Below are positions 1 through 64,000 of a DNA stretch of 64,000 nucleotides, piece after piece. The stretch's first letter is position 1. Each line of letters starts with the position of its first letter. The position numbers and the translations under genes were made by a program. The stretch lies in NCBI GenBank assembly GCA_051886215.1, contig JBJEXX010000016.1:4877-68876 (forward strand). Reading direction: 5' to 3'. The stretch comes from Bacilli bacterium (lineage in GTDB: Bacteria; Bacillota_I; Bacilli_A; RF39; UBA660). A model generated the notes under the pieces. The model worked only from the letters and a program-made list of their open reading frames with translations. It was not told the origin of the DNA and ran no database searches.

Positions 1-515
1 ACAATGGTTTAGTTGAACAACTTGATGGTCCTAAAACTTGTGGGGTAGGATTCGCAACAGGAATTGGTAGACTTGCTATGGCACTTGATTTAGAAGAAGT
101 TGAATTACCAATAAAAGATGAAATTGATGCATTTGTTATGTATGTTAATGAAGAAGAAAAAACATTTGCGACACGTTTAGTACAAGATCTTAGAATGAAT
201 GGATTTAAAGTTGAAACCGAATATACAAATAGAAGTTTAAAAGCTCAATTCAAACAAGCAGATAGATTAAAAAGTAAATTTTATATTATTTTAAATAGTG
301 AAGATTTAAATAATGGTCAATTAAAAATAAAAAACACTTCAACTAAGGAAGAAGAATTAGTTGATATTGATTATATTATTTATTATTTAGAAGAAGCATT
401 AAAATATGCTGATGATTATATGACATATGATGGTATTAAATTTAGTGAAGACGAATGTGATTGTGGTGATGATTGCGAATGTGATGGTAATTGTCACTGC
501 CATGATGAAGATTAA
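1..515 (+). CDS. hisS: Histidyl-tRNA synthetase, C-terminal portion; the 5' end lies upstream of the window. It ends in an unusual Cys/His-rich acidic tail.
   Basis: Frame 3 reads ...NGLVEQLDGPKTCGVGFATGIGRLAMALD, the class II motif-3 region of HisRS, followed by an anticodon-binding-like domain. Last ~25 residues: ECDCGDDCECDGNCHCHDED. Confidence 0.8.
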   Translation, partial: NGLVEQLDGPKTCGVGFATGIGRLAMALDLEEVELPIKDEIDAFVMYVNEEEKTFATRLVQDLRMNGFKVETEYTNRSLKAQFKQADRLKSKFYIILNSEDLNNGQLKIKNTSTKEEELVDIDYIIYYLEEALKYADDYMTYDGIKFSEDECDCGDDCECDGNCHCHDED

Positions 516-530
516 TTAAGGAGTGATATA

Positions 531-1838
531 ATGTTTAATTTAGAGTTATTAAAAAATAAATTTAATGAAGAGATTTGTCTTCAAGGTTTTGTTGATAAAA
601 TTAGAGATTTACAATATGTACAATTTTTAATAATTAGAAATGGTTTCGATAAAATTCAAGTTACTATAGAGAAAAATGATGAAAATAAAGAATTGAATGA
701 CATAGTGTCATCTCTTACTTTAGAAAGTACTATTAAAGTAGTTGGAAAATTATTAGAAAGTCCATCTGTTAAATTAAATGGAATGGAAGTTATTCCGAGT
801 TCTATAGAAGTTACTTCTAAATCTTTAGAAGAATTACCTGTAAATATTACTAAAAAAGACGCAACAAATAGAGATACAAGATTAGATTATAGGTTTTTAG
901 ATTTAAGAAGAAGCGAAAATTTATTGTTATTTAAATGTCAAACATTAATTGAAAAGTCTATGAGAGATTATTTTATCAATAAAGGATATATAGAAATACA
1001 TTCTCCTAAAATAAGTGAAAGTAATGCAGAAAGTGGTGCTGAACAATTTAAATTAGATTATTTTGGTAAGAAAGCTGCACTTGTTCAATCACCTCAATTT
1101 TATAAACAAATGGCAATAGCTAGTGGTTTTGGAAGTGTTTTTGAAGTAGGACCTGTATATCGTGCTGAAAATTCTAATACTGCTACTCATACTACAGAAT
1201 TTCATGGTTTTGATGTAGAAATAGGATTTATTAATAGTGTAGATGATGTTATGGATGAAGAGGAAAATTGGATTAAATATTTTCTAAAACAACTAAAGGA
1301 TAACTATGAAGATGAAATAAAAAAAGTATTTAAAGTTGATATTCCTAATTTAGAAGTAAGTTTTCCTAGACTTAATTTTGATAAAGTAAAATGTATAATG
1401 AGAGAAGTTTATCATTATGATGCAGAAAAGAAAGATGATTTAGATTCTCGTGAAGAAAAATTAATCTGCAAATATGTAAAAGAAAAATATAATTCAGATT
1501 TTGTATTTATAACTAATTATCCTTATAGTGCTAGAAGTTTTTATGTTATGAAAGATAAAGATGGAATAACTCAGACATACGATTTATTATTTAGAGGAGT
1601 TGAAATTACAAGTGGTGCTCAAAGAGAACATCGTGCGGATATTTTAGAAAATCAAATAAAAGAAAAAGGAATAAATCCACAAGATTTAAAATTCTATATT
1701 GATTTCTTTAAATATGGTTGTCCTCCACATGGTGGATTTGGAGTTGGAATAGAAAGAGTTATGATGTGTATATTTAATATCGATAATATACGTGAAGTAT
1801 CTTATATATTTAGAGGACCAACTAGATTAAATCCCTAG
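531..1838 (+). CDS. aspS: Aspartyl-tRNA synthetase, archaeal/eukaryotic type (class IIb, AspRS type 2)
   Basis: 435 aa. TRLDYRFLDLRR, IEIHSPKI, SPQFYKQMAIASGF and GVEITSGAQREHRADILENQIKEKGINP...PPHGGFGVGIERV...NIREV match archaeal-type AspRS rather than AsnRS. RBS AAGGAG sits upstream. The hisS-aspS order is the usual one. Confidence 0.8.
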   Translation: MFNLELLKNKFNEEICLQGFVDKIRDLQYVQFLIIRNGFDKIQVTIEKNDENKELNDIVSSLTLESTIKVVGKLLESPSVKLNGMEVIPSSIEVTSKSLEELPVNITKKDATNRDTRLDYRFLDLRRSENLLLFKCQTLIEKSMRDYFINKGYIEIHSPKISESNAESGAEQFKLDYFGKKAALVQSPQFYKQMAIASGFGSVFEVGPVYRAENSNTATHTTEFHGFDVEIGFINSVDDVMDEEENWIKYFLKQLKDNYEDEIKKVFKVDIPNLEVSFPRLNFDKVKCIMREVYHYDAEKKDDLDSREEKLICKYVKEKYNSDFVFITNYPYSARSFYVMKDKDGITQTYDLLFRGVEITSGAQREHRADILENQIKEKGINPQDLKFYIDFFKYGCPPHGGFGVGIERVMMCIFNIDNIREVSYIFRGPTRLNP

Positions 1839-1860
1839 TATATTTTTATATAAAAATAAA

Positions 1861-1888
1861 AGCGATTAATATTAATTGCTTTTTTTTA
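1861..1888 (+). terminator. Rho-independent terminator after aspS
   Basis: agcgatt/aattgct stem (one G.U pair), 6-nt loop, then T8. Confidence 0.6.
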
Positions 1889-1923
1889 TGATATGTAGTA
1901 CTATGTATATAATAGGAGGGTAT

Positions 1924-3054
1924 ATGGAATCAAAAATATTAAAATCATTATTATTTATAAGTTTATTATTTGTGTTTTTTTCATGTAATAAAGTATATGC
2001 TGCAAGCAATAAATGTGAAGGTCAAAGAACTCTAAATGATGTTAGATCAAGTAATGTTGCATATGTAAGTAGAGATTCTATACTTAGAATCAGATATTCA
2101 ACATCATATAGTTCAGATTCATTAAAACATGATGGAATTAATGTTGCTTTACCAAAAGGTACAGCAGTTGAAATAACTGGGTATCCAAATGAGGATTATT
2201 ATAAAGTAACAGTTTTGTGTGATGGATATTTTTTCCTTAGGAATTACGAAGGTTATGTAATAAAATCAAGTGTTGAAAAAACTAATAAACCAATTCCACA
2301 TGATAGTGATCGTACTCTTAGTGTTGCAGATAAAACTGCAGTAATAAAAAATGCATATAACATGTATAAGGGAGGAAAAAAAGTAGCATTTGTATATCCA
2401 AGTAAAGGTTCAGATGGAAAATTAAAAAATAGAAGTGCAGGATATAATTTGGTATTAACAAATAAAAAACCAAACAACATTTCTATTAAAAATGGAAAAA
2501 AACAATATCCAATAGATTGTTCTGGATTTGTTTCAACAGTACTTGAAACGACATTCTATATTAATATGCAAACTAGCAAAAAAAGAGTTTACAGCACATG
2601 GGATTTTATCAAACAAAGTAGTGAAACATCTGAATATATACCAAGTAGTAATTCAAGCAAGGACACAAGCAAAAAGTTTTATATTGTTGATAAAGTAAAA
2701 AAAGGTGGAGATAGGAAGACTTTAGATGTTTCTAAAATACAAATAGGAGACATGATTGTTGGAGAAAAACCTGAAATTAGTAATCCAAATCATATTATGC
2801 TATACATTGGTGATGGATTAATAATGCATTCAACCGCATCAGTTAAACCAACAGGTATACATATTAACTATCTTAAAAGAGTAAAAAATGGTGTAGATAA
2901 TTATTATATACAATTAGGATCAAATAGAAGATTTACAAAAGATATAAGTATTATAAGAATAAAAAAAGATTTACCTAAAGGAAGAAGAAGAATCTATATC
3001 AATGACAATGGAACAGATTATACACGTAAAAAACTAAAGAAGGTGAATGCATGA
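1924..3054 (+). CDS. Secreted NlpC/P60-family cell-wall hydrolase with N-terminal SH3-like region
   Basis: Signal peptide MESKILKSLLFISLLFVFFSCNKVYA. Catalytic Cys in PIDCSGFVS and His in HIMLYIGDGLIMHS. RBS AGGAGGG lies 4 nt before the ATG at 1924. The TTG at 1876 from the ORF track lies inside the aspS terminator and is unlikely. Confidence 0.65.
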   Translation: MESKILKSLLFISLLFVFFSCNKVYAASNKCEGQRTLNDVRSSNVAYVSRDSILRIRYSTSYSSDSLKHDGINVALPKGTAVEITGYPNEDYYKVTVLCDGYFFLRNYEGYVIKSSVEKTNKPIPHDSDRTLSVADKTAVIKNAYNMYKGGKKVAFVYPSKGSDGKLKNRSAGYNLVLTNKKPNNISIKNGKKQYPIDCSGFVSTVLETTFYINMQTSKKRVYSTWDFIKQSSETSEYIPSSNSSKDTSKKFYIVDKVKKGGDRKTLDVSKIQIGDMIVGEKPEISNPNHIMLYIGDGLIMHSTASVKPTGIHINYLKRVKNGVDNYYIQLGSNRRFTKDISIIRIKKDLPKGRRRIYINDNGTDYTRKKLKKVNA

Positions 3055-4607
3055 AAAAAATAAAAGAAAAAAAGAATATTATAATTATTTCTAGCATAGC
3101 TTTACTTTTAATTGTTATTAGTGTAATTGCTTATAATGAAATAAAATCATATAACGAAAATAAAACATTTAATGCTTTAGTGGAAGCTAATGAAGTAGCT
3201 ACAAAATATTATGCTATAAACCAGGAAGTTTCAACATATACTTTTGGAGAAGATGAAACAACATTAATAGATAGTGAAGATACTATTCCATTAGGAACTA
3301 TTGTAACTGTAAAGGATACTATGGTGGTTAATGATAAAGAGTATTATTATGTTTCATGGAAAGAATTAGAAGAAGTAAAAGAAGCTTTTGCAGAAGCAGA
3401 AACATTAAATAAAAATATGTTATTTGAAGAAACAGTAGAATCTTTAGGTTATATACCTAATGAAAATCTTAATGAAGTAGGAATTATAATAAAAGATACT
3501 AATATTTTTCTAAAAAAAGAGGAAATATTTGAACCGACAGATAAATTATTAAACACCGGAGAAGAAACAATTATACTATTTGTTGAAGATGAATATAGTT
3601 ATGTCTTAACAAAAAAAGTTACAGAAGATAATATTGTTACGGAAGAATCAAAAGAAGAAATAATAATAGAAGAAGAACCAACACAGGAAGAAGCAATTAC
3701 TGAAGAAGAAAAAAATAAAGTAGACGAAGAAATTCCAATTGAAGAAACAGTTGGGCCTGATGATATAATATTTGACGATAGTTATTTTACAGAAACGGAA
3801 CCAGCAATAGATGATTATGAAGCAGAATTTGATGAATCTGATAATAATGAGCAAAAAGAATTAATTAAAATTAAAAATATGCAATTTGAACAAAAAACAA
3901 TAAAAACAACTCCAAATTCAAAAATAAATTTAAATCTAATAGTTAATCCAAAAGATCATGATGAAAATATAAAATATAGTTCATCAGATACAAATATTGC
4001 AAATGTTGATGAATCTGGGACAGTTACTGTTAATAATAAAATAGGTACAGTGACCATAACAGCAAAATCAGAAAAACTAACTGCAATATGTAAAATTAAA
4101 GTTAATCCTATAAAGGTTACATCAATTAGTATAAGAGATTTATCAAAAAGAAATTTTGGTATAGGAGAAGAATTACAAATAACAACAAAAGTATTACCAT
4201 TAAATGCAACAAATAAAAATGTTAGATATGTGTCTTCAAATCCAAGTGTTGCAACTGTAACACCTACAGGATTATTAATACCAAAAAAAGTAGGGGAAAC
4301 AAAAATTACTGCAATATCAACTGATACAAATAAAAAATCAACAACAAAAGTAACTGTAAAAAAGCCCACAACAAAAATTGAAATTACAAATTGTCCTAAA
4401 ACTATAAAAGTAGGAAAAACATATGATTTAAATTCAACTGCTAACAAAGAAGGATCATTTATAAGAACTTATAGTTCTAGTAATTCTGCAGTTGCAATTG
4501 TTGATAATGCCGGAATAGTAAATGCTAAAAAAGCAGGGACTGTTCAAATAACAGTAAAAACTTATAATAAATTAAAAGATACATGTACTATAAAAATAGT
4601 AAAATAA
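3051..4607 (+). CDS. Membrane-anchored surface protein with an acidic E-rich linker and about three Big_2-type Ig-like domains
   Basis: N-terminal TM segment, EEE-rich low-complexity middle, and repeated ...TVTVNNKIGTVTITAKS.../...SNPSVATVTPTGLL... motifs typical of bacterial Ig-like domain 2. ATGA overlap with the upstream gene. Confidence 0.5.
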   Translation: MKKIKEKKNIIIISSIALLLIVISVIAYNEIKSYNENKTFNALVEANEVATKYYAINQEVSTYTFGEDETTLIDSEDTIPLGTIVTVKDTMVVNDKEYYYVSWKELEEVKEAFAEAETLNKNMLFEETVESLGYIPNENLNEVGIIIKDTNIFLKKEEIFEPTDKLLNTGEETIILFVEDEYSYVLTKKVTEDNIVTEESKEEIIIEEEPTQEEAITEEEKNKVDEEIPIEETVGPDDIIFDDSYFTETEPAIDDYEAEFDESDNNEQKELIKIKNMQFEQKTIKTTPNSKINLNLIVNPKDHDENIKYSSSDTNIANVDESGTVTVNNKIGTVTITAKSEKLTAICKIKVNPIKVTSISIRDLSKRNFGIGEELQITTKVLPLNATNKNVRYVSSNPSVATVTPTGLLIPKKVGETKITAISTDTNKKSTTKVTVKKPTTKIEITNCPKTIKVGKTYDLNSTANKEGSFIRTYSSSNSAVAIVDNAGIVNAKKAGTVQITVKTYNKLKDTCTIKIVK

Positions 4608-4688
4608 GTATAATTAGAAAAATAACAATATTCACTTGATTTAATTGATTTAAAATTATATACTTAATATAGAATAGGAGTAGATAAT

Positions 4689-5108
4689 ATGAATAAGAGT
4701 GATAGAAAAAAATATACAATTAGAGGTTTAAGTGTAATAGTTATAACTTTAGTAATTATGTTAGGTATTGGTTTAGTTAGTAATATTGTATCAAATAGTT
4801 TTATTAATGATGAAGGTAATACATTTAATGCTCAGTTAGGAGATAACATTTTAATTGAAAAAATTACTGCAAGTGAAATTCATTATATAGATTCTAGTTT
4901 AATTAATATACCACTTTCAGTTCCTTATGAAGTAACTCCTAGTAATGCTACTAATCAAGATGTTTATATTATAAGTAGTGATAATTCTATAGTTGTAGTT
5001 AATGATGATAATACTATAACAGCTTTAAAAACAGGAACAGTTACTTTAACTTTAGTAGCTAATGATGGAAGTAATGTTACTACTAGTCTACAATTAGTAA
5101 TTGAATAA
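4689..5108 (+). CDS. Small membrane-anchored Big_2-domain protein
   Basis: TM anchor plus one Big_2-like segment (TPSNATNQDVYIISSDNSIVVVNDDNTITALKTGTVTLT). RBS GGAG upstream. Confidence 0.4.
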   Translation: MNKSDRKKYTIRGLSVIVITLVIMLGIGLVSNIVSNSFINDEGNTFNAQLGDNILIEKITASEIHYIDSSLINIPLSVPYEVTPSNATNQDVYIISSDNSIVVVNDDNTITALKTGTVTLTLVANDGSNVTTSLQLVIE

Positions 5109-5112
5109 AATT

Positions 5113-5135
5113 AACAAGCATTAGCTTGTTTTTTT
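5113..5135 (+). terminator. Rho-independent terminator
   Basis: aacaagc-atta-gcttgtt hairpin followed by T5. Confidence 0.55.
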
Positions 5136-5182
5136 GTGGCTTTAATGATACAATTTTATTATTAAAATAGGAGGAATCTGCT

Positions 5183-6238
5183 ATGGAAAAAAAAGAAAAT
5201 AGTAAAATGTACAAAAATATTAAAAAACTATTATTTTTTGCGCTTGTTTTGACTATAGTAGCTTTTATTTTACAGTTAAAATCTAATAATGATAATAAAT
5301 ATTATTTTAGTTATAAAGCTTCTATTCCAGAAGTAAATATTGAAAAGGAAAAAGTTGGTGCATATAGAACTAGTGTTGATTACGATACTGTTTATAAGAA
5401 TCAAAATATATCTAATAAAAATGATGCAGTTGCACTAATAAAAAAAGATTCTAATATTCAAAAGCAAAAATGTAGTAATAAGGATATTTCCAGTATTGAA
5501 AATGAAATAGAAAAAAAATATGATATAGAGGCTGCTAATTTATGTGAATTAGATTTAGAAACTGCTAATAGTATAAAAAATGTGCTTGATAAAATTTATA
5601 ATGAATTTCCTAAAACTAAAGGATTTATTACAAATATATCTTTAGTTAATGCCGAAGATACTACTGGGTATATAGTTGCATTTATGCCGAGTTTTGCCTT
5701 TGCTTCTAGTAATACAATAACTACTTATCCTACGGTTAAAAAGACTCAAGTCTTATTAAATGCATCTTATTTTTTAAATTTAAGTAAATTAAAAACTTCT
5801 ATTTCTAGCGCTGCTTCTAGTGGTTGGTTTGTTCCTAATGCCAATGTTGAATCTTTAATTGCGCATGAATTTGGTCATTATTTATCTTTTTTAATAAATA
5901 TGGATGAATTTAATATGGATAGTATTTTATTGATTGAACAAAATAAATCTTCTACTTATAACAAAATGCTTAGTGCTTATAATAGTGGTGATACTGCACA
6001 AAAAATTATAAAAGAGGCCTATGATAATTATAAAAAAGATACGGGGATGGGTATTAGTTTAATTGATTTTAGAAGTAGTATATCAGAGTATGCAGTAGCA
6101 ACTGATAATAAAGGTAATTATATATATGATGAAACTATTGCGGAAGCGATTGATGACTACTATGCTAATGGTGAAGCTTCTGCGGATGCTAGTAAGTATA
6201 TTGTTAATGTTTTAAAAAATAAACTAGGAGATGAATAA
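5183..6238 (+). CDS. Membrane-anchored putative zinc metalloprotease with HExxH; possibly anthrax-lethal-factor-like (M34/ATLF)
   Basis: N-terminal TM segment. IAHEFGHYLSF is the only HExxH, and the surrounding sequence resembles ATLF-like/PPEP-type metalloproteases (HEFGH). RBS GGAGG upstream. Confidence 0.4.
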   Translation: MEKKENSKMYKNIKKLLFFALVLTIVAFILQLKSNNDNKYYFSYKASIPEVNIEKEKVGAYRTSVDYDTVYKNQNISNKNDAVALIKKDSNIQKQKCSNKDISSIENEIEKKYDIEAANLCELDLETANSIKNVLDKIYNEFPKTKGFITNISLVNAEDTTGYIVAFMPSFAFASSNTITTYPTVKKTQVLLNASYFLNLSKLKTSISSAASSGWFVPNANVESLIAHEFGHYLSFLINMDEFNMDSILLIEQNKSSTYNKMLSAYNSGDTAQKIIKEAYDNYKKDTGMGISLIDFRSSISEYAVATDNKGNYIYDETIAEAIDDYYANGEASADASKYIVNVLKNKLGDE

Positions 6239-6240
6239 TA

Positions 6241-8019
6241 GTGAAAAGAGCTACGGGTGAATTGAATTTAACAGTTGTGGTCTTGGTGGCTATTGGTGCC
6301 ATTTTGGGCTTTTTTATGCTGTTTAAAGATACTATGTTTAGTAGTGCTATGGCTCCTACTTGTTGTATTTTAAGTAAAGGTACATATAAGAATGGTATTT
6401 GTGAAACTAATGAATCATCTAAATATCAAGAATGTATGGGTGGAGGAACTATTGAATCTAGTAATAAACAAGAATCTGAAAACAAATTTATAAAAGGGAG
6501 TGATTCAATAGATAATTCTAATATTATTAATAATATTAAAGATAGTGGAGTAGAAAATAGTATTAATGGTGATCTGTCTATTTCAAATAGTGACGATAAT
6601 AGAAAAGCAGATGAAGATAATAAAGAATTAAATAAAAAATCTACAGATAATATAAAAGATATTATGTCAAATACTACAGGAAATGCTAAAGGTGAAAATA
6701 GTGGCCAAATTACTGGTGAAAATGAAGAAGAAATAAAGAATAAAGCTTCTAATGGATTGAATACAAAAGGAGATTATAGTAAAAGTAGAATTACTAATAC
6801 TACTTCTAATTATAGTTCTGATAAAAGTTCTTATACTACTACATCTACTGTAAAAAGTAATACTTCAAATTATCAAATGAATATTACTTATACATATCAA
6901 AAGAATAAATCAGGATCTTATGAATTAACAGGAATTTCGTGGAAAGAGTCCAGACCTTCAGAAATTTTAGTTAATGGTTATGAAAAAGAATTGACTGAAA
7001 ATGGTGATACTATTAAACATAGTTATAATGGTGTTTTAAAAGGACAATATAATACAGAAAAATTAAATAGTTATATTGATGAGAATGGTACTAAAATTTA
7101 TAATGAATTAAGTAATAGAGTAGTATTCTTAGATACTTATAGTGGTGATAGGATTGTTGAAAATGCTAATGGGGTGTTTATAAATCCAGGTGTTATTGTT
7201 ACTACTTGGAATTTTTTGAAAAAATCAGTTATTAATGGTGATAAATTAATTGTTACTAATAGTGAGGGTGGTAATTATAGTGTAGATGGTATTATATCCA
7301 TTAATACTGAACTTGATTTAGCATTTATTAAATTAAAAGAAAAAATAGGTGATAAGACAGAATTTGGAAATGTGTATGATTTAAAAGTAGAAGCAATTGA
7401 TTTCACTATATGTACAGATAATGATTATAAATTAGAAGTTAAATATGGTTATTTATTAAAAAGAGGTGGTTTAATAACTAGTTTAATTACTTTAGAAAGA
7501 AATGAAGAAGGTAGTCCATTATTTGATTATAATAAAAAACTTATCGGTATAAATACAGCTAACGTGTTAAAATCTTCTACTTCTATTGCTAGAAGTACTA
7601 ATTATATAAAAAATCTACAATCAAAATTAGAAAAACAGGATTTTACTAGTATTAAAGTAACCAGTTTTAAAGATTTAAAAAACAAGTATATAAATGAAAA
7701 TAATGAAACAGAAGATAATACAATACCAAAAGATATCTGGAATAAATATAAAAGAATTGGTGATGTTGAAAACACTATAACTTTAAATTTAATAAAATCT
7801 AGTTATGATGATAATATAGTATCTTTAAGATATGTTAATGATATAAGTGATTATTCTGATAATTTTGCTTTAGCGGATAATTTTATAAATAAACTTATAA
7901 AACAAGAATATAAAAAGAAACACTCTAGTACTTATAAAATTATTTATCAAAAAGGAAATAGTAAAGTTATATTACTTAGTGAATTTAATTATTTAATAAT
8001 TATTATGACAGGAGTTTAA
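6241..8019 (+). CDS. Large membrane-anchored/secreted protein with S/T/N-rich linker and a degenerate trypsin-like (S1-fold) region
   Basis: GTG start 2 nt after the upstream stop. N-terminal hydrophobic segment (coded by locally GC-rich codons). Region ...DLAFIKLKE...EEGSPLFDYNKKLIGINTA resembles Trypsin_2 domains, but the His/Ser catalytic positions are not conserved. Confidence 0.35.
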   Translation: MKRATGELNLTVVVLVAIGAILGFFMLFKDTMFSSAMAPTCCILSKGTYKNGICETNESSKYQECMGGGTIESSNKQESENKFIKGSDSIDNSNIINNIKDSGVENSINGDLSISNSDDNRKADEDNKELNKKSTDNIKDIMSNTTGNAKGENSGQITGENEEEIKNKASNGLNTKGDYSKSRITNTTSNYSSDKSSYTTTSTVKSNTSNYQMNITYTYQKNKSGSYELTGISWKESRPSEILVNGYEKELTENGDTIKHSYNGVLKGQYNTEKLNSYIDENGTKIYNELSNRVVFLDTYSGDRIVENANGVFINPGVIVTTWNFLKKSVINGDKLIVTNSEGGNYSVDGIISINTELDLAFIKLKEKIGDKTEFGNVYDLKVEAIDFTICTDNDYKLEVKYGYLLKRGGLITSLITLERNEEGSPLFDYNKKLIGINTANVLKSSTSIARSTNYIKNLQSKLEKQDFTSIKVTSFKDLKNKYINENNETEDNTIPKDIWNKYKRIGDVENTITLNLIKSSYDDNIVSLRYVNDISDYSDNFALADNFINKLIKQEYKKKHSSTYKIIYQKGNSKVILLSEFNYLIIIMTGV

Positions 8020-8020
8020 A

Positions 8021-8533
8021 ATGAATAAAAAAGAAAAAATAATTTTAACAATTATATTTATAGTAGTTATATTTATAATGGGTTTTTCTATAAAATTTAT
8101 AGTAAATTCTAATTCTTTAAAAAAATATAGTTCTGATAAAATAACCTTTAATTATGATAATTCTTGGACAGTAACTAGAAACGAAAATAATTTTTATTTG
8201 GTTGATAAGAATGGAAGTAGCATTATAATTAATATTACATCTATTGATACTGATAGCGAAAGTATGAGTGTAGAAGAAGTAAATAGTAGTATAATTTATA
8301 AGTTACTGCAAGATAATGATAAATATAAAAAAATTGCCGAAGAAAGTTGTAAAATGACTAGTGTTTATTATGATGGATATAAAACTTTACTTGAGAATGA
8401 TGCTAATCAATCTCTTATATATGTCACTATGACTAGTGATTATATTTTAACTGTTAATTATTCTGCTTTAAATAAATATTTTGATTTAGGTATTGATAGT
8501 GTAGAGAATATTGTTGGTTCTATTGCAATTTAA
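8021..8533 (+). CDS. Hypothetical membrane-anchored protein
   Basis: 170 aa with an N-terminal TM segment. Starts 1 nt after the upstream stop, so likely co-transcribed. Confidence 0.3.
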   Translation: MNKKEKIILTIIFIVVIFIMGFSIKFIVNSNSLKKYSSDKITFNYDNSWTVTRNENNFYLVDKNGSSIIINITSIDTDSESMSVEEVNSSIIYKLLQDNDKYKKIAEESCKMTSVYYDGYKTLLENDANQSLIYVTMTSDYILTVNYSALNKYFDLGIDSVENIVGSIAI

Positions 8534-8566
8534 TGGAGATTTAGAGTATAATAAAAGAATGAAAAA

Positions 8567-10378
8567 GTGGTGATTATAATGAGTAGGTATAATGATAATG
8601 TTACTTTTAATACTGATAAAAAAGATGATAGTAGTTCTAAAGCTTTAAAAAAATTTTTGTTTTTTGGTTTTGGAATTATTGTAATATTAATTGTAGTAAT
8701 AGTTGTTATATTGTCTTTGGTTAATAAAAATATTGATACTAGTTTATCTAGTTTAAGTGTTGATTCAGGAATAATTAGTCCAGAATTTAAAAGTGATAAA
8801 TTAAATTATACTATTGAAACTGATTCTGATGATTTGTTTTTTACATGTAAGGCTACATCAAAAAAATCTAAAATTGATGGATGTGGAAAAACTATTAAAT
8901 TAGAAGATGACGAAAATGATATTAAAATTGTAGTTAGTTATAAAAATCAAAGTACTACATATAATTTTAAAGTTATAAAAAATAGTAAATTTGATATTCA
9001 GGTAACAGGTAATAGTGATAATTGGACTGATAAAGATATTACTTTAGTGGTAACTGCTACTTCATTAGAAAATATCCCTTTAGCGGAAATGGCTTATTCT
9101 TTTGATGATGGTGAGACTTGGCAAAAAGAAAATAAAGCAGTTTTTTCAAAAAATCAAACAGTTAAAATTAGAGTAAAAGATATAGAAGGAAATACTTCTG
9201 CAGCTTTTAAAGAAAAAATTTCTAAAATAGATAAAAATGTACCTAAAGTAAAATTATCTGTTAATAACAAAAAATTAACTGCCGTTGTTACACCTGATAA
9301 AACACCTAGTGGTTATTCTTATACTTGGTATTTAAATGGTGAAGAAATAGAAGGAGCCAAAAGTATTAATTATACTGCTAAAGAAAATGGTAAATATAAA
9401 GTTAAAGTTACTTCTAAAGTTGGAAAGAGTGTAGTAAGTGAAGAAGTTACTATAACTAGTGGTACAACTTATACAATTAATTATAATGGAAATGGTGGAG
9501 TAGATGTACCAAACGATCAAATAAAGTCTAAAGATGAAGAATTAATTATTACTAATAAAAAACCTAGTAGAGAAGGATATTCTTTTAAAGGATGGTCAGT
9601 AACTAGTGATGGAGAAGTTGATTATTTTTCTGGTGACAAATATAATTTAAATAAATCTATAATTTTATATGCAGTATGGGAGAAAAATACTTCTGTTGAA
9701 AAATATAATATTTATTATAATGCTACAGGAGGAAATAATGCTCCTAATACTCAAGTTAAAGAGCAAAATAAAGATATAACTATTAGTAATACTAAACCTA
9801 CAAAAGCAGATAGTGAATTTTTAGGTTGGGCTGTTAGTAATGGAGGAAGTGTTGTTTATACTCCAGGTGCTGTTTACAAAGATAATAAATCTATAACTTT
9901 ATATGCAGTATGGAAAAAGATGAAAACAATAACTGTTACTTATAGGGGAAATGGAGCTAATGTTACAAAATCAGCTGTTTCTTCAAGTGGTACTAATACC
10001 TTTACAATGCCTACTATCACAAGAGCTGGTTATACAGTTGTAGGTTGGGCTTATTCTCAAACTGCTACTCAGGCTAACTATACAGTAGGTCAAAAAGTAA
10101 CTTTTAATGATTCGGTTACTTTATATGCGGTTACTTATAAAAAAATTACGGCTACATTTAATAAAAATACAGCTAGTAAAATTAGTAAAAATAATGAAAG
10201 TTGTTATTTATATAATAAAGCTACATTATGTAGTGTCACTACGCCAACTATTACACCCAAATCTGGTAAAAAAGCTTTAGGTTGGTCAATATATCAAAAT
10301 GTTAGTAGTGCCTCTTTTGCGGCTAATACCAAAGTTGCTATTTCTTCTAACACGACACTTTATGCTATAACTAAATGA
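8567..10378 (+). CDS. Surface protein with Listeria-Bacteroides (Flg_new) repeats
   Basis: N-terminal TM segment, then at least three repeats of the form ...Y(T/N)I(N/Y)YNxNGG...P...K...G(Y/S)(S/T)F.GW......YAVW, characteristic of PF09479. The alternative ATG at 8579 is possibly the true start. Confidence 0.55.
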   Translation: MVIIMSRYNDNVTFNTDKKDDSSSKALKKFLFFGFGIIVILIVVIVVILSLVNKNIDTSLSSLSVDSGIISPEFKSDKLNYTIETDSDDLFFTCKATSKKSKIDGCGKTIKLEDDENDIKIVVSYKNQSTTYNFKVIKNSKFDIQVTGNSDNWTDKDITLVVTATSLENIPLAEMAYSFDDGETWQKENKAVFSKNQTVKIRVKDIEGNTSAAFKEKISKIDKNVPKVKLSVNNKKLTAVVTPDKTPSGYSYTWYLNGEEIEGAKSINYTAKENGKYKVKVTSKVGKSVVSEEVTITSGTTYTINYNGNGGVDVPNDQIKSKDEELIITNKKPSREGYSFKGWSVTSDGEVDYFSGDKYNLNKSIILYAVWEKNTSVEKYNIYYNATGGNNAPNTQVKEQNKDITISNTKPTKADSEFLGWAVSNGGSVVYTPGAVYKDNKSITLYAVWKKMKTITVTYRGNGANVTKSAVSSSGTNTFTMPTITRAGYTVVGWAYSQTATQANYTVGQKVTFNDSVTLYAVTYKKITATFNKNTASKISKNNESCYLYNKATLCSVTTPTITPKSGKKALGWSIYQNVSSASFAANTKVAISSNTTLYAITK

Positions 10379-10411
10379 TGTGAGTAAATTACTTACATCA
10401 TTTTTATTTCA

Positions 10412-10440
10412 TTGAAATCATTTTTATAATGTTATATAAT
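10412..10440 (+). promoter_or_regulatory. Sigma-A-type promoter for the LCP gene
   Basis: TTGAAA, 17-nt spacer, TATAAT; about 25 nt upstream of the RBS AGGAGGG. Confidence 0.4.
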
Positions 10441-10465
10441 ATTATTACATACTAGGAGGGATTAA

Positions 10466-12268
10466 ATGACAAGGGAAGAAAAAAGAAATGAAAATAAAGG
10501 TGTTAATATAGGAGTAATATTTAGTATTATTTTATTATTTTTAACCAGCATTTTTCTTATATATAATATATTTTTGTTAGGACCTATAGAACCAGTTCTT
10601 AGATATATTTTAATTGGGTTAATTGTACTTATTAATTTTATTAAATTTAAAAAAAGAAAAAGAGTTATTAAAAAGAAAAAAAGTAAAAAATTTATTATTT
10701 TTAATATAGTTCTTTCTATTATATTTTTATTAATTGGATTATTTATATATAAATTTTATAATTCGATTGATAGTTTAAGTAAAGATATGGATACATATTC
10801 TTCAAGTTTAGTGGTTAAAAATGATAGTTCTATAACAGGTATACAAGATATTGAAGATAGTAAAATAGGAATGCTTAATGATGAAACTAGTTATGAAGGT
10901 TATATTATTCCTAATGAAACTATAGATAAAAATGATTTAGAAAGTGATAATGATATTATTACTTATGATAGTTATACAGAGTTATTAAATGCTCTTTATG
11001 ATGAAGAAGTAGATGGTGTTTTTTTACCAACAAATTACGTTAATATGTTTAGTAATGTTGATGGATATGAAAATATTAATAATGAGACAAAAATAGTATT
11101 TACTAAAACAAAAACTATCAAAAAGAAACTTTCTTTTAGTAAAAACAAAATAGACAAACCAATAACTGTTTTACTTACAGGAATAGATTCTAATGTTGAT
11201 GGACTTAGTAATAGTGCTTCATCTAATAGTGATACATTGATAGTAGTTACTTTTAATCCTGAAACTTTAACTGCTACTATGCTTAGTATTCCTAGAGATA
11301 GTTATGTACCTATAAGCTGTTTTAGTGGAAATGAAAAAAGCAAAATTACACATTCTGGATGGCAGGGTATTGATTGTGTGGAAAATACTATTGAAGATTT
11401 TTTAGATATAGAGATCGATTATTATGTAAAACTTAATTTTAAAGGATTAGTAAATTTAGTTGATGCTTTAGGTGGAATTGATGTAGAGGTTCCTCAAGAT
11501 TTATGTACCGATAGTTCTGATAGAACTGGTGAAGTTTGTATTAAGGCTGGAAGTCAACATTTAAATGGAGAAGAAGCTTTAGTTTTAGCAAGAAATAGAA
11601 AACAACTTGCTAGAGGTGATATAGATAGAGGACTTAATCAACAAATAGTTGTTAAAGGAATACTTAATGCAGTACAAAATAATATAACTAATGTTAATGC
11701 TTTATCTAAACTTTTAGATACTTTATCTAAAAATATGGATACTAATTTTTCTACTGATGAAATTTTATCTTTCTATAATGTTGGTAAAGATATACTTAGA
11801 AAATCTAATAAAAGCGCTACTGATAGTATAAATATTATTCAATTGTTCTTAGCTGGAGAAGGTGCTTACATTTATGATCCGGGTACAAAACTTGATTTAT
11901 ATTATTATATTTTATATAAAGAAAGTGTGGAAAAAGTTAGTGAAGCTATGAATTATAATTTAGGTAAAACTACTCCTGATATGGATAAAACTTTTACTTG
12001 GTCAATTGATGAAAACTATGAGCATACTCCTTTAGGAAAAGATATCAGTGATTTTACAAAATTATATTATAGTGGTAGTAGTTATAGACCTAATACTTCT
12101 TCTGATACTACTAATGATAGCTCTAATTCTAATTCTACCAATAATTCTAAAGAAGAGAATGATAGCAAAGAAGATATAAATGATGATACAGATGAAGATA
12201 ATGAAGATGAAATTGATGATACTGATGATGAAGATGATCCTTTAGATACTATAACTCCTCAACCATAA
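10466..12268 (+). CDS. LytR-CpsA-Psr (LCP) family glycopolymer-peptidoglycan ligase with a long acidic C-terminal tail
   Basis: N-terminal TM segments. LCP core: LLTGIDSNVDGLSNSASSNSDTLIVVTFNPETLTATMLSIPRDSYV...GINQ..V.G. C-terminus DDTDEDNEDEIDDTDDEDD. Confidence 0.7.
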   Translation: MTREEKRNENKGVNIGVIFSIILLFLTSIFLIYNIFLLGPIEPVLRYILIGLIVLINFIKFKKRKRVIKKKKSKKFIIFNIVLSIIFLLIGLFIYKFYNSIDSLSKDMDTYSSSLVVKNDSSITGIQDIEDSKIGMLNDETSYEGYIIPNETIDKNDLESDNDIITYDSYTELLNALYDEEVDGVFLPTNYVNMFSNVDGYENINNETKIVFTKTKTIKKKLSFSKNKIDKPITVLLTGIDSNVDGLSNSASSNSDTLIVVTFNPETLTATMLSIPRDSYVPISCFSGNEKSKITHSGWQGIDCVENTIEDFLDIEIDYYVKLNFKGLVNLVDALGGIDVEVPQDLCTDSSDRTGEVCIKAGSQHLNGEEALVLARNRKQLARGDIDRGLNQQIVVKGILNAVQNNITNVNALSKLLDTLSKNMDTNFSTDEILSFYNVGKDILRKSNKSATDSINIIQLFLAGEGAYIYDPGTKLDLYYYILYKESVEKVSEAMNYNLGKTTPDMDKTFTWSIDENYEHTPLGKDISDFTKLYYSGSSYRPNTSSDTTNDSSNSNSTNNSKEENDSKEDINDDTDEDNEDEIDDTDDEDDPLDTITPQP

Positions 12269-12300
12269 ATTTACAAATGTTTACAATACTTAACAAATAA

Positions 12301-12322
12301 AGACAGACTATTCTGTCTTTTT
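12301..12322 (+). terminator. Rho-independent terminator after the LCP gene
   Basis: agacaga-ctat-tctgtct hairpin, then TTTT. Confidence 0.65.
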
Positions 12323-12369
12323 ATAATGTAATTTGTTATAATTATTATGATAATGAGGAGGTGTATATA

Positions 12370-14439
12370 ATGAAGAGAATAATCACATTATTTGTGTTTA
12401 GTCTACTTATTGTTATGCCTTTTTCTGTGAAAGCTGAAACTAAATATGGTTATAGTAATGTTACTGGAAGTAGCTTTAGCATTCGTAGTAGTTCTAATAG
12501 TTCTGCTTCTGTTATTGGATATTTATATGGTGGTGTAAACGTTGAAATAGTAGATTCTGCTAGTGGTAATGGCTGTGGAACATGGTATAAAATAAAATTT
12601 AATAATGGTTATGGTTGGATTTGTGGAATTAGTAATAGTGGTGCTAAAAATGTTGAACTTTATACAACACAGACTTTAAGAACAAATGAAAGAACTGCTG
12701 AGACAGATTATGAAAAAACATTACAAAATGCGGGATTTCCTTCTAGTTATTGGGATAAATTAAGCGCTCTTCATAAAGCACATCCTAATTGGAATTTTGT
12801 GGCTGATAAAACAGGTAGAGATTGGTCTTATGCTACTTGGGCAGAAACAGGAGCTGTAAGCGATGGGGATATAGATAAAAGTTTACTTTATGCTTATAAT
12901 GGAAATACAGATTTAATTGCGGGATATTTAAAGACAGACACTTATAATTATAAAACTAATAAATTTACAATGCAGGATTCTGGAGGATTTTATGCAGCTC
13001 GTCAAGAAATGGTTGCTTATTATATGGATCCAAGAAATTTTTTAAATGAGAATTTTATATTCCAATTTGAAGTGTTATCTTTTAATTCAACTTATCATAC
13101 TAAAAGTGTTATTGAAAATATTTTTGGTAGCGGTTATTTGAACCAATATGCTAGTAACTATGTGGGTGCTGGTAAATCAAAAAATGTATCAGCTGTTCAC
13201 TTGGCTACTCGTAGTGTTCAAGAAGGTTTAAATAAATCAAATTTTGTAACAAACGGTGCAGAATTTATTTATAGCGGTAGTTTATATACTTCTATTCAAG
13301 GTCAAAAGTTTAGTAATTGTTTTAATTTCTTTAATATAGGTGCATATTCTGATAATGTCAGTGCTTTACAAAATGCAGGGGTTTATGCTTGTGGTGGTGT
13401 TAATAGAAATGAAACTTCATATGGCAGGCCATGGAATAGTGTTGATAAGGCTTTACTTGGAGGAGCTGAAATAATAGGTGGTAATTATATTGCTTCTGGA
13501 CAGGATACTTTATATTTTCAAAAATATAATACAGCAAGTTATACTAAAACAGCTGTATACGGTCACCAGTATATGTCTAATATTAGTGCAGTTGCTTATG
13601 AAGGTAGCGATACATATGATTCGTATTATGCAAATGGTTTAATTAGTAGTGCAGCTTTTACTTTTGTTATTCCTGTTTATAATAATATGCCAGAAAAGAC
13701 TTCATTACCTAGCTCATTAAGTCCAAATAATTATTTAACTGGTATTAAAGTTGATGGTACTAGTATTGCTAATTTTGATGGAGATAAAACTGAAGGTTAT
13801 AAAGTAAATGTTGTTAATAGTAAAACTACTGTTAGTATTAGCACTACTACAGTGGTTGATAGTGCTAAAGTTACTATCAATAATGGCAATAGTATATCTC
13901 TTAATGTAGGAGATAATAAAATACCTATTTTAGTAACTGCAGCTAATGGAGAAAAAAGAACTTATTATATAACGATTACTAGAGAAGAAGCTAGTAATGG
14001 TTCAACAACTGATATTGAAACAACTATAAAAAATGCAGGTTATAAAATTACAGATACTTATATTGGAAATATTAGTTTAAATAATACTTTATCTACAATA
14101 AATACAAAAATAAAAAATCAAAATTCATCTGCTAATATTTCTCTAAAAGATAAATCAGGTAATAGTAAAACTACTAGTAATGTACTTGCTACTGGTGATA
14201 AATTGACAATTACTATAGGAAGTGAAGAAAAAACATATGAACTTTATGTTTATGGAGATGTTAATGGTGATGGACTTGCAAAAGCAACAGATTACATGTT
14301 AATAAAAAATCATATTATGACTAATAAAAAATTAAGTGGTGCTTATGCTAAAGCAGCTGATGTTAATAAAGATGGTAATGTTAAAGCAACAGATTATATG
14401 TTAATAAAAAATTATATTATGAAAGGAATAAGTTTTTAA
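12370..14439 (+). CDS. Secreted GH73-type N-acetylglucosaminidase (autolysin) with SH3b-like N-terminus, cadherin-like domain and C-terminal type-I dockerin
   Basis: Signal peptide. NFFNIGAYSDNV...YACGGVNRNETSYGRPWNSVDKALLGGAEIIGGNYIASGQDTLYFQKYN...YGHQYMSNIS matches the glucosaminidase (PF01832) core. The two dockerin-like repeats are GDVNGDGLAKATDYMLIKNHIM and ADVNKDGNVKATDYMLIKNYIM. RBS GAGGAGG lies 8 nt before the ATG at 12370. Confidence 0.6.
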   Translation: MKRIITLFVFSLLIVMPFSVKAETKYGYSNVTGSSFSIRSSSNSSASVIGYLYGGVNVEIVDSASGNGCGTWYKIKFNNGYGWICGISNSGAKNVELYTTQTLRTNERTAETDYEKTLQNAGFPSSYWDKLSALHKAHPNWNFVADKTGRDWSYATWAETGAVSDGDIDKSLLYAYNGNTDLIAGYLKTDTYNYKTNKFTMQDSGGFYAARQEMVAYYMDPRNFLNENFIFQFEVLSFNSTYHTKSVIENIFGSGYLNQYASNYVGAGKSKNVSAVHLATRSVQEGLNKSNFVTNGAEFIYSGSLYTSIQGQKFSNCFNFFNIGAYSDNVSALQNAGVYACGGVNRNETSYGRPWNSVDKALLGGAEIIGGNYIASGQDTLYFQKYNTASYTKTAVYGHQYMSNISAVAYEGSDTYDSYYANGLISSAAFTFVIPVYNNMPEKTSLPSSLSPNNYLTGIKVDGTSIANFDGDKTEGYKVNVVNSKTTVSISTTTVVDSAKVTINNGNSISLNVGDNKIPILVTAANGEKRTYYITITREEASNGSTTDIETTIKNAGYKITDTYIGNISLNNTLSTINTKIKNQNSSANISLKDKSGNSKTTSNVLATGDKLTITIGSEEKTYELYVYGDVNGDGLAKATDYMLIKNHIMTNKKLSGAYAKAADVNKDGNVKATDYMLIKNYIMKGISF

Positions 14440-14457
14440 TAGTAAGTAGGTGATTAT

Positions 14458-15777
14458 ATGAAAAAATATAAAATATTTAATTTATTTATATTTATAATAT
14501 GTATATTTTTTTCAATATCAATAAAAGTTAATGCTGCATCTTGGACAATTATTTCTTCTAAAGCTTCAGTAGCTAGTGGTCAAAGTTTTACAGTTAGAAT
14601 TCATGGTAATGATGTAGTAGGTCAATTTACTATAAGCGTTAATAATGGCCGTTCAAGTGAAAGTGTTGTATGGAAAGATGAAAATACCGATAGAAGTTTT
14701 ACAGTTACGGCAACTGGTAGTGGAACTGTATATGTTAAAGTTGTTGCGACCGATTGTTCTGATATTAATGGTAATCCAGTTGGAGGAAGTGACAATGTTT
14801 CAGTAAATATTATAAATAGTAATGATGATGGTTCACGAAGTAATTCATCTTCTAATAAAACTTATAGTAATACAGCTAATCAAGAATTAAGTAATAATAA
14901 TTATTTAAAAAGTTTGACTATTGATGGATATAATCTATCTCCAAGTTTTAATAAAGATGTTACGAGTTATAATGTAGAAGTAGATGAATTAAGTGAAAAA
15001 ATAAAAATAAATGCGGAAGCTGAAGATAAAACTGCTACTATTGAAGGAATTGGTGAAAAATCTTTAGAAAAAGATAATATTTTTCAAATAGTAGTAAAAG
15101 CTGAAAATGGACAAGTAAAAACATATACTATAAATGTTTTATTTAAAGATGATAATCCAATTAAAGTAAAAAAAGGCAATAAAACGTATACTCTTGTTAA
15201 AAGAAAGTCATTAATAAAAGAATTTGATGATTATAAATCAACTACTATAAAAATAAATAATCAAGAAATTCCGGCTCTATATAATAAAACTACTAAACTT
15301 ACTTTGGTTGGGTTGAGATATAAAGATAAAGTCTATTTATATAGATATAATAAGGAAACTAATACTTATGTAAGATATATAGAATATGATTTTAAAAATG
15401 TTAAATTAGTCTTATTTAAATTAAGTGATAAAATGATACCTGATGGTTATAAAGAATATACTATAAAAATAAATGGCTATAATACTAAGGTTTATAAATT
15501 AAGAAAATCATCTAAATATTCTTTGATATATGGTATGAATATAAAAACAGGAATTAAAACTCTTTATTTGCATGATTCTAAAGAAAACACTGTTCAGCGT
15601 TATACAACAGAAGCAATGACTGCTTTAAAAAATCAAAATTCTAAGTATCAAAAAATATGTATTGGATTATGTGGGGGAGTTGCTTTATTAGTTATAGTTT
15701 TATTAATTTTTATTAGTAAAAGTGATAAAAAAAGAAAAATAAAAAATAAGGTTAAAAGATATGAAAATGAAAAGTAA
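14458..15777 (+). CDS. Cell-surface protein with signal peptide, N-terminal beta-rich domain, cadherin-like domain and C-terminal TM anchor
   Basis: NNYLKSLTIDGYNLSPSFNKDVTSYNVEV...INAEAEDKTATIEG fits the cadherin-like beta-sandwich pattern. C-terminal ICIGLCGGVALLVIVLLIFISKS followed by a K/R-rich tail. Confidence 0.4.
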   Translation: MKKYKIFNLFIFIICIFFSISIKVNAASWTIISSKASVASGQSFTVRIHGNDVVGQFTISVNNGRSSESVVWKDENTDRSFTVTATGSGTVYVKVVATDCSDINGNPVGGSDNVSVNIINSNDDGSRSNSSSNKTYSNTANQELSNNNYLKSLTIDGYNLSPSFNKDVTSYNVEVDELSEKIKINAEAEDKTATIEGIGEKSLEKDNIFQIVVKAENGQVKTYTINVLFKDDNPIKVKKGNKTYTLVKRKSLIKEFDDYKSTTIKINNQEIPALYNKTTKLTLVGLRYKDKVYLYRYNKETNTYVRYIEYDFKNVKLVLFKLSDKMIPDGYKEYTIKINGYNTKVYKLRKSSKYSLIYGMNIKTGIKTLYLHDSKENTVQRYTTEAMTALKNQNSKYQKICIGLCGGVALLVIVLLIFISKSDKKRKIKNKVKRYENEK

Positions 15778-15800
15778 TAATTAATATTATTACTTTTTTT
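15772..15800 (+). terminator. Rho-independent terminator
   Basis: aagtaataat/attattactt 10-bp stem overlapping the stop codon, then T5+. Confidence 0.6.
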
Positions 15801-15863
15801 AGGTTTTATATATTGAGATTAATTTTTTTTCTTCATACAATATATTGAAAGTAGGTGGATTGT

Positions 15864-16049
15864 ATGAAAGAATTTTTAAAGAGATTAAAGGATCCTATAG
15901 TAATTTCATCAATATTTTCTTTAATATATATATTTATTGCTCCTAAACTTAATTTACCTGATTGGACATTAGTTTCTTCTCAATTTTTAGCTATTATATA
16001 TGCAATATTTGGTATTACTAATAATCCTACTGATAAAAATTGTTATTAG
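15864..16049 (+). CDS. Small two-TM protein (61 aa), holin-like
   Basis: Two hydrophobic segments with a polar C-terminus. RBS AGGTGG 5 nt upstream. Ends 12 nt before the signal-less M23 peptidase gene. Confidence 0.35.
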   Translation: MKEFLKRLKDPIVISSIFSLIYIFIAPKLNLPDWTLVSSQFLAIIYAIFGITNNPTDKNCY

Positions 16050-16061
16050 GAGGTGATTAAG

Positions 16062-16874
16062 ATGAAAAAAGGACAAACTAGTATCAGAGGAGGTATAGAG
16101 GACTTTTTATGTCCTTTTACTGATATGTATATAACTCAAGGTAGTGGTGGAAATGGTAGTCATGCTGGAACTATGGCCAATGATATTCGTGGTAAAATAG
16201 TAGGAGTTAAGGCTCCGTATTATGCTCCATGTACTTTGAAGTGTTTAAAAATATATCCTGAGAATGGTCAAATTATGTGGCAGTCAACAAATAAAGTAAG
16301 ATTTGCTAACGGAAAGATTAATTATGCAACTATAATGACAGCTCATGACAATACAGTAGATTCATACGTAGGACAAATAGTAAAACAAGGCCAACAATTA
16401 GGAAATATGGGAAATAAAGGAAATGCTAGTGGAGTGCATTGTCATATAGAAATTGAACAAGGAAATGATACTTCTTGGAAGAAAAATAGCTATGGTAATT
16501 ATTGTTTTAATAATGAAGTTGATACTGACAGTTGCTATTTTGTAGATAATACAAATATTTTATATGGTAGTGGTGGAAATTGGAAATATCTTAAAGATGT
16601 AAATGTTGATACTGAGAATAATTATATAAACTTATCTCCTAGTATTTCATCTTGGAGATTTTATAATATTACGGATGCTCCGATTAAAAAGAATGCTATT
16701 GGATATTTAAATCCTAAAAAATTTGGTGGATTATCTTATAAAATATTAGAATATCGTGATAATAATAATACCGTTGTTATAAATACTGTTCAATTTGGCA
16801 AAGTAAAAATTTTTATTTATAATACCGCATCTACAATAACAAATAGTCCTAAATATAAATCAGGTAATTATTGA
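16062..16874 (+). CDS. M23-family (LytM-like) peptidoglycan endopeptidase with C-terminal putative wall-binding domain; no signal peptide
   Basis: H..D (GSHAGTMAND) and HxH (GVHCHIEIE) motifs of peptidase M23. The N-terminus MKKGQTSIRGG is not hydrophobic. RBS AGGAGGTG upstream. Confidence 0.6.
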   Translation: MKKGQTSIRGGIEDFLCPFTDMYITQGSGGNGSHAGTMANDIRGKIVGVKAPYYAPCTLKCLKIYPENGQIMWQSTNKVRFANGKINYATIMTAHDNTVDSYVGQIVKQGQQLGNMGNKGNASGVHCHIEIEQGNDTSWKKNSYGNYCFNNEVDTDSCYFVDNTNILYGSGGNWKYLKDVNVDTENNYINLSPSISSWRFYNITDAPIKKNAIGYLNPKKFGGLSYKILEYRDNNNTVVINTVQFGKVKIFIYNTASTITNSPKYKSGNY

Positions 16875-16881
16875 TGTTACA

Positions 16882-16910
16882 TTTACAATTAAATATAAAT
16901 CTGTTATAAT
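16882..16910 (+). promoter_or_regulatory. Sigma-A-type promoter for the sigma-factor gene
   Basis: TTTACA, 17-nt spacer, TATAAT. Confidence 0.4.
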
Positions 16911-16930
16911 AGAACGCAATTGGTGGTAGT

Positions 16931-18715
16931 ATGAGAAAAGAAGAATTAAAGAAATTAGTTATTTCTAAAATATTTACTAAAAATGAACAAAAGTTTATAA
17001 ATGAGAAAGAACTGGATAGAATTATTTTTAAAGTGTTTTCAAATGAACAAGATATGGATTTTATATATAATATATTAGAAGATAATAATGTTAAAATAAA
17101 AAAATCAACTTCATATGATGAAGAAAATATGTCTATGAATTCTATCATAAAAGCATATTTGAATGAAATTTCTAAATATCCATTATTGACAAAAGAAGAA
17201 GAGTATTATTATTCAAAACTTGCTCAACAAGGTGATCAAAAAGCTTTTGAAATTATGAATAACTGTAATTTAAGGTTAGTGGTATCAATTGCGAAGAAAT
17301 ATGTTAATAGGAGTAGTTTGGATTTTGAAGATTTAATACAAGAAGGTAATATTGGCCTTATGAAAGCTATAAATAAATTTGATCCAGATAAAGGTAATAA
17401 GTTTTCAACTTATGCTACGTTTTGGATTAAACAAAATATAACTAGAGCTATGTATGATAATGGTAAAACTATAAGAATTCCTGTTCATGAACAAGAAAAA
17501 TTAAATAAAATTAAGCTAATTAATGAAACTTCTTTTTCAAAATTAGGTAGAAATATGACAATGAGAGAGCTCATAATTACTTATTATTCAAATTATTCTA
17601 GTATGAAAGATTTAATTACTAAAAATAATATAAATGAAAATGTAGATAGTTGTATAAATGTTATACCAGAGTTTTTAAAAGAAAATGTTAATTTAGATGA
17701 AATATCTAAAAAGCATTCAATATCAATCATAAAATTAAGGAAATTATCAGATGTTATAAATAGAGAAATCAAAATGACAGAGGAGTCTTTTACAAGGGAG
17801 AATATTCTATCTTTACATGTGCCAATTAATAATGAAGATGATAATTCTTTGTTAGAAAACTTTGTGGAGGATAAAAATACGAATTTATCTTTGGTGGTGG
17901 AGTCTTCTTTGTCTGTAGAAGAGATAAAAAAAGAAATCATTAATACTTTATCTAAAGAAGATAGTTATGACTCTGAAGGAAATTGTATTATTGGATCTAG
18001 AAAATTCACATATAGTCAACAACAGCAAATTTCAAAGTTTTATACAGAAGTCGTTAAAATTTGTCGTAAGAATAATATTGATGAATTAACAAATCAATTA
18101 GTAGAAGAAAATGAGGAATTTTATAATATAAAAATTTTAAATGATGAAATGAATAAAATTAATTATTATTATGAATTTAAAACTAAATATGAAGATATAA
18201 AAAATAAGTATTTAGATAGATTAGAAGCAATTTTAAAGATAAATAATATTGATACTGACTATATAAAGCTGTGTAAACAACAATTGTTAAAAAGATTAAA
18301 ATCAGATAATATTAATGATATTATAAATAGTAATCCTAAATTTATTAATCTTGTCGATATTCAGAATAATTTGTTTAGCGATATTATATATATATTACAA
18401 GCTAATTGTAATATAAAAATTGATTATTTATTAGAGTTTTGTAAATTTCATAATATAGTAAATAATCCTAAAAATGTTAATAATATATTTTGTTCTGTTT
18501 CAAATAATAAAACATTTGAACAAAATTACGAAATGTATTTAACTGCTTATAAAGAGATAAGAAATATTGATGTTTTAGTAAGAAGATTAGGATTAAATGA
18601 TAGAATTTATACTTTGGAAGAAATAGGTGAAATTTATGGTTGTACACGGGAAAGAGTTCGACAATTAGAAACTAAAGGTTTACGATTAGTTAAAAACAAA
18701 ATTAAAAAGATATAA
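16931..18715 (+). CDS. Sigma-70 family RNA polymerase sigma factor (594 aa) with a ~300-aa insertion between region 3 and region 4
   Basis: Region 1.2/2: SMNSIIKAYLNEISKYPLLTKEEE...DLIQEGNIGLMKAINKFDPDKGNKFSTYATFWIKQNITRAM. Region 3: TIRIPVHEQEKLNKI. Region 4 HTH only at the extreme C-terminus: YTLEEIGEIYGCTRERVRQLETKGLRLVKNKI. Confidence 0.7.
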   Translation: MRKEELKKLVISKIFTKNEQKFINEKELDRIIFKVFSNEQDMDFIYNILEDNNVKIKKSTSYDEENMSMNSIIKAYLNEISKYPLLTKEEEYYYSKLAQQGDQKAFEIMNNCNLRLVVSIAKKYVNRSSLDFEDLIQEGNIGLMKAINKFDPDKGNKFSTYATFWIKQNITRAMYDNGKTIRIPVHEQEKLNKIKLINETSFSKLGRNMTMRELIITYYSNYSSMKDLITKNNINENVDSCINVIPEFLKENVNLDEISKKHSISIIKLRKLSDVINREIKMTEESFTRENILSLHVPINNEDDNSLLENFVEDKNTNLSLVVESSLSVEEIKKEIINTLSKEDSYDSEGNCIIGSRKFTYSQQQQISKFYTEVVKICRKNNIDELTNQLVEENEEFYNIKILNDEMNKINYYYEFKTKYEDIKNKYLDRLEAILKINNIDTDYIKLCKQQLLKRLKSDNINDIINSNPKFINLVDIQNNLFSDIIYILQANCNIKIDYLLEFCKFHNIVNNPKNVNNIFCSVSNNKTFEQNYEMYLTAYKEIRNIDVLVRRLGLNDRIYTLEEIGEIYGCTRERVRQLETKGLRLVKNKIKKI

Positions 18716-18719
18716 TTAC

Positions 18720-18762
18720 AAAAGAGTAAAATAAATTTACATTTTTTTACTCTTTTGTTTTT
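18720..18762 (+). terminator. Strong Rho-independent terminator
   Basis: 12-bp perfect stem aaaagagtaaaa/ttttactctttt with a T-rich 3' side. Confidence 0.65.
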
Positions 18763-18780
18763 GTAAAAAAATGATGAATG

Positions 18781-18809
18781 TTGTAAAAAAATGTATATAA
18801 ATATATAAT
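18781..18809 (+). promoter_or_regulatory. Promoter for the VanW-family gene
   Basis: TTGTAA, 17-nt spacer, TATAAT. The -35 region is part of a 13-nt direct repeat, ttgtaaaaaaatg, present twice 21 bp apart. Confidence 0.4.
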
Positions 18810-18832
18810 TATTATGAGGTATTATAAATAGT

Positions 18833-20086
18833 ATGAAAAATAAGAATAAGTTAAAGCATAATATAATTATAATTGTATGTTTACTCATACTATTTTTGAT
18901 AATGGCTATATATTTTTATATTTTTACAAGTGGATATAATTTTATGGATAAATATAAGAATAAAGTTTATCCAAGTACTTATATATCTGGTAAAGATATA
19001 TCTAATATGAGTGATAAAGATTTATCTTTGTATTTAGTAAATTTGGAAAATGATATTCAAAATATTAAAGTCAGTATAAATATAAATGAAAGGAATTATA
19101 ATTATAAGCTTGAAAATTTAGGCGTTTATATTAATAAAGAAGAAATTATACAGCAAGTTTTATATAATAATGAAAAAACTTCTTTATATGCTTCTATAAA
19201 AAGATTGTTTAATGGAGGTACTGATAAATATAATTATAAAATAATATATAGTGAAGTTAATATTAAAGATTTTGTGAATAATTTAAAGAAACAAGTTGAT
19301 ATTGAAGGCTTGTCTGGTGAATTGAAAATGACTGATAGAAATTTAAGTTATGAAGGTTATAAAGAAGGTTACAGTCTTGATAAAGAAAAGCTTATAGAAA
19401 CTATTGAAACTGAGATTTATAAAAGTTTAAAAAATAATGATATAAATGATATTAAAGTTATAAAAATTAATGCTAGTGGAAAAAAGATTGATAAAAGTAA
19501 CAAAGATTTATCTTCTATTAATAAAAAAGTTTCTACTTTTGCAACTAAATATTTTCATGATACTGCTAGAGATCAAAATTTAAAAATGGCACTTAATTCA
19601 ATTGATAAAGTAGTGGTGATGCCTGGAGAAGAATTTTCTTTTTTCGATTATGCAGGTCCATATGATAAAGAAGGATATTTAAAATATGATGATATGATTG
19701 GTAATGGTGTATGTCAGGTTTCTACAACCTTATATAATGCTTTACTATTAATGGGTATTAAAGCCACTGATAGAAGTGTTCATAGTGAAGTAACAGAATA
19801 TGTTGCTGGTGGACTTGATGCAATGGTAGCTTCAAATGGAAATGAAAGTTTATCTGATTTTAAGTTTAAAAACACTTTAAGTTATCCTATATATATTTCT
19901 GCTTATCTTGAAGATGATTTCATCAAAATAGATATATGGAGTAATGAAAAATCTCTTTTAGGATATACATATAAAAGTGAATCTGTAAAAAGAAATAACT
20001 ATGTTTATGATAGTTATTTATATACTTATAAAGATAATAAAATTATCAATAAAGAATATCTAGCTACTAATAGTTATAAAAATTAA
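18833..20086 (+). CDS. VanW-family protein (membrane-anchored, extracytoplasmic)
   Basis: N-terminal TM segment. VanW-like core: VSTFATKYFHDTARDQNLKMALNSIDKVVVMPGEEFSFFDYAGP...GNGVCQVSTTLYNALLLMGIKATDRSVHS. Confidence 0.6.
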   Translation: MKNKNKLKHNIIIIVCLLILFLIMAIYFYIFTSGYNFMDKYKNKVYPSTYISGKDISNMSDKDLSLYLVNLENDIQNIKVSININERNYNYKLENLGVYINKEEIIQQVLYNNEKTSLYASIKRLFNGGTDKYNYKIIYSEVNIKDFVNNLKKQVDIEGLSGELKMTDRNLSYEGYKEGYSLDKEKLIETIETEIYKSLKNNDINDIKVIKINASGKKIDKSNKDLSSINKKVSTFATKYFHDTARDQNLKMALNSIDKVVVMPGEEFSFFDYAGPYDKEGYLKYDDMIGNGVCQVSTTLYNALLLMGIKATDRSVHSEVTEYVAGGLDAMVASNGNESLSDFKFKNTLSYPIYISAYLEDDFIKIDIWSNEKSLLGYTYKSESVKRNNYVYDSYLYTYKDNKIINKEYLATNSYKN

Positions 20087-20088
20087 TA

Positions 20089-20118
20089 AAAAAGGTTTCT
20101 TATTTGGAAACCTTTTTA
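20089..20118. terminator. Bidirectional terminator between the convergent VanW-like gene and mscL
   Basis: aaaggtttc/gaaaccttt 9-bp stem flanked by an A-run (5') and a T-run (3'). It overlaps the last mscL codons. Confidence 0.5.
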
Positions 20119-20507
20119 CTTGTTTTATTTTTATCTTTTTTTAATTCATCTCGTATTTCTTTTAATATAGATAATTCTGTTTCAACAGGTTTATCTTCTT
20201 TTTTATTTTCTTCTTTTTTTAGATGAGTAAGTTTGTTAACTATTTTAACAAATATAAATACACAGAATGCAATAATTAGAAAATCAATTATATTTTGAAT
20301 GAACATACCATAACTAATAGTTGCATCTTTAAATTTGATAGCTAATGATGAAAAATCAACACCACCAAGTAATAGCCCAATTATTGGCATTAAAATGTCA
20401 TTTACTAAAGATGTAACAATTTTACCAAATGCACCTCCTATAATAACACCTACTGCTAAGTCAACAACGTTTCCTCTAGCGATAAATTCTTTAAATTCTT
20501 TTATCAT
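20100..20507 (-). CDS. mscL: Large-conductance mechanosensitive channel
   Basis: [55 protein letters not shown] is the canonical MscL N-terminus/TM1. 135 aa. Confidence 0.85.
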
Positions 20508-20571
20508 AATATACCTCCTAGTTAGATTATACCATATAAATATATTTTAATCTTTTTAAGAGTTATATTTC

Positions 20572-20600
20572 TTTACAAAATAAAAAAATATTATTATAAT
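20572..20600 (+). promoter_or_regulatory. Sigma-A-type promoter for the TasA-like gene
   Basis: TTTACA, 17-nt spacer, TATAAT. Confidence 0.4.
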
Positions 20601-20624
20601 TAAACTATAATAGGTGAGGTTCTT

Positions 20625-21197
20625 ATGAAAAAAGATAAAAATAATGAAAAGAAAAAAAGAATATTAATAATTGCTTTATTAATTTTAATATTTTTATTAG
20701 TTATTGGTATTACTTTTGCTTGGTTCCGTTTTAATGATTTTAGTAAACATATTAATAGTATAACTACTGGAAAATTAGAAGTTAGATTAGATGAATATGA
20801 TGGTAAAAATATAGAATTATTAAATACCTATCCCATGACAGATAATTCAGGAATACAAACTAAAGCCTATGAGTTTACAATTGTTAATCACTCTAATTAT
20901 AAGTTAAATTATTATATTAGATTAATAGAAGATGAAGAAGCTATAAAAAAATGTGGATGTAAAGACAATTTATTAGATGATAGTGTAATTAGATATCAAT
21001 TAATAAGAAATGATTCTTATATAAATATTGATACATTAGTTAATAAAGATGATTGGATATTAGATAATTATAAATTGGACGCAAATGGTAAAATGAATTA
21101 TAGTTTAAGATTATGGCTATATGAAAATGCAGAAAATGAATATATGGGTAAACATTTTCATGCCAAAATAGAAGTAAAAGTTGTAGAAGATAAGTAA
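20625..21197 (+). CDS. TasA/CalY/camelysin-family (SipW-cognate signal peptide) secreted protein
   Basis: N-terminus ...LLVIGITFAWFRFNDFSKHINSITTGKLEVRLDE parallels the TasA/camelysin signature ...GGGTWAAFNDIKSKDATFASGTLDLS. About 190 aa with a beta-rich remainder. Confidence 0.45.
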   Translation: MKKDKNNEKKKRILIIALLILIFLLVIGITFAWFRFNDFSKHINSITTGKLEVRLDEYDGKNIELLNTYPMTDNSGIQTKAYEFTIVNHSNYKLNYYIRLIEDEEAIKKCGCKDNLLDDSVIRYQLIRNDSYINIDTLVNKDDWILDNYKLDANGKMNYSLRLWLYENAENEYMGKHFHAKIEVKVVEDK

Positions 21198-21198
21198 T

Positions 21199-22359
21199 AT
21201 GAAAAAGAAACCATTAAGAAGAGTTGATAAGTCGTTATTAATTGTAACAGTTCTATTATTTATAATAGGGTTGGTTATGATTTTTTCTGCGTCTAATGTT
21301 ACGGCTTATATTAAACAAGGAGATAGTCCATATATATATTTTATAAAACAAGCTATTTTTTTAGTAGGTGGAAGTATATTATTTATAATTTTTATTCATA
21401 CTGATACAAAAAAATATAAAAAAATATTTGGATTTTTATTTTACATAACTATTATTTTGTTAGGAATATTATTAGTTCATGGAAAAGCAACTAATGGGGC
21501 GACAAGTTGGTTTAGTATTTTAGGATTTGGCTTGCAACCAAGTGAATTTTTTAAAGTCTTTTCTATTATTTGGTTAGCTACTTACTATGAATCAAAAAAA
21601 GGTAGTTTAAATAATTATGTATCTTGTTTATATCCTATATTTATGTGTGGAGTAGGGGCAATATTAATATTTTTACAACCGGATTTAGGAACATTTTTAA
21701 TTTATGCCGGGATAGTTTCATTAGTTTTTTTTGCTATACCTATGAGTAAAGAAATAAAGCAAAAAGTATTTATGTTAGCTTTAGGTATGATTGCTGTTTT
21801 CTCTATAGTATTATTAACAGCGGGAAAAAGTATTATAAATGAAACTCAGATGGCTAGAATAACAGAATTTTCTAATCCTTGTTCAAAGTTTATTACTTCA
21901 GGAAATCAAGTTTGTAATGGTTATATTGCTATAAATAATGGTGGTTTATTTGGTGTTGGATTAGGTAATAGTACTCAAAAATATTTATATTTACCAGAAC
22001 CATATACAGATTTTATTTTCGCTATTATTATGGAAGAATTGGGACTTATTGTTTCTATTGGTATAATTATATTATTAATGTTTGTAATATATAGAGTAAT
22101 TATGATAGGTAGAAAGAGTTATACAGATCGTGGAGCCACTATTTGTTATGGTGTCGCTATATACATCTTTCTACATATTTTAATAAATTTAGGAGGATTA
22201 TTTGGTTTAATGCCTCTAACTGGAGTACCACTTCCATTCTTATCATATGGTGGTAGTTATACTATAAGTTTAGTAATTGCTTTAATTGCGGTACAAAGAG
22301 TTCATATTGAAACGAAAATGTATGAAGAAGAATTATTAAAAAAACAAAATCAATTTTAG
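21199..22359 (+). CDS. SEDS-family peptidoglycan glycosyltransferase (FtsW/RodA/SpoVE)
   Basis: Ten-TM architecture. Conserved SEDS blocks: NGATSWFSILGFGLQPSEF, FLQPDLGT, GGLFGVGLGNSTQKYLYLPEPYTDFIFA and PLTGVPLPFLSYGGS. Confidence 0.8.
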   Translation: MKKKPLRRVDKSLLIVTVLLFIIGLVMIFSASNVTAYIKQGDSPYIYFIKQAIFLVGGSILFIIFIHTDTKKYKKIFGFLFYITIILLGILLVHGKATNGATSWFSILGFGLQPSEFFKVFSIIWLATYYESKKGSLNNYVSCLYPIFMCGVGAILIFLQPDLGTFLIYAGIVSLVFFAIPMSKEIKQKVFMLALGMIAVFSIVLLTAGKSIINETQMARITEFSNPCSKFITSGNQVCNGYIAINNGGLFGVGLGNSTQKYLYLPEPYTDFIFAIIMEELGLIVSIGIIILLMFVIYRVIMIGRKSYTDRGATICYGVAIYIFLHILINLGGLFGLMPLTGVPLPFLSYGGSYTISLVIALIAVQRVHIETKMYEEELLKKQNQF

Positions 22360-22407
22360 GAATAATTAAAATATTAGGAAACAATCTTTATAGGAGGTTG
22401 TTTTTTT

Positions 22408-23097
22408 ATGAAAGATTATACAAGTATAAAAAAGATAATATTAATTGTTGTTATAATTATTGCAATTATTTCTAGTTGTGTATATGGAATTATTTATTAT
22501 AAAAAACAAGAAAAAGAAAGTTTTGAAATAAGTGATAATTTAAATAAACCTAAAATTACAAATACTACTAAAAGTTCAACTGAAGAAAAAAGTAATTTGG
22601 TAGTAGATATAAAAGGAGAAATACAAAATCCAGGAATATATAGAGTAGAAAAAAATACTAGAGTAATAGATGTAATTAATATGGCAGGTGGATTAACAGA
22701 TAATGCTGATACATCAGTTATAAATTTAAGCAAAAAAATAACTGATGAAATGGTTATAATAATTTATTCTAAACAAGAAGTAATTAACTTTGTTGAAACA
22801 AAAAAACAAGAACAAGAAAAATTAAGTATTTGTAATGAACAAGAAGTAGTAAATGGTGCTTGTATAAAAGATAGTATAACTACTACTAATGAAGATAATA
22901 TAACAGGTAAAATAAATATAAATACTGCTACTACGGAGGAACTACAAAATCTTCCAGGAATAGGTGAGGCTAAAGCTAAAAATATAGTTAAATATCGTGA
23001 AGAAAATGGTAATTTTACTAAAATAGAAGATTTAAAAGAAGTAACAGGAATAGGAGATAGTATATATGATCAAATTAAGGACTATATTACTATCTAA
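22408..23097 (+). CDS. comEA: Competence protein ComEA (DNA receptor, tandem helix-hairpin-helix)
   Basis: TM anchor, SLBB-like middle (VDIKGEIQNPGIYRVEKNTRVIDVINMAGG) and a C-terminal HhH pair (ININTATTEELQNLPGIGEAKAKNIVKYREENGNFTKIEDLKEVTGIG). Confidence 0.75.
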   Translation: MKDYTSIKKIILIVVIIIAIISSCVYGIIYYKKQEKESFEISDNLNKPKITNTTKSSTEEKSNLVVDIKGEIQNPGIYRVEKNTRVIDVINMAGGLTDNADTSVINLSKKITDEMVIIIYSKQEVINFVETKKQEQEKLSICNEQEVVNGACIKDSITTTNEDNITGKININTATTEELQNLPGIGEAKAKNIVKYREENGNFTKIEDLKEVTGIGDSIYDQIKDYITI

Positions 23098-25135
23098 TAA
23101 ATTATATATTCTTATATTGATAATAGTAAGTTTTATTACTTTAATTAGAGTGAATATCAATTATAAAAGTAATTTTAAAAATGAAAATATAATAAAAGGT
23201 AAAGTTCAAGACATTTATATAGATGGTCCATATTTAAAAATAACTTTAAAATCAAAAGATAAAATAATATGTAATTATTATTTTAAAAATAAAGAAGAAT
23301 TAAAAAATTTTGATATTAAATTAGGAGATTTAATCGTTTTAAATGGATCGTTAGAAAATCCTAAAAATAATACTATACCTAATGTTTTTAATTATAAAAA
23401 ATATTTAAAATATAATAAAATTTATTATACTTTTAAAGTAGAAAGTTATAAAAAAATAAAAAATAATAATTCTATATTTTATTATTTTAAAAATATAATT
23501 ATTAATCATATAAATAAGTATAAATCATCTTCTTATTTAAAGGCTTTTATTTTGGGAGATACATCATACATAGATAGAAATGTATATAAAGCCTTTCAAG
23601 AAATAGGAATTTCTCATTTATTCGCTATATCCGGAATGCATATTTCTTTTTTATCAGGAATAATTTTATTTATTTTAAAAAAGTTAAAAGTAGAAGAAAA
23701 TAAAAGATATATAATCACTTCTGTAATATTATTTTTATATTTATTAATATGCTTTTCAGCATCTGTATTAAGAAGTTTCCTTTTTTTCTTTTTATTATCA
23801 ATAAATAAAATATATTATTTTTATATTAAGACAATTAATATTTTTATTTTAACTTTATCTATATCTTTATTAATAAATCCTTTTTTTATATATAATATTG
23901 GATTCTTATTTTCTTATATAATAAGTTTCTATTTAATTATTTTAAGTGAATATTTAAAAAAATTAACCAAAATAAAACAAACTATTATAGTATCAATCAT
24001 ATCTTTTTTAGTATCTTTTCCTCTTTCTATATATAATTTTTATCAAGTTAATATTTTAGCTATTATTTATAATTTGTTTTTTGTTCCACTAATATCTATA
24101 TTTTTATTTCCTTTTACTTTGATTACTTTTTTTATTCCGTTTTTAGATAATATTTTATTTTTTATAATAAATATTTTTGAATATATAGTTTTAATTTTAA
24201 ATAAGATAAATATATTTAAAATTATATTAGTAAAACCTTATATGATTGTTATTTTTATTTATTATTTAGTTATTACTTTATTGTTATTAAAACGTCAAAA
24301 AAAATATTTAGTTGTATTTTTATTAATGATATTTTTTCATTATAATGTAAATAACATTTTTTCTAGTAATTATTTAATAATGATAGATGTGGGTCAAGGA
24401 GATAGTATTCTTATTCATTTTAAAAATAAAAATATATTAATAGATACAGGAGGTATTTTTAATAATAATTCTTTTAAAAGAACTAGAACTTATGATTTAA
24501 GTGAAAGTACTTTATGTATGTTAAAATCTTTTGGAATAAGAAAACTAGATTTTTTAATTTTAACTCATGGGGACTCCGATCATATGGGAGAAGCTATTAA
24601 TTTAGTAGAAAACTTCAAAGTAGAGAAAGTTATATTTAACGTAGGAGATTATAATTATTTAGAGGAAGAATTAATAAAAATTTTAAATAAAAAAAGAATT
24701 AAATATTATAAAAATATAGAAAATTTAGATATTAATGGCAGTAAATTATATTTTTTAAATACTAAAATCTATGATAATGAGAATGATAATTCAAATGTTA
24801 TTTATTTTGAATTTAATAATTATAAGTTTCTATTTATGGGAGATGCAGGAATAGAAAAAGAAAAAGATATTCTAGTTAGATATGATTTAAAGGATATAGA
24901 TTTTTTAAAGATAGGTCATCATGGATCTAATACTTCTTCTAGTAAAGAGTTTATAGAAAGTGTTAATCTTAAATATAGTTTAATATCAGTAGGCTCCAAC
25001 AATAGATATGGACATCCAAAGGATAAAGTATTAGATGATTTAAAAAATAGTAAGATTTATAGAACAGATTTAGATGGGAGTATAGAAATAAAATTAAATA
25101 AAAATGGATATAGAATTAGGACATATACGCCATAG
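23066..25135 (+). CDS. comEC: DNA internalisation competence protein ComEC/Rec2 with C-terminal metallo-beta-lactamase domain
   Basis: Polytopic competence domain, then IMIDVGQGDSILIH...LILTHGDSDHMGEA...FMGDAG...GHHGS (MBL motifs). 32-nt overlap with comEA. Confidence 0.8.
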   Translation: MIKLRTILLSNKLYILILIIVSFITLIRVNINYKSNFKNENIIKGKVQDIYIDGPYLKITLKSKDKIICNYYFKNKEELKNFDIKLGDLIVLNGSLENPKNNTIPNVFNYKKYLKYNKIYYTFKVESYKKIKNNNSIFYYFKNIIINHINKYKSSSYLKAFILGDTSYIDRNVYKAFQEIGISHLFAISGMHISFLSGIILFILKKLKVEENKRYIITSVILFLYLLICFSASVLRSFLFFFLLSINKIYYFYIKTINIFILTLSISLLINPFFIYNIGFLFSYIISFYLIILSEYLKKLTKIKQTIIVSIISFLVSFPLSIYNFYQVNILAIIYNLFFVPLISIFLFPFTLITFFIPFLDNILFFIINIFEYIVLILNKINIFKIILVKPYMIVIFIYYLVITLLLLKRQKKYLVVFLLMIFFHYNVNNIFSSNYLIMIDVGQGDSILIHFKNKNILIDTGGIFNNNSFKRTRTYDLSESTLCMLKSFGIRKLDFLILTHGDSDHMGEAINLVENFKVEKVIFNVGDYNYLEEELIKILNKKRIKYYKNIENLDINGSKLYFLNTKIYDNENDNSNVIYFEFNNYKFLFMGDAGIEKEKDILVRYDLKDIDFLKIGHHGSNTSSSKEFIESVNLKYSLISVGSNNRYGHPKDKVLDDLKNSKIYRTDLDGSIEIKLNKNGYRIRTYTP

Positions 25136-25149
25136 AGAGGAGAATTAAA

Positions 25150-26040
25150 ATGAATTATTATGATGAGATAAAAAATAAGATAATAGATAATGAAGTATAT
25201 TCAAGAGTAAAAGATTATTCAAAGGAAAGAAATACTGTTATTACATATTTTGAAATCGGCAAATTATTAAATGAAGCAGGTGGTAAATATGGAGATAATA
25301 TTATTGATGAATATTCTAAAAGATTAGTCGTTGATGTTGGAAAGAAATATAATCGCAGAACATTATTTAGAATGAAGCAATTTTATAATGTGTTTAGTAA
25401 TGAAAAAGTGTCAACGCTGTTGACACAATTAAGTTGGTCACACTACTTGTTATTAATATCATTAAATGATTTTGATGAAATAATATATTATATTAACGTA
25501 GCTAAAGATAACAATTTATCACAAAGACAACTACAAGAAAGAATTAAAAATAATGAGTACAAAAGATTACCTATAGAAACAAGAAATAAAATAACAAATA
25601 ATGAATCGCTTAATATTAAAGATTTAGTACCTAATCCCATATTGATTAGAAATATAAATAATTTTGAAATAATTACGGAAAAAGTACTGCAAAATTTAAT
25701 ACTTGAAGATATTGAATCATTTATGAAAGAATTAGGTAATAATTTTAGTTTCATTGGTAGTAAATATAAAATTAAGATTGGTGATAATTATCATAAAATA
25801 GATTTACTATTATTTAATATAAAATATAATTCATATGTAGTTATTGAATTAAAGATTACTGAATTTAAAGTTGAATACATTTCGCAAGTACAAAAGTATA
25901 TGAACTATATTGATAAAAACTTAAAAGAAATTAGTAATAATAATACTATTGGAATAATTATCTGTAAGAAAGAAAATAGGTTTGTGATTGAGTACTGTTC
26001 TGATGAAAGAATTGCTGTAAGAGAATATCAATTAGTGTGA
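25150..26040 (+). CDS. DUF1016 / YhcG-family PDDEXK nuclease (paralog A)
   Basis: N-terminal LSWSHY block (typical of YhcG/DUF1016) and a C-terminal PD-(D/E)xK core (IDLLLFN...VVIELKITE). RBS GGAG upstream. Confidence 0.7.
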   Translation: MNYYDEIKNKIIDNEVYSRVKDYSKERNTVITYFEIGKLLNEAGGKYGDNIIDEYSKRLVVDVGKKYNRRTLFRMKQFYNVFSNEKVSTLLTQLSWSHYLLLISLNDFDEIIYYINVAKDNNLSQRQLQERIKNNEYKRLPIETRNKITNNESLNIKDLVPNPILIRNINNFEIITEKVLQNLILEDIESFMKELGNNFSFIGSKYKIKIGDNYHKIDLLLFNIKYNSYVVIELKITEFKVEYISQVQKYMNYIDKNLKEISNNNTIGIIICKKENRFVIEYCSDERIAVREYQLV

Positions 26041-26147
26041 TATAATATATATAGGAAGTGAATTATATGTACTATCATGTATCACAAACAAAAAATATTA
26101 ATATTTAGAACCTAGAATTTCAAATCATAATAAACCCTTAATATACT

Positions 26148-26479
26148 TTTCAAATAAAAGAGAAAATGTTTTAGTATATCTAAGCAATGCAGTAGAAAAG
26201 TATTGTAAAGAGAGTAATTTTAATTATAATGGAATTTGGAGCAAATGGGCATCTTACGGATTTACAAAAGATGGGGTGTTAGAAATACAAGAATATTATC
26301 CGAATGCCACTTATGAAACCTACCATGGTGTTAGTGGGTATATATATTCTACTGATAGTATACCAAATGTTGAAAAACAAGAAGATATTCCAAATGCTTT
26401 TCATACTAGCGAGAATGTGGAAGTTACTCATTGTGAATATATAGAAGATGCATATAAAGAAATACAAAAAGAAATATAG
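26148..26479 (+). pseudogene. Start-less open frame / gene remnant of unknown family
   Basis: The frame is open from the TAA at 26145 to 26479 with no ATG, and it reads protein-like sequence (…NGIWSKWASYGFTKDGVLEIQEYYPNATYETYHGVSGYIYSTDS...). Upstream frames from the ATG at 26068 are interrupted by stops. The ORF-track call (26276..26479) uses a TTG start. Confidence 0.25.
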
Positions 26480-26654
26480 TCCTAGTTAAATATGAGGAGT
26501 TTATTAAAACTAGCAAAGATTAGTTATATAAGACTATACAACAAGAGTATGATGAAGCAGTCGTGCATCCAGAATATAGTCATTTTTTAATCAATAAATT
26601 TCCATTTATAAATAAATAAAATAGAACTATCAATTTTGATGGTTTTTTCTTTTG

Positions 26655-27224
26655 TAAATAAAGAAACTATAACCATGTGCGTAACCGTTAGTCTCACATG
26701 GTAATCTAATCATATGGGTGAAGTTATTAATTTTCAAAGTAGAGAAATTAATCTTTAATTGTGGAGATTATAATTATTTAGAACAAAACTTAATTAAAGT
26801 ATTAGATAAAAAGAAAATACAATATTACTCATGTGTTAAAGAATTAAATATAGATAAGTGTAAATTATATTTTTTTAATAATAAAGATTATGATAATGAG
26901 AATAATAATTCAAATGTTATTTATTTTGAATTTAATAATTATAAATTTATATTTATGGGATATGCTGGAATAGATAAGGAAAAATATATATTGAATGAAT
27001 ATAATATATTTGATGTTGACGTATTAAAAGTAGGACATCATGGAAGTAAGATAAGTTCTAGCAAAAGTTTTATTGATGGGGTTAATACAAAATGCTCTGT
27101 AATTAGCGTTGGGGAAAATAATCGCTATGGACATCCGAATGATAGTGTATTAGATAATTTAAATAATTCAAAAATATATAGAACTAATATTGATGGTAGT
27201 ATATTGTTTAAAATAATAAATTAA
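26655..27224 (+). pseudogene. Duplicated, decayed 3' fragment of comEC (MBL-domain C-terminus)
   Basis: The DNA aligns with comEC ~24535-25135, for example ...catatggg(a/t)gaag.tattaatt...aaagtagagaaa(g/t)t and ...gataatgagaat(g/a)ataattcaaatgttatttattttgaatttaataattataa(g/a)ttt.tatttatggga. The HGDSDHMGEA motif is destroyed (SHMVI*) and MGDAG has become MGYAG. There is no start codon in context. Confidence 0.6.
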
Positions 27225-27260
27225 AAATAGAAACATGTACACCATAGAAAGGAGTAAAAA

Positions 27261-28157
27261 ATGGAAGAACAATATTATATAAGTATTAAAGAAAAATTAT
27301 TAAAAAGTGAAATATATGCTAAAGCAAGAGATTATGCAAAAGATAGAAATAAAGTTAAAGTTTACTATGAAATTGGAGAATTATTAAATAAAGCAGGTAA
27401 GGATTATGGTAAAAATATAATAAAACAATACTCTGAAAAGTTGATGATTGAAGTTGGTAAAAAATATAATGAAAGAACGTTATATGGAATGAGAAAATTT
27501 TATGAGCTTTTCAATGACGGAAAATTGAACCCAATGGGTTCAAAATTGAGTTGGAGTCACTTTAGAGAACTTCTAACATTAAAAGATACTGATGAAATAA
27601 AATATTATATAAGTATAAGTGAAGAAAATAATTTAACTAAAAGACAATTACACGAAAGAATAAAAAATAAAGAGTATGCTAGATTAAGTGATGTTGCAAA
27701 AGATAAAATATCAAATAATCATAAAGTAGATTTACCAGATATGATACCTAATCCAATTATTATTAAAGTCAATAATACAATAGAAAAATTAACTGAATAT
27801 GCTTTAAAAGAATTAATATTAAATAACTTAGATGAATTTTTAATTCAATTAGGTAATGGCTTTACGTATATTGGAAATGAGTTTAAAATCAAGTTAGGTG
27901 ATAGATATAACTTTATAGACTTATTCTTATACAACATTAAATATAAATGTTATGTAGTAATAGAATTAAAAGTAACTGAATTGAATTCTAATCATACAGG
28001 ACAGATTCAAAAATATATGAATTATGTAGATAGAAATATAAAGGCCATAGATGAAAATGATACAGTTGGTATTATAATTTGTAAGAAGAATAATCAGTAT
28101 GTAATAGATTACTGCAGTGATAAAAGAATTCTTTCAAGAGAATATGAATTAGTATGA
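27261..28157 (+). CDS. DUF1016 / YhcG-family PDDEXK nuclease (paralog B)
   Basis: Same architecture as 25150..26040 (LSWSHF block; IDLFLYN...VVIELKVTE). The two proteins are roughly 55% identical by eye. RBS GGAG upstream. Confidence 0.7.
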   Translation: MEEQYYISIKEKLLKSEIYAKARDYAKDRNKVKVYYEIGELLNKAGKDYGKNIIKQYSEKLMIEVGKKYNERTLYGMRKFYELFNDGKLNPMGSKLSWSHFRELLTLKDTDEIKYYISISEENNLTKRQLHERIKNKEYARLSDVAKDKISNNHKVDLPDMIPNPIIIKVNNTIEKLTEYALKELILNNLDEFLIQLGNGFTYIGNEFKIKLGDRYNFIDLFLYNIKYKCYVVIELKVTELNSNHTGQIQKYMNYVDRNIKAIDENDTVGIIICKKNNQYVIDYCSDKRILSREYELV

Positions 28158-28184
28158 TATAATGTAAAATATAGAGGTGAATTT

Positions 28185-29339
28185 ATGAATAATATATTTT
28201 TTACGATAGAGGGCTATAAATATTTAATTATGTATAACAATAAAAATTTTGAAATATATAAAGAAATACAAAATGAAATTATAAAATTGTCAGAAGAGGA
28301 AAATAATAAAATAAGAAAAATATTAAATCAAAAATACAATTATATTTATGATAGCCAAATACTTAATGAATTGGTCAATTCAAATGACAAAATAGAAAAT
28401 AAAGATTATATTATAAATATATTAAATTGGTTAGAACAAATTATTCCAGAAAATGATAGATCTAATTTTTATAATAATATTAAAAACCTTCAAACTCAGC
28501 TTAATTTAGATTTTTTAACTTCCGAAAAAAACATAGATTTATCTCAAGAATATTCTAAAGTTGGTGGATATAATACAACTGAAAATAAATTAATAATTTC
28601 TGAAGAAGCTTTAAATAATGAATTGAAAATAGCTAATATGACAAATAATCCAGAGGAATTTTTTTGGAGAAGTTATACCCAACCATTGTTACATGAGCTT
28701 TGCCATATGGCTTCCAGTAAATATGATTCAGAAACAAAAATATCGTTATGTGGATTTGATATATTTCCACCTTCTGGAGAAGGAGATAAAAATAGGGGAT
28801 TAACGGAAGGCTTCACAGAACTTATATCAATGGCAGGAGTACCTGGTACAATAGAAATTGCCTCTGGTTATTATATAGAAGCTTGTTTAATAAATCAATT
28901 GATTCAAGTGATAGGAAAAGACGTGTTTCTTAATGCTTATTTTTCTAATCTAGGAACTAAGCCAATAGAAGAAAAGTTACAAGGATTAATAGATGATGAA
29001 GATAAGTCATTTGAATTATTTAGAAATATTGAACTAAATTTTCAAATTAGAGATTTTGCTGAAAAACAGAATGTTTTAGGTAATATCCAAATGTCTATTT
29101 TAGATTATTTAGAACAGAAAATAGATCTATTATTATCAATAAATAATACAAAAGAAATAAATGAATGTTTAACAATATATGAACAAATGTTAATTACACC
29201 AGAAAAATTAAACACAATGAATAAAAATCCTAAAAATTATTGTGGTTTAGAAGAAAGTTTAATTCAATTTGATACAATAAAACAAAAGTGTAGTAATATT
29301 TTAATAGATAAAAGTGATACTATTCAATCAAAAAAATAA
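28185..29339 (+). CDS. Cytoplasmic HExxH...CG protein (putative zinc metallopeptidase of uncharacterised family), paralog 1
   Basis: No signal peptide. Motif PLLHELCHMASSKYDSETKISLCGFD. It shares the pattern HExxH-xx-S-x-Y-(D/N)-x-E-...-L-CG with the protein at 62516..63427. Confidence 0.4.
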   Translation: MNNIFFTIEGYKYLIMYNNKNFEIYKEIQNEIIKLSEEENNKIRKILNQKYNYIYDSQILNELVNSNDKIENKDYIINILNWLEQIIPENDRSNFYNNIKNLQTQLNLDFLTSEKNIDLSQEYSKVGGYNTTENKLIISEEALNNELKIANMTNNPEEFFWRSYTQPLLHELCHMASSKYDSETKISLCGFDIFPPSGEGDKNRGLTEGFTELISMAGVPGTIEIASGYYIEACLINQLIQVIGKDVFLNAYFSNLGTKPIEEKLQGLIDDEDKSFELFRNIELNFQIRDFAEKQNVLGNIQMSILDYLEQKIDLLLSINNTKEINECLTIYEQMLITPEKLNTMNKNPKNYCGLEESLIQFDTIKQKCSNILIDKSDTIQSKK

Positions 29340-29349
29340 ATAATAAAAA

Positions 29350-29378
29350 ACAAATTATAATTTATAATTTGTTTTTTT
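29350..29378 (+). terminator. Rho-independent terminator
   Basis: acaaattataa/ttataatttgt inverted repeat followed by T6. A second hairpin (agcttcc...ggaagct plus a T-run) lies at 29440-29470. Confidence 0.5.
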
Positions 29379-29446
29379 AATACATATTTTTTAATATAAT
29401 GCATAATATATAATGTCACGAAAGTGTTCATATAGATTTAGCTTCC

Positions 29447-30028
29447 TTAATGGGAAGCTTTTATTTTTTTATTTATTTTATTTTTTATTTTAATATTATA
29501 TGAATTTATTAATTCAAGAATTTTATTGTCACATTCAAATTCATAAATTATTTTATTATCAAAAATTTTATTAATTATTTTTATATTTTTTAAGATATAA
29601 TCTATTTCTTTTTGAAGAGAATAATCGAATTCTATATCTACTTTAAAACCATCTATTTCTTCACAAATATTGTTATTAATTACTTCTTTAGCGGTATCTA
29701 CATATGCATGAATTAAGCCAGAAGCACCAAGTTTTATTCCACCAAAGTATCTGATAACTAATACTAAAACATTATTTAGGTTTTTCTTTTTTAATAATTC
29801 TAAAATTGGCATGCCTGCGGTACCGCTAGGTTCTCCATCATCACTCATTTTTTCATAAGCATCAGTAATATAAGCAAAACAACAATGAGTAGCGTCTTTA
29901 TATTTATCTCTATATTCTAGAATAAATTTATCTGCAGATTCTTTAGAATCTATTTCTAAAGATATTCCAATAAATTTGCTTTTTTTAATAATTAATTCTT
30001 TTTCTTTATTTTCAATGATTGTATTCAT
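29447..30028 (-). CDS. yigZ: YigZ / IMPACT-family protein (UPF0029)
   Basis: N-terminus ...ELIIKKSKFIGISLEIDSKESADKFILEYRDKYKDATHCCFAYI...GEPSGTAGMPIL... matches the IMPACT/YigZ fold. 193 aa. Confidence 0.7.
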   Translation of the reverse strand: MNTIIENKEKELIIKKSKFIGISLEIDSKESADKFILEYRDKYKDATHCCFAYITDAYEKMSDDGEPSGTAGMPILELLKKKNLNNVLVLVIRYFGGIKLGASGLIHAYVDTAKEVINNNICEEIDGFKVDIEFDYSLQKEIDYILKNIKIINKIFDNKIIYEFECDNKILELINSYNIKIKNKINKKIKASH

Positions 30029-30107
30029 AAATATCTCCTATATGTATATACTAACAATACTTTTTTCTTTTTTCAATATATGATTTTTTATATATTCATT
30101 TTTTTAT

Positions 30108-30140
30108 AAAAATAAAACACCCAATTCATAAATAATTGGG
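30108..30140 (-). terminator. Rho-independent terminator downstream of sspI (minus strand)
   Basis: cccaatt/aattggg stem. On the minus strand it is followed by a T-run (A-run on the plus strand at 30108-30117). Confidence 0.5.
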
Positions 30141-30161
30141 ATGAATATTATTTAAATATTA

Positions 30162-30431
30162 TTATTTTTCTTTTTCCAATCTTGCTTTTATTATATTTAA
30201 TATTTCTTGTTTCATATTATCTGTGGCATCAGACCAAACTATTTCAAAAAAAACTCCCATACCAGGAAGAGTTACTTCATCTTTTTCCGCTATGCTTTCT
30301 TCGATTGCATTTTTTAGGGTATTTATATCATCTTCTTTAAAGTTGTTAATAATATGTTCTCTTATACTTAGGTCCATAATATTTAAGCTCCTTTCATATA
30401 TATTATGTAAAGTTTTAATTTTTTTATACAA
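30162..30431 (-). CDS. sspI: Small acid-soluble spore protein SspI-like
   Basis: 89 aa. DLSIREHIINNFKEDDINTLKNAIEESIAEKDEVTLPGMGVFFEIVWSDATDNMKQEILNIIKARL parallels Bacillus SspI (…[25 protein letters not shown]…). Confidence 0.55.
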   Translation of the reverse strand: MYKKIKTLHNIYERSLNIMDLSIREHIINNFKEDDINTLKNAIEESIAEKDEVTLPGMGVFFEIVWSDATDNMKQEILNIIKARLEKEK

Positions 30432-30484
30432 AATATAGTTTTTTTTAAAATTTTAATATATAATCTAATTATAGGAGGATATTT

Positions 30485-31045
30485 ATGAATATAGCATTAA
30501 TAATTATTATAGTAGTTGTTGTATTATTAGTTCTATGGTTTTTTGGAACTTATAATAGTTTAATTTCTTTAAGAAATAGAAAGGATGATCAATGGAGTCA
30601 AATTGATGTTCAATTAAAAAGAAGAGCAGATTTAATTCCTAATTTAGTAGAAACTGTTAAAGGATACGCTAAACATGAAAAAAAGACTTTAGAAGATGTT
30701 GTAAAAGCAAGAAATACTTATGTTACTGCAAATACTCCAGAAGAAAAAATGAAATCTAGTGGAGAACTTACACAAATGGTTAATAAATTATTTGCTTTAG
30801 CGGAATCTTATCCAGATTTAAAAGCTAATCAAAACTTTTTATCTTTACAAGAAGATTTAAAAGATACTGAAAATAAAATTAGTGTAGCTAGACAATTTTA
30901 TAATGATACAGTACTAACTTATAATAATAAAGTTGAAATGGTACCTAGTAATATAGTTGCGGGTATTTGTGGATTCAAAAAAGGAATTTTCTTTGAAGCT
31001 ACAGAAGAAGAAAGAAAAAGTGTAAAAGTTTCTTTTGATGAATAA
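30485..31045 (+). CDS. lemA: LemA-family membrane protein
   Basis: N-terminal TM segment plus the conserved LemA core (YNSLISLRNRKDDQWSQIDVQLKRRADLIPNLVETVKGYAKHEKKTLEDVVKAR...). RBS GGAGG upstream. Confidence 0.75.
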   Translation: MNIALIIIIVVVVLLVLWFFGTYNSLISLRNRKDDQWSQIDVQLKRRADLIPNLVETVKGYAKHEKKTLEDVVKARNTYVTANTPEEKMKSSGELTQMVNKLFALAESYPDLKANQNFLSLQEDLKDTENKISVARQFYNDTVLTYNNKVEMVPSNIVAGICGFKKGIFFEATEEERKSVKVSFDE

Positions 31046-31046
31046 T

Positions 31047-31071
31047 GAGCTTGCTTAGGCAAGCTTTTTTA
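31047..31071 (+). terminator. Rho-independent terminator after lemA
   Basis: agcttgc-ttag-gcaagct hairpin, then T6. Confidence 0.6.
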
Positions 31072-31083
31072 GGAGAGTGAGTT

Positions 31084-32991
31084 ATGAAAAAATTTATATT
31101 ATTATTATTTTCTGTTTTTTTACTTATACCTATATCTGTAAATGCAATTGAAACTACTAAACAATTTATTATAAATATAGATATATTAGAAGATGGGTCT
31201 ATCAAAGTACAAGAATTAGCTAAATTAGATGGAGAATATAATGGTAGATTTAGAACTTTAGAGTATAAAGAGAATTTTTACAGTACTACTTTTAGTAATA
31301 CAAAATCTAGTTTTGAAGAAAATATGTTATATAATGGAACTGCAATAGAAGATATAAAAGTAGGGGCAATAGATTATAATGGGAAATTAAGTTTTTCTGA
31401 TTTTGATAAAAAAGTAGATTATTTTAATGAAGATTATAATGCAGAAGCTGGAGATTATGGTAAATATCTTTTAGAAGATTATTATAATGGAATAAAAATC
31501 AAAACTTTTTGTCCATCTAATTATAAAAAAGCATTTTATTTAGAATATGTGGTTAAAAATGTTGTTGTTTCTCATAATGATGTTTCAGAAATTTTTTGGA
31601 ATATTTTGGGTGATGAATACGAAGAAAATATAAAAGATTTTGAAGTTAAAGTTAATTTGCCTAAAGAAGATAAAAATGTAAGAATGTGGTTAAAAGCTAC
31701 TAAAGAATCATTAAATGGTGAAATAAAAAATATCGATAATAAAACTGCATATATTTATTATGATTTTCTAGGTGCTTATAATCCATCTACAATTAGAATG
31801 ATGTTTAGTAATGATTTAGTTCCATATAATACAAAGAAAAGTGGTATAGATGGAAAAGAATATATTTTAGAAGTAGAGAGGGAAGCTGCAGAAGAGGCTA
31901 ATGCTTATCGTAAAAAAATAAAAATGCAAAATGGGGTTATTATAGGTTTATCTATATTATGGTTTATTGTTTTTATAATAACAATAATTATATATTATTT
32001 TAAGTATGATAAAGAATATACTCCAGAGTTTAATAATGAATATATGAGAGAGTTCCCTAATGTATATGGTCCTGAATATGTGGAATATGTAATGGAGCAT
32101 AAAGTTTCTGAGGATGGTTTTTCAGCTTCAATTTTAAATATAATTTATAAGAAGGCTTTACAAGTAAAAGAATTACCGGATTCTAAAAAAGATTATTTAC
32201 TTGTAGGCGATGAAACAAAATTAAATGATTTAACAGAAGCAGAGTTAAAAATATATGATATGTTGATAAACACAATTGGTAATGGTAAAAGTGTAACTTG
32301 TAAAGAAATTAGAAAATATGGTAATACAGAAAGTAAAGCAAGAAAACTTTTAAGTTCTTATAGTAAGTGGAAATCAAATGTTTTAATGAATGCTAGAAAA
32401 TTGGAAATATATTATGATGGTGCTAAATATAAATTTTTTCCAATATTAATATGTTTATTAAGTATAGCAATTACATTTTTAAATATTAATTTTGAAACTG
32501 GTTTTGTATTAGGAAATATGGCTGTTGGTCTTGGAATAGTTGGTTGTATTTATGTTTCAGCAGCTACTAAAAAAACTAAAAAAGGTATAGAAGAATACGC
32601 TAAATGGAAAGCTTTTAAAAAATTCTTAAAAGATTTTGGAAGATTTAATGAAAAAGAGTTACCTGAAATAGCTCTTTGGGAAAAATATTTAGTATACGCA
32701 ACTGTCTTAGGTTGTGCTAAAGAAGTAGAAAAAGCAATGAAAGTTAAATTAGATAATATGAATATTAATGACTATGATAATACATCTGATGTATTTATAA
32801 ATTATTACTATATGAATAGATTAATAGATATTAATATTGCAAGTAGTGTATCAAGTGCAATGCATCAAGCTGTATCTTCATCACGTTCTTCAATTGCTCA
32901 AAGTAATGCTTCATCATCTGGAGGCTTTGGTGGGGGAGGTTCCTTTGGTGGAGGCTCTGGTGGTGGAGGCGGCGGAGGCGGTCGCTTCTAA
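31084..32991 (+). CDS. DUF2207-family membrane protein with Gly-rich C-terminal tail
   Basis: Signal peptide, large extracytoplasmic domain, several C-terminal TM segments, and a terminal SSGGFGGGGSFGGGSGGGGGGGGRF. The LemA + DUF2207 pairing is a common gene neighbourhood. Confidence 0.65.
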   Translation: MKKFILLLFSVFLLIPISVNAIETTKQFIINIDILEDGSIKVQELAKLDGEYNGRFRTLEYKENFYSTTFSNTKSSFEENMLYNGTAIEDIKVGAIDYNGKLSFSDFDKKVDYFNEDYNAEAGDYGKYLLEDYYNGIKIKTFCPSNYKKAFYLEYVVKNVVVSHNDVSEIFWNILGDEYEENIKDFEVKVNLPKEDKNVRMWLKATKESLNGEIKNIDNKTAYIYYDFLGAYNPSTIRMMFSNDLVPYNTKKSGIDGKEYILEVEREAAEEANAYRKKIKMQNGVIIGLSILWFIVFIITIIIYYFKYDKEYTPEFNNEYMREFPNVYGPEYVEYVMEHKVSEDGFSASILNIIYKKALQVKELPDSKKDYLLVGDETKLNDLTEAELKIYDMLINTIGNGKSVTCKEIRKYGNTESKARKLLSSYSKWKSNVLMNARKLEIYYDGAKYKFFPILICLLSIAITFLNINFETGFVLGNMAVGLGIVGCIYVSAATKKTKKGIEEYAKWKAFKKFLKDFGRFNEKELPEIALWEKYLVYATVLGCAKEVEKAMKVKLDNMNINDYDNTSDVFINYYYMNRLIDINIASSVSSAMHQAVSSSRSSIAQSNASSSGGFGGGGSFGGGSGGGGGGGGRF

Positions 32992-33052
32992 TAAAACTGT
33001 ATTTTAAAATGCATAATAGAGATATTATGTGTTTTAATTTTTTATAGGCTAT

Positions 33053-33081
33053 TATTTGTAAAAATAAAGATTATATTGTAT
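33053..33081 (+). promoter_or_regulatory. Promoter for the glycopolymer locus
   Basis: TTGTAA, 17-nt spacer, TATAAT, 27 nt upstream of the first glycosyltransferase gene. Confidence 0.4.
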
Positions 33082-33107
33082 AATTTTTATAGAAAATAGG
33101 TGATTTA

Positions 33108-33941
33108 ATGAAAACGGCTCTAATAGTTTTAAATTATAATGACTATGACACAACTCATAACTTTATAACTGACATTAAAAAATATAAAATATTAGATTTA
33201 ATAGTAATTGTAGATAATTGTTCTACTGATGATTCTTACAAAAAATTAAAGAAAATAGAAGTGGATAATATTCATGTTGTAAAATCGGATAAAAATGGTG
33301 GTTACGGATATGGTAATAATATAGGTATTAAATATGCTATAAAAAATCTAGGAAAATGTAATATTATTATTTCTAATCCTGATATAGAAGTAAAAGAAAA
33401 AACAATAGAAAAGTTATTAATAACTTTAAATAGTAATGATGATTATGCTATTGTTGGCCCTATTATTAATACTTATGGAAAATTAGATAAAGGTTGGAAA
33501 TTAACTAATGGATTTCAAGAATTATTATTGAGTATTCCTAAATATGGAACAAAAAACAGGAATAGGATTATTGGCTATAAGGATAGTTATTATAAAAAAA
33601 ACATAAATGAAGTTGATGTGGTTTCTGGATGCTTTTTTCTAGTAAAGTCAGAATGTCTTAAGAAAATAAATTATTTTGATGAAAATATATTTTTATATTA
33701 TGAAGAAAATATTATTTCTAGAAAATTACATAATTTGGGATATAAAATAGTTATTGATATGAGTTGTGAAATTATTCACAATCATTCAATATCTATAGAT
33801 AAATCTCATTCTGCATTATCGAAATATAAAATTTTGAAAGAAAGTCAAATGTATTATCTGAATAATTACACTAATACATCTAAATTTACTAAAATGTTGA
33901 TTAATTTTATATGTAAAATAATGACAAGTCATTATAGATAA
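33108..33941 (+). CDS. Family-2 glycosyltransferase
   Basis: LIVLNYNDYDTT...VIVDNCSTDDS... with a DxD-type fold. 277 aa. Confidence 0.7.
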   Translation: MKTALIVLNYNDYDTTHNFITDIKKYKILDLIVIVDNCSTDDSYKKLKKIEVDNIHVVKSDKNGGYGYGNNIGIKYAIKNLGKCNIIISNPDIEVKEKTIEKLLITLNSNDDYAIVGPIINTYGKLDKGWKLTNGFQELLLSIPKYGTKNRNRIIGYKDSYYKKNINEVDVVSGCFFLVKSECLKKINYFDENIFLYYEENIISRKLHNLGYKIVIDMSCEIIHNHSISIDKSHSALSKYKILKESQMYYLNNYTNTSKFTKMLINFICKIMTSHYR

Positions 33942-33991
33942 AAATGATTAGAACTATAATTATGATATAATAACAAATACGGAGGAATTAT

Positions 33992-34717
33992 ATGTACGCA
34001 ATAAAAGTTGAAAATATGACTAAACAATTTAAAATACATAGTGATAAACCAATGACTTTAAAAGAAAGATTAGTATCATTAAGAAATAATAAAGTTGTAA
34101 AAAGAACGGTTTTAGAAAATATAAATCTTGAAATAAAAAAAGGTGAAACTGTTGCTTTAATAGGGACTAATGGTTCCGGGAAAAGTACTTTATTAAAATT
34201 AATGACTAAAATAATTTATCCAAATAAAGGTAAAATTACAACAAAAGGAAAACTAACTTCTTTATTGGAATTAGGAGCTGGATTTCATCCTGATTTTACA
34301 GGACGTGAAAATATTTTCTTTAATGCATCAATATTTGGTTTGACTGCTAAAGAAATTGATGTGAGAGTTCCTGAAATAATTAAATTTTCAGAATTAGAAA
34401 ATTTCATTGATACTCCAGTTAGGACATATTCATCTGGTATGTATATGCGTCTTGCATTTAGTGTTGCAATAAATGTTGATGCTGAGATTTTGTTAATAGA
34501 TGAAATTCTTGCTGTTGGTGATCAACATTTTCAAGAGAAATGTTTTAATAAGTTACATGAATTAAAGGAAAGTGGAAAAACAATTGTAATTGTAAGCCAT
34601 AGTTTAGAAGCGGTTAAAGATTTATGTGATAGAGCTATTTGGATCTATGAAGGAAAAGTAAGAATGGATGGCAAAACAGATGAAGTAATAGAAGAATATT
34701 TAAAGGTATGTCAGTAG
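33992..34717 (+). CDS. ABC transporter ATP-binding protein, polysaccharide/teichoic-acid export type (TagH/Wzt-like, no C-terminal substrate-binding domain)
   Basis: Walker A GTNGSGKST, ABC signature YSSGMYMRL, Walker B ILLIDE. 241 aa. Confidence 0.8.
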   Translation: MYAIKVENMTKQFKIHSDKPMTLKERLVSLRNNKVVKRTVLENINLEIKKGETVALIGTNGSGKSTLLKLMTKIIYPNKGKITTKGKLTSLLELGAGFHPDFTGRENIFFNASIFGLTAKEIDVRVPEIIKFSELENFIDTPVRTYSSGMYMRLAFSVAINVDAEILLIDEILAVGDQHFQEKCFNKLHELKESGKTIVIVSHSLEAVKDLCDRAIWIYEGKVRMDGKTDEVIEEYLKVCQ

Positions 34718-34725
34718 GTGATTAA

Positions 34726-35496
34726 ATGTTGTTAAAAAATTTGTATGAATATAGAGAGTTATTGAAAAGTAATGTAAAAAAAGAAATTAGAGGTAAATAT
34801 AAAGGGTCAGTTCTTGGTGTATTATGGTCATTTATCAATCCGTTATTACAGGTTTTAGTATATGCAATTGTATTTCCTTATATAATGAGAATTCAAACAG
34901 ATAATTATTTAATTTTTCTTATTATTGGTATTATACCATGGACTTTTTTTACAACAGTTATTAATCAAGGAATGATTACTGTTAGAATAAATAGTGGAAT
35001 AATAAAAAAAGTATATTTTCCAAGAGAAATATTACCTATTTCTGTTGCTACCAGTGGTTTGGTTAATTTCCTTATAAGTTGTATTATTATTTTATTGTTT
35101 TGTATATTTGGTGGAGTTGGTATATCTTGGCATTTAATATTTTTGCCATTAATTATGCTTATTGAATATATATTTAGTTTAGGTTTGGTGTTAGGATTAA
35201 GTGCAATAAATATATATATAAAAGATACTGAATATATAGTTCAATTTATATTAAATATGTTATTTTATGCAACACCTATTTTATATCAATCAAGTCTTTT
35301 CCCTTCAAAGATTAGATGGGTATTGGAAATTAACCCTTTAACTCAAATGGTTGAAGCTTATAGAGATATATTTTTATATCATCAAATTCCTGGGTTTGGA
35401 AACATTGTTTATATATTAATTATATCATTAGTAGTATTCTTTATAGGTTTATGTATTTTTAGAAAACTTGAAAAAGGGTTTGCGGAAGAGGTATAA
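34726..35496 (+). CDS. ABC-2 type permease (TagG/Wzm-like)
   Basis: Six predicted TM segments. Immediately follows the ATPase. Confidence 0.7.
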   Translation: MLLKNLYEYRELLKSNVKKEIRGKYKGSVLGVLWSFINPLLQVLVYAIVFPYIMRIQTDNYLIFLIIGIIPWTFFTTVINQGMITVRINSGIIKKVYFPREILPISVATSGLVNFLISCIIILLFCIFGGVGISWHLIFLPLIMLIEYIFSLGLVLGLSAINIYIKDTEYIVQFILNMLFYATPILYQSSLFPSKIRWVLEINPLTQMVEAYRDIFLYHQIPGFGNIVYILIISLVVFFIGLCIFRKLEKGFAEEV

Positions 35497-35497
35497 C

Positions 35498-37648
35498 ATG
35501 AAAAAAATTAAAGAGATTGTTTCTACAGAAGCCAAAATATTAGAACAAAAAAAAGATGAAATATATAATATAGAAAGATGTAAAATATTTGGATTTATGA
35601 GACCTAGACTGTTCTTTGATGGTAACTTTTCTAATGATATAAATATTAAAATTTATACTAAGGGAAAAGTTTTATTTGATAAAGATTATAGTTATAAAAC
35701 AAAAAAAGTAGCTATTATTCAAAATTTATCTTTATTCAGTTCTAAAATTTATATAGATATTTTAAATAAAAAGAAAAAAGCAATTATTATAAGATATGTT
35801 ATTAATAATTCTGTTTTTGTTAAATTTATTAACAAAGTACATACAATACTTAAATTAATTTATAAAGCGTTAAGAGTTTTATGGAAAAAACATCATTTTA
35901 TGGTTCCTCCTAAAATGTGGGGATTTTATTTTAGAAAATTAAAAGAAAAAATACAGTTTGAGGAATCTAGTATAGTTTTTTTGGATCCTTTTGTTTCAAA
36001 TGAATATAATGAATGGTTATTAAAACATGAAGTAATTGATGAAGTAAGAAAGCAAAAATATAATCCGTTAATATCAATTGTAGTACCAGTTTATAATGTT
36101 CCTATTAAGTATTTAGAAGAATGTATTGATTCTGTTTTAAATCAAAATTATTCAAATTGGGAATTGTGTTTAGTTGATGATTGTTCTACTAATGAAGATA
36201 TAAAACCAACTTTAGAAAAATATGAAAAAATGGATAAAAGAATTAAAGTTCATTATAGAAAAGAAAATGGAAGAATAGCTGAGGCAACTAATACTGGTTT
36301 TAAAATGGCTAAAGGTGAATTTATTGGTTTGTTAGATAATGATGATGTTTTAACTGTTGATGCTTTATACGAAGTAGTAAAAGTTCTAAATAGTAATAGA
36401 AAAGTTGATTTTATTTATTCTGATGAAGATAAATTAAATTTAAAATATGAGAGATGTGAACCATATTTTAAAAGTGATTGGTCACCTGATACATTTATGA
36501 GTAATAATTATTTATGTCATTTTTCTGTGTTTAGAAAATCATTACTTGATAAAGTTGGTGGTGAAAGAAGCGAATATGATGGAGCACAAGATTTTGATTT
36601 ATTTTTGAGATTAACAGAAGAAGCTAAAGAAATTTGCCATATAAGTAAAATCTTATATCATTGGAGAATTATTCCAGGGTCAACTTCTGATTGTATTAGT
36701 GCAAAAAGTTATGCTGTAGAAGCAGGAAGAAAAGCAGTAGAATCTGCATTAAAAAGAAGAAAAATTATAGGTACTGTTGACAGTAATGGGGATGGAACAT
36801 ACATAGTAAATTATAAGATTAAAAATCCTTTAGTATCTATTATAATTCCAACTAAAGATTATGCTGATACATTAGAGATTTGTTTAAATTCTATTTATAA
36901 AAAAAGTACATATAAGAATTTCGAAATTATTGTTGTTGATAATAATAGCAAAGAACAAAAAACATTTGATTTGTTTGAAAAATATAAAAATGAACATAAC
37001 AATTTTAAAGTAATAAGATTAGAATGTGATTTTAACTATTCTTATTTAAATAATGAAGCAGTGAAAGTTTCTAAAGGAGATTATATTTTATTATTAAATA
37101 ATGATACTGAGATTATAACAGAGGATTGGCTTGAAAAAATGATTGGTTATGCACAACTGGATCATGTTGGTACAGTTGGAGTTAAATTATATTATCCAGA
37201 TAACACTATTCAACATGGTGGTACTGTTTTAGGAATTAATGGGGTTGCTTCACATGCTTATGTAGGTTATTCAAGAGATTTTGGTGGCTATTTTGGAAAG
37301 TTAAAAGCTCCTTGTAATTATGCTGCTAATACAGCGGCTTGTTTAATGATTTCTAAGAAAAAATTTACTGAGGTTAATGGCTTAGATGAAAAATTAAAAG
37401 TAAATTATAATGATGTTGACTTTAATATTAAATTATTGGATAAAGGATATTATAATGTATTTTTACCTAATGTGGAATTATATCATTTTGAGTCAAAATC
37501 TAGAGGTTTAGATATTGATAAGAAAAAATATAATCAAACTTTAGAAGAAATAAAATATATTCAAAACAAATGGGATAAATTTTTAAAAAACGATCCATTT
37601 TATAATAAAAATTATAGTAGAAATTCAGTTTATAAACTAGAAAAATAG
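35498..37648 (+). CDS. Bifunctional glycosyltransferase with two GT2 domains
   Basis: ISIVVPVYNVP...NWELCLVDDCST... and VSIIIPTKDYA...FEIIVVDNNS... are each a GT2 N-terminal signature. The ATG at 35498 lies 1 nt after the upstream stop. Confidence 0.7.
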   Translation: MKKIKEIVSTEAKILEQKKDEIYNIERCKIFGFMRPRLFFDGNFSNDINIKIYTKGKVLFDKDYSYKTKKVAIIQNLSLFSSKIYIDILNKKKKAIIIRYVINNSVFVKFINKVHTILKLIYKALRVLWKKHHFMVPPKMWGFYFRKLKEKIQFEESSIVFLDPFVSNEYNEWLLKHEVIDEVRKQKYNPLISIVVPVYNVPIKYLEECIDSVLNQNYSNWELCLVDDCSTNEDIKPTLEKYEKMDKRIKVHYRKENGRIAEATNTGFKMAKGEFIGLLDNDDVLTVDALYEVVKVLNSNRKVDFIYSDEDKLNLKYERCEPYFKSDWSPDTFMSNNYLCHFSVFRKSLLDKVGGERSEYDGAQDFDLFLRLTEEAKEICHISKILYHWRIIPGSTSDCISAKSYAVEAGRKAVESALKRRKIIGTVDSNGDGTYIVNYKIKNPLVSIIIPTKDYADTLEICLNSIYKKSTYKNFEIIVVDNNSKEQKTFDLFEKYKNEHNNFKVIRLECDFNYSYLNNEAVKVSKGDYILLLNNDTEIITEDWLEKMIGYAQLDHVGTVGVKLYYPDNTIQHGGTVLGINGVASHAYVGYSRDFGGYFGKLKAPCNYAANTAACLMISKKKFTEVNGLDEKLKVNYNDVDFNIKLLDKGYYNVFLPNVELYHFESKSRGLDIDKKKYNQTLEEIKYIQNKWDKFLKNDPFYNKNYSRNSVYKLEK

Positions 37649-37656
37649 GTGGTAAT

Positions 37657-39768
37657 ATGAAAAAGGTAAATATATATAATAATTGTAAAAAACTTGATAT
37701 AAATAATCCTTTAAAAGTATCTGTTATTATACCTAACTATAATTATGAAAATTTTATAATTGAAAGAATTGATTCAATTTTACTTCAGACATATCCTATT
37801 TATGAATTAATAATTTTAGATGATAAATCTACTGATAATAGTGTAAAAGTTATAGAAGAAAAGATTAAAACAATTAAAGATATTAAAGTAAAATTTATTA
37901 AGAACGATGTAAATAGTGGAATGGTCTTTTCTCAATGGCAAAAAGGGTTAAAAAATATTACTGGAGATTATTTTTGGATAGCAGAAGCTGATGATTCCTG
38001 TGATAATAAGTTTTTAGAAAAATTAATAAAACCGTTTGTTGAAAATGAGGATTTGGTATTATCTTATTCCGAATCAATGAAAATCAATGAAAATAATGAA
38101 ATAATAGGAAACGATTGCAGAGACTGGGCTGATATTTTCAAAACTGGAAAATGGAACGATTCATATATTTGTTCTGGGAAAGAAGAAATCTTAAATTCAC
38201 TTAGTTATAATAATTCTATTTTAAATGTTTCTAGTATTGTATGGAAATATAATAAGAAACTATTTGATATATTTGAAGAGGCAAAAGAATATAAAGTTGC
38301 GGGAGATTGGTATATATATGTTAAAGTTTTAAAAAATGGTGGTATTGCTTATAATAGTGAATCATTAAACTATTTTAGAAAACATTCGAAATCTGTTTCA
38401 ACTATAATAAAGAAAAATATAGAGTATAAGGAAGTGCTAATGATTCAAGATTATATAAAGAATAATTATAATTTGAGTAAAGATATTTTAGAAAAACAAA
38501 TATTAAGGAGAAAACTAATGGGATTTTGTGAGAATAAAAAAAATGTCAATAAAAAGGGAAACGTAGCATGGGTTATTCCTGGTTTATTAAAAGGATCTGG
38601 TGGTCATAGGACAATTATTCAAAATATAAATGCTCTAATAAAGGATGGATATCAATGTGATATTTATGTAGAGGATTATGAAAATCTATATCCTATTGAA
38701 TTAGCCAAAAAAATTAATGAATTTTATGGAAATTGTGATGCTGATGTTTATAGTGGATGGCAACTAACAAAAAAATATGATGTCTGTGTAGCAACAGCTT
38801 TTAATACAGTGGAAACAGTGATGAAAGCTGATTGTGATAAAAGAGTATATTTTGTACAAGATTATGAACCTTATTTTTTCTCAATGGGAGATTATTATAT
38901 ACAAGCTGAAAACTCTTATAAAAATGATATTAATGTTATTACAATAGGAAAATGGTTAAGCGCTAAGATGAGTAATGAGTATAATTTAAAATCAAATTAT
39001 TTTAATTTTTGTGCAGATTTAAATATATATAAACAAATAAAAAGCATAACAAAAGAAAATGCAATTTGCTATATTTTTCAACCAAATAAACCGAGAAGAT
39101 GCGACTCTATTGGATTAAAAGCGTTACAAATAGTAAAAAAAATTAAACCTGATATAAAAATATATTTATATGGATCTGAAAAATGTGACGTAAATAATTT
39201 AGAAGTAGAGCATTTAGGTATTATTCCTATAGAAAAATGTAATGAACTATATAATAAATGTAAAGTAGGGTTATGTTTAAGTGCTTCTAATCCATCAAGA
39301 ATTCCATTTGAAATGATGGCGGCTGGATTACCAGTTGTTGAAATGTATAGGGAGAATAATCTTTATGATTTTCCAAATGATGGTTGTTTGCTTGCGGATT
39401 CTAAACCAGAAGCAATTGCGGCTGCAATAATAAAAATATTAGATGATACTAAATTGCAAAAACAATTATCTAAAAATGGAATAAAATTTATGAAAGATTA
39501 TCCTTTGGAAAAAGGATATGAACAATTTTTAGAAAATTTTAATGAAATAGTTTTTAATAAAAAAATAAAAGTATCTAAAATTGAAAAAGCATATACAAAA
39601 GATATAGAATTAAGTACAAAAGAAACAGAGATTATATCCAAAAATATAAATAGCGTAGTAACTTTTACGAAGCCAAAAGAAGTTTTGTTAAAACAATCTA
39701 TTATAAGAAAAATTTTCAGAAAACTAAGAAGATTTTTAAGAAAAATCAAAAGAAAAATATTTAAATGA
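37657..39768 (+). CDS. Bifunctional glycosyltransferase (N-terminal GT2, C-terminal GT4/GT1-like)
   Basis: VSVIIPNYNYENF...LIILDDKSTDNS (GT2); C-terminal ...RIPFEMMAAGLPVVEMYRENN... (GT4 nucleotide-sugar-binding region). Confidence 0.65.
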   Translation: MKKVNIYNNCKKLDINNPLKVSVIIPNYNYENFIIERIDSILLQTYPIYELIILDDKSTDNSVKVIEEKIKTIKDIKVKFIKNDVNSGMVFSQWQKGLKNITGDYFWIAEADDSCDNKFLEKLIKPFVENEDLVLSYSESMKINENNEIIGNDCRDWADIFKTGKWNDSYICSGKEEILNSLSYNNSILNVSSIVWKYNKKLFDIFEEAKEYKVAGDWYIYVKVLKNGGIAYNSESLNYFRKHSKSVSTIIKKNIEYKEVLMIQDYIKNNYNLSKDILEKQILRRKLMGFCENKKNVNKKGNVAWVIPGLLKGSGGHRTIIQNINALIKDGYQCDIYVEDYENLYPIELAKKINEFYGNCDADVYSGWQLTKKYDVCVATAFNTVETVMKADCDKRVYFVQDYEPYFFSMGDYYIQAENSYKNDINVITIGKWLSAKMSNEYNLKSNYFNFCADLNIYKQIKSITKENAICYIFQPNKPRRCDSIGLKALQIVKKIKPDIKIYLYGSEKCDVNNLEVEHLGIIPIEKCNELYNKCKVGLCLSASNPSRIPFEMMAAGLPVVEMYRENNLYDFPNDGCLLADSKPEAIAAAIIKILDDTKLQKQLSKNGIKFMKDYPLEKGYEQFLENFNEIVFNKKIKVSKIEKAYTKDIELSTKETEIISKNINSVVTFTKPKEVLLKQSIIRKIFRKLRRFLRKIKRKIFK

Positions 39769-41867
39769 GGTATATTATGAAAAAATATATAAATAAAAAA
39801 AATATTATACTAATATTATTATTTTTCGTTTCTTTTATCTTGCTTTTATGTAGTGTGTTATTTCATTTTAGTGTACCATCTGAAGTTCCATATAATGATA
39901 GCGATGCAGTAGAGTTTTCTGTTGAAGAAAATACTATTATTACTCAGTATTATAAATCTAATGTTGATAATTTAGAATCAATAAAACTTCATTATAATAA
40001 AATAGATGTTGAAAATAATAAAGTGTTTATAAGTATTTATGATTATAATGATAATTTAATATATTATAATGATATAAATAATGGTCAAAAATTTGATGGA
40101 ATGTATTTGAATTTAAAATTTGACAAAGTTAAGAATAGTTTAAATAAGAAATTTAAACTTAAAATTAATATTGAGAATATAAACAATGATGAACTTATAC
40201 TTTATAGATTAAACAAGAAAGTAGATAATATTAGTTTGAACATAAATAATAGAGAAGAAACAGGTTTGATTACTTTTACAGAATATGGATATAGTGTTAC
40301 AAGTTTTTATAAATTAGTTTTTTTGTCATTAATGGTAATTATTGTTTTTATATTTATAAGAATTAACTTTTTTAATAATAAAAATTTCAAAAATAAATTA
40401 TTAAAAAATAATTTATTATTTATAATGGAAACTATTACTACAATATGTACTTACATTTCTTTAATAAGTATTTTATATTCTTCTAGGTATTATGGCAGTA
40501 TTCCTATTTTGTCTTTTTTAATACTATGTCTATTTGGATTTGTGTTAATATCAATTTTTGCTCTATTTTTAGGAGAAAAAAGTTTGAAGCCTGAACAAAT
40601 ATTTTTGCTTATAGGTATTCCAATAGGATTAATTTATTTGATTTTAATTCCTTTATTGAATGCTCCTGATGAATTATACCATTACAAAATATCATATGCT
40701 TTGGCTACAGGACAAACTTTTCATAATGAAATACTTATTCCAAAAATTGTAAATAATAGTTTTAATTATAGGAATGTGCATGATTTTTTATTTAATGCTA
40801 CTAATGAATTTATTATGGAAAAAAGGGGAATGTATAATCCTCTGTTATACTTGTTTTCTGCAACAGGTATATTATTGGGAAATATATTCAAATTATCACC
40901 AATTATAGGAGGATATTTCGGTTCTTTTTGTAACTTGTTATTATTTTATATAATTGGTTATTATATAATAAAAAAGATTCCTTTAGGAAAAATAGTGATG
41001 ATAGTATATTTATTAAATCCTATGTTTTTGCAACAAGCTGCTTCTTTTTCTGCTGATGCTGCAATTAATATATTTAGTATGCTTTTTATATCTTATGTAT
41101 TATATTTAAAATTTGAAAAGGAAAATATAGATCATAAAGACTTTTCAATCTTATCAGTATCTTATTTATTTGTTTTAATAGGTAAATATGCTTATTTTCC
41201 ATTAATAATTTTACTTTTATTTATTAAAGACAAATTAATTAATTATATTAAAAATAACAAGAAAACAGTTGTTTTATTTATTATTCTGATATTAGCAATA
41301 TTTGGAGGCTGGTTTATATATAATAAAGTTAATAGTAGCTCTGAAATTATAAATAATACTATAAATTCAATTCCTGTCAATGAAGAAACAAAGTTACATT
41401 TTTTGATTAATAATCCATTTAATTATATAAAAATTTTATTTAATACAATTACAGTTAAATCAGAATTTTATTTATTTTCTTTTTTAGGATATAGATTGGG
41501 CGCTTTAAATGTAACTATAAATACATTATATATAGTTATATATTTTATTATATTATTATTATCAATATTCTTAGAAAAAAATAAATATGAATTAAGCAAA
41601 ACAAATAAAATTATTACTATTGTTGTATTTGCAATTATATTTAATATTATTTTATTGGGACTATATTTAGGATGGGGGATTATTACTGATACAATTATTG
41701 AAGGTGTTCAAGGTAGATATTTTATTCCTATTAATATTTTACTTTTATTAATATTTGCTAGTAAAAAGAATAATATAAAGATGAATAATCCTTATATGTT
41801 AGTTTCTTTATCTTTGTTGTTATGTCATTTATTAATATCAACAAATATAATTAACTTTTTTATTTAA
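39765..41867 (+). CDS. Polytopic membrane protein, putative GT-C-type glycosyltransferase or polymer-modifying enzyme
   Basis: 700 aa with more than 12 hydrophobic segments and an extracytoplasmic N-terminal domain. The ATG at 39777 is an alternative start (GAGG 6 nt upstream). Confidence 0.4.
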   Translation: MRYIMKKYINKKNIILILLFFVSFILLLCSVLFHFSVPSEVPYNDSDAVEFSVEENTIITQYYKSNVDNLESIKLHYNKIDVENNKVFISIYDYNDNLIYYNDINNGQKFDGMYLNLKFDKVKNSLNKKFKLKINIENINNDELILYRLNKKVDNISLNINNREETGLITFTEYGYSVTSFYKLVFLSLMVIIVFIFIRINFFNNKNFKNKLLKNNLLFIMETITTICTYISLISILYSSRYYGSIPILSFLILCLFGFVLISIFALFLGEKSLKPEQIFLLIGIPIGLIYLILIPLLNAPDELYHYKISYALATGQTFHNEILIPKIVNNSFNYRNVHDFLFNATNEFIMEKRGMYNPLLYLFSATGILLGNIFKLSPIIGGYFGSFCNLLLFYIIGYYIIKKIPLGKIVMIVYLLNPMFLQQAASFSADAAINIFSMLFISYVLYLKFEKENIDHKDFSILSVSYLFVLIGKYAYFPLIILLLFIKDKLINYIKNNKKTVVLFIILILAIFGGWFIYNKVNSSSEIINNTINSIPVNEETKLHFLINNPFNYIKILFNTITVKSEFYLFSFLGYRLGALNVTINTLYIVIYFIILLLSIFLEKNKYELSKTNKIITIVVFAIIFNIILLGLYLGWGIITDTIIEGVQGRYFIPINILLLLIFASKKNNIKMNNPYMLVSLSLLLCHLLISTNIINFFI

Positions 41868-41958
41868 TAAAATTAGTATTATAACAAATACTAATTTTTT
41901 CATGTTTGTAAAATTTTGATATATATATTATAATTATATAAGAAGGATTGATGTAAAA

Positions 41959-42681
41959 ATGAAAAAAGTAAAAGTATTATTGATAATACCAGCATATAAC
42001 GAGGAAAAAAATATAATTAATACATGTAAAGAAATAAAAAACTATAATAAGAAAACTCAGTTTAAAGTTGATTTTATTGTAATAAATGATGGTTCAACGG
42101 ACAATACTTTAGATGTATTAAAGAAAAATAAACTACCATATATTAGTTTGATTGAAAATTTGGGTATTGGAGGAGCTGTTCAAACTGGTTATAAATATGC
42201 TCTAGAAAATGACTATGATATTGCAATACAATTTGATGGCGATGGACAGCATGATGTTAATTATATCGAAAACTTATTAATACCTATATTAAATAAAGAA
42301 GCAGATATGGTTATTGGTTCAAGATTCATGAAAGAGAAAGAAAGTAGTTTTAAACCAGATTTTAAGCATATGTTAGGAATTAATATTATATCAGAAACTA
42401 TCAAAATTAAGACTAAGATGAAGATTTATGATACTACAAGTGGATTTAGAGCGGTAGATAAACAGATTATAAAAAGATTTGCCAAAAACTATCCACAAGA
42501 ATATCCTGAACCAATATCAACTGTAGACGTAATTAAACATGGATATAAAATAAAAGAAGTTGGTGTTTCAATGAACGAAAGGCAAGAAGGAAAGAGTTCT
42601 ATTCATTCGTGGAAACAAATTTATTACATGTTTAATGTTGTCTTATCAATATTAATGATGGGAGGTAATTATGATGAATAA
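41959..42681 (+). CDS. GtrB-like polyprenyl-phosphate sugar transferase (GT2)
   Basis: LIIPAYNEEKNI...FIVINDGSTDNT...DGDGQHD...SGFRA pattern of dolichol-P-mannose-synthase/GtrB-type GT2 enzymes. Confidence 0.7.
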   Translation: MKKVKVLLIIPAYNEEKNIINTCKEIKNYNKKTQFKVDFIVINDGSTDNTLDVLKKNKLPYISLIENLGIGGAVQTGYKYALENDYDIAIQFDGDGQHDVNYIENLLIPILNKEADMVIGSRFMKEKESSFKPDFKHMLGINIISETIKIKTKMKIYDTTSGFRAVDKQIIKRFAKNYPQEYPEPISTVDVIKHGYKIKEVGVSMNERQEGKSSIHSWKQIYYMFNVVLSILMMGGNYDE

Positions 42682-43006
42682 TACATTGAGGATTATATTA
42701 TCTGTTTTTTGTTTTATATGGATAGTATGTCTTCTTCATTTGATAAGAAAAAATAAGCTTCCTATAAAATATTCCTTAATTTGGTTTTTTCCAATTATTA
42801 TAATTTTACTATTAATCATATTTCCAAAAGTAATTGTTTTCTTTTCTAAAATATTAGGAATTGTATCTAGTAATAATATGATTATAGGAATTATTTTAAC
42901 TTTATTATTATTAATAACTTTGTTATTAACCTTAATTATTGCAAATCTTAAAAGAAAAATAAATTTACTTATTCAAGAAGTATCAATTTTAAAGGATAAA
43001 AAATGA
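42671..43006 (+). CDS. Small three/four-TM protein (DUF2304/GtrA-like partner of GtrB-type GT2)
   Basis: 111 aa and all hydrophobic. Overlaps the GT2 gene by 11 nt, a typical pairing. Confidence 0.45.
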   Translation: MMNNTLRIILSVFCFIWIVCLLHLIRKNKLPIKYSLIWFFPIIIILLLIIFPKVIVFFSKILGIVSSNNMIIGIILTLLLLITLLLTLIIANLKRKINLLIQEVSILKDKK

Positions 43007-44124
43007 AAACAATAGCAATATTTTCTGCTTATATATTACCACATTTAGGTGGAATTGAAAGGTATATAGATAATTTAAGCAAGCAGTTGGTGAAAAAAAG
43101 TATAAATACCATCATTGTAACTACAAATTATAATGACGAGAGTGATTTTGAGGAAAGAGACAATATAAAAATTTTTAGAATACCTATTTTTAATAGTTTT
43201 AAAAATAGATATCCAATACCTAAGTACAATAAAGAACAAAGAGATATTATTTCAAAATTAAATGCTTACCAAATAGATGCTATTATAGTTAACACGAGAT
43301 TTCATTTGACATCTCATATTGGTGCGGATTATGGTAAAAAGAATAATATACCTGTATATTTGATTGAACATGGTTCTAATTATGTTACTTTAGACAATAA
43401 GTTTATAGACTTTTTTGCAAATAGGTATGAGGATTTTCTTACTTGGAAAATAAAAAGAAAAATAAAAGGTTTTTATGGAGTTTCGAAAGCATGTAGTGTT
43501 TGGTTAAAACATTTTAATATTAATAGTAGTGGTATATGGTATAATTCTATAGATTGTAGTCAAAGTGTTCCTTCTAGAAAATTTCATAAAAAAATAAATT
43601 TTTTATATGCTGGTAGATTGATAAAACAAAAAGGGGTTAAAAATATTTTAGATGCTTTTACTAATTTAGAGAAAAAATACAGTAATATTCACTTATATAT
43701 TGCGGGTGATGGTCCAGAATTAGAGGATTATAAATCAATCTATAATAGTGCAAATATTGAGTTTTTAGGTAAATTAGATTATCAACACTTACTTAAATAT
43801 TATGCAAAGACAGATGTTTTTTTATATCCACCATTATGGCCAGAGGGACTACCAACATCAATTCTTGAAGCTGGATTAATGAAATGTATGGTTATTGGCA
43901 CATCTCAGGGGGGAATTAAAGAGATTATTAGTAATAACAAAAATGGAATTATAGTAAAAGAAAACTCAAAAGATTTATATAGAGCTATGGAGAAAACATT
44001 AAATAATCCGTTATTAATGAAAAAATATTCTAAACAATTGAATTTAACCATAAAGACAAAATTTAATTGGGAAACGACAACAGAAAAAATAATTAAAGAT
44101 ATGGGTATTAATACAAAGGTATGA
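43003..44124 (+). CDS. Family-4 (GT1-fold) glycosyltransferase
   Basis: C-terminal E(x7)E region: PPLWPEGLPTSILEAGLMKCMVIGTSQGGIKEII. Confidence 0.7.
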   Translation: MKTIAIFSAYILPHLGGIERYIDNLSKQLVKKSINTIIVTTNYNDESDFEERDNIKIFRIPIFNSFKNRYPIPKYNKEQRDIISKLNAYQIDAIIVNTRFHLTSHIGADYGKKNNIPVYLIEHGSNYVTLDNKFIDFFANRYEDFLTWKIKRKIKGFYGVSKACSVWLKHFNINSSGIWYNSIDCSQSVPSRKFHKKINFLYAGRLIKQKGVKNILDAFTNLEKKYSNIHLYIAGDGPELEDYKSIYNSANIEFLGKLDYQHLLKYYAKTDVFLYPPLWPEGLPTSILEAGLMKCMVIGTSQGGIKEIISNNKNGIIVKENSKDLYRAMEKTLNNPLLMKKYSKQLNLTIKTKFNWETTTEKIIKDMGINTKV

Positions 44125-44137
44125 AGTAGGTGATAAT

Positions 44138-45655
44138 TTGAGAGTAAAAAAATCATTTTTTAATGCTATTTCAAATTCATTAATATTAATAATAAGATCA
44201 ATTCTTTTATTTTTAGTTAGAATTGTATTTGTTAGAACACTAGGAAAGGTGTATTTGGGAGTAGATAGTTTATTTACTAATATTTTATTGGTACTTTCAA
44301 TTACTGATTCTGGAATTAGTACTGCTATTAATTTCAGTTTATATAAACCTTTGGCGGAACATGATAATCAAAAAATAAGTTTTTTAATGACTTTTTATAA
44401 AAAAATGTATAGAAATTTAGGAATAATTGTATTAGTTATTGGATTAGCATTTATTCCATTATTAAAGTTTGTTATAACAGAAAATATAGAATATATATAT
44501 ATATATTATTTGATTTATTTATTAACAACAGTTATGAGTTATTTTATTTCTTACAAAGATTCATTATTAATTGCAGATCAAAATTTGTATAAATCAAGTG
44601 CTATTGTTGGTACAACCTATATTATAATGTATTTGTTAAGAATAGTTTTTTTAATTATATTGCCAAATTTTTTAATATTTACATTAATACAATTAATTAT
44701 GATGTTTGTTCAAAGAATTTTAGTAAACAAGTATATAACAAATAAATATAAAAATATAGATTTTAATGAAAAAAAAGGAATATCTAAACAAGAACAGCGG
44801 ACAATCTTTAAAAATGTTAAATCTATGTTTTTAAATAAATTAGGATATTTTTTGGTGAATGGTACAGATAATATTATTATTTCAGCTATACCATCTTTAG
44901 GTTTGGGAACAGTTGCTGTTTATACTAATTATTATTCAATAATTAGTATGGTTGATAGTATTATAAGTAGGGGATTATCAGGAATAACTTCAAGTTTTGG
45001 TGATTTGGCGGTAAACGAATCCAAAAAAGTTCAAGAAGATGTGTTTAATATTATATCTTTTATATCTTTTTGTATATATGGTTTATTCAGTGTAGGCTTC
45101 TTGTTTTTAATAACTGATTTTATAAAAATATGTTTTGGAAATTCTTATAAATTAGAAAAACCTTTAACTGTTATCATTTGTATAAATTTTTATATTATAG
45201 GTATATTAAAAACTTTGGACATAATTAAGGAAGCAACAGGTAATTATATACAAGATAGATATGCTAATTTAATACAAGCTATTATCAATATAATATTATC
45301 AATTGTTTTAGGAAAAAAGATTGGCTTACTAGGAATTGTTATTGCAACATTAATAAGCTATATTGCAGTACCATTATGGAATAAGCCATATATAGCATTT
45401 AAATATATATTTCAAAAGCAACCCTTTAAATATTTGGTTAAACAATTAAAATATATTCTATCTTTAATAATTATAGGTTTTATTTGTTGTTTTGTAATAA
45501 GGGGTATAGATATTAATAACATATTTTTAGAATTTATTTTAAAAATAATAATTATAACTATAATATATATATTATGTATAAGTTTAATTTATTGGAAAAC
45601 AGACGAATATAAATATTTAGTTAATACTATAAAAAAAATAGTAAAAAAGAATTAG
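44138..45655 (+). CDS. Wzx-like polysaccharide flippase (MOP superfamily)
   Basis: 505 aa with about 14 TM segments. TTG start with AGGTGA RBS. Confidence 0.6.
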   Translation: MRVKKSFFNAISNSLILIIRSILLFLVRIVFVRTLGKVYLGVDSLFTNILLVLSITDSGISTAINFSLYKPLAEHDNQKISFLMTFYKKMYRNLGIIVLVIGLAFIPLLKFVITENIEYIYIYYLIYLLTTVMSYFISYKDSLLIADQNLYKSSAIVGTTYIIMYLLRIVFLIILPNFLIFTLIQLIMMFVQRILVNKYITNKYKNIDFNEKKGISKQEQRTIFKNVKSMFLNKLGYFLVNGTDNIIISAIPSLGLGTVAVYTNYYSIISMVDSIISRGLSGITSSFGDLAVNESKKVQEDVFNIISFISFCIYGLFSVGFLFLITDFIKICFGNSYKLEKPLTVIICINFYIIGILKTLDIIKEATGNYIQDRYANLIQAIINIILSIVLGKKIGLLGIVIATLISYIAVPLWNKPYIAFKYIFQKQPFKYLVKQLKYILSLIIIGFICCFVIRGIDINNIFLEFILKIIIITIIYILCISLIYWKTDEYKYLVNTIKKIVKKN

Positions 45656-45954
45656 TTTACTATTTTTTTCTTTAAATCATAAATTTTTCTATTTAATATA
45701 GAAAAAGGATTTATATATAAAAATATAACATTTTTTGAAATTTTTTTTAGTTTTTTAACACTTTTGATAATTGTTTACAAATTGTATTTAAATCATTAAT
45801 AATTTTGATTTCAGCTTTTTTATCTGTTTTTATATTTTTATTAAATCTATATCTTAATTTTTGAACTTTTTCAAATAAGTACAATAAAATATATGTTTTA
45901 TTTATTATTTGTGCTAAAATAAATTTATAAGTAAATAAAGGATTGAGTGATTTT

Positions 45955-46827
45955 ATGGCTGATTTTAGAAAATATGAAACAAAAGAATTAAAACAACTTC
46001 ATAAAGTTGAAATAGAAATGTTAAAAGATATAAATAAGATATGTAAAAAATATAAAATAAGCTATTTTGCGTTAGATGGCACTGGTATTGGGGCTTTAAG
46101 ACATAAAGGATTTATTCCATGGGATGATGATATTGATTTAAGATTTATAAGAGAAGATGCTTACAAATTTAGAGAATGTGTTGAAAAAGAAATGGGAGAT
46201 AAATACTATTTTATTGATAGGAATAATTCCAAACTTCCAATTACGTTCATGAAAATGTGTAAAAAAAATACAATATTTCAAGATGATGATGCTTATTTAC
46301 TAAATGAAGAGGTAGGTATATTTGTAGATATTTTTCCAATGGATTATGTATCTGATGATAAAAAGACCAGGGAAAAACAATTAGGAAAATCTTGGTATTT
46401 ATTTAAACTTGGAACACTTGCTTGTATAAAATCTCCTGTAATAGCTTGTCATGGATTAAAAGAAAAATTTTATTTATTTATTTGTACAATTATGCATTAT
46501 TTATTAAATATTTTAGGTTTAACGGGTAATAGATTATTTAATAAAGGGGAAAAAATTGTAGATAGAAATAAAAAGACAAATACAATTGCTTCTTTAAATA
46601 CAGTTAAAAAGAATACAAGTATTTTTGATATCAATGATATATTTCCTGTGAGAAAAGTACCTTTTGAAGATACTTATGTATATGTTCCTAAAAATGCTGA
46701 AAAATTATTGAATGAATACTTTGGAGATTTTATGAAATTGCCTCCAGAAAGAGATAGGCATAATCACTTTCCAAGGAAACTAATATTTGATACAAGAAAG
46801 GTGGATATAAATGAAAAAAATGATTAA
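45955..46827 (+). CDS. licD: LicD-family phosphotransferase (paralog 1)
   Basis: KISYFALDGTGIGALRHKGFIPWDDDIDL and GIFVDIFPMD are LicD/nucleotidyltransferase-fold motifs. Confidence 0.65.
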   Translation: MADFRKYETKELKQLHKVEIEMLKDINKICKKYKISYFALDGTGIGALRHKGFIPWDDDIDLRFIREDAYKFRECVEKEMGDKYYFIDRNNSKLPITFMKMCKKNTIFQDDDAYLLNEEVGIFVDIFPMDYVSDDKKTREKQLGKSWYLFKLGTLACIKSPVIACHGLKEKFYLFICTIMHYLLNILGLTGNRLFNKGEKIVDRNKKTNTIASLNTVKKNTSIFDINDIFPVRKVPFEDTYVYVPKNAEKLLNEYFGDFMKLPPERDRHNHFPRKLIFDTRKVDINEKND

Positions 46828-47893
46828 TTTTACAGTGGGTCCTGTTCAATCAAGTGAATTGGTAAATAATATTGGTAGTGAACAAGTTCCTTATTTTAGA
46901 ACAGAAGAGTTTTCAAATTTAATGCTTGAAAATGAACGATTAATGAAAAAATTTGTTAAATCTGAAGAAGATGCGAGAGTTGTTTTTATTACTGGATCTG
47001 GTACTGCTTCAATGGAAGCAACAGTAATAAATACACTAAATGAAAATGATAGAGCTTTGATTGTTAATGGTGGAAGTTTTGGCGCTAGATTTGTTGAATT
47101 ATGTAGAATTCATAATATTCCTTATGATGATATTAAACTAGATTTAGGTTGCCCATTGACTAAAGAAATATTAAGCAATTATGATGGGAAAAAATATACG
47201 GCTTTTTTAGTTAATTTAGATGAAACTTCAACGGGAGTATTATATGATTTAGATATTATTAGCGAATTTTGTCAGAAAAATAATATATTCTTAATAGTAG
47301 ATGCAATTAGCGCATTTCTTGCTGATGAAATTAATATGGCTGATAAAAAAATAGATGTTTTAATAACTGGATCACAGAAAGCACTCGCTTGTCCTCCTGG
47401 TATTTCTATTATTGTTTTATCGAATAATGCTTTAGATAGAGTTAGTAGAATTGATTCTAAGAGTATGTATTTTGATTTGAAGAGTGCATTGAAAAATGGA
47501 GAAAGAGGACAAACTCCATTTACACCAGCTGTTGGAATATTAAGACAAATAAATGCAAGATTAAATGATATAGATCAAAATGGTGGAGTAGATAAGGAAG
47601 TAGAAAAAACTCATGAGCTAGCATTATATTTTAGAGAAAAAATAAAAAATTTGCCACTAAAAATGGTAACAGTTTCACCGACAAATGCAGTTACAAGTTT
47701 ATATTCTTTGAATAATAGAGCCTATGATACATTTTTGTATTTGAAAGATAATTGTAATATTTGGATTTGTCCTAATGGAGGAGACCTAAAAGATAAAGTA
47801 TTTAGAGTTGGACATATAGGATGTTTAACTAAGAAACATTATGATTATCTAATAGAAAAATTAAATGAATTAAATAATAAAGGATTGTTATAA
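46811..47893 (+). CDS. Class V pyridoxal-phosphate-dependent aminotransferase
   Basis: ...VVFITGSGTASMEATVINTL...DAISAF...TGSQKAL... (PLP-lysine region), similar to serine-pyruvate/AEP-type transaminases. Confidence 0.7.
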   Translation: MKKMINFTVGPVQSSELVNNIGSEQVPYFRTEEFSNLMLENERLMKKFVKSEEDARVVFITGSGTASMEATVINTLNENDRALIVNGGSFGARFVELCRIHNIPYDDIKLDLGCPLTKEILSNYDGKKYTAFLVNLDETSTGVLYDLDIISEFCQKNNIFLIVDAISAFLADEINMADKKIDVLITGSQKALACPPGISIIVLSNNALDRVSRIDSKSMYFDLKSALKNGERGQTPFTPAVGILRQINARLNDIDQNGGVDKEVEKTHELALYFREKIKNLPLKMVTVSPTNAVTSLYSLNNRAYDTFLYLKDNCNIWICPNGGDLKDKVFRVGHIGCLTKKHYDYLIEKLNELNNKGLL

Positions 47894-47894
47894 T

Positions 47895-49235
47895 ATGAAA
47901 AAAGTAATTACATACGGCACATATGATTTATTGCATCATGGTCATATAAGATTATTAGAAAGAGCAAAGCAATTGGGTGATTATTTGATAGTTGGAGTTA
48001 CATCTGAAGATTTTGATAAAAAAAGAGGTAAAATTAATGTACAACAATCATTAATGGAGCGTGTTAAAGCAGTAAAAGAAACGGGATTAGCAGATGAAAT
48101 AATTATTGAAGAATACGAAGGACAAAAAATAGATGATATAATTAAGTACGGAATTGATGTATTTACAGTGGGTTCTGATTGGAAAGGATATTTTGATTAT
48201 TTAAGCGAATATTGTGAAGTGATTTATTTAGATAGAACAAAAGGTATTTCAAGCACTGAACTTAGGAGTTCTGTTAAGCCTTTAAGCATAGGAGCCTTAG
48301 GATATTCATCTTTAATAAAAAAGATCATAAAAGAAATATCTTATGTTAATGGAGTTGAGATTACTCATATCTTATCAAATGATAAATCTCTTAAAAAGAA
48401 TTTAAAAGGAAATATAAAATTTTCTAAAACGTATGGTGATTTGCTAAAAAGTGTTGATGCTGTATATGTCGCAGAAAATCCCAAAAATCATTATGAGATA
48501 ATTAAAAAAGCTTTATTAAATAAAAAACATGTTTTATATGAATCTCCATTAGTTTTATCAAGAAAAGAATGTGATGAACTATTTACTATAGCCAAAAAAA
48601 ATAATCTAGTACTTATGGAAGCAATTAAAACATTATATTCTCAGGCTTATAACAGATTAATATTGCTTGCTAAATCAGGAACTATTGGAAAAGTTGTTTC
48701 GGTAGACGTGACTTGTACAAGTTTAAAACAATTAAATGAAATAGGTTATGAAAATATAACTGATTATCAAAATAGTATTTGTGCTTGGGGTCCTATAGCA
48801 CTTCTTCCTATATTACATTTATTAGGAACAAACTACGAATCTAAAAAAATTGAGTCATTTTATTTGGATAAAAATTCAGATTTTGATTTATTTACAAAAA
48901 TTAATTTTTCTTATGAAAAAGCAGTAGCATCAATAAAAGTAGGTAAGGGTGTTAAATCAGAAGGAGAATTAATAATATCGGGAACAAAGGGATATATATA
49001 CGTTCCTTCTCCATGGTGGAAAACTGATTATTTTGAAATAAGATATGAAGATCAAAATGATACTAAAAGATATTTTTATAATCTTGATGGTGAAGGTATT
49101 AGAAATGAATTAGTTACTTTTAGTAAGACTATTAAAAGTGGGCAACCTAATTATTTAATAGATAATAAAATATCTAAAGCAATTGTTTCTGTTATTGAAG
49201 ATTGTTATAGAAATAAAGATAAAAAAGAATTGTAG
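47895..49235 (+). CDS. Fusion protein: N-terminal glycerol-3-phosphate-cytidylyltransferase-like domain + C-terminal Gfo/Idh/MocA-type oxidoreductase
   Basis: GTYDLLHHGHIRLL (HxGH) and RTKGISSTELR (RTxGISTT) are TagD-family motifs. The C-terminal half has Gfo/Idh/MocA-like blocks (AVYVAENPKNHYEIIKKALLNKKHVLYESP). Confidence 0.65.
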   Translation: MKKVITYGTYDLLHHGHIRLLERAKQLGDYLIVGVTSEDFDKKRGKINVQQSLMERVKAVKETGLADEIIIEEYEGQKIDDIIKYGIDVFTVGSDWKGYFDYLSEYCEVIYLDRTKGISSTELRSSVKPLSIGALGYSSLIKKIIKEISYVNGVEITHILSNDKSLKKNLKGNIKFSKTYGDLLKSVDAVYVAENPKNHYEIIKKALLNKKHVLYESPLVLSRKECDELFTIAKKNNLVLMEAIKTLYSQAYNRLILLAKSGTIGKVVSVDVTCTSLKQLNEIGYENITDYQNSICAWGPIALLPILHLLGTNYESKKIESFYLDKNSDFDLFTKINFSYEKAVASIKVGKGVKSEGELIISGTKGYIYVPSPWWKTDYFEIRYEDQNDTKRYFYNLDGEGIRNELVTFSKTIKSGQPNYLIDNKISKAIVSVIEDCYRNKDKKEL

Positions 49236-49243
49236 GAGAACTT

Positions 49244-50131
49244 ATGAAAGAAAACAAGAAAAAAGAATTATCTAAAGAACAATTTAGAAAGATGCAATTA
49301 GTACAATTAGATATGTTGGTTGATTTTGATAGAGTATGTCGTAAAAATAAAATTAATTATGTAATATTTGGTGGTACTATGCTTGGTGCTATTCGTCATA
49401 AGGGGTATATACCATGGGATGATGATGCGGATATTGCAATGTTGAGAGAAGATTATGAAAAATTTAAAAAACATATGAATGAATTAGATTCTAATATTTG
49501 TTATTTTCAGGATAATACAACTGATCCATATTATAGATGGGGATATGGTAAATTGAGAAGAACTGGTACAAAATACGTAAGAGTAGGACAGGAACACTTA
49601 AAATCTAAAAATGGGATATTTATAGATGTTTTTCCTATGGATGATATCCCTAAAAGTATATTTTTTCAAATTATTCAAGATGTTAAATGTTTTTGCTTAA
49701 GAAAAATATTATGGTCTGAAGTTGCAAAAGTAAATTCTAAAGGTTTTATGAAATTGTTTTATAATTTATTATCAAAAATACGTACAGAAAAAGTATATAG
49801 AATAGTTAGTAAAATGACTTCTAAAAGTAGTAATTTAAGCCCTAATAGAGTAAGAACACTTCTATTTCCTGCAACAGGTACTTTATATAAAAAGAACCCT
49901 TTAAAGGAAAGATATGGAATGCCTAAAGAGTGGTTTATTGAAAGAAAACAGTATAATTTTGAAAATGTAAAATTATATGGAACAAAAGATTATGATACAA
50001 TTTTAAAATATATTTATGGAGATTATATGAAACTTCCTGATGAAGATAAGAGGGAGCCACATTCTCCATTTTCAGAAATATCATTTCCTAAAAATTATAG
50101 AGGTGGAAAAAATGATAAAAAAAATAACTAA
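49244..50131 (+). CDS. licD: LicD-family phosphotransferase (paralog 2)
   Basis: INYVIFGGTMLGAIRHKGYIPWDDDADIAM and GIFIDVFPMDD. Confidence 0.65.
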   Translation: MKENKKKELSKEQFRKMQLVQLDMLVDFDRVCRKNKINYVIFGGTMLGAIRHKGYIPWDDDADIAMLREDYEKFKKHMNELDSNICYFQDNTTDPYYRWGYGKLRRTGTKYVRVGQEHLKSKNGIFIDVFPMDDIPKSIFFQIIQDVKCFCLRKILWSEVAKVNSKGFMKLFYNLLSKIRTEKVYRIVSKMTSKSSNLSPNRVRTLLFPATGTLYKKNPLKERYGMPKEWFIERKQYNFENVKLYGTKDYDTILKYIYGDYMKLPDEDKREPHSPFSEISFPKNYRGGKNDKKNN

Positions 50132-50903
50132 AGAATCAAATGAATTAGTAGATTATATAGGTGATAATTATTCTAAGTGTTTATATTTATATTTAGATTA
50201 TGTTAAGTATGGATTGACGAATGAAAACATTAATTTTTGGACTCAATATAATAAAAATGATGAAATTATTTCTATAATATTAATGTATTATAATGGTATG
50301 CATATTTATTCTAAAAATAAAGATATAAAGTATGATGAAATAGTTGATTTGATAAATGAACAAAAACCTTCTGTAATATGTGCAGAGAAATTTATTATTA
50401 AAAATTTAAGTCCATTGTTTAAAGATTATGAAGTAGAATACGGGAATGTGAGAGAATTAAATAAAATAGACATTTCATTTGATAGTAACGAGGTAATAAT
50501 AGATATTTCTCAAAATGATTTAGAAAATATTACTAAATTAATATTGAGCGATGAAATGGGAAATGGATATACTTATGATAATTTATTAGAACAAATAATA
50601 ACTAGAAGAAAAGAAAAATATGGAAGAAATTATATTTTAAAAAGTGATGGTATTATAGTGGCACATGCTGGTACTGGTGCAGAAGATGATAAAGTAGCTA
50701 TTGTGAATTATGTAATTACTAAAAAAGAATATAGAGGGAAGGGTTACGCTAAAAAATTAGTTGGGAAATTATGTTTTGATTTAATAAATGAAGGAAAACG
50801 TATTTTTTTAATTAATTATTCGCAAGAATCAACTATTTTATATGATAAACTAGGATTTATGGCAGTTGAAGAGATAGGAAAACTAAATAAAGTAAATAAA
50901 TAA
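50112..50903 (+). CDS. GNAT-family N-acetyltransferase
   Basis: C-terminal ...IVAHAGTGAEDDKVAIVNYVITKKEYRGKGYAKKLVGKLCFDLINEGKRIFL. RBS AGGTGG 5 nt before the ATG at 50112. Overlaps the LicD gene by 20 nt. Confidence 0.5.
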   Translation: MIKKITKESNELVDYIGDNYSKCLYLYLDYVKYGLTNENINFWTQYNKNDEIISIILMYYNGMHIYSKNKDIKYDEIVDLINEQKPSVICAEKFIIKNLSPLFKDYEVEYGNVRELNKIDISFDSNEVIIDISQNDLENITKLILSDEMGNGYTYDNLLEQIITRRKEKYGRNYILKSDGIIVAHAGTGAEDDKVAIVNYVITKKEYRGKGYAKKLVGKLCFDLINEGKRIFLINYSQESTILYDKLGFMAVEEIGKLNKVNK

Positions 50904-51045
50904 TATATATACAAATATTCAGGATGTTTATATGAAAAAATGTAATATATTATTATCGTTTATATATAATTTAAATTGTGATTTTGGGTTTGATAATTAA
51001 TAAAAAAAATAGTAAAATATATATTGTGTAAAATTAGGTGATATT

Positions 51046-53646
51046 ATGAAACGAACTCATATAAAAATATTATTATTTATTTTATTTATATCAGCGTTAT
51101 TTTTTTCAACTAACTATAAAGTTAGCGCAATTAATGATGTTAGTGTAAGTTATAGTACGCATATACAAAATATCGGATGGCAAAATTATAGAAGAGATGG
51201 TGCTACAAGTGGAACAAGTGGGAAGTCTCTTAGGTTGGAAGGAATTAAGATAGTTTTATCTAATTCATTATATACAGGAGGCATAGAATACAAAACTCAT
51301 ATACAAAATATTGGATGGGAAAATTCTTGGAAAAATGATGGAAAAATGGCTGGTACTAGTGGAAAGTCTCTTAGACTTGAAGCAATAAAAATAAAATTAT
51401 ATGGTAAAATATCTGATTATTATGATGTATATTATAGAGTGCATGTTCAAAACTTTGGATGGTTAGGCTGGGCTAAAAATGGTGAAAATGCTGGTACTGC
51501 GGGATATGCTTATAGACTAGAAGCAATTGAAATAAAATTGGTCAAAAAAGGTGAAAATCCACCAATGTCTTCATCAGATTCATATATTCAAAGGTATGTA
51601 TCATATCAGACGCATATTCAAAATGTTGGATGGCAAGTAAATAAATATGATGGTGGTACTAGTGGAACAAGTGAAAAATCATTAAGATTGGAAGCAATAA
51701 AAATAAAGTTATCAAATCAAGAATATTCTGGAAATATAGAATATCAAACTCATATTCAAAACATTGGATGGGAATCATCTTGGAAAAAAAATGGTGAAAT
51801 GAGTGGAACAAGTGGAAAATCATTAAGATTGGAAGCAATAAGAATAAAACTAACAGGGGAAATGTCTGAATATTATGATGTATATTATAGGGTACATGCT
51901 CAAAACTTTGGATGGCTTGGATGGGCTAAAAATGGAGACCCTGCTGGAACTCAAAGTTATGCATATAGACTTGAGGCAATAGAAATTAAATTAGTAAAAA
52001 AAGGTGAAGATGGGCCTTATAGTACTATAAAGCCATTTTATAAAAAATTAATTTCATATCAAAGTTATATATCTGGTAAAGGCTATTCTTCATTTACTCA
52101 AGATGGTAAAACATCTGGAGTTATTGGTAATAGATTAGAAGGTTTTAAAATAAAAATGGTTCAGACTGATTATAAAGGATTATTGCAGTATTCTTCTTAT
52201 GTAGAAAATGAAGGTTGGCAAGATTACGTAAGTGAAAATAATTTTAGTGGAACAATTGGTCAAAATAAAAAAATCGAAGCTATAAAGGTTAATTTAATCG
52301 GAGATGTTTGTAATTATTATGATTTATATTATAGAGTATTTATTTCTAATATAGGGTGGCTAAGTTGGACTTCAAATGATAAACAAACAGGTAATATTGG
52401 ATTTGGAAATAGAATAGAAGCTATAGAAGTTAAGCTTGTAGAAAAGAATGAAATTGTTGAAATTGATGAAAATAATATATATAAAGAAAATGATTTAAAA
52501 GTAATGTATTCTTCATATATTCAAAACTCAACATGGCAACAAGAGGTTGAAAATGAAGAAATTAGTGGAACTACAGGTCTATCAAAAAGAATAGAAGCTA
52601 TTAAAATTTCTTTAAATAAAAAGACAATTAAAGGAAATATAGAATATAGTACACACTTGTCCAATATAGGATGGACTTCTTTTGTAAAAGATGGAATTGC
52701 TTCAAATAGTACTAATAATAGAATAGAAGCTATCAAAATAAAATTAACTGGAGATATAGAACAGCATTATGATATTTATTATAGAGTACATGTATCTAAT
52801 ATAGGATGGATGGGTTGGACAAAAAATGGAGAACCTGCAGGTACCACTGGGGAAGCAAGAACTATCGAAGCTTATCAGATATCATTAGTAAAAAAAGGAG
52901 AAGAATTTCTTGGAGATACTACTAATTCCTATTTAGAGGCAAAGTGGATTACAGAAGCTGATGGTAATAGATATTTTTATAATATATATGGTACAAAAGT
53001 AACAGGAGACTATATTATTAATGGAAAAACATATTATTTTGGTCCAACCGGGATATATTTAGGAAATTCCAAATTAAAAGTAATAGATGTTTCTTCTTAT
53101 CAAGGGAATATTGATTGGTCTAGAGTTGCTAGTAGTGGAATTTATGGAGTTATTTTAAGACTAACTACGTCTTGCAATCCTAGATACGAAGATTCTAAAT
53201 TTTCAACTTATATAGAAGAAGTTAAGAAATATAATATACCATATGGTATATATGTATATAGCTACGCAACAAGTTATTCAGATGGGCAATGTTATGGAAG
53301 TTATACTAAAGATTTGATATCAAAATATAAATTAAATCCAATTTTAGGAATATATTTTGATATGGAAGAAACGATAGAAAACGGCAAGACAATAACTACT
53401 GCTCAATATACAGATGCATTTAATGGATTTAAATCATATATAAATAATGCTAAAATTTATACATATTTAAATCTAGCCAATGGTGCCATGAATACTGAAT
53501 ATTTAAGAAGTTATATAACTTGGATAGCTCAGTGGGATGTATCTAAAACTAGTTATACTGGAAACTATGATATGTGGCAGTATTCATCTAAAGGACAAAT
53601 ACCAGGTATAATTGGTAATGTAGATATGAATTATTTATATAAATAG
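51046..53646 (+). CDS. Secreted GH25 muramidase (lysozyme) with about 12 ChW (clostridial hydrophobic W) repeats
   Basis: Signal peptide. Repeats of the form Y.THIQNIGWQ/E....G..SGTSGKSLRLEAIKIKL. C-terminal GH25 core: KVIDVSSYQGNIDWSRVASSGIYGVILRL...YGIYVYSYA. Confidence 0.7.
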   Translation: MKRTHIKILLFILFISALFFSTNYKVSAINDVSVSYSTHIQNIGWQNYRRDGATSGTSGKSLRLEGIKIVLSNSLYTGGIEYKTHIQNIGWENSWKNDGKMAGTSGKSLRLEAIKIKLYGKISDYYDVYYRVHVQNFGWLGWAKNGENAGTAGYAYRLEAIEIKLVKKGENPPMSSSDSYIQRYVSYQTHIQNVGWQVNKYDGGTSGTSEKSLRLEAIKIKLSNQEYSGNIEYQTHIQNIGWESSWKKNGEMSGTSGKSLRLEAIRIKLTGEMSEYYDVYYRVHAQNFGWLGWAKNGDPAGTQSYAYRLEAIEIKLVKKGEDGPYSTIKPFYKKLISYQSYISGKGYSSFTQDGKTSGVIGNRLEGFKIKMVQTDYKGLLQYSSYVENEGWQDYVSENNFSGTIGQNKKIEAIKVNLIGDVCNYYDLYYRVFISNIGWLSWTSNDKQTGNIGFGNRIEAIEVKLVEKNEIVEIDENNIYKENDLKVMYSSYIQNSTWQQEVENEEISGTTGLSKRIEAIKISLNKKTIKGNIEYSTHLSNIGWTSFVKDGIASNSTNNRIEAIKIKLTGDIEQHYDIYYRVHVSNIGWMGWTKNGEPAGTTGEARTIEAYQISLVKKGEEFLGDTTNSYLEAKWITEADGNRYFYNIYGTKVTGDYIINGKTYYFGPTGIYLGNSKLKVIDVSSYQGNIDWSRVASSGIYGVILRLTTSCNPRYEDSKFSTYIEEVKKYNIPYGIYVYSYATSYSDGQCYGSYTKDLISKYKLNPILGIYFDMEETIENGKTITTAQYTDAFNGFKSYINNAKIYTYLNLANGAMNTEYLRSYITWIAQWDVSKTSYTGNYDMWQYSSKGQIPGIIGNVDMNYLYK

Positions 53647-53668
53647 AGGCTTTGAAAGCCTTTTTTTA
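53646..53668 (+). terminator. Rho-independent terminator
   Basis: aggcttt-g-aaagcct hairpin followed by T7. Confidence 0.6.
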
Positions 53669-53721
53669 TATTTCTTTTGTAATTTATAAATATATGTTAT
53701 AATGATATTGGAGGTTATATA

Positions 53722-54606
53722 ATGAAAGGAATTATATTAGCTGGAGGGTCTGGAACTAGACTTTATCCAATTACAAAAGGTATTAGTAAACAATTAATGC
53801 CAATTTATGATAAACCTATGATTTATTATCCGCTTGCAACTTTAATGCAAGCAGGAATAAAGGAAATATTGGTCATTACTACTCCTGAAGATCAACCGGG
53901 TTTTAAAAGATTATTAAAGGATGGAAGTGATTTCGGGATAGAAATCAGTTATGTTGTACAACCATCACCAGATGGCCTTGCACAAGCTTTTATCTTAGGA
54001 GAAGAATTTATTGGAGATGATTCATGTGCTATGGTTCTTGGGGATAACATTTTCTTTGGTAATGGATTCGAAAAGCTTTTAGAAAACGCAAAAGAAAGTG
54101 CAGATGAAGGTAATGCTACAATATTCGGTTTCCAAGTTCATGATCCAGAAAGATTTGGAATTATGGAAATTGATAAAGATAATAATGTATTATCTGTTGA
54201 AGAAAAACCACAAAAACCAAAATCTGATTATGCTATTACAGGATTATATTTTTATCCTAAGGGAGTAACAAAAAAAGCAAAAGAAGTTAAACCTTCTGCA
54301 AGAGGTGAACTTGAAATTACTACATTAAATGATATGTACTTAAAAGATGGGGTATTAAAAGCTGAATTATTAGGAGAGGGATATACTTGGTTTGATACAG
54401 GTACTTTTGAATCTATGATGGAAGCTGCTGACTTGATTAGATCTATTGAGAAAAATAGTGGAAAAGTTATTAGTAGTCCTGAAGCTATTTCATTTAAAAA
54501 AGGATGGTTATCAAAAGAAAAAATGAAAGAAGTTGGAGAACTTCATAAAAAGAATACTTATGGGGAATATTTATTAAAACTATTAGAAAAAGAAGGTGTA
54601 AAATAA
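53722..54606 (+). CDS. rmlA: Glucose-1-phosphate thymidylyltransferase
   Basis: [18 protein letters not shown]...[16 protein letters not shown]... is the canonical RmlA N-terminus. Confidence 0.9.
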
Positions 54607-55217
54607 TGATACAAATTAATAAGAAAGAAACAAATTTAAAAGATTGTTATGTATTAACTCCAACTGCTTATGGAGATGATAGAGGATATTTTTGCCCTTT
54701 CTTTAAACAAGAAGATTTAGAAGAATTAGGAATTAAATTTGAAGGAGTTGTACAAGCAAATCGCTCAAAAAGCTCAAAAGGAGTTGTACGTGGACTTCAC
54801 TTTCAAAAAAATCCAAAATGTCAGGCTAAAATAGTTGAAGTTGTATCAGGCTCTGCAATTGATGTTGTTGTTGATATTAGAGAAGGATCTCCAACATATG
54901 GTCAATATACAACATTATTATTAAAACCGTTTTCAAAAGATGATCCAGAAAGTGGTAAACAGTTATTTGTTCCTCGTGGTTTTGCGCATGGTTTTATTAG
55001 TTTAGAAGATGATACAGTATTTCAATATTTAATTGATAATGATTATTCTAATGAACATGAAGGTGGAATTTTATGGAATGATAAAGAACTAAATATTCCT
55101 TGGGAAGAAATGTTTGAAAAATATGGTATTACGGAACCAAACTTATCTGATAAAGATCAAAAACATTTAGTACTTTCTAAAAGTCCAAAATATTTTACTT
55201 ATAAGGAGAATAAATAA
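54606..55217 (+). CDS. rmlC: dTDP-4-dehydrorhamnose 3,5-epimerase
   Basis: DDRGYF...RGLHFQ...AKIVEVVSGSAIDVVVDIR...GFAHGF (cupin, RmlC motifs). Confidence 0.85.
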   Translation: MIQINKKETNLKDCYVLTPTAYGDDRGYFCPFFKQEDLEELGIKFEGVVQANRSKSSKGVVRGLHFQKNPKCQAKIVEVVSGSAIDVVVDIREGSPTYGQYTTLLLKPFSKDDPESGKQLFVPRGFAHGFISLEDDTVFQYLIDNDYSNEHEGGILWNDKELNIPWEEMFEKYGITEPNLSDKDQKHLVLSKSPKYFTYKENK

Positions 55218-56179
55218 TGAGATATTTTATAACAGGATATAAAGGACAATTAGGTTATGACTTAGCAAGAGAACTTATAAAAAGAAATGAATTGGATATA
55301 ATTATTTCAGATAGAGGTAATTTAGAAGAAGGAATAAATGATAGGGCTATAGAATTAAAAAACAAGCATAATTTATCATTTTATCCTTTAGATATTACTG
55401 ATAAAGAAGCAGTTGATAAATTAATTACAGAAGTTAAACCAGATGTTATATTACATTGTGCTGCATGGACTGCTGTTGATATCGCTGAAGATATGTATGA
55501 TAAAGTTTATGATGTTAATGTTGTAGGTACTGAAAACTTAGTAGAAGCAGCAAGAAACAATGGTTCTAAAATTGTGTATATTTCAAGTGATTATGTATTT
55601 GATGGTACAAAGGATGGAATCTATACAGAAGAAGATGAAGTAAATCCTTTAAGCGTCTATGGAAAAACTAAATATTTAGGTGAAGAAATGACACGTAAAT
55701 ATGATAAACATTTCATTGTAAGAATTTCATGGGTATATGGTATTAATGGTAAAAATTTTGTTAAAACGATGTTGAATTTATCTGAAACTAAAGATGAGCT
55801 AGGTGTAGTATGTGATCAAATTGGATCTCCTACTTATACTCCTGATGTATCTAGATTACTAATCGATATGGTTCAAACTGATAAATATGGAACTTATAAT
55901 GGTACAAATGAAAACTATTGTAGTTGGGCTGATTTTGCTAGAAAAATATTTGAAATAAATAATTGTAATGTTAAAGTAAATGATGTGTTAACAAAGGACT
56001 ATGTTACAAATGCAACAAGACCATTAAATTCTAAATTATCAAAGGAAAAATTAGTTAAGAACGGATTTCAATTATTGCCAACTTGGGAAGATGCTTTAAA
56101 TAGGTATTGTGATGAATTAATTGAAGAAAATCAAGAAGTTGGTAAAATAATTATAAAAAATAGGGAAGGAATGAAGTAA
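55217..56179 (+). CDS. rmlD: dTDP-4-dehydrorhamnose reductase
   Basis: ILHCAAWTAVD...YISSDYVFDG...YGKTK (SDR YxxxK) plus an RmlD-type C-terminus. Confidence 0.85.
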   Translation: MRYFITGYKGQLGYDLARELIKRNELDIIISDRGNLEEGINDRAIELKNKHNLSFYPLDITDKEAVDKLITEVKPDVILHCAAWTAVDIAEDMYDKVYDVNVVGTENLVEAARNNGSKIVYISSDYVFDGTKDGIYTEEDEVNPLSVYGKTKYLGEEMTRKYDKHFIVRISWVYGINGKNFVKTMLNLSETKDELGVVCDQIGSPTYTPDVSRLLIDMVQTDKYGTYNGTNENYCSWADFARKIFEINNCNVKVNDVLTKDYVTNATRPLNSKLSKEKLVKNGFQLLPTWEDALNRYCDELIEENQEVGKIIIKNREGMK

Positions 56180-56180
56180 T

Positions 56181-57206
56181 ATGAAATTTTTAGTAACTGG
56201 GGGAGCAGGTTTTATAGGGAGTAATTATTTACATTATGTAGTTAATAAATATCCAGAAGATACATTTGTATGTTTGGATGCATTAACGTATGCAGGTAAT
56301 TATAATAATATAAAATCTTTAGAAGGTAAACCTAATTACAAATTTGTTAAAATGGATATCCGTGATAAAGAAGGAATTTTTAAATTGTTTAAAGAAGAAA
56401 AATTTGATGTAGTAATTAATTTTGCTGCTGAAAGTCATGTGGATAATTCAATTAAAAATCCTAATATTTTCGCAGAAACAAACATTTTAGGCACTATGAA
56501 TTTATTGAATGCAACAAAAATGATGAGAGACGAAGAAGGTTATGAAATAGTAAGATATCATCAAGTATCCACTGATGAAGTTTATGGAGATTTACCACTT
56601 GATAGACCAGATTTATTATTTACAGAAAATACTCCTATTCATACATCTAGTCCTTACTCATCAAGTAAGGCAAGCGCAGATTTATTTGTTTTAGCGTATG
56701 CAAGAACATTTAAATTACCTGTAACTATATCTAGATGTTCTAATAATTATGGACCATATCAATTTCCAGAAAAATTAATTCCAGTTGTTATTTCAAAAGC
56801 TTTAAAAGATGAACCAATTCCTGTTTATGGAAAAGGTGAAAATGTTCGTGATTGGATTCATGTGCATGATCATAATGTTGGAGTTGATTTAATAGTCAGA
56901 AATGGACGTGTTGGAGAAGTTTATAATTTAGGAGGACATTCTGAAAAAACTAACTTAGAAGTAGTAAAAACTATTTTAAAACAAATGGGGAAACCGGAAA
57001 GTTTAATTACATATGTAACTGATAGACCGGGACATGATTTAAGATATGCCATTGATTCTACTAAATCTGAAAATGAATTAGGCTGGGATAGAACATATAC
57101 ATTTGAAACAGGTATGAAGGAAACTATAGATTGGTATTTAAATAATACTGAATGGATTGATGATATTAAGTCAGGTGCATACAAAGATAGTTATAAAGAA
57201 AATTAA
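56181..57206 (+). CDS. rmlB: dTDP-glucose 4,6-dehydratase
   Basis: MKFLVTGGAGFIGSNY...INFAAESHVDNSI...YSSSKASADL... is the canonical RmlB sequence. Confidence 0.9.
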   Translation: MKFLVTGGAGFIGSNYLHYVVNKYPEDTFVCLDALTYAGNYNNIKSLEGKPNYKFVKMDIRDKEGIFKLFKEEKFDVVINFAAESHVDNSIKNPNIFAETNILGTMNLLNATKMMRDEEGYEIVRYHQVSTDEVYGDLPLDRPDLLFTENTPIHTSSPYSSSKASADLFVLAYARTFKLPVTISRCSNNYGPYQFPEKLIPVVISKALKDEPIPVYGKGENVRDWIHVHDHNVGVDLIVRNGRVGEVYNLGGHSEKTNLEVVKTILKQMGKPESLITYVTDRPGHDLRYAIDSTKSENELGWDRTYTFETGMKETIDWYLNNTEWIDDIKSGAYKDSYKEN

Positions 57207-57222
57207 TAATAATTAGAAAAGC

Positions 57223-57250
57223 AAACAAATTATAGTTTGTTTTTTGTTTT
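57223..57250 (+). terminator. Rho-independent terminator after rmlB
   Basis: aaacaaa/tttgttt stem followed by a T-run. Confidence 0.55.
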
Positions 57251-57267
57251 TTTTGTCGAAAAATGTA

Positions 57268-57295
57268 TTGTCAAAAAGTAAAATTATGATATACT
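57268..57295 (+). promoter_or_regulatory. Putative promoter for the beta-helix protein gene
   Basis: TTGTCA, 16-nt spacer, TATACT. It is preceded by a near-repeat, ttgtcgaaaaatg. Confidence 0.35.
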
Positions 57296-57342
57296 AAATT
57301 TAGTAGTTAAAAAACTATAATTATTATATATTAGGAGGGTTT

Positions 57343-58764
57343 ATGGAAAAGAAAAAAACAAATAGCAAAAAAACTACTTCAAAGATTGATACAAGCAAAA
57401 AAGTAGTTGATTCTGTAGAAAAAGATGATAATCTAAAAAAGATTATTGCCGCAATTGTAGTAATTGCATTATTATTGATTGCTTTAATTTCATTTAAAGC
57501 ATGTTCTAAAGAAGAAGAACAACCTAAAAAAGATGAAGAGATAATAGAAAAGGAAGAAGTTGTTGAAGAAACAACAGAACCAGAAGATACTTCATCTTAT
57601 ATACCAACTGCAGTAGTTAATGTAGTAGAAAATAAAACAACTACATCTGCAGCAGCAGTTGTTTCTCAACCAGTTGAGAAGAAAAATTTAGTTATTCGTA
57701 TAAAATTACCAGGAAATTTAGTGGCTGATGGAACTGAAAAAGCTTCAGAAATAGTTTTTGAAGATGAAGAAGGTAACGAAGTTGAAATAACTGATTATAC
57801 AGTAGTTTATACTAATGAAGATGGTACTGAATTAGAAGGTGCTCCAACTGAAATTGGAATATATACAGTAACTGTTACATTTGGAGGTAATGATGAGTAT
57901 GAAGCAAATACTGCTACAGCAACTTTTGAAATAGTAAAAGCACCAATTGCAGTAAGCGATTATGATTCATTCGAGCTTGCTTTAGAAGAAGCTGAAGATG
58001 GTGATACAATTGTTGTTGACTCAGTAATTGAGGATGATATTACAATTGATAAATCTATTATCCTAACAGGTACAGAAGAAAGTTTTATTGCTGGTAAAGT
58101 AGTAGTAACTGCAAGTGATGTGGTTATAGATTCAGTAACTATTAAAGATATTAGTACTGGAGTAGATACAGGAAAAGGAAATGGTATAGCATTAGTTAAA
58201 GTTGAAACTACAGGTGATTTTACATTTACAAATAATACAATTGAATCTATAACTGGTAAAGCATATAATGCATTATTTATTAATGCTGAAGGTATTGTGA
58301 CAATTGAAAACAACACATTCGGAGATACAGATAATAATATATATAATACAATTGAATTATCTTCTGCAACTCCATTAAAAGATGGTAGTTCAATAAGTGG
58401 AAACTATTTTGCTAACGAAGGAAATAGCCATAATCAAATAAATATTTATAACTTTGAAGATGGTGCAACTATTAATCTATCTAATAACACATTTGAATAT
58501 TCTGCAAATGGCTACCGTATTGCTAATATTGGTGGAAAGACTGTTAATATAGATATGACTAATAATACATATAATACTACAGATTCTTATGTTGATTATG
58601 CTGGATTAATTTGCTTCCAACCATGGCCAGGTGAAAGTGTTGATTATTCAAATATGACTATTGATATGACTGGATTAACAAATAATAGTGGTGAAGAACA
58701 AATATATTATTATTATGATGCTACAAGACAAGATGAAATAGTTGAAGCAAATATTATTAGATAA
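57343..58764 (+). CDS. Membrane-anchored surface protein with right-handed parallel beta-helix repeats
   Basis: TM anchor, acidic linker, then repeated ...(V/I)x(V/I)xN(N)TF... and ...SGNYF..., NLSNNTFEYS and DMTNNTYNTT segments typical of pectin-lyase-fold beta-helices. Confidence 0.45.
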   Translation: MEKKKTNSKKTTSKIDTSKKVVDSVEKDDNLKKIIAAIVVIALLLIALISFKACSKEEEQPKKDEEIIEKEEVVEETTEPEDTSSYIPTAVVNVVENKTTTSAAAVVSQPVEKKNLVIRIKLPGNLVADGTEKASEIVFEDEEGNEVEITDYTVVYTNEDGTELEGAPTEIGIYTVTVTFGGNDEYEANTATATFEIVKAPIAVSDYDSFELALEEAEDGDTIVVDSVIEDDITIDKSIILTGTEESFIAGKVVVTASDVVIDSVTIKDISTGVDTGKGNGIALVKVETTGDFTFTNNTIESITGKAYNALFINAEGIVTIENNTFGDTDNNIYNTIELSSATPLKDGSSISGNYFANEGNSHNQINIYNFEDGATINLSNNTFEYSANGYRIANIGGKTVNIDMTNNTYNTTDSYVDYAGLICFQPWPGESVDYSNMTIDMTGLTNNSGEEQIYYYYDATRQDEIVEANIIR

Positions 58765-58770
58765 TTTAGA

Positions 58771-58792
58771 AGACTAGAAATAGTCTTTTTTA
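58771..58792 (+). terminator. Rho-independent terminator
   Basis: agacta-gaaa-tagtct hairpin followed by T6. Confidence 0.6.
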
Positions 58793-58827
58793 ATTTGCTA
58801 TGATATAATCAATAAAGAGGTGATACT

Positions 58828-60048
58828 ATGAGTAAAGTTATAGTTATAGGAGGCGGTGCATCTGGTTTAGTCTCAGCTATTTATGCATCTAAAAATAATG
58901 AAGTAACAATTATAGAAAAAAATGATATATGTGGTAAAAAGATTTTAGTAACAGGTAATGGTAGGTGTAATTATTATAATGCTTTTCAAGATTTAAAGCA
59001 TTATAATGAAAGTGCTAGAAATTTTTTAAAAAATGTAATCACAATAGAAAATCAGCAAGAAGTATTATCTTTCTTTGAGTCTATAGGAATTATACCTCGT
59101 ATTAAGAATGGCTATTTTTATCCATATTCTAATCAGGCTTCTAGTATTAGAGAAGCTTTAGTAAAAGAAGCTAAAAATAGAAATATAAAATTTATTAATA
59201 ATTTAATTGTTAAAGAAATAAAAAAAGATGATAGTTATTTTCATATTAATCCCGAAGAAGAAAATATTATATGTGATAAAGTGATTCTTGCGATGGGTTC
59301 TTATGCTGGAGTAAAAGAGAAAGATGAAGTTACAGGTTATGATATTGCTAAATCATTCGGACATAATGTAAAAAAAGTTTTACCATCTTTGGTCCAATTA
59401 AGGGGACAAGGAAACTATTTTAATAAATGGAATGGAGTAAGAACAGAAGCTAAATTAACTTTATATGAAGATGATATATTGATTAAAGAAGAACAAGGAG
59501 AAATTCAATTAACTGATTATGGTATAAGTGGAATTTGTACTTTTAATTTAAGTGGTATAGTATCGCGTGGACTTGATTTAAATAAAAAAGAATCTATAGT
59601 AATTAATTTTTTACCATTCTTAAATTTTGAAACTAGAAAAGAATATTTAAATTGGTTTGAAAATAGAAACTCATTAGTTAAAAATAGAACTATAAGTGAA
59701 TTATTAGAAGGATTATTAAATTATAAATTAGTACAAGTTTTACTAAATAGCGCCCATATAAAAAGTAATTTAAAATATGATCAATTATCTAATGAAGAAA
59801 AAAACAATTTATTAACTGCACTTATTTCTTTTAAAATAAATATTATTGGAACCAATTCTTATGAAAAGGCTCAAGTTTGTAGTGGCGGTATTTCTGTTGA
59901 TGAAGTAAATTATCAAACTTTTGAATCTAAAAAGTGTAAAGATTTATATATAATAGGTGAAATGTTAGATGTAGATGGTGAGTGTGGAGGATATAATTTA
60001 TCTTTTGCATGGTTTAGTGGAATAATTTCGGGAAAAAGTTGTAATTAA
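58828..60048 (+). CDS. HI0933/YhiN-family FAD-dependent flavoprotein
   Basis: MSKVIVIGGGASGLVSAIYAS...VTIIEKND..GKKILVTGNGRCN is the N-terminal signature of HI0933-like (aminoacetone-oxidase-family) proteins. Confidence 0.65.
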   Translation: MSKVIVIGGGASGLVSAIYASKNNEVTIIEKNDICGKKILVTGNGRCNYYNAFQDLKHYNESARNFLKNVITIENQQEVLSFFESIGIIPRIKNGYFYPYSNQASSIREALVKEAKNRNIKFINNLIVKEIKKDDSYFHINPEEENIICDKVILAMGSYAGVKEKDEVTGYDIAKSFGHNVKKVLPSLVQLRGQGNYFNKWNGVRTEAKLTLYEDDILIKEEQGEIQLTDYGISGICTFNLSGIVSRGLDLNKKESIVINFLPFLNFETRKEYLNWFENRNSLVKNRTISELLEGLLNYKLVQVLLNSAHIKSNLKYDQLSNEEKNNLLTALISFKINIIGTNSYEKAQVCSGGISVDEVNYQTFESKKCKDLYIIGEMLDVDGECGGYNLSFAWFSGIISGKSCN

Positions 60049-60075
60049 TGCCTATATTATTTATAGGAGGTTACA

Positions 60076-60933
60076 ATGAAACAAGAACAGATATATTTAA
60101 TAAGTAAACTATTTAACAATGAAACAATTAGAACTATTTGGGATAAAGAAAAAGAAAAATATTATATTAGTGTAGTTGATATAGTAGGAATTTTAACTGA
60201 AAGTTCTAATCCTAGACATTATTGGAATGTTTTAAAAGGAAGATTGAAAGAAGAAGGAAATAAAACGGTCACAAATTGTGACCGGTTGAAATTAAAAGCA
60301 GCTGATGGTAAATATCGTTTAACAGATGTTGTTGATATTGAAGGAATGTTTAGAATTATTGAGTCTATTCCCAGTAAAAATGCAGAACCAGTAAAACAAT
60401 GGTTGGCACATTTAGGTAAAGAAAGAATAGATGAAACTTTTGATCCATCAATTAGTATAGAACGAGTTATAGATTTGTATAGATTAAAAGGTTATGATGA
60501 AAATTGGATTACAAAAAGAGTTAAAACTATTCAAGATAGAAAAGAATTGACCGATGTTTGGAAAGAAAATGGAATAAAAGAAAGCTCTGAATACGCAATT
60601 CTTACTAACGAAATATATAAAACTTGGTCCGGCATGACTGTTCAAGAATATAAAGAGTTTAAGGGACTAAGAAAAGAAAGTTTAAGAGATAATATGGATA
60701 ATATAGAACTTATATTAACTGACTTATCTGAAGAAGCAACTAAAAGACTTGCTCAAAAACAAAAGCCTAAAGGAATAGGAGAAAATATAAAAGTTGCGCA
60801 TATAGGTGGCAATGTAGCCAAAGTGGCAAAAGAAACATTAGAAGATAATTTAGGAGAACAAATTATCAGTAATACTAATAAATTAAATTATAAATATATT
60901 GAAGAAAAACATTTAGAAAATAAAAATAGGTAG
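60076..60933 (+). CDS. DinD / Bro-N-domain protein (DNA-damage-inducible protein D-like)
   Basis: F.NETIRTIWDKEKEKYYISVVDIVGILTESSNPRHYWNVLKGRL parallels E. coli DinD (FEEIRHYGTEGQEFWSARELAPLLGYRDWRNFQKVL). C-terminal FKGLRKESLRDNMDNIEL parallels RKGLKKNQKILDHMGSTEL. Confidence 0.55.
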   Translation: MKQEQIYLISKLFNNETIRTIWDKEKEKYYISVVDIVGILTESSNPRHYWNVLKGRLKEEGNKTVTNCDRLKLKAADGKYRLTDVVDIEGMFRIIESIPSKNAEPVKQWLAHLGKERIDETFDPSISIERVIDLYRLKGYDENWITKRVKTIQDRKELTDVWKENGIKESSEYAILTNEIYKTWSGMTVQEYKEFKGLRKESLRDNMDNIELILTDLSEEATKRLAQKQKPKGIGENIKVAHIGGNVAKVAKETLEDNLGEQIISNTNKLNYKYIEEKHLENKNR

Positions 60934-62525
60934 TGGTAAAAGTGATAAAAATAAGACAAATAAAAATATCTATAATAGATAATATTGATTTAATAGAAAA
61001 AGTATCTAAAAAACTTAAAATAAAAAGAGAAGAAATTTCAGATTTAAAAATAGTTAAAAGATCAATTGATGCTAGAGAAAAACCAAATTTATATTATATT
61101 TATGAAGTGGATGTAAAAGTATCTAATGAAGATAAAATATTAAAAAGAAATATAAAGAATGTATCGTATACAGAAGAGATACATTATCAAATACCTAATT
61201 GTGGTAACAAAGAATTAATGAATCGCCCTATTATAGTAGGAAGTGGTCCGGCAGGTTTGTTTTCAGCTTTACTTTTAGCAGAAAAAGGTTATAATCCTTT
61301 AATTATTGAAAGAGGAGATAAAATAGAAGATAGAGTAAATAAAGTAGAAAATTTCTGGAAAACTAATAAATTAGATGAAAACTCTAATGTTCAATTTGGT
61401 GAAGGTGGTGCAGGTACTTTTTCTGATGGTAAATTAAATACTTTGGTAAAAGATAAAGAAAAAAGAGGAGAAAAAGTATTTAAAACTTTTGTTAAGCATG
61501 GTGCTGATGAAAGTATCTTATATGATAATAAGCCTCACATAGGGACTAATCTTTTAAGAAAAGTCATAACTAATTTAAGAAATGAAATTATTTTTTTAGG
61601 AGGGGAATTTAGATATAATTCAATTCTTACTGATATAATATATGAACATAATAAAGTTAAAAGTATTATCATTAATGATAAAGAAACAATTGATTGTGAT
61701 GTGTTAGTTCTAGCTATTGGTCATAGTGCTAGAGATACTTTTGAAATGCTTCATAAAAATAATATTCAAATGAAGGCAAAACCATTTGCGATTGGAGTTA
61801 GAGTTCAGCATAAACAAGATATAATAAGTAAAAATCAATATGGAGACAATTACAAATTATTACCACCAGCAAGCTATAAATTAACGTATAAATCTAAAAA
61901 TAATAGAGGAGTTTATTCATTTTGTATGTGCCCAGGAGGATATGTAGTTAATGCCTCAAGCGAAAATAATAAATTAGTCATAAATGGTATGAGTAATAAC
62001 GAAAGAGAAAGTGAGAATGCTAATTCTGCTATTATAGTAACCGTATCTCCAGATGATTTTGGACATCATCCTTTAGATGGAATTAAATTTCAAAGAGATT
62101 TAGAAACTAAAGCTTTTAAAATAGGAAATGGAAATATTCCTACTCAAACATTAAAAGATTTTTATGAAAATAAAAAAACTACAAAGTTGGGTAGTATAAA
62201 ACCAATATTTAAAGGTAATTATACTCTCACTAATTTAAATGAAATATTACCAAGTTATATATGTTCATCTTTAAAAGAAGCTTTTCCTTATTTTGAAACA
62301 AAAATAAAAGGTTTTTCAGATCCTAATACTATAATATCCGCAATAGAAAGTAGAACTTCATCTCCAATAAGAATAGAAAGAGACGAAGAATATCAAACTA
62401 ACATTAAAGGAATTTATCCAACAGGAGAAGGTAGTGGTTATGCAGGAGGTATTACAACTTCAGCAATAGATGGAATAAAAGTTGCGGAACAAATAATTAA
62501 AACATATAAAAAAAACTATTTATAA
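60933..62525 (+). CDS. FAD-dependent protein (COG2509-like NAD(FAD)-utilising dehydrogenase)
   Basis: IIVGSGPAGLFSALLLAEKGYNPLIIERG dinucleotide-binding motif about 95 aa from the N-terminus. About 530 aa, an architecture typical of COG2509. Confidence 0.6.
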   Translation: MVKVIKIRQIKISIIDNIDLIEKVSKKLKIKREEISDLKIVKRSIDAREKPNLYYIYEVDVKVSNEDKILKRNIKNVSYTEEIHYQIPNCGNKELMNRPIIVGSGPAGLFSALLLAEKGYNPLIIERGDKIEDRVNKVENFWKTNKLDENSNVQFGEGGAGTFSDGKLNTLVKDKEKRGEKVFKTFVKHGADESILYDNKPHIGTNLLRKVITNLRNEIIFLGGEFRYNSILTDIIYEHNKVKSIIINDKETIDCDVLVLAIGHSARDTFEMLHKNNIQMKAKPFAIGVRVQHKQDIISKNQYGDNYKLLPPASYKLTYKSKNNRGVYSFCMCPGGYVVNASSENNKLVINGMSNNERESENANSAIIVTVSPDDFGHHPLDGIKFQRDLETKAFKIGNGNIPTQTLKDFYENKKTTKLGSIKPIFKGNYTLTNLNEILPSYICSSLKEAFPYFETKIKGFSDPNTIISAIESRTSSPIRIERDEEYQTNIKGIYPTGEGSGYAGGITTSAIDGIKVAEQIIKTYKKNYL

Positions 62526-63427
62526 TATAAATTATTATCAAAAGTTTTTATAATGTTAATAATTTTATTATTTAGTTTTTTTATTTTGTTAATTGTAAAC
62601 CATTTTATCTTTTTATTATTAATACTATGTTCTAATTCAAAAACTTGATTAAGATATTCCGTTAATAAATGATAACTATTATTTATTCCTGTAATATCAT
62701 TAAACCATTTATCAATATCATTTATATTACCATTAATTCTTAGTGAATTAAGAGTTGATATAAAAGTTTTATTATTAAGTAAAGTTTTACAAATATATAC
62801 TTCTAAATAATAAGAATTAGATAAATACTTATTATTAATTTCTCCATTTATAGAATATAAAGTATTTTGAATAGCAATATTACTTATACTATTGTAATCG
62901 ATATTTTTAATTATATTAATAATATCTGTTGTTTGATTTGTATTTAAAATTTCTTCTAAAATAGAATTGTTATCTTTTTCTATTGGATTTAAATTTAAAT
63001 CATAATTAATATATGAAAGTCCACATCTAAGTTTTATTATATTATCTTCTATAATTATTTCGTTATTATAAGAATTAATTGCGTGATTATATTCATGAAT
63101 TAAATTATCTAATAAATTAATTAAACTTATATTTTCATAATTATTAATAACAATACGTTTTTTTGTTATTATTTTATCATTTTCCTTAACTGGAATACTT
63201 TGATAAAAAGCTAAGATTCTTTGATTGGTTTTATTACTTATAAATATTGGAACATTAGAAAAAGTATTGATAATTAATCTTTCTTTATCAAATCCATATT
63301 TTGTGATAAATGCATAAATAACTATTCCCAATAAATGTGATATATTAGATGGATAATTATATTTAATAGAAATTGTATTCGCAATATCATTATATTTATT
63401 AATTGTCTCATTTATATTATTATTCAT
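62516..63427 (-). CDS. Cytoplasmic HExxH...CG protein, paralog 2 of 28185..29339
   Basis: LIHEYNHAINSYNNEIIIEDNIIKLRCGL shares the HExxH-xx-S-Y-(N/D)-xE...L-CG pattern with paralog 1. No signal peptide. Converges on and overlaps the upstream + strand gene by 10 nt. Confidence 0.4.
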   Translation of the reverse strand: MNNNINETINKYNDIANTISIKYNYPSNISHLLGIVIYAFITKYGFDKERLIINTFSNVPIFISNKTNQRILAFYQSIPVKENDKIITKKRIVINNYENISLINLLDNLIHEYNHAINSYNNEIIIEDNIIKLRCGLSYINYDLNLNPIEKDNNSILEEILNTNQTTDIINIIKNIDYNSISNIAIQNTLYSINGEINNKYLSNSYYLEVYICKTLLNNKTFISTLNSLRINGNINDIDKWFNDITGINNSYHLLTEYLNQVFELEHSINNKKIKWFTINKIKKLNNKIINIIKTFDNNLYYK

Positions 63428-63758
63428 ATCTATATTTTAACACATAAAATATTTTTCTTGCATAACTTTAATAAAAAAATTAGTATAAATTTATTATTGA
63501 GTTATTTTTTATGCGAAGTATAGGATTATATATTGAAAAAGTGAAATAATATTGGGATAAATAAATTTTTCCAATTGACAGTTAGATTATTAATTATAAT
63601 ATGGGTTATTAGGTGTCTCATTTTTGATATCATTATGATATTAGTTGCATAGATTTTTTTTAAGATATAGAAAAATTTATACTAAAAATAAATAAAAAAA
63701 GTCTTATAAATTTCACAAAATTTACATTTTATCTTGTTATTATTATATTGGTGATTTC

Positions 63759-64000
63759 ATGAAACGAGATCTATATTATGATAATTTAAAAGGTTTTTTA
63801 ATTATTTGTGTAATATTTTGGCATACTTTAAGCAATGTTTTTGGATATTATGACAGAGATTATAGTTATTTTAAATTTGTTTTATTTTTTATGATGGTAT
63901 TATTTGTATTTATTAGTGGTAAATTTGCTAAATCAAGTAGTAGAACTCCTTTGCAAAGAACTTTAAAAATATTTTTAGTATTTATCATTGCGCAAATAAT
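63759..64000 (+). CDS. Acyltransferase-3 family membrane protein (OatA/OafA-like), 5' part; continues beyond the window
   Basis: YYDNLKGFLIICVIFWHTL...FMMVLFVFISG matches the N-terminal TM1-2 of acyltransferase family 3. Confidence 0.55.
   Translation, partial: MKRDLYYDNLKGFLIICVIFWHTLSNVFGYYDRDYSYFKFVLFFMMVLFVFISGKFAKSSSRTPLQRTLKIFLVFIIAQI

Follow-up and report, generated by a model that had tools for sequence, protein, structure and literature searches.

Cohesin-dockerin pairs have mostly been studied as scaffolds for polysaccharide-degrading complexes. In the 64-kb stretch of DNA analysed here (the window), a dockerin is carried by a GH73-like peptidoglycan hydrolase, ORF A, and the question is whether the next gene, ORF B, encodes the receptor that holds this enzyme in place. 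On balance, we think it probable that ORF A and ORF B work as a two-gene unit by which the cell displays a peptidoglycan N-acetylglucosaminidase on its own surface.

The GH73-like enzyme and its dockerin

ORF A and its upstream signals are laid out as follows.

12299..12320, +: terminator-like hairpin 3' of the upstream LCP gene, parting that gene from the ORF A-ORF B unit (9-bp stem with 3 GC pairs; pattern match only)
12355..12361, +: ribosome-binding site GAGGAGG for ORF A (8-nt spacer to ATG 12370; read from the sequence)
12370..14439, +: ORF A, 689 aa, secreted peptidoglycan hydrolase of GH73-like type, dockerin at the C-terminus (sequence, Pfam and PDB similarity; homologues of the same architecture)
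12370..12435, +: putative signal peptide, MKRIITLFVFSLLIVMPFSVKA/ET (read by eye from the sequence)
12481..12621, +: SH3_3, a bacterial SH3 domain (Pfam PF08239, E 2.3e-8, 34.5 bits against a cut-off of 27)
12736..13692, +: GH73-like glucosaminidase core that runs from FPSSYW to IPVYNNMP (similarity to PDB GH73 enzymes by phmmer)
13762..13986, +: cadherin-like beta-sandwich (Pfam PF12733, E 4.3e-10, 40.3 bits against a cut-off of 24.2; family HMM E 1.8e-12)
14011..14250, +: module of about 80 residues just N-terminal to the dockerin (conserved in the family)
14251..14418, +: dockerin with two Ca-loop and helix repeats, DVNGDGLAKATDYMLIKNHIM at 14257-14319 and DVNKDGNVKATDYMLIKNYIM at 14359-14421 (Pfam PF00404)

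ATG 12370 is most likely the start of ORF A, given the well-spaced ribosome-binding site and the fact that GTG 12361, the other candidate, overlaps that site and can be ruled out. Homologues with the same architecture are 687-701 aa long, and A25 (in 692-aa numbering) is invariant across the 26 ORF A family sequences that we aligned. A PHROGs search with both ORF A and ORF B gave no match, and a prophage lysis-module origin of the pair was therefore dropped.

What places ORF A in GH73 is its resemblance to solved enzymes of that family. In the PDB, phmmer matches ORF A to the S. aureus Atl glucosaminidase (6fxo, E 1.7e-7), C. perfringens Acp (5wqw, E 9.7e-6), 6u0o (E 9e-4) and AtlE (4pi7, E 1.6e-3); Pfam Glucosaminidase (PF01832) gives no match in ORF A at E≤0.1. 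The core contains the motifs YYMDPRNF, RSVQ-E285-GL, GQDTLYFQKYN and HQYM. E285 (nt 13222-13224) falls opposite the Glu in 'ALLETGNG' of Atl, which we take to be the GH73 catalytic general-acid residue, while GQDTLYFQKYN aligns with GQNTLYKMRWN of Atl and HQYM with HQYAT. E285 (E288 in 692-aa numbering) is invariant in the 26 family members, and the family also conserves the motifs YYMDPRNF, TLYFQK and HQYM. Atl, AtlE and Acp have been described as autolysins, and the specificity of ORF A is presumably that of a peptidoglycan N-acetylglucosaminidase. The SH3_3 domain has weak PDB matches in 2kyb and 2kt8.

At the C-terminus, Pfam Dockerin_1 (PF00404) matches with an E of 9.3e-17 (61.4 bits against a cut-off of 22.9) over profile positions 1-56 of 57, and phmmer matches ORF A to solved dockerins including 8x39, 3ul4 and 2ccl, among others. 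The initial annotation of this locus, made from the sequence alone, had described a GH73 autolysin with a C-terminal dockerin within 12370-15777; the PDB and Pfam results bear this out, and the coordinates agree. It had also asked after the Ca-binding residues of the dockerin. The two loops read D-V-N-G-D-G-L-A-K-A-T-D and D-V-N-K-D-G-N-V-K-A-T-D, with D/N/D/D kept at loop positions 1, 3, 5 and 12 in both repeats, and the dockerin would be expected to depend on Ca. Unusually, both repeats have Lys at loop position 9.

The repeats DVNGDGLAKATDYMLIKNHIM and DVNKDGNVKATDYMLIKNYIM are the sole dockerin loops that a loop regex recovers from the six frames of the 64-kb window. When the dockerin segment alone was used in a protein search for other carriers of its subtype, only short contig-edge fragments were returned. 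The module that precedes it is aligned in all 26 family sequences and also in the relatives' loci L001 and L002; it has no match in a Pfam search, and it could possibly serve as an X-module-like support.

The membrane anchor and its N-terminal domain

The downstream gene encodes a protein of a different kind, with the following features.

14449..14453, +: RBS-like AGGTG for ORF B (read from the sequence)
14458..15777, +: ORF B, type-I membrane anchor protein, 439 aa (sequence, Pfam)
14458..14535, +: putative signal peptide, …SISIKVNA/ASW (read by eye; conserved in homologues)
14536..14823, +: N-domain of the short type, residues 27-122, a 96-residue all-beta sandwich and the proposed dockerin receptor (AF2 pLDDT 95.5)
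14824..14895, +: Ser/Asn-rich low-complexity linker (sequence)
14896..15147, +: cadherin-like beta-sandwich (Pfam PF12733, E 4.8e-9, 37.0 bits against a cut-off of 24.2)
15148..15648, +: juxtamembrane ectodomain of 14 hairpin-forming beta-strands and a terminal helix (AF2 pLDDT 92.5)
15655..15774, +: putative C-terminal TM helix ICIGLCGGVALLVIVLLIFI (15655-15714) and Lys-rich cytoplasmic tail (read by eye)

The gap between the ORF A stop and the ORF B start is only 18 nt (3-30 nt in most related loci), which suggests that the two genes are co-transcribed. As read from hydrophobic stretches and AxA-like sites, ORF B shows the layout of an anchoring scaffoldin, with a signal peptide, a putative extracellular receptor module and a C-terminal TM helix. 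The hydrophobic helix spans residues 400-419 and is followed by the K-rich tail. The initial annotation had likewise described the neighbour as a surface protein with a C-terminal TM anchor, a cadherin-like character and an N-terminal beta-rich domain, and all of these are recovered here from PF12733, the hydrophobic helix and the all-beta AF2 model. The juxtamembrane ectodomain is the best-conserved part of the ORF B family, with Y358, G365, Y370 and Q380 invariant; a Foldseek search of the PDB yields no solved structural relative for it (best E 0.085, TM≤0.22), and phmmer of the whole of ORF B against the PDB gives no meaningful match.

The N-domain sits where most orthologues have a Pfam cohesin, and the earlier proposal that it is a cohesin-like receptor for the autolysin was examined from several sides. 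The suggested search of 14458..15777 with Pfam Cohesin (PF00963) came back empty, both for the whole of ORF B (E≤0.1) and for its N-terminal 146 aa (E≤0.01), and Pfam together with NCBIfam finds Cadherin-like as the only family in ORF B. A profile of the short-type N-domain (A1) retrieves no cohesin from the PDB, the best match being the T4 Hoc Ig domain (E 5.7e-4). In Foldseek, the top 50 matches of the N-domain are generic Ig-like folds, without a cohesin and with none below E 1e-3.

Profiles were also compared with one another. By hhalign, A1 matches a profile of the cohesin-type orthologue N-domains (A2) at 95.3% with an E of 2.4e-8 and a score of 47.8, against 10.1±2.0 (maximum 16.4) for column-shuffled, 12.6 for reversed and 11.5 for cadherin-like domain controls; these controls rule out composition alone as the cause of the similarity. 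The A2 profile in turn matches the solved cohesins 1g1k and 2vn5 and, weakly, NagJ (E 0.015). However, A1 also aligns with the Big_12 (PF19078) Ig-like repeats at 76-94% over 80-87 columns, and hence the similarity between A1 and A2 is not specific to cohesins; the N-domain itself falls below Pfam significance for Big_12. Given that the N-domain fails the cohesin tests and resembles Big_12 about as well, 'cohesin-like receptor' describes what the domain would do and assigns it to no family. The N-domain probably works like a cohesin.

Conservation of the pair and the case for a tether

Related loci were gathered with the ORF A family alignment from species-representative genomes, where ORF A relatives are encoded at no fewer than 594 loci; 80 of these were examined. 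An ORF B-family gene lies directly 3' of the GH73-dockerin gene in 70 of the 80; 3 more stop at a contig edge, and 6 have the dockerin enzyme with no ORF B-type neighbour. Pfam Cohesin is found in the N-terminal region of 46 of 73 downstream neighbours (E≤0.01; best 2.2e-9), and one of them, the neighbour in L001 (P0034), scores 31.7 bits, above the gathering score. The relatives, which include Ruminococcus, Oscillospiraceae and Lachnospiraceae loci, all come from gut or rumen metagenomes. The surroundings of the pair differ: murG-murB-ftsQAZ in L002 and L003, polysaccharide-synthesis genes in L001, and LCP, M23, VanW and FtsW/RodA genes in the window, in which exactly one dockerin and one A1-type domain were found across the 64 kb searched, adjacent to each other.

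The dockerin changes with the N-domain it faces. Neighbours with the short N-domain pair with 'DY..IKN.IM' dockerins (9 loci), the helix signature seen in the window, or with 'DF..IKKYML' dockerins (2 loci), and cohesin-type neighbours pair with 'DLL.VQKHIL'-like dockerins (49 loci). The N-domain type of P0020, L022 and L053 pairs with 'KLD[YA]L..LR.YY' dockerins, and that of P0022 and P0114 with 'NSADLLRMRQHL' dockerins, even on a different GH73 scaffold in L085, where a related anchor is paired with an enzyme that Pfam recognises as GH73 (PF01832-positive). In a distance correlation for which the C-terminal segment of ORF B was cut by fixed offsets, dockerin and N-domain give r=0.65, against r=0.36 for the dockerin and ORF A's own catalytic core; the partial Mantel r between dockerin and N-domain is 0.58, a value reached in 0 of 2000 permutations. 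The NJ tree built for the catalytic core is crude. Gene A encodes the dockerin at its 3' end and gene B the N-domain at its 5' end, which places the two side by side on the DNA; their co-variation could therefore partly reflect linkage or a shared recombination history and not selection for binding.

Because the pair is conserved, most relatives' neighbours carry a cohesin and the dockerin type tracks the N-domain type, the comparative data strongly support the tethering of ORF A by ORF B. In the window lineage, with its short N-domain variant, ORF A and ORF B would be expected to bind each other physically. In the model that we favour, ORF A would be exported by its signal peptide, and its C-terminal dockerin, with its two near-identical Ca-loop/helix repeats, would dock on the membrane-distal N-terminal beta-sandwich of ORF B. 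The C-terminal TM helix would hold ORF B as a type-I protein, with the linker, the cadherin-like domain and the beta-hairpin domain as a stalk. The GH73-like core, aided by SH3_3, would then be kept at the producer's wall instead of diffusing away, and we infer that the pair would serve wall remodelling or daughter-cell separation.

The gene order could also be explained by a shared cell-envelope function, with the N-domain an ordinary Big_12-like Ig spacer and the dockerin either binding a cohesin encoded elsewhere or forming a Ca-stabilised tail. The failed Pfam, PDB-profile and Foldseek cohesin tests and the resemblance to Big_12 tandem Ig repeats suit such a spacer, as do the 6 related loci that have no such neighbour and the 64 kb to which inspection of the genome extended. 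Yet a spacer would hardly be expected to have a Pfam cohesin as its equivalent in 46 of 73 orthologous neighbours, or to change along with the dockerin signature in at least five types with a partial Mantel r of 0.58, and within the window there is no second cohesin-like or dockerin sequence; we consider this explanation unlikely. An even smaller chance is given to association through the PF12733 domains without the dockerin and the N-domain. A cadherin-like domain does occur in ORF A, in ORF B and in the upstream surface protein at 8567-10378, but the 599-aa enzyme of L002 and the 420-432-aa enzymes of L084 and L087 (Dockerin_1 only) lack it and all keep the dockerin, whose co-variation with the N-domain would be left without explanation. 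This makes a cadherin-mediated pairing very improbable.

The tether could be real and its cargo something other than a housekeeping autolysin, namely a surface weapon or foraging enzyme directed at other bacteria's walls or at GlcNAc-containing glycans of host or dietary origin in the gut. The classic use of cohesin-dockerin display is indeed extracellular substrate degradation, the relatives are all of gut or rumen origin, and the next genes include an M23 peptidase that matches phage endolysin families. Against this, the nearest solved relatives (Atl, AtlE and Acp) are described as autolysins, and the pair lies in division or wall-synthesis contexts, with murG-murB-ftsQAZ in L002/L003, LCP and PASTA in L085 and LCP/VanW/FtsW/RodA in the window. 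Moreover, each locus has one copy and more than 590 species conserve it, as would suit a core function. We regard a weapon or foraging role as distinctly unlikely, and retain the reading in which the tethered enzyme acts on the producer's own wall.

Comparison with known systems

The initial annotation had treated a dockerin on a peptidoglycan glucosaminidase as an oddity. The dockerin is present, but precedents make it less unusual than was implied: GH73 appears among the GH families in a dockerin/CBM37 table for R. albus (PMC4081043), and Ruminococcus bicirculans has, in the passage in which Ze et al. (2015, PMC4611034) cite Wegmann et al. (2014), one dockerin and one cohesin associated with a GH73 enzyme. 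As far as that passage goes, the two systems are alike in having one GH73 dockerin and one cohesin (in the window, a putative receptor) in a non-cellulolytic gut Firmicute, and differ in that the window belongs to the MAG of an uncultured 'Bacilli' member, with a short putative receptor not detected as a cohesin and a 'DY..IKN.IM' dockerin signature. In the literature searched, we found no description of the pair's breadth (at least 594 species loci) or of multiple matched types.

TM-anchored single-cohesin anchoring scaffoldins are known from cellulosome- and amylosome-like systems (PMC11557425; PMC13463774). They resemble ORF B in displaying a dockerin partner on the membrane by means of a signal peptide, a cohesin (in the window, a putative receptor) and a C-terminal TM helix. 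However, they serve many dockerin enzymes on plant or starch substrates, whereas ORF B appears to serve one peptidoglycan hydrolase alone and to be coupled to it genetically, and it adds a cadherin-like domain and the unmatched beta-hairpin domain. In the NagH/NagJ glycoside hydrolase toxins of C. perfringens, cohesin-dockerin contacts join secreted enzymes to each other, and the substrates are host glycans. These toxins (PDB 2jh2, 2ozn) share with the window pair the use of cohesin-dockerin outside cellulose degradation, but their pairing is without the membrane anchor of the window pair. The GH73 autolysins Atl/AtlE and Acp (6fxo, 4pi7, 5wqw) have a homologous core, an aligned catalytic Glu and surface retention through accessory modules; they are held by direct wall-binding repeats, whereas ORF A would be held by a protein-protein plug and socket on a membrane protein.

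A more specific possibility, which we put forward tentatively and as less likely than not, is that the dockerin receptor here is a compact 96-residue Big_12-like Ig domain that has replaced the cohesin at the anchor tip, together with a matched 'DY..IKN.IM' dockerin. Big_12 (PF19078) itself occurs in giant T9SS cargo proteins, as long tandem arrays, whereas the window domain is single and N-terminal. If such a replacement has occurred, dockerins would gain a partner from a new fold class, and gene A's 3' end and gene B's 5' end would together act as an exchangeable cassette for specificity, with five or more matched types.

Taken together, the logic of plug and socket appears in this family to serve the sole purpose of keeping one cell-wall hydrolase on a membrane stalk, and hundreds of uncultured gut Bacillota, small-genome 'Bacilli' lineages included, conserve this two-gene unit. 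If true, the short receptor variant could broaden the range of known dockerin partners, and the matched dockerin/receptor types could be put to use as orthogonal connectors between proteins. For the organisms themselves, the pair would represent a widespread spatial control of an autolysin that does without wall-binding repeats.

The GH73-like enzyme and its anchored neighbour

ORF A and ORF B lie together in an AT-rich window (GC about 20-30%), with the following features:

12299-12320, +: terminator-like hairpin dividing the upstream LCP gene from the ORF A-ORF B pair (pattern match only)
12370-14439, +: ORF A, 689-aa product
14257-14319 and 14359-14421, +: the two dockerin repeats of ORF A, read from the sequence
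14458-15777, +: ORF B, starting 18 nt past the ORF A stop, with AGGTG ahead (sequence pattern match)
15148-15648, +: conserved juxtamembrane ectodomain of ORF B (residues 231-397, about 170 aa)

By sequence pattern match, ATG 12370 lies 8 nt past a GAGGAGG ribosome-binding site, and the 689-aa product fits the length of its homologues (686-701 aa). GTG 12361 was rejected as the start, as it overlaps this site. In residue numbers counted from GTG 12361, which run three above those of the 689-aa product, the three Pfam domains of ORF A are SH3_3 (residues 41-87, E 2.3e-8), Cadherin-like (468-542, E 4.3e-10) and Dockerin_1 (631-686, E 9.3e-17, 61.4 bits versus a cut-off of 22.9, full-length profile). 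The Pfam search of the central region is empty, with PF01832 absent at E<=0.1. In phmmer searches against PDB sequences, this region matches GH73 enzymes, with S. aureus Atl glucosaminidase 6fxo at E 1.7e-7; ORF A further matches C. perfringens Acp 5wqw (E 9.7e-6), 6u0o (E 9e-4) and AtlE 4pi7 (E 1.6e-3). These alignments place RSVQ-E285-GL of ORF A against ALL-E-TGNG of solved GH73 enzymes, and also pair GQDTLYFQKYN with GQNTLYKMRWN and HQYM with HQYAT. E285 is invariant across a 26-member family alignment, and the Atl glutamate aligned with it is the catalytic acid of that GH73 enzyme. Given the similarity to GH73 enzymes in the PDB, the aligned motifs and the invariant glutamate, the label of a putative 'GH73-like glucosaminidase', on a divergent branch, is justified for the ORF A core.

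Both dockerin repeats keep the Ca-binding residues, with D, N, D and D at loop positions 1, 3, 5 and 12, and their helices are near-identical (KATDYMLIKNHIM and KATDYMLIKNYIM). A scan of all six frames finds no further dockerin-loop pattern within the 64 kb. Position 9 of both Ca loops is Lys (L-A-K, N-V-K; nt 14257-14421), whereas the corresponding residue in relatives is mostly Ser, Asp, Thr or Asn.

ORF B is composed of a putative signal peptide (residues 1-26), a 96-residue N-domain (27-122), a Ser/Asn-rich linker, a Cadherin-like domain (Pfam E 4.8e-9), the juxtamembrane ectodomain and a hydrophobic helix (400-419), a putative TM segment that is followed by a Lys-rich tail; the signal peptide and helix are read from the sequence. 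The two domains without a family assignment are both modelled with confidence by AF2: the N-domain as an all-beta fold of nine strand elements (pLDDT 95.5), and the juxtamembrane domain as 14 strands arranged in hairpins, with a terminal helix (pLDDT 92.5). For the latter, Foldseek against the PDB returns no relative (best E 0.085, TM<=0.22). It is the best-conserved part of the anchor family, with Y358, G365, Y370 and Q380 invariant.

What the initial annotation observed is confirmed, as both genes and the paired dockerin repeats are found as described: the GH73 assignment comes from the PDB matches, the C-terminal dockerin from Pfam, the neighbour's C-terminal TM anchor from the hydrophobic helix and its beta-rich N-domain from the AF2 model.

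Recurrence of the gene pair

Homologues of ORF B are encoded directly 3' of Dockerin_1 protein genes in unrelated contexts; the pair adjoins polysaccharide-synthesis genes in one related locus (L001) and murG-murB-ftsQ-ftsA-ftsZ in two others (L002/L003). The upstream proteins are ORF A homologues: the one in L001 is 36% identical (E 3e-120), the one in L002 34% (E 5e-62). A one-genome-per-species scan with the ORF A alignment yields at least 594 loci with ORF A relatives, all in MAGs of gut and rumen origin that carry the labels Bacilli, 'Tenericutes/Mycoplasma', Clostridium sp. CAG:710, Lachnospiraceae, Oscillospiraceae, Acutalibacteraceae or Ruminococcus. Among the 80 of these loci that were retrieved, an ORF B-family gene follows the dockerin gene immediately in 70, mostly at 3-30 nt, and after a 1.6-kb gap in one; three loci end at a contig edge, and no ORF B-family gene is found in six. 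A GH73-dockerin gene stands without an adjacent anchor gene in six Clostridia loci (L051, L056, L059, L071, L072 and L076; Ruminococcus, Oscillospiraceae and others), and a partner, should one exist, must be encoded at another site.

Types of the proposed receptor domain and their dockerins

In orthologues, the 'long' N-domain type is, on profile evidence, a cohesin. The ORF B homologue of L001 (P0034) stands above the Pfam Cohesin gathering score at 31.7 bits, the profile of this type (A2) matches solved cohesins 1g1k and 2vn5 (E 2e-4) as well as the NagJ cohesin, and 46/73 downstream N-terminal regions match Pfam Cohesin at E<=0.01. The window's short proposed receptor domain, however, escapes cohesin detection. 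Pfam finds no cohesin in the ORF B N-domain or elsewhere in 14458-15777; the profile of short-type N-domains (A1) matches no cohesin in the PDB, its best match being the T4 Hoc Ig domain; and the Foldseek top 50 contain neither a cohesin nor any match below E 1e-3, consisting of generic Ig-like sandwiches (complement MG, PapD-like, intimin, PKD, CARDB).

When A1 and A2 are aligned by hhalign, they reach 95.3% probability (E 2.4e-8, score 47.8, 82 columns), and the scores of the controls are well below this, at 10.1±2.0 (maximum 16.4) for shuffled columns, 12.6 for the reversed profile and 11.5 for the cadherin-like domain of these proteins. A1 also aligns with Big_12 repeat alignments (76-94%, scores 32-44); A2 gives no match to Big_12 (<=1.6%). 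In an exhaustive profile search, A1 weakly matches long tandem arrays of Big_12 or SprB (Pfam), besides ORF B-like proteins of about 400-500 aa. On a possible but less probable reading, the short domain would be an Ig-like receptor for the dockerin that is not a cohesin, and would belong to a specificity cassette that can be swapped.

The dockerin helix signatures follow the N-domain type of the neighbour.

N-domain types and the dockerin signatures found with them
Short N-domain (window's type): DY..IKN.IM, 9 loci
Short N-domain: DF..IKKYML, 2 loci
Cohesin-type N-domain: DLL.VQKHIL-like, 49 loci
P0020/L022/L053-type N-domain (46-47% mutual identity): KLD[YA]L..LR.YY, 3 loci
P0022/P0114-type N-domain: NSADLLRMRQHL, 2 loci

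The P0022/P0114 signature is shared by two distinct enzyme scaffolds, including a Pfam-positive Glucosaminidase (L085). In that locus (L085:929-2992), the anchor homologue P0114 is paired with this different, PF01832-positive enzyme, LCP and PASTA genes flank the pair, and the dockerin has repeat 1 intact and repeat 2 devoid of Ca-binding residues (YMGYNTINSANLL…).

Over 51 pairs, dockerin distances correlate with N-domain distances at r=0.65, versus 0.36 with the ORF A catalytic core; the partial r with the core controlled is 0.58, which 0/2000 permutations reach, although linkage alone contributes to this correlation, since both modules are encoded by adjacent DNA, and some segment boundaries are rough. 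A crude NJ tree built from the catalytic core scatters the short/DY loci over at least four distinct positions among those of the cohesin/DLL kind.

Tethering model and gene surroundings

The best-supported model has four steps, in which we infer the binding, its Ca dependence, the substrate and the phenotype. ORF A would be secreted; its dockerin would dock onto the membrane-distal N-domain of ORF B, presumably in a Ca-dependent manner; the stalk and TM helix of ORF B would thereby retain the GH73-like hydrolase at the wall of its producer; and SH3_3 might provide an extra wall contact. The initial interpretation, an autolysin tethered by its neighbour's cohesin-like receptor, is borne out in part: gene pairing, the cohesins of orthologues and co-variation support it, whereas the window's own N-domain is not detectable as a cohesin by Pfam, PDB profile search or Foldseek.

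The surrounding genes include:

1876-3054: NlpC/P60 hydrolase
3051-5108: Big_2 proteins
5183-8533, +: three ORFs in a row, of 351, 592 and 170 aa, all without a Pfam match; they are flanked by the Big_2 surface proteins on one side and by the Flg_new protein on the other
8567-10378, +: surface protein of 603 aa whose N-terminus has a TM segment
15855-16049, +: 64-aa ORF with two hydrophobic segments and no family match
16053-16874, +: M23 peptidase
16931-18715, +: 594-aa Sigma-70 family protein (regions 1.2 and 2, residues 73-177; region 4, 547-588), with an insertion of about 370 residues between regions 2 and 4

Besides a PKD-like stretch and four Listeria-Bacteroides (Flg_new) repeats, the 8567-10378 protein has a cadherin-like domain at residues ~62-140, the third next to those of ORF A and ORF B (family HMM E 1.9e-12, missed by Pfam), so that this module is common to three consecutive envelope genes. 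Directly after ORF B, the 64-aa ORF lies 3 nt before the M23 peptidase, which matches phage endolysin PHROGs (phrog_9066, E 1.6e-17; phrog_11037, E 2.1e-28), a holin/endolysin-like arrangement (15855-16874).

In Ruminococcus bicirculans, one dockerin and one cohesin linked with a GH73 enzyme are reported by Ze et al. 2015 (PMC4611034, citing Wegmann et al. 2014). In other papers, GH73 appears in a dockerin/CBM37 table as one of the GH families of R. albus (PMC4081043), and TM-anchored scaffoldins with a single cohesin are described (PMC11557425; PMC13463774). Our search, with incomplete literature coverage, found no paper that characterises the present pair, how widely it occurs or which types are matched. 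The GH73-dockerin and membrane-anchor pair is of a known kind, in a variant with a short proposed receptor domain. A role in wall remodelling or division fits the window neighbours (NlpC/P60, LCP, M23, VanW, FtsW/RodA) as well as those in L002/L003 (dcw cluster) and L085 (LCP, PASTA).

Follow-up and report, generated by a model that had tools for sequence, protein, structure and literature searches.

A phage-derived holin-endolysin pair, probably a fixed chromosomal lysis cassette, beside a long RpoD-like sigma factor in uncultured low-GC Bacilli

We propose that the two small genes preceding a long sigma-factor gene in the window (the whole 64-kb stretch of DNA analysed) are a phage-derived lysis cassette, which has probably become a fixed chromosomal pair in a small clade of uncultured Bacilli with a GC content of 24%. 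The three open reading frames of the initial annotation were confirmed at the coordinates listed in Table 1, and its suggestion that the first two are arranged like a phage lysis cassette finds good support, in that PHROG matches, phage homologues, the gp13 fold and the neighbours of the homologues on viral contigs all demonstrate the phage derivation of the pair. The conservation of both genes in four lineages, their low dN/dS values and a synonymous divergence similar to that of their flanks indicate a fixed, functional phage-derived lysis cassette rather than a decaying remnant, the evidence for fixation being that of one clade of metagenome assemblies.

Table 1. Coordinates of the features of the locus, counted from the first nucleotide of the window
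Feature	Position	Strand	Description
Terminator-like hairpin and T-tract	15769..15798	+	dG -10.2 kcal/mol, z -4.0 (RNA folding), followed by TTTTTTT
Candidate cassette promoter	15813..15841	+	TTGAGA-17-TACAAT; 10/12 matches to the consensus
Conserved non-coding block	15832..15858	+	TTCATACAATATATTGAAAGTAGGTGGA; holds the -10 box, the 10-bp palindrome CAATATATTG and the ribosome-binding site
Predicted holin	15864..16049	+	61 aa; two TM helices; short branch of Phage_holin_1 / phrog_297
Predicted endolysin, signal-less M23	16062..16874	+	270 aa; catalytic domain 1 to ~183, basic SH3-like domain ~182-270 (nt 16605-16871)
Sigma-factor promoter	16882..16910	+	TTTACA-17-(TG)TATAAT; 11/12 matches to the consensus, extended -10 TG
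RpoD-like sigma factor	16931..18715	+	594 aa; lineage-specific inserts; hypervariable outside the region-2 core
Strong terminator-like hairpin and T-tract	18718..18762	+	14-pair stem followed by a T-run

The holin-like protein and the M23 peptidase

The first gene encodes a protein (MGN0973194.1 in the NCBI annotation) in which hydropathy agrees with the two transmembrane segments originally noted, placing hydrophobic stretches at residues ~11-27 and ~36-52. Comparison with holin-family profiles strengthened its holin-like reading, at the level of the family rather than of the window sequence, which by itself matches phrog_297 weakly (E 0.066) and has no match in Pfam. In profile-profile comparison (hhalign), the family matches two Phage_holin_1-type holins annotated in Streptococcus and C. 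perfringens phages (95.6%, E 1.2e-8), and a local HMM built from it matches the holin of phage phiCP34O (E 1.3e-8). Seven of its eight members match the "holin" family phrog_297 (best E 4e-5) and four of the eight match PF04531 (best E 0.013). The window protein displays the traits of Phage_holin_1: a small size, two transmembrane segments, a basic N-terminus (K2, K6, R7 and K9) and the motif FGITNNPTD, which aligns with GVVNDPTT and GLMNNPET, i.e. with the G-x-x-N/D-P-T pattern that follows the second transmembrane segment in this family. Its C-terminal tail does not carry the charged extension of classical holins.

Relatives of the small protein are few. A word-based search retrieved a single one (93% identity) and an exhaustive search seven representatives. 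Queries of phages by tblastn gave only noise with the window sequence, and consistent holin matches, each of them non-significant, with the family member P0246; profile comparison later confirmed these matches. Two IMG/VR viral contigs carry a relative beside an endolysin gene. In L016, the holin relative (4001-4180) is followed by an Amidase_3 endolysin (4199-5014) and then by an integrase; in L015, a tail fibre gene and a CHAP/NlpC-like endolysin (3297-3992) precede the holin relative (4007-4186). Since the copies on phage contigs are no longer than this (59 aa), the window holin is not a truncated form. Taken together, these comparisons assign the small protein to a rare, short, two-TM branch of the Phage_holin_1 family, which is previously undescribed. 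We do not claim a dual-start holin/antiholin arrangement: the in-frame GTG at 15855 falls within the ribosome-binding site, and the resulting MDC extension would add an acidic residue. The antiholin extension of lambda S107 carries a basic residue.

The second gene encodes an M23 peptidase (Pfam M23, 32.3 bits for a cut-off of 28.7) that matches the endolysin family phrog_9066 as well as phrog_11037. Its catalytic domain has phi29 gp13 (3CSQ) as its closest PDB entry, both by HMM (E 1.3e-28) and by Foldseek comparison of an AF2 model with a pLDDT of 90 (E 8e-14, rmsd 1.6 Å); full-length lysostaphin is the second-best fold match of the protein. The residues H34, D41, H95, H126 and H128 are invariant among 33 M23 homologues. 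The absence of a secretion signal, as originally described, was borne out by the maximum 15-residue Kyte-Doolittle value of the first 60 residues (0.54, versus 2.5-3.9 in the neighbouring exported proteins), and hydropathy thus rules out a cryptic signal peptide.

The homologues point in the same direction. The endolysin of Clostridium phage Amboise is 44% identical to the window protein, and the full-length homologues at 65-68% identity are prophage endolysins, the genes of which, in L001 and L007-L010, are preceded by tail-fibre and holin genes and followed by integrases. Homologues on 33 viral contigs combine the catalytic domain with other C-termini, the domain shuffling beginning after residue ~183. 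A scan of GTDB gave a best match of 69% identity, the window's own species not being among the matches. A scan of JGI metagenomes with the A6 alignment returned nothing. With its lack of an N-terminal hydrophobic segment, its holin neighbour and its homologues in the endolysin slot of phages, the protein has the traits of the endolysin class. The sporulation or division proteins SpoIIQ, DipM and ShyC were rejected as identities, their NCBIfam matches being marginal.

The "wall-binding C-terminus" of the initial annotation stands in part. Residues 182-270 are confidently predicted to form an all-beta domain that is basic (K+R 11, D+E 3) and matches the C-terminal end of the endolysin family phrog_5182 (E 1.3e-7), but the best Foldseek matches of this domain alone, to SH3/SH3b folds, are non-significant (E >= 0.3). 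The modelled SH3-like domain occupies the position of endolysin wall-binding modules, and we regard it as a putative wall-binding domain. On the basis of sequence and modelled structure, we therefore describe the M23 protein as a predicted cytoplasmic zinc endolysin of the phi29 gp13 type, with intact metal-binding and catalytic residues. According to reviews, few M23 endolysins have had their endolytic function confirmed by in vitro assays (PMC9662197).

Inheritance, setting and control of the pair

Several lines of evidence indicate that the pair is fixed, and inherited vertically with its flanks under purifying selection. First, dN/dS is 0.07 and 0.09 for the M23 gene and 0.19 and 0.18 for the holin gene; this purifying selection is as strong as that acting on FtsW, and no other gene of the locus is as well conserved between lineages as the M23 gene. 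Second, the dS values of the pair (0.31 and 1.1) match those of the flanks (0.2-0.3 and 0.94-1.06), which encode LCP, surface proteins, VanW, MscL and FtsW. Third, the DNA homology between the window and L006 spans exactly the promoter, the holin gene and the M23 gene (15739-16872). A decaying prophage remnant devoid of host function, as might be imagined from the clear phage origin of the genes and the rearrangement of the neighbouring locus between lineages, is extremely improbable: both open reading frames are intact in four lineages separated by a dS of ~1, dN/dS is 0.07-0.19, the catalytic residues are invariant and the promoter/ribosome-binding-site block is conserved. The selection data already largely refute it.

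No prophage surrounds the pair. PHROG and Pfam searches of the flanking open reading frames returned only Ig-domain and surface-protein matches, and neither att-like repeats nor structural phage genes were found within the 64-kb window. The latter observation also weighs against the proposal that the pair provides the lysis function for a phage-like element located elsewhere in the genome, such as a tailocin, a GTA, or a prophage or satellite devoid of its own lysis genes. This proposal has a precedent in the multilocus GTA of Rhodobacter capsulatus (RcGTA), the lysis cassette of which is distant (PMC5026251, PMC3423380), and it agrees with a pair that is phage-like yet vertically inherited and constrained; we nevertheless hold it to be distinctly unlikely.

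The other layout initially considered, an export pair like that of the clostridial large toxins, was not upheld. From position 1876 (~14 kb upstream of the pair) to position 23097 (~6 kb downstream), no signal-less cargo was found, every open reading frame other than the M23 and sigma-factor genes encoding a signal peptide or a membrane anchor. The genes downstream of the cassette in other lineages are likewise of the membrane or glycosyltransferase type. For the same reason, namely the lack of a cargo candidate at the window locus or at related loci, it is very unlikely that the pair exports a folded, signal-less cargo through an envelope opened non-lytically by the holin and the endopeptidase, in the manner of type 10 secretion (ChiW/ChiX of Serratia, or TcdE/TcdL of C. 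difficile), even though the list of parts is the same (PMC4259817; PMC9527704; PMC12485765) and the orphan pair is conserved under selection. The nearness to the competence genes, also pointed out at the outset, found no support as a functional link either: comEA/comEC lie 5.5 kb away, past four unrelated genes, one of which is on the opposite strand, and in L105 the cassette is followed by genes for YfhO/GtrA, a GT2 glycosyltransferase, VanW and RNase HII and by a DnaB-like gene. Because neither cargo genes nor phage genes occur nearby, host-controlled lysis is the most likely selected role of the pair.

The nucleotide sequence further predicts a promoter and ribosome-binding sites that belong to the cassette itself, and a terminator that separates it from the gene upstream. 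The hairpin at 15769-15798 ends this cadherin-like gene, thereby isolating the cassette from it; an equivalent hairpin lies ahead of the cassette in L006, and a similar one with a T-run, judged by eye, in L104. The holin gene has an AGGTGG ribosome-binding site 5 nt upstream, while the M23 gene starts at the ATG at 16062, 12 nt past the holin stop codon, with GGAGGTG in front. The -35 box of the candidate promoter differs among lineages, and the -10 box lies within a 27-nt block of which 26 positions are identical across lineages with a synonymous divergence of ~1; the block is kept in the window, L004, L011 and L006, and has one change in L104. The palindrome CAATATATTG within this block, which is unique in the window, non-significant on its own and imperfect in L104, is a candidate operator. 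No shared special promoter motif was found elsewhere in the window. Since the cassette would be lethal and its promoter is a fair sigma-A-like one, some mechanism has to hold it in check.

We propose the following sequence of events for the host-controlled lysis cassette. A repressor acting on the conserved -10/palindrome block probably keeps the cassette silent. Upon transcription, the holin would accumulate in the membrane with both its N- and C-termini inside and then permeabilise it. The folded M23 enzyme would reach the wall and cut peptide cross-links, which would be of the D-Ala-Dpm type if the enzyme behaves like gp13. The cell, or a subpopulation of cells, would then lyse; what is set free might be the contents of the cytoplasm, or else enzymes or particles whose genes lie elsewhere.

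The adjoining sigma factor

Directly downstream of the M23 gene lies the sigma-factor gene, the product of which is, as initially pointed out, atypically long. The ~300 residues first described as one insert between regions 3 and 4 are about correct as a sum, although alignment with canonical RpoDs resolves them into two inserts, of ~58 extra residues within region 3.1 and ~215 between regions 3.2 and 4.1. Pfam recognises regions 1.2, 2 and 4, and gives no match for region 1.1 or region 3; a region 3.2 motif is present, and regions 2.4 and 4.2 resemble those of housekeeping RpoD. The best NCBIfam matches are RpoS/RpoD, with a score of 190 against an RpoD cut-off of 572. Outside the core that binds RNAP and the -10 box the protein is hypervariable, strains with M23 proteins >=95% identical carrying at least three alleles of it, and only two clusters of full-length sequences occur in 5.8 billion proteins. 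The sigma factor is a real, fast-evolving RpoD paralogue.

Three other identities were rejected. The score far below the cut-off, the two large inserts and its position as the fastest-evolving gene of the locus exclude a primary group 1 RpoD/SigA. The PADLOC and NCBIfam matches to MzaA of the MZA anti-phage system span region 2 alone (residues 101-214), the NCBIfam score being 193 bits for a cut-off of 800. A group 5 factor of the TcdR/UviA type is at odds with the RpoD-like regions 1.2, 2, 3.2 and 4 and with the absence of signal-less cargo nearby.

Control of the cassette by this sigma factor is possible, and we weighed the reading in which the three genes form one module, the long sigma factor switching on the holin-endolysin pair for regulated suicide, e.g. 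altruistic lysis triggered by stress or by phage. In all four lineages the sigma-factor gene adjoins the pair, on one side or the other although the gene order is swapped, and clostridial loci combining a sigma factor, a holin and an endolysin are known (PMC9527704). In the window lineage, terminators bracket the trio and RNA folding shows no hairpin between the M23 stop and the sigma-factor start; the hairpin at 18718-18762, the arms of which form the inverted repeat I4 (the minimum-free-energy fold of 18713-18832 as a whole has a z of -2.6), could close a unit including all three genes, and the sigma factor may thus be co-transcribed through read-through from the cassette. The hypervariability outside the core would also suit the module, its variable inserts then being a sensor or the target of an arms race, which we regard, like the module itself, as somewhat unlikely.

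Several observations stand against such a module. The sigma-factor gene has a near-consensus promoter of its own, and in L006 terminator-like hairpins flank the cassette on both sides (similarly, by eye, in L104). The L006 sigma-factor gene has an in-frame stop, while the L006 cassette stays under purifying selection. As regions 2.4 and 4.2 are RpoD-like and the holin promoter is sigma-A-like, no dedicated promoter is recognisable. The adjacency comes from a single clade, in which tandem duplication and differential loss would equally keep the genes side by side, the PADLOC match to MzaA covers only the generic region 2, and no sigma factor lies near the M23 homologue in any of the 83 other loci. 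Sigma control of lysis is unproven in view of the own promoter, the fast evolution and the in-frame stop in one lineage.

The boldest form of the proposal, to which we give little credence, is that the host owns a single "sigma-gated suicide" module composed of the holin, the endolysin and the hypervariable sigma factor. The sigma factor would then use its variable N-terminus, its ~215-residue insert and its region 4 as a sensing or counter-defence surface, e.g. against the takeover of transcription by a phage; activation would drive the lysis cassette, thereby killing the infected or stressed cell, and read-through from the M23 gene into the sigma-factor gene would create a positive feedback in the window lineage. 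If true, this would be a new type of abortive infection or programmed lysis, in which an RpoD paralogue is joined to a domesticated lysis cassette. More generally, if the sigma factor controls the cassette, the locus offers a new regulation of lysis and an unusual sigma architecture, with its large insert between regions 3.2 and 4; if it does not, the pair is an ordinary case of phage-module domestication and the sigma factor a separate curiosity.

Comparison with known lysis and release systems

Several processes recognised in recent years, among them programmed lysis, the release of GTAs and that of toxins and chitinases (type 10 secretion), have a host-kept orphan holin-endolysin pair at their core, and nearly all of the cases described are in pathogens or model organisms. 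The window locus is an example, supported by selection, in uncultured low-GC Bacilli of the gut type. As in the canonical lysis cassettes found in phages of Firmicutes (e.g. Streptococcus phage Javan349, C. perfringens phiCP34O and the prophages in L001, L007 and L016), a small two-TM Phage_holin_1-type holin gene adjoins the gene of a signal-less modular endolysin, with tight spacing and a ribosome-binding site for each. Unlike these cassettes, the window pair is devoid of tail, integrase and regulatory genes and is inherited vertically with cell-envelope genes, and its combination of holin and M23 was absent from the 83 phage or prophage loci examined.

The M23 protein resembles lysostaphin, zoocin A and enterolysin A in its architecture, i.e. 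an M23 domain with an SH3b-type targeting domain. These bacteriolysins are exported with signal peptides and act on other species, whereas the window protein has no signal peptide and is paired with a holin. The nearest solved counterpart of the M23 domain in structure and sequence, the tail-associated M23 D,D-endopeptidase phi29 gp13 (3CSQ), has the same His...Asp spacing and HxH motif (PMC9662197), but it is a virion entry protein with an N-terminal lysozyme fusion; the window protein instead begins with the M23 domain, followed by an SH3-like domain, and is found in the endolysin slot.

The type 10 secretion systems of Serratia (ChiW/ChiX) and Yersinia entomophaga are likewise orphan chromosomal combinations of a holin and a peptidoglycan endopeptidase with a host function (PMC4259817, PMC10847048). 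They differ from the window locus in being Gram-negative, with spanins or other classes of enzymes and with adjacent chitinases or Tc toxins, none of which occurs there. In the clostridial loci TcdR/TcdE/TcdL of PaLoc and UviA/UviB/Bcn5, a sigma-70-family gene, a holin gene and a phage-type endolysin gene similarly adjoin each other outside a prophage (PMC9527704; PMC12485765). These loci use small group-5 sigma factors of the TcdR family and encode a large signal-less toxin or bacteriocin, whereas the window has a 594-residue RpoD-like sigma factor with regions 1.2 to 4, a holin of another family and no cargo. The locus thus places a familiar type of system, a phage-type lysis kit, in a new context beside a long, fast-evolving sigma factor, and it combines a previously undescribed short branch of Phage_holin_1 with a gp13-type M23 protein as a predicted stand-alone endolysin.

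Components of the pair

The window is a chromosome segment of 24% GC and encodes, as the initial annotation described, a small holin-like protein, an M23 peptidase and a long sigma-70-family factor (the last identical to MGN0973196.1, 'MAG: Bacilli bacterium'). The genes around this trio are chromosomal and of cell-envelope type: LCP transferase, SH3-cadherin-dockerin and cadherin-like proteins on the 5' side of the pair; VanW, MscL (opposite strand), a 190-aa membrane protein, FtsW, ComEA and ComEC on the 3' side of the sigma gene; and, farther 3', a wall-polysaccharide glycosyltransferase cluster and a ChW-repeat GH25 muramidase. The flanks of the pair yielded no phage genes of the structural, integrase or regulatory kind, and no att-like repeats border it. 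As separate observations, it is worth remark that a 24%-GC Bacilli MAG encodes a type I dockerin, and the genes directly after comEC may form a small defence islet.

Coordinates of the features discussed (window positions unless a contig is named)
Feature	Position	Length	Remarks
Ten consecutive genes for exported or anchored surface proteins	1876-15777		NlpC/P60, Big_2 (twice), three without family, Flg_new repeats, LCP, SH3-cadherin-dockerin, cadherin-like (anchor at C-terminus)
Hairpin + T-tract	15769-15798		dG -10.2, z -4; ends gene upstream of cassette
Window-L006 DNA homology	15739-16872		exactly cassette promoter + two genes
Cassette promoter candidate	15813-15841		TTGAGA-17-TACAAT
Perfect 10-bp palindrome	15838-15847	10 bp	CAATATATTG
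Small ORF	15864-16049	61 aa	AGGTGG upstream
M23 ORF	16062-16874	270 aa	starts 12 nt after small ORF; GGAGGTG upstream
Sigma gene promoter candidate	16882-16910		11/12 consensus matches, extended -10
Sigma-70-family ORF	16931-18715	594 aa	starts 56 nt after M23 ORF
Hypervariable sigma island	16931-18806		compare L011 5180-6967, L103 8857-9363, L104 5176-7215
Larger sigma insert	17900-18550	about 215 aa	sigma residues ~325-540
Candidate defence islet	25150-28157		directly after comEC
Paralogous YhcG/DUF1016 PDDEXK nucleases	25150-26040, 27261-28157		PADLOC candidate defence family PDC-S02 (E about 1e-61)
ORF between the nucleases	26718-27224	168 aa	matches part of LmuA
Secreted muramidase	51046-53646	866 aa	signal peptide, 11 ChW repeats, GH25 domain
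Interruption of L006 sigma gene	L006 6561-6585		in-frame TAA and restart
Holin overlapping start of M23 endolysin homologue	L003 172-378	68 aa	another MAG
Acb2/Tad1 hairpin-domain protein	L001 5487-5696	69 aa	between holin and endolysin of prophage

By itself, the small protein matches no Pfam family and gives a weak match to the 'holin' family phrog_297 (E 0.066). A word-indexed search returned one relative (93%) and an exhaustive search of 1.8 billion representatives returned seven, six of them of 59-85 aa with the common residues R7, Y22, P32-x-W34, F49-G50 and N54-P55, and the seventh of 6,156 aa, matched in nine stretches. The holin signal comes through this family: phrog_297 is matched by seven of the eight members (best E 4e-5) and Pfam Phage_holin_1 by four (best E 0.013), and one member matches annotated Streptococcus and C. 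perfringens phage holins weakly and consistently over 80-84% of its length. Aligned with two annotated phage holins by hhalign (probability 95.6%, E 1.2e-8), the family pairs its RLK-x-P...W with RLQNKAT/RFKNPALW and its FGI-x-NNPTD with GVVNDPTT/GLMNNPET; the family HMM gave 1.3e-8 against the phiCP34O holin. Hydropathy predicts two transmembrane segments, and the N-terminus is basic. Two members occur in IMG/VR, each within the lysis region of its viral contig: a 59-aa gene with an Amidase_3-type endolysin directly after it and an integrase next in line (L016), and a gene lying directly after a CHAP/NlpC-type endolysin, which in turn comes after a tail-fibre gene (L015). Since these phage copies are equally short, truncation does not account for the length of the window gene. 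Together, the profile matches identify the small protein as a holin homologue.

The M23 protein is a phage-type endolysin. It scores above the Pfam M23 threshold and matches phrog_11037 (E 2e-28) and the endolysin family phrog_9066 (E 1.5e-17); a further match pairs residues 188-230 with the C-terminal end of the endolysin phrog_5182. The best phage match is the Clostridium phage Amboise endolysin (44% identity), with gp13-type proteins of phi29-like phages coming next. Among solved structures, the M23 domain of phi29 gp13 (3CSQ) matches best (profile E 1.3e-28), and Foldseek aligned the structure model (pLDDT 90) to it with E 8e-14 and rmsd 1.6 A across 167 columns. PMC9662197 lists gp13 as a D,D-endopeptidase that cuts D-Ala-Dpm. 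Residues H34, D41, H95, H126 and H128 are unchanged across 33 homologues. As initially annotated, the protein has no secretion signal: its N-terminus is devoid of the hydrophobic stretch that every exported neighbour has. The wall-binding C-terminus proposed with it is plausible from the model, residues 182-270 forming a confidently folded, basic all-beta domain (pLDDT 92) whose top fold matches are SH3/SH3b domains, all at E >= 0.3.

Among more than 1,000 homologues, full-length ones of 65-68% identity occupy the endolysin position of real prophages (L001, L007-L010), after tape-measure, tail and tail-fibre genes and a Phage_holin_4_1 holin, and adjoining integrases. Homologues were found in 33 viral contigs and 50 GTDB genomes (Bacilli, Erysipelotrichaceae and 'Tenericutes'-labelled MAGs), where the catalytic domain (1-~183) is often fused to another C-terminus. 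Neither a holin of the window's type (a short Phage_holin_1 branch) nor a sigma factor flanks the homologue at any of these 83 loci. The holin partner is Phage_holin_4_1 in L001 and L007 and, in L003, a different 68-aa holin, which presumably resembles the LL-H/Dp-1-type holins; with the window, these differing partners show an endolysin family freely combined with at least three holins. The 69-aa protein encoded within the L001 lysis region carries the hairpin domain of an anti-CBASS/anti-Thoeris sponge family.

Holin profile matches, endolysin identity and the prophage context of the homologues uphold the lysis-cassette layout first noticed here.

Conservation of the pair in the host clade

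The related locus was recovered in four lineages, namely the window, the metagenome contigs L004/L011 and relatives (87-96% identity of flanking proteins to the window), L006 (64-76%) and L104-L108 (63-65%). Nei-Gojobori estimates of dN/dS for the window versus L011 and L006, respectively, are 0.07 and 0.09 for the M23 gene and 0.19 and 0.18 for the holin gene; FtsW has 0.07 (versus L011) and the surface-protein flanks 0.15-0.25. The cassette dS (0.31 and 1.1) matches that of the flanks (0.2-0.3 and 0.94-1.06), which favours vertical descent over repeated insertion, and between lineages conservation within the locus is highest for M23 (79-85% identity). Given the low dN/dS, the flank-like dS and this conservation, the pair is very unlikely to be a decaying remnant. 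By these comparisons, it is fixed and under selection in the host clade.

The cassette promoter candidate overlaps a 27-nt block, TTCATACAATATATTGAArGTAGGTGGA, which is near-invariant in all lineages. The palindrome CAATATATTG lies in this block, overlapping the -10 box, and may serve as an operator for a repressor; it occurs once in the window, is by itself not statistically significant, and is imperfect in the L104 lineage.

The neighbouring sigma factor gene

The sigma factor comprises regions 1.2, 2, 3.0, a recognisable 3.2 (PINNEDDNSLLENFVED) and 4, without region 1.1. Aligned with canonical RpoDs, it agrees with them in the contact motifs for -10 (WIKQNITRA, in RpoDs WIRQAITRA) and -35 (TRERVRQLE, in RpoDs TRERIRQIE), and it has extra residues inside region 3.1 (about 58) and between regions 3.2 and 4.1 (about 215), neither insert matching a Pfam family. 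An insert located between the sigma finger and the flap-binding domain seems unusual for RpoD-like sigmas. The protein scores far under the RpoD/RpoS equivalog cut-offs, only two full-length clusters of it occur among 5.8 billion proteins, and the 64-kb window has no second sigma gene.

No other gene of the locus evolves as fast as this one: its identity is 64% where the strains compared have flanks of about 93% identity, and 29-42% where the lineages compared have flanks of 63-75% identity. It forms a sharply bounded hypervariable island: between the window and L011, nucleotide identity is 90-97% in the flanks, 91-93% in the region-2 core and 67-77% in the rest of the gene, dS is raised to 0.6 (2-3 times flank dS), and dN/dS is 0.09 in the core versus 0.43-0.48 outside it. 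L103 adds a third allele, which shares 65% identity with each of the other two and lies beside an M23 gene 96% identical; at least three alleles of about 64-65% identity occur among strains with M23 at least 95% identical. Many metagenome contigs end within or beside the sigma gene. The L104 sigma is intact (679 aa); that of L006, a contig present in two samples, is interrupted after residue 279, at the end of region 3.0/3.1, by an in-frame TAA, with a GAGG...ATGATG restart 18 nt past it; the resulting ORFs of 279 and 378 aa represent a pseudogene or else a split sigma. This hypervariable long sigma is more unusual than the adjacent cassette and merits separate follow-up.

The initial annotation suggested that the sigma factor could belong to one module with the pair. 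Its possible control of the pair is a tentative lead, attractive in view of the constant adjacency and clostridial precedents (PMC9527704). In the window lineage, no terminator-like structure separates M23 from sigma, making read-through from the cassette possible, and a strong terminator-like hairpin lies 3' of the sigma gene. Against such control stand the independent promoters and terminators (the L006 order being sigma, terminator-like hairpin, holin-M23, terminator-like hairpin), the interruption of the L006 sigma, and a sample drawn from a single clade. The L104 gene order is that of L006, with similar hairpin-plus-T-run sequences recognised by eye.

Function and comparison with known systems

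How the pair works at the molecular level can be taken from what is established for its class: as in the Young-type model (PMC9662197, PMC9527704), the holin would accumulate and then permeabilise the membrane, and the folded endolysin would then get to the wall and cut it. The conventional secreted autolysin encoded at the GH25 locus means that the cell is not dependent on the holin route for its wall hydrolases. The proposed link to competence genes was not supported. A holin-dependent export pair, of the type 10 secretion or PaLoc-like kind, lacks a cargo, all neighbours being Sec- or membrane-targeted. The pair might conceivably serve a phage-like element encoded elsewhere, as for RcGTA (PMC5026251, PMC3423380). 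Our data show a phage-derived holin-endolysin cassette kept by the host lineage; among known systems it is an orphan, or domesticated, lysis cassette and not categorically new.

What the first reader, a model, noticed from the sequence alone, without database searches (positions are those of the whole stretch)
24535..28157. Segmental duplication at the 3' end of comEC: [comEC MBL-domain tail + DUF1016 nuclease] is present twice, and the second comEC piece is a pseudogene
DNA at ~26655-27224 aligns to comEC 24535-25135, with the HxHxDH metal site and start context destroyed. Each comEC tail is followed by its own DUF1016/YhcG PDDEXK nuclease; the two are only ~55% identical. A 680-bp stretch of dead coding sequence lies between them. 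This looks like either integration of foreign DNA at the comEC 3' end that brought a replacement 3' end and a nuclease cargo, or an old tandem duplication. The expected comEC-holA context is absent. A DNA-uptake gene followed by paired PDDEXK nucleases of unknown role is a plausible unrecognised defence or DNA-processing hotspot.
Basis: seen in the sequence. Interest (0 to 1): 0.7.

Follow-up and report, generated by a model that had tools for sequence, protein, structure and literature searches.

The report
Phage-integrase scar array at comEC
The duplicated end of the DNA-uptake gene comEC marks a phage-integrase docking site inside that gene, where a foreign replacement gene-end carrying a nuclease gene was inserted and pushed the old gene-end downstream; related gut bacteria show the same event repeatedly, building arrays of displaced gene-ends and accessory genes.

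Summary
The duplication is real. Window 24579-26069 aligns to 26709-28187 (70% nt identity, 1.5 kb): a comEC tail plus a DUF1016 nuclease gene, present twice.

It is not a tandem duplication. Homology starts exactly at the CAT (His501) codon of the HGDSDH metal motif. Directly upstream lie a terminator and a 27-nt element (26670-26696). This element belongs to a family I found at 72 such junctions in 6 of 40 related species and about 50 metagenome contigs. One subfamily is 100% identical, over 29-31 nt, to the P arm of the attP site of a temperate phage that encodes a large serine integrase. Related prophages sit integrated in comEC at this same CA.

Each junction is therefore an attR-type scar (P arm, CA, old tail). 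Nothing but the half-site is phage-derived, and the inserted units carry no integrase. Arrays of up to five displaced tails occur, with DUF1016 (PADLOC PDC-S02) and PDC-S13 as the commonest cargo.

dN/dS of about 0.3 shows the two tails diverged while both were functional. The best reading is an SCC-like set of non-autonomous cassettes at a phage attB, later reshuffled by homologous recombination. How the units are inserted is inferred, not shown.

The parts
23066..24565 (+). comEC backbone (residues 1-500), up to the recombination point; this is the B arm side of the attB
   Evidence: Pfam DUF4131, Competence and the start of Lactamase_B. The closest relatives (L012, L013, L003, at most 70% nt) are a different set of genomes from those closest to the tails.
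24566..24567 (+). CA of the His501 codon (CAT): inferred crossover dinucleotide of the attB in the working comEC
   Evidence: Homology of all displaced tails begins here. It is the symmetry centre of the phage attP sites, 12+2+12 between the distal inverted repeats.
24566..25135 (+). Tail A: the working, incoming comEC 3' end (HGDSDH to the stop codon)
   Evidence: In frame with the backbone, with all MBL motifs kept. 77.5% nt identity to tails in unrelated backbones such as L005.
25150..26040 (+). DUF1016-A: PD-(D/E)xK nuclease-family cargo gene of the incoming unit
   Evidence: Pfam DUF1016_N + YhcG_C. PADLOC PDC-S02, E 7e-61. 79.7% nt identity to a cassette copy in L044.
26067..26620 (+). 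Frameshifted small cargo gene (probable pseudogene) of the incoming unit
   Evidence: Three collinear ORF fragments after an RBS and ATG. No Pfam, PADLOC or phage-database hit. Only weak similarity (26% over 68 aa) to a cargo family found next to P arms in L055, L063 and L079.
26625..26663 (+). Terminator hairpin, T-run and the conserved CTTTTGTAAATAAAG spacer
   Evidence: RNA fold -10.5 kcal/mol, z = -3.4. The same hairpin/T-run/spacer layout precedes the half-site in many cassettes.
26670..26696 (+). Phage-type attP P half-site (T3 family, degenerate): TAACCATGTGCGTAACCGTTAGTCTCA
   Evidence: The motif TGTGCGTAACCGNTAGTC is unique in the window, with 0 of 100 shuffles matching. It aligns with T3 modules of L070, L093, L060 and L065. 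It shares GTGCGTAAC, in inverted orientation, with the P' arm of the L032 prophage, and ATGTGC(A/G)TAA with the P arm of phage L095.
26697..27245 (+). Tail B: the displaced former comEC 3' end, now a pseudogene (attR-type junction at 26697)
   Evidence: 68% aa identity to comEC 517-677. Metal motif destroyed, D to Y in GDAG, 3' frameshift. dN/dS against tail A is about 0.30.
27261..28157 (+). DUF1016-B: the nuclease gene that belonged with the former tail
   Evidence: Pfam and PADLOC matches as for copy A. 53% aa identity to A. Closest to the L029 and L061 copies at 76% nt.
28185..29339 (+). 384-aa protein with an HExxH motif; distal accessory gene of the hotspot (membership uncertain)
   Evidence: No Pfam or PADLOC hit. 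25% identity to an ORF that follows the last displaced tail in L063. A terminator lies at 29440-29459.

Best explanation
comEC in this lineage contains the attachment site (attB) of temperate phages that use a large serine integrase. The crossover lies at the CA of the His501 codon, in the HGDxDH metal motif of the C-terminal MBL nuclease domain.

The window records one recombination event at that site. A 2.13-kb unit now sits between the comEC 5' part and the former gene end. The unit consists of replacement tail A, DUF1016-A, a small gene that is now dead, a terminator, and a 27-nt attP P half-site. comEC stays intact because the unit supplies the last 189 codons. The former tail B and its DUF1016-B are left downstream as an attR-type scar (P arm, CA, old tail), and tail B is decaying.

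Shown: the site, the half-site's identity with phage attP, prophages integrated at the same CA, recurrence and independent events, and exchange of [tail + cargo] between divergent backbones.

Inferred: the unit has no integrase and no phage DNA beyond the half-site. It is therefore most likely a non-autonomous cassette moved by integrase supplied in trans by comEC-targeting phages, as SCC-like cassettes are moved by Ccr. One route that obeys integrase rules runs as follows. In a lysogen that already has an array, excision between attL and a distal attR loads a cassette onto the phage. After integration in a new host, excision with the proximal attR leaves the cassette behind. Homologous recombination between the repeated tails then reshuffles the cargo.
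For: Junction anatomy:
- In 6 species genomes and about 50 metagenome contigs, every displaced tail starts at CATGG of the HGD codons. Each is preceded by a terminator plus a roughly 29-nt element ending RTCACCA, in three families (T1 36, T2 23, T3 9 of 72 junctions).

Link to phage:
- L032 has comEC cut at the same CA by a prophage with a 477-aa Resolvase + Recombinase + Zn-ribbon integrase, a cI-like repressor, and a P' arm that mirrors the T3 modules.
- Five free phages with related integrases (67-92% identity) carry symmetric attP sites centred on CA. Two more are integrated in comEC.
- The P arm of phage L099 matches the T2 module at 100% over 29-31 nt in at least 10 contigs. Similarity stops at the half-site boundary, and no lysin or holin remnant occurs in any array.

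Independent events:
- One displaced tail type is joined to three different upstream units and P arms at the same nucleotide. The same unit also abuts different tails.

Exchange between backbones:
- In L048/L054 and L061/L029, identity jumps from about 50% to 80-95% at the HGD codons. It stays high through the tail and first cargo gene for about 1.4 kb.

The window itself:
- The P-arm motif is unique and not a chance match and aligns with the family.
- dN/dS of the tails is 0.30.
- The tails and DUF1016 genes are 75-80% identical to cassette copies, while the backbone is at most 70% identical to anything.

Precedents:
- Serine-recombinase prophages insert at a fixed dinucleotide in streptococcal comEC (PMC4260502).
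- Ccr large serine recombinases mobilise tandem recombinase-less cassettes at rlmH (PMC11470126).
Against: - No integrase was found in the 64-kb window or in any array contig. The search was limited to phmmer with one tyrosine and one serine recombinase plus a motif scan.
- No cassette was seen on a phage genome or as a circle: three viral scans were negative. Only 7 contigs of this phage family are in the viral collection.
- A cassette site is formally attR-like (P arm plus B' arm). Canonical large serine integrases do not recombine attR with attB, so the direct insertion reaction is unexplained.
- How the first cassette acquired a half-site next to its cargo is unresolved.
- The left junction can only be placed to about +/-30 nt, and a conserved block just downstream could equally anchor homologous recombination.
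- Homologous recombination clearly acts. L067/L011 break about 250 nt into the tail. The L060/L088 and L058/L066 differences have ends at tail stop codons, not at CA.
- Remnants show no proximal-to-distal decay gradient.
- No close relative of the window genome was available, so the event itself cannot be dated or polarised directly.
Confidence: 0.6

Rival explanations
1. Tail displacement by homologous recombination only. A few ancient phage integrations left P-arm scars. Since then, [tail - cargo - scar - tail] segments have spread between genomes by natural transformation, using the conserved motif-coding blocks of the tails as homology arms. This is how orphan toxin-tip/immunity modules accumulate downstream of rhs and cdiA genes. 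The half-sites would be passive passengers.
For: - A block of about 55 nt just after the HGD codons is highly conserved, so crossovers would cluster there.
- Breakpoints also occur inside tails or at tail ends (L067/L011 at +250; L060/L088; L058/L066).
- These organisms encode comEA and comEC.
- No integrase lies near any array, and no phage-borne cassettes were found.
Against: - The same displaced tail is joined to three different half-sites at the same nucleotide. This needs separate site-specific events.
- Half-sites are 100% identical to a present-day phage attP over 29-31 nt in at least 10 contexts whose flanks are unrelated. That is hard to reconcile with old neutral scars.
- Not one of 72 scars keeps phage DNA beyond the half-site.
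- In a lysogen the conserved block lies on the far side of the prophage, so it cannot anchor the left crossover.
Confidence: 0.25
2. Decayed 'restorative' prophage. A phage that carried its own comEC 3' end next to attP integrated here, as e14 and phage 21 do for icd. Its body, including the integrase, was then deleted, leaving tail A, a few cargo genes and the right end.
For: - Prophages of this family do integrate at this CA.
- Carrying a replacement 3' end is a known phage strategy (own knowledge of e14 and phage 21 in icd).
Against: - All seven related phages or prophages have the integrase gene, not a comEC tail, next to the P' arm, and they disrupt comEC.
- Their P side ends in holin, endolysin and terminator, and no trace of these is found in any of the arrays.
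- None of 72 junctions has more than 3.7 kb between a tail and the next half-site, although many come from contigs of 60-880 kb.
Confidence: 0.08
3. Old in-place tandem duplication of [comEC tail + DUF1016], followed by decay of one tail and insertion of the spacer gene.
For: The two copies are collinear and in the same orientation, 2.13 kb apart.
Against: - dN/dS of the tail pair is 0.30, equal to that of the two intact nuclease genes. About 0.6 would be expected if one copy had been free of selection since the duplication.
- The junction carries a phage half-site that is not comEC-derived.
- The second copy starts at the same nucleotide as in dozens of unrelated genomes.
- No copy of the spacer follows the second unit.
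Confidence: 0.02

Closest known systems
SCCmec / SCC-like composite islands at rlmH (orfX), moved by the Ccr large serine recombinases; also the Enterococcus cassette chromosome
   Same: The site lies in the 3' part of a conserved housekeeping gene, which stays intact. Tandem arrays of units are separated by repeated att sequences. Many units lack their own recombinase and are mobilised in trans. Cargo is enriched in defence genes (PMC11470126, PMC6222049).
   Different: - Here the site is 570 nt from the stop codon, so every unit must carry a 189-codon replacement gene end rather than about 15-20 nt.
- The only integrases found are phage-borne, not cassette-borne.
- Units are tiny (about 1-2.5 kb).
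- The repeats are attR-type (P arm plus gene tail).
- No mobilisation has been demonstrated.
Phi1207.3 / Phi10394.4 / Tn1207.1 in streptococcal comEC (celB)
   Same: Prophages or elements with serine recombinases that integrate at one fixed dinucleotide inside the comEC coding sequence (PMC4260502). This fits the idea that mobile elements target competence genes (PMC12637031, PMC4774983).
   Different: Those insertions disrupt comEC and leave no replacement tail or array. The dinucleotide (GA) is different, and I did not determine whether the position in the gene is the same.
Listeria A118 / phi10403S in comK, and SPbeta in spsM (serine-integrase prophages as gene-interrupting switches)
   Same: A large serine integrase has its attB inside a competence or development gene, and precise excision restores the gene (PMC3556126, PMC5499854).
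   Different: No tail duplication and no cassettes. The gene is off while the prophage is present.
e14 / phage 21 integration in icd, and tRNA-gene islands that carry a replacement 3' end
   Same: The incoming element supplies a new 3' end so that the target gene stays functional. The old 3' end remains as a pseudo-copy at the far junction (own knowledge).
   Different: Those are complete elements with tyrosine integrases and a homologous core. They give one duplicate per element and do not form arrays of integrase-less units.
Orphan toxin-tip/immunity arrays of rhs and cdiA loci, and T6SS effector displacement in Vibrio
   Same: A working gene is followed by truncated former 3' ends, each with its own downstream partner gene. 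Truncation falls at a conserved motif (own knowledge).
   Different: Those are made by homologous recombination with no att half-site at the junction, and the tip and partner are functionally matched as toxin and immunity protein. Here a phage half-site marks every junction and the cargo is heterogeneous.
Integrons
   Same: A polar array of small, recombinase-less, mostly single-gene cassettes at one site downstream of a promoter-bearing gene.
   Different: No IntI tyrosine recombinase, attI or attC hairpins. The sites here are of serine-integrase type, and each cassette includes part of the target gene.

Membership tests
attR-type scar of a large-serine-integrase phage at comEC | The sequence left of the junction matches the P arm of a phage attP | tested here: met
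   T2 modules are 100% identical over 29-31 nt to the phage L099 P arm in at least 10 contigs. The window's T3-type element aligns with family members. It shares its distal motif with the L032 P' arm (inverted) and with the L095 P arm. No free phage with an exact T3 or T1 P arm was found.
attR-type scar of a large-serine-integrase phage at comEC | Phages of the family are found integrated at the same nucleotide of the target gene | tested here: met
   L032, L096 and L098 have comEC interrupted at the CA of the HGD His codon, with the integrase gene adjacent.
attR-type scar of a large-serine-integrase phage at comEC | The integrase is a large serine recombinase, and attP is an imperfect palindrome around a central dinucleotide | tested here: met
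   Pfam Resolvase, Recombinase and Zn_ribbon_recom domains. P and P' arms match at 18-19 of 30 positions, with distal 11-13-nt inverted repeats about 12 nt from CA. Cleavage at CA is inferred from symmetry and has not been measured.
SCC-like non-autonomous cassette array | Tandem units bounded by repeated att sequences downstream of an intact target gene, most of them without a recombinase gene | tested here: met
   Arrays hold up to 4 class-A junctions, and up to 5 scars counting class-B. No recombinase ORF is present in any array contig.
SCC-like non-autonomous cassette array | Units excise, circularise and integrate through a recombinase supplied in trans | not testable with these tools
   Only indirect evidence is available: the same unit sits next to different tails and vice versa, and near-identical strains differ by whole units. 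No circle or phage-borne copy was found.
Integron | IntI tyrosine recombinase with attI and attC sites | tested here: not met
   No tyrosine recombinase lies adjacent, except a clade-specific Xer-like gene in 4 loci. The junction elements match serine-integrase attP arms.
Orphan-module array made by homologous recombination (rhs/cdiA type) | Junctions consist only of target-gene sequence truncated at a conserved motif | tested here: not met
   Every class-A junction carries a roughly 29-nt element that is not comEC-derived.
Tandem segmental duplication | The copies diverged in place, with one copy free of selection since the duplication | tested here: not met
   dN/dS is 0.30 for the tails, the same as for the intact DUF1016 pair. 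A foreign half-site lies at the junction.
DUF1016 / YhcG PD-(D/E)xK nuclease family (PADLOC candidate PDC-S02) | DUF1016_N and YhcG_C domains above the Pfam thresholds, with the D...ExK signature | tested here: met
   Both copies pass. PADLOC gives E about 1e-61. The sequences ...IDL...VIELK... are kept in both (read from the alignment). Nuclease and defence activity remain untested, and there is no solved-structure relative by sequence.

The most novel reading that the evidence does not exclude
A previously undescribed cassette system works against phage sabotage of competence. Temperate phages knock out comEC by serine-integrase insertion. Small integrase-less cassettes carry a spare comEC end plus a P half-site. 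They use the phage's own integrase (with its directionality factor) to rejoin comEC to a working tail, and they deposit defence-type cargo expressed from the competence operon.

The displaced tails would be kept as a reusable reservoir, because any attR can be chosen at the next excision. That would explain why 45% of the remnants remain fully open reading frames.
Probability: 0.3. Interest if true: 0.85.

Novelty: new variant of a known kind. Interest (0 to 1): 0.66.

Why it matters
Mobile elements are known to insert into competence genes, and this is read as a way of blocking their own removal by transformation. This locus shows the other half of that conflict: comEC genes that were hit and then ended up intact again with a foreign gene end.

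Each such event leaves a dated scar and a piece of accessory cargo. The arrays are therefore a readable record of repeated phage-host encounters in uncultured gut Bacilli.

If the units are mobilised in trans by phage integrases, this would be a second example, alongside SCC elements, of recombinase-less cassettes building defence-rich arrays at a housekeeping gene. Here each cassette would also have to carry a third of an enzyme domain.

The analysis also has three practical consequences:
- It defines a new natural attB/attP family for large serine integrases.
- It gives DUF1016 (PDC-S02) and PDC-S13 a concrete genomic context, directly after and probably co-transcribed with comEC, in which their function could be tested.
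- It cautions annotators that comEC fragments downstream of comEC are att scars, not assembly errors.

Tried and rejected
- **DUF1016 as a homing nuclease or cassette recombinase:** rejected. Many units carry PDC-S13 or only small unrelated genes instead.
- **Xer/dif-like site:** considered, because T1 contains GCATAA-like arms and four loci have a Xer-like gene downstream. Rejected: the match to dif is poor, the gene is clade-specific, and the elements match serine-integrase attP arms.
- **Junction element as comEC-derived, as a promoter, or as a start codon:** T2 forms TTGACA-N16-TATGAT with the HGDYDH codons, and T1 supplies an in-frame ATG. Neither feature is shared by all types.
- **Viral scans:**
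  - Junction motif: 0 hits.
  - T1 arm: 0 hits.
  - Class-B arm: 12 chance hits in unrelated phage coding sequence.
  - Tail alignment: 19 contigs, all stand-alone MBL-fold genes with intact N-termini and no half-site.
- **Exact look-up of the window's comEC in public assemblies:** not on record. No strain-level comparison of this genome was possible.
- **Spacer gene:** no Pfam, PADLOC or phage-database match.
- **Proximal-to-distal decay gradient in arrays:** none.
- **Two Pfam calls failed** because I used coordinates from my re-oriented copies of the loci. They were repeated with protein sequences.
- **Literature:** no paper combines comEC with DUF1016. None was found describing duplicated comEC 3' ends.

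Full report
**1. The observation**

The window is very AT-rich (about 20% G+C). On the + strand it encodes, in order:
- comEA (22408-23097)
- comEC (23066-25135; DUF4131, Competence and Lactamase_B domains)
- a DUF1016_N/YhcG_C protein (25150-26040)
- a 668-bp stretch without an intact gene
- a 168-codon ORF resembling the comEC C-terminus (26718-27224)
- a second DUF1016 protein (27261-28157)
- a 384-aa protein with no family match

BLASTN finds one repeat pair in the whole window: 24579-26069 against 26709-28187, 69.6% identity over 1508 bp. The two nucleases are 53% identical. The comEC-like ORF is 68% identical to comEC residues 517-677.

By alignment, the homology starts at 24566/26697, which is the CAT codon of His501 in the metal motif HGDSDH.

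The second tail is a pseudogene:
- Its motif codons are mutated and carry a 1-nt deletion.
- About 11 nt are missing a little further on.
- The invariant Asp of GDAG is Tyr.
- The last 11 codons are out of frame.

**2. Not an in-place duplication**

Nei-Gojobori estimates give dN 0.26 and dS 0.85 for tail A against tail B. The two intact nuclease genes give dN 0.34 and dS 1.13. Both ratios are about 0.30. Most of the divergence therefore accumulated while both tails were under purifying selection, that is, in different genomes.

**3. The architecture recurs and has a precise boundary**

A scan of one genome per species returned 40 comEC loci from uncultured gut Bacilli, 42-54% identical in protein. 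Six of them (L005, L006, L007, L029, L033, L036) have an intact comEC followed by cargo and then a truncated comEC tail.

In all six the truncated copy begins at CATGGAGAT, the H-G-D codons. It is preceded by a terminator and about 29 nt of G+C-richer sequence ending (A/G)TCACCA. The intact genes have TTAACT or similar at that position.

One metagenome scan with the junction motif returned 54 contigs, 52 of which are such junctions. Many contigs carry arrays: one intact comEC followed by two to four displaced tails, each with its own cargo (L084, L082, L061, L088, L044).

The 29-nt elements fall into three families of equal length: T1 (36), T2 (23) and T3 (9) out of 72 junctions. The window's TAACCATGTGCGTAACCGTTAGTCTCA is a degenerate T3 member. 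Its core is unique in the window and absent from 100 shuffles. It aligns with the T3 modules, including the preceding hairpin, T-run and CTTTTGTAAATAAAG spacer.

**4. What the junction element is**

In L032, comEC stops at the same CA and is followed by ...TGGACATTGAGTGTTACGCACACGATTTA. Next comes a 477-aa large serine recombinase (Resolvase, Recombinase and Zn-ribbon domains), then a cI-like repressor, a Cro-like DUF739 protein, replication genes and an HNH protein. This is a temperate prophage. The reverse complement of its arm contains TCGTGTGCGTAAC, the core of the T3 modules.

Seven viral contigs encode integrases 67-92% identical to this one. Five are free phage genomes with a complete attP immediately 3' of the integrase gene, and two are integrated in comEC. 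Each attP is an imperfect palindrome. The distal 11-13-nt inverted repeats lie about 12 nt either side of a central CA, and the P arm ends ...CCA.

The P arm of phage L099 (TTATTCGACTTACTTTTTGACAATCACCA) is the T2 module. It matches at least 10 contigs at 100% over 29-31 nt. Every displaced-tail junction is therefore formally an attR: a phage P arm, the crossover CA, and the former comEC tail.

The integrase is 33-36% identical to those of phiCD27 and the E. faecalis phiFL phages. Serine-recombinase prophages that integrate at a fixed dinucleotide in streptococcal comEC are on record (PMC4260502). Insertion of prophages into competence genes is a recognised theme (PMC12637031, PMC4774983).

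**5. The inserted units are not decayed prophages**

In the free phages the P side reads holin, endolysin, terminator, P arm. No lysin or holin remnant occurs in any array or in the window. Nucleotide similarity between phage and arrays stops at the outer edge of the half-site.

No recombinase ORF is present in any array contig or in the 64-kb window, within the limits of the two searches used. The distance from a tail to the next half-site never exceeds 3.7 kb, although many contigs are 60-880 kb long.

Cargo is dominated by DUF1016 (25 of 94 ORFs; PADLOC candidate PDC-S02) and a Bro-N/DinD-like protein (11; PDC-S13). The rest comprises 41 small families, including peptidase-like, NUDIX/NrtR, DUF218, HD, Fic and GNAT proteins.

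**6. Evidence for repeated, independent events and for exchange**

- One displaced-tail type (at least 93% identical) is preceded by three different upstream units with three different half-sites, all joined at the same nucleotide. Conversely, the same upstream unit abuts different tails.
- Among 47 intact comEC genes, identity in the 450 nt upstream of the HGD codons and in the 560 nt downstream is barely correlated (r = 0.24). Some pairs are 54-58% identical upstream but 82-86% downstream. L015/L018 are 90% upstream and 70% downstream.
- Sliding windows place the jump at the HGD codons (+/-30 nt) for L048/L054 and L061/L029. High identity then continues through the first cargo gene for about 1.4 kb.
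- In the window, the tails and nucleases are 75-80% identical to cassette copies in many lineages. The comEC backbone is at most 70% identical to anything, and to a different set of genomes.
- Strain-level polymorphism is abundant in relatives. L058 and L066 are 98.7% identical through comEC, then carry different cargo and half-sites, then the same displaced tail. L060 has one unit more than L088. L094 lacks a 4-kb block that L088 has.

**7. Mechanism: shown and inferred**

Shown by sequence: there is an attB for large-serine-integrase phages at the His501 codon. The right end of the 2.13-kb unit in the window is a P half-site fused at CA to the former tail. Tail B was therefore once joined to the comEC 5' part, and tail A is the newer one.

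Inferred: the means by which an integrase-less unit with a replacement tail was placed there. A cassette site is attR-like, and canonical serine integrases recombine only attP with attB, or attL with attR when the directionality factor is present.

One route obeys those rules:
1. A phage integrates in a host that already has an array.
2. Excision between attL and a distal attR loads the intervening unit onto the phage, next to its attP.
3. After integration in a new host, excision with the proximal attR leaves the unit behind, bounded on both sides by integrase crossovers.

Intermolecular recombination of attL with a cassette attR in a lysogen is a second possibility.

Neither route is demonstrated. 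No phage-borne cassette was found in three viral scans, although only seven contigs of this phage family were available. The origin of the first cassette is unexplained.

Homologous recombination between the repeated tails also operates. Some breakpoints lie inside tails or at tail ends. Recombination alone is the main rival explanation. It fits poorly with three findings: multiple junctions on one tail type, half-sites identical to a living phage in unrelated contexts, and the complete absence of other phage DNA.

**8. An unexplained feature**

Of 58 displaced tails with enough downstream sequence, 26 are open from CA to the natural stop codon (at least 170 codons). Out-of-frame controls average 8 codons, with a maximum of 32. 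There is no proximal-to-distal gradient. Either turnover is fast, or the displaced tails are periodically reused as the working gene end, which the alternative-attR route would allow.

**9. Comparison with known systems, and verdict**

The closest analogue is the SCC family. There, Ccr large serine recombinases act at the 3' end of rlmH, and tandem recombinase-less, defence-rich cassettes accumulate and are mobilised in trans (PMC11470126, PMC6222049).

The present system differs in four ways:
- The site is 570 nt inside the gene, so each unit carries a 189-codon replacement end.
- The only integrases seen are phage-borne.
- The units are very small.
- The junctions are attR-type.

It also combines features of comEC- and comK-targeting prophages, of 3'-end-replacing elements such as e14 in icd, and of orphan-tail arrays in rhs and cdiA loci. 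I found no description of it in the searchable literature.

I rate it a new variant of a known kind. The anatomy is well supported. The mechanism of cassette insertion is open and directly testable.

Noticed in passing
L045 ~1692, L048 ~2475 and ~3060, L082 ~7782 and ~8653, L065 ~3399, L061 ~6952, L055 ~3216, L078 ~2055 (coordinates in my re-oriented copies of the loci): A second class of short displaced comEC fragments covers the last ~50 codons, starting at the I-(S/P)-V-G..N.YGHP motif. Its own conserved left junction is terminator + (TTACA)TATGTAYTAACTAYTCA|ATACCAGTTGG. The junction is palindromic (CTAACT-N10-AGTTGG), which suggests a second attB in comEC. No matching phage was found. Absent from the window.
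   Followed up: partly
All class-A remnants in L005-L094: 26 of 58 displaced tails are still open reading frames from the crossover to the natural stop. Out-of-frame controls average 8 codons. There is no decay gradient along arrays. This points to either rapid turnover or selection on 'silent' tails.
   Followed up: partly
L017 4289-5179, L018 14623-15516, L029 16786-17679, L030 14513-15403: Orthologous Xer-like tyrosine recombinase genes lie 1.4-4.7 kb downstream of comEC in one clade only. This is probably a housekeeping neighbour, but a role at the hotspot was not excluded.
   Followed up: partly
T2 junctions, e.g. L005 13536-13590: The T2 P arm together with the HGDYDH codons forms TTGACA-N16-TATGAT, a near-consensus sigma-70 promoter pointing into the displaced tail and its cargo. 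T1 arms instead supply an in-frame ATG (MHKRMSPHGD...). Neither feature is universal.
   Followed up: no
window 26625-26663 and many cassettes (L082, L057, L044, L045, L048, L068): A conserved terminator hairpin family (GAAYTATCA-N4-TGATAGTTC + TTTTTCTTTG) precedes half-sites of different types, including class B. The cassette 3' module is therefore conserved beyond the half-site itself.
   Followed up: no
L035 (end of contig), L034: The L035 contig ends exactly at ...ATAATCACACA, the CA of the His codon. This is the kind of assembly break expected where lysogen and non-lysogen, or different arrays, coexist in one sample.
   Followed up: no
window 28185-29339: A 384-aa protein with an HExxH motif (LLHELCHM) has no Pfam or PADLOC match. 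It is 25% identical to an ORF that follows the last displaced tail in L063. It is possibly another hotspot cargo gene.
   Followed up: partly
L114-L132 (viral/prophage contigs): Stand-alone MBL-fold genes related to the comEC C-terminal domain (32-54% identity, HP(H/D)xDH motif, intact N-terminal part) are common in prophage-derived contigs of other Firmicutes-like hosts. Their role was not examined.
   Followed up: no
L058 2393-2461 vs L066 9065-9131: Two strains are 95-99% identical on both sides of the junction, yet their P arms differ at about 8 of 30 positions (T3-like against T1-like) and their cargo differs. The half-site and cargo appear to be exchanged together between fixed tails.
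   Followed up: partly
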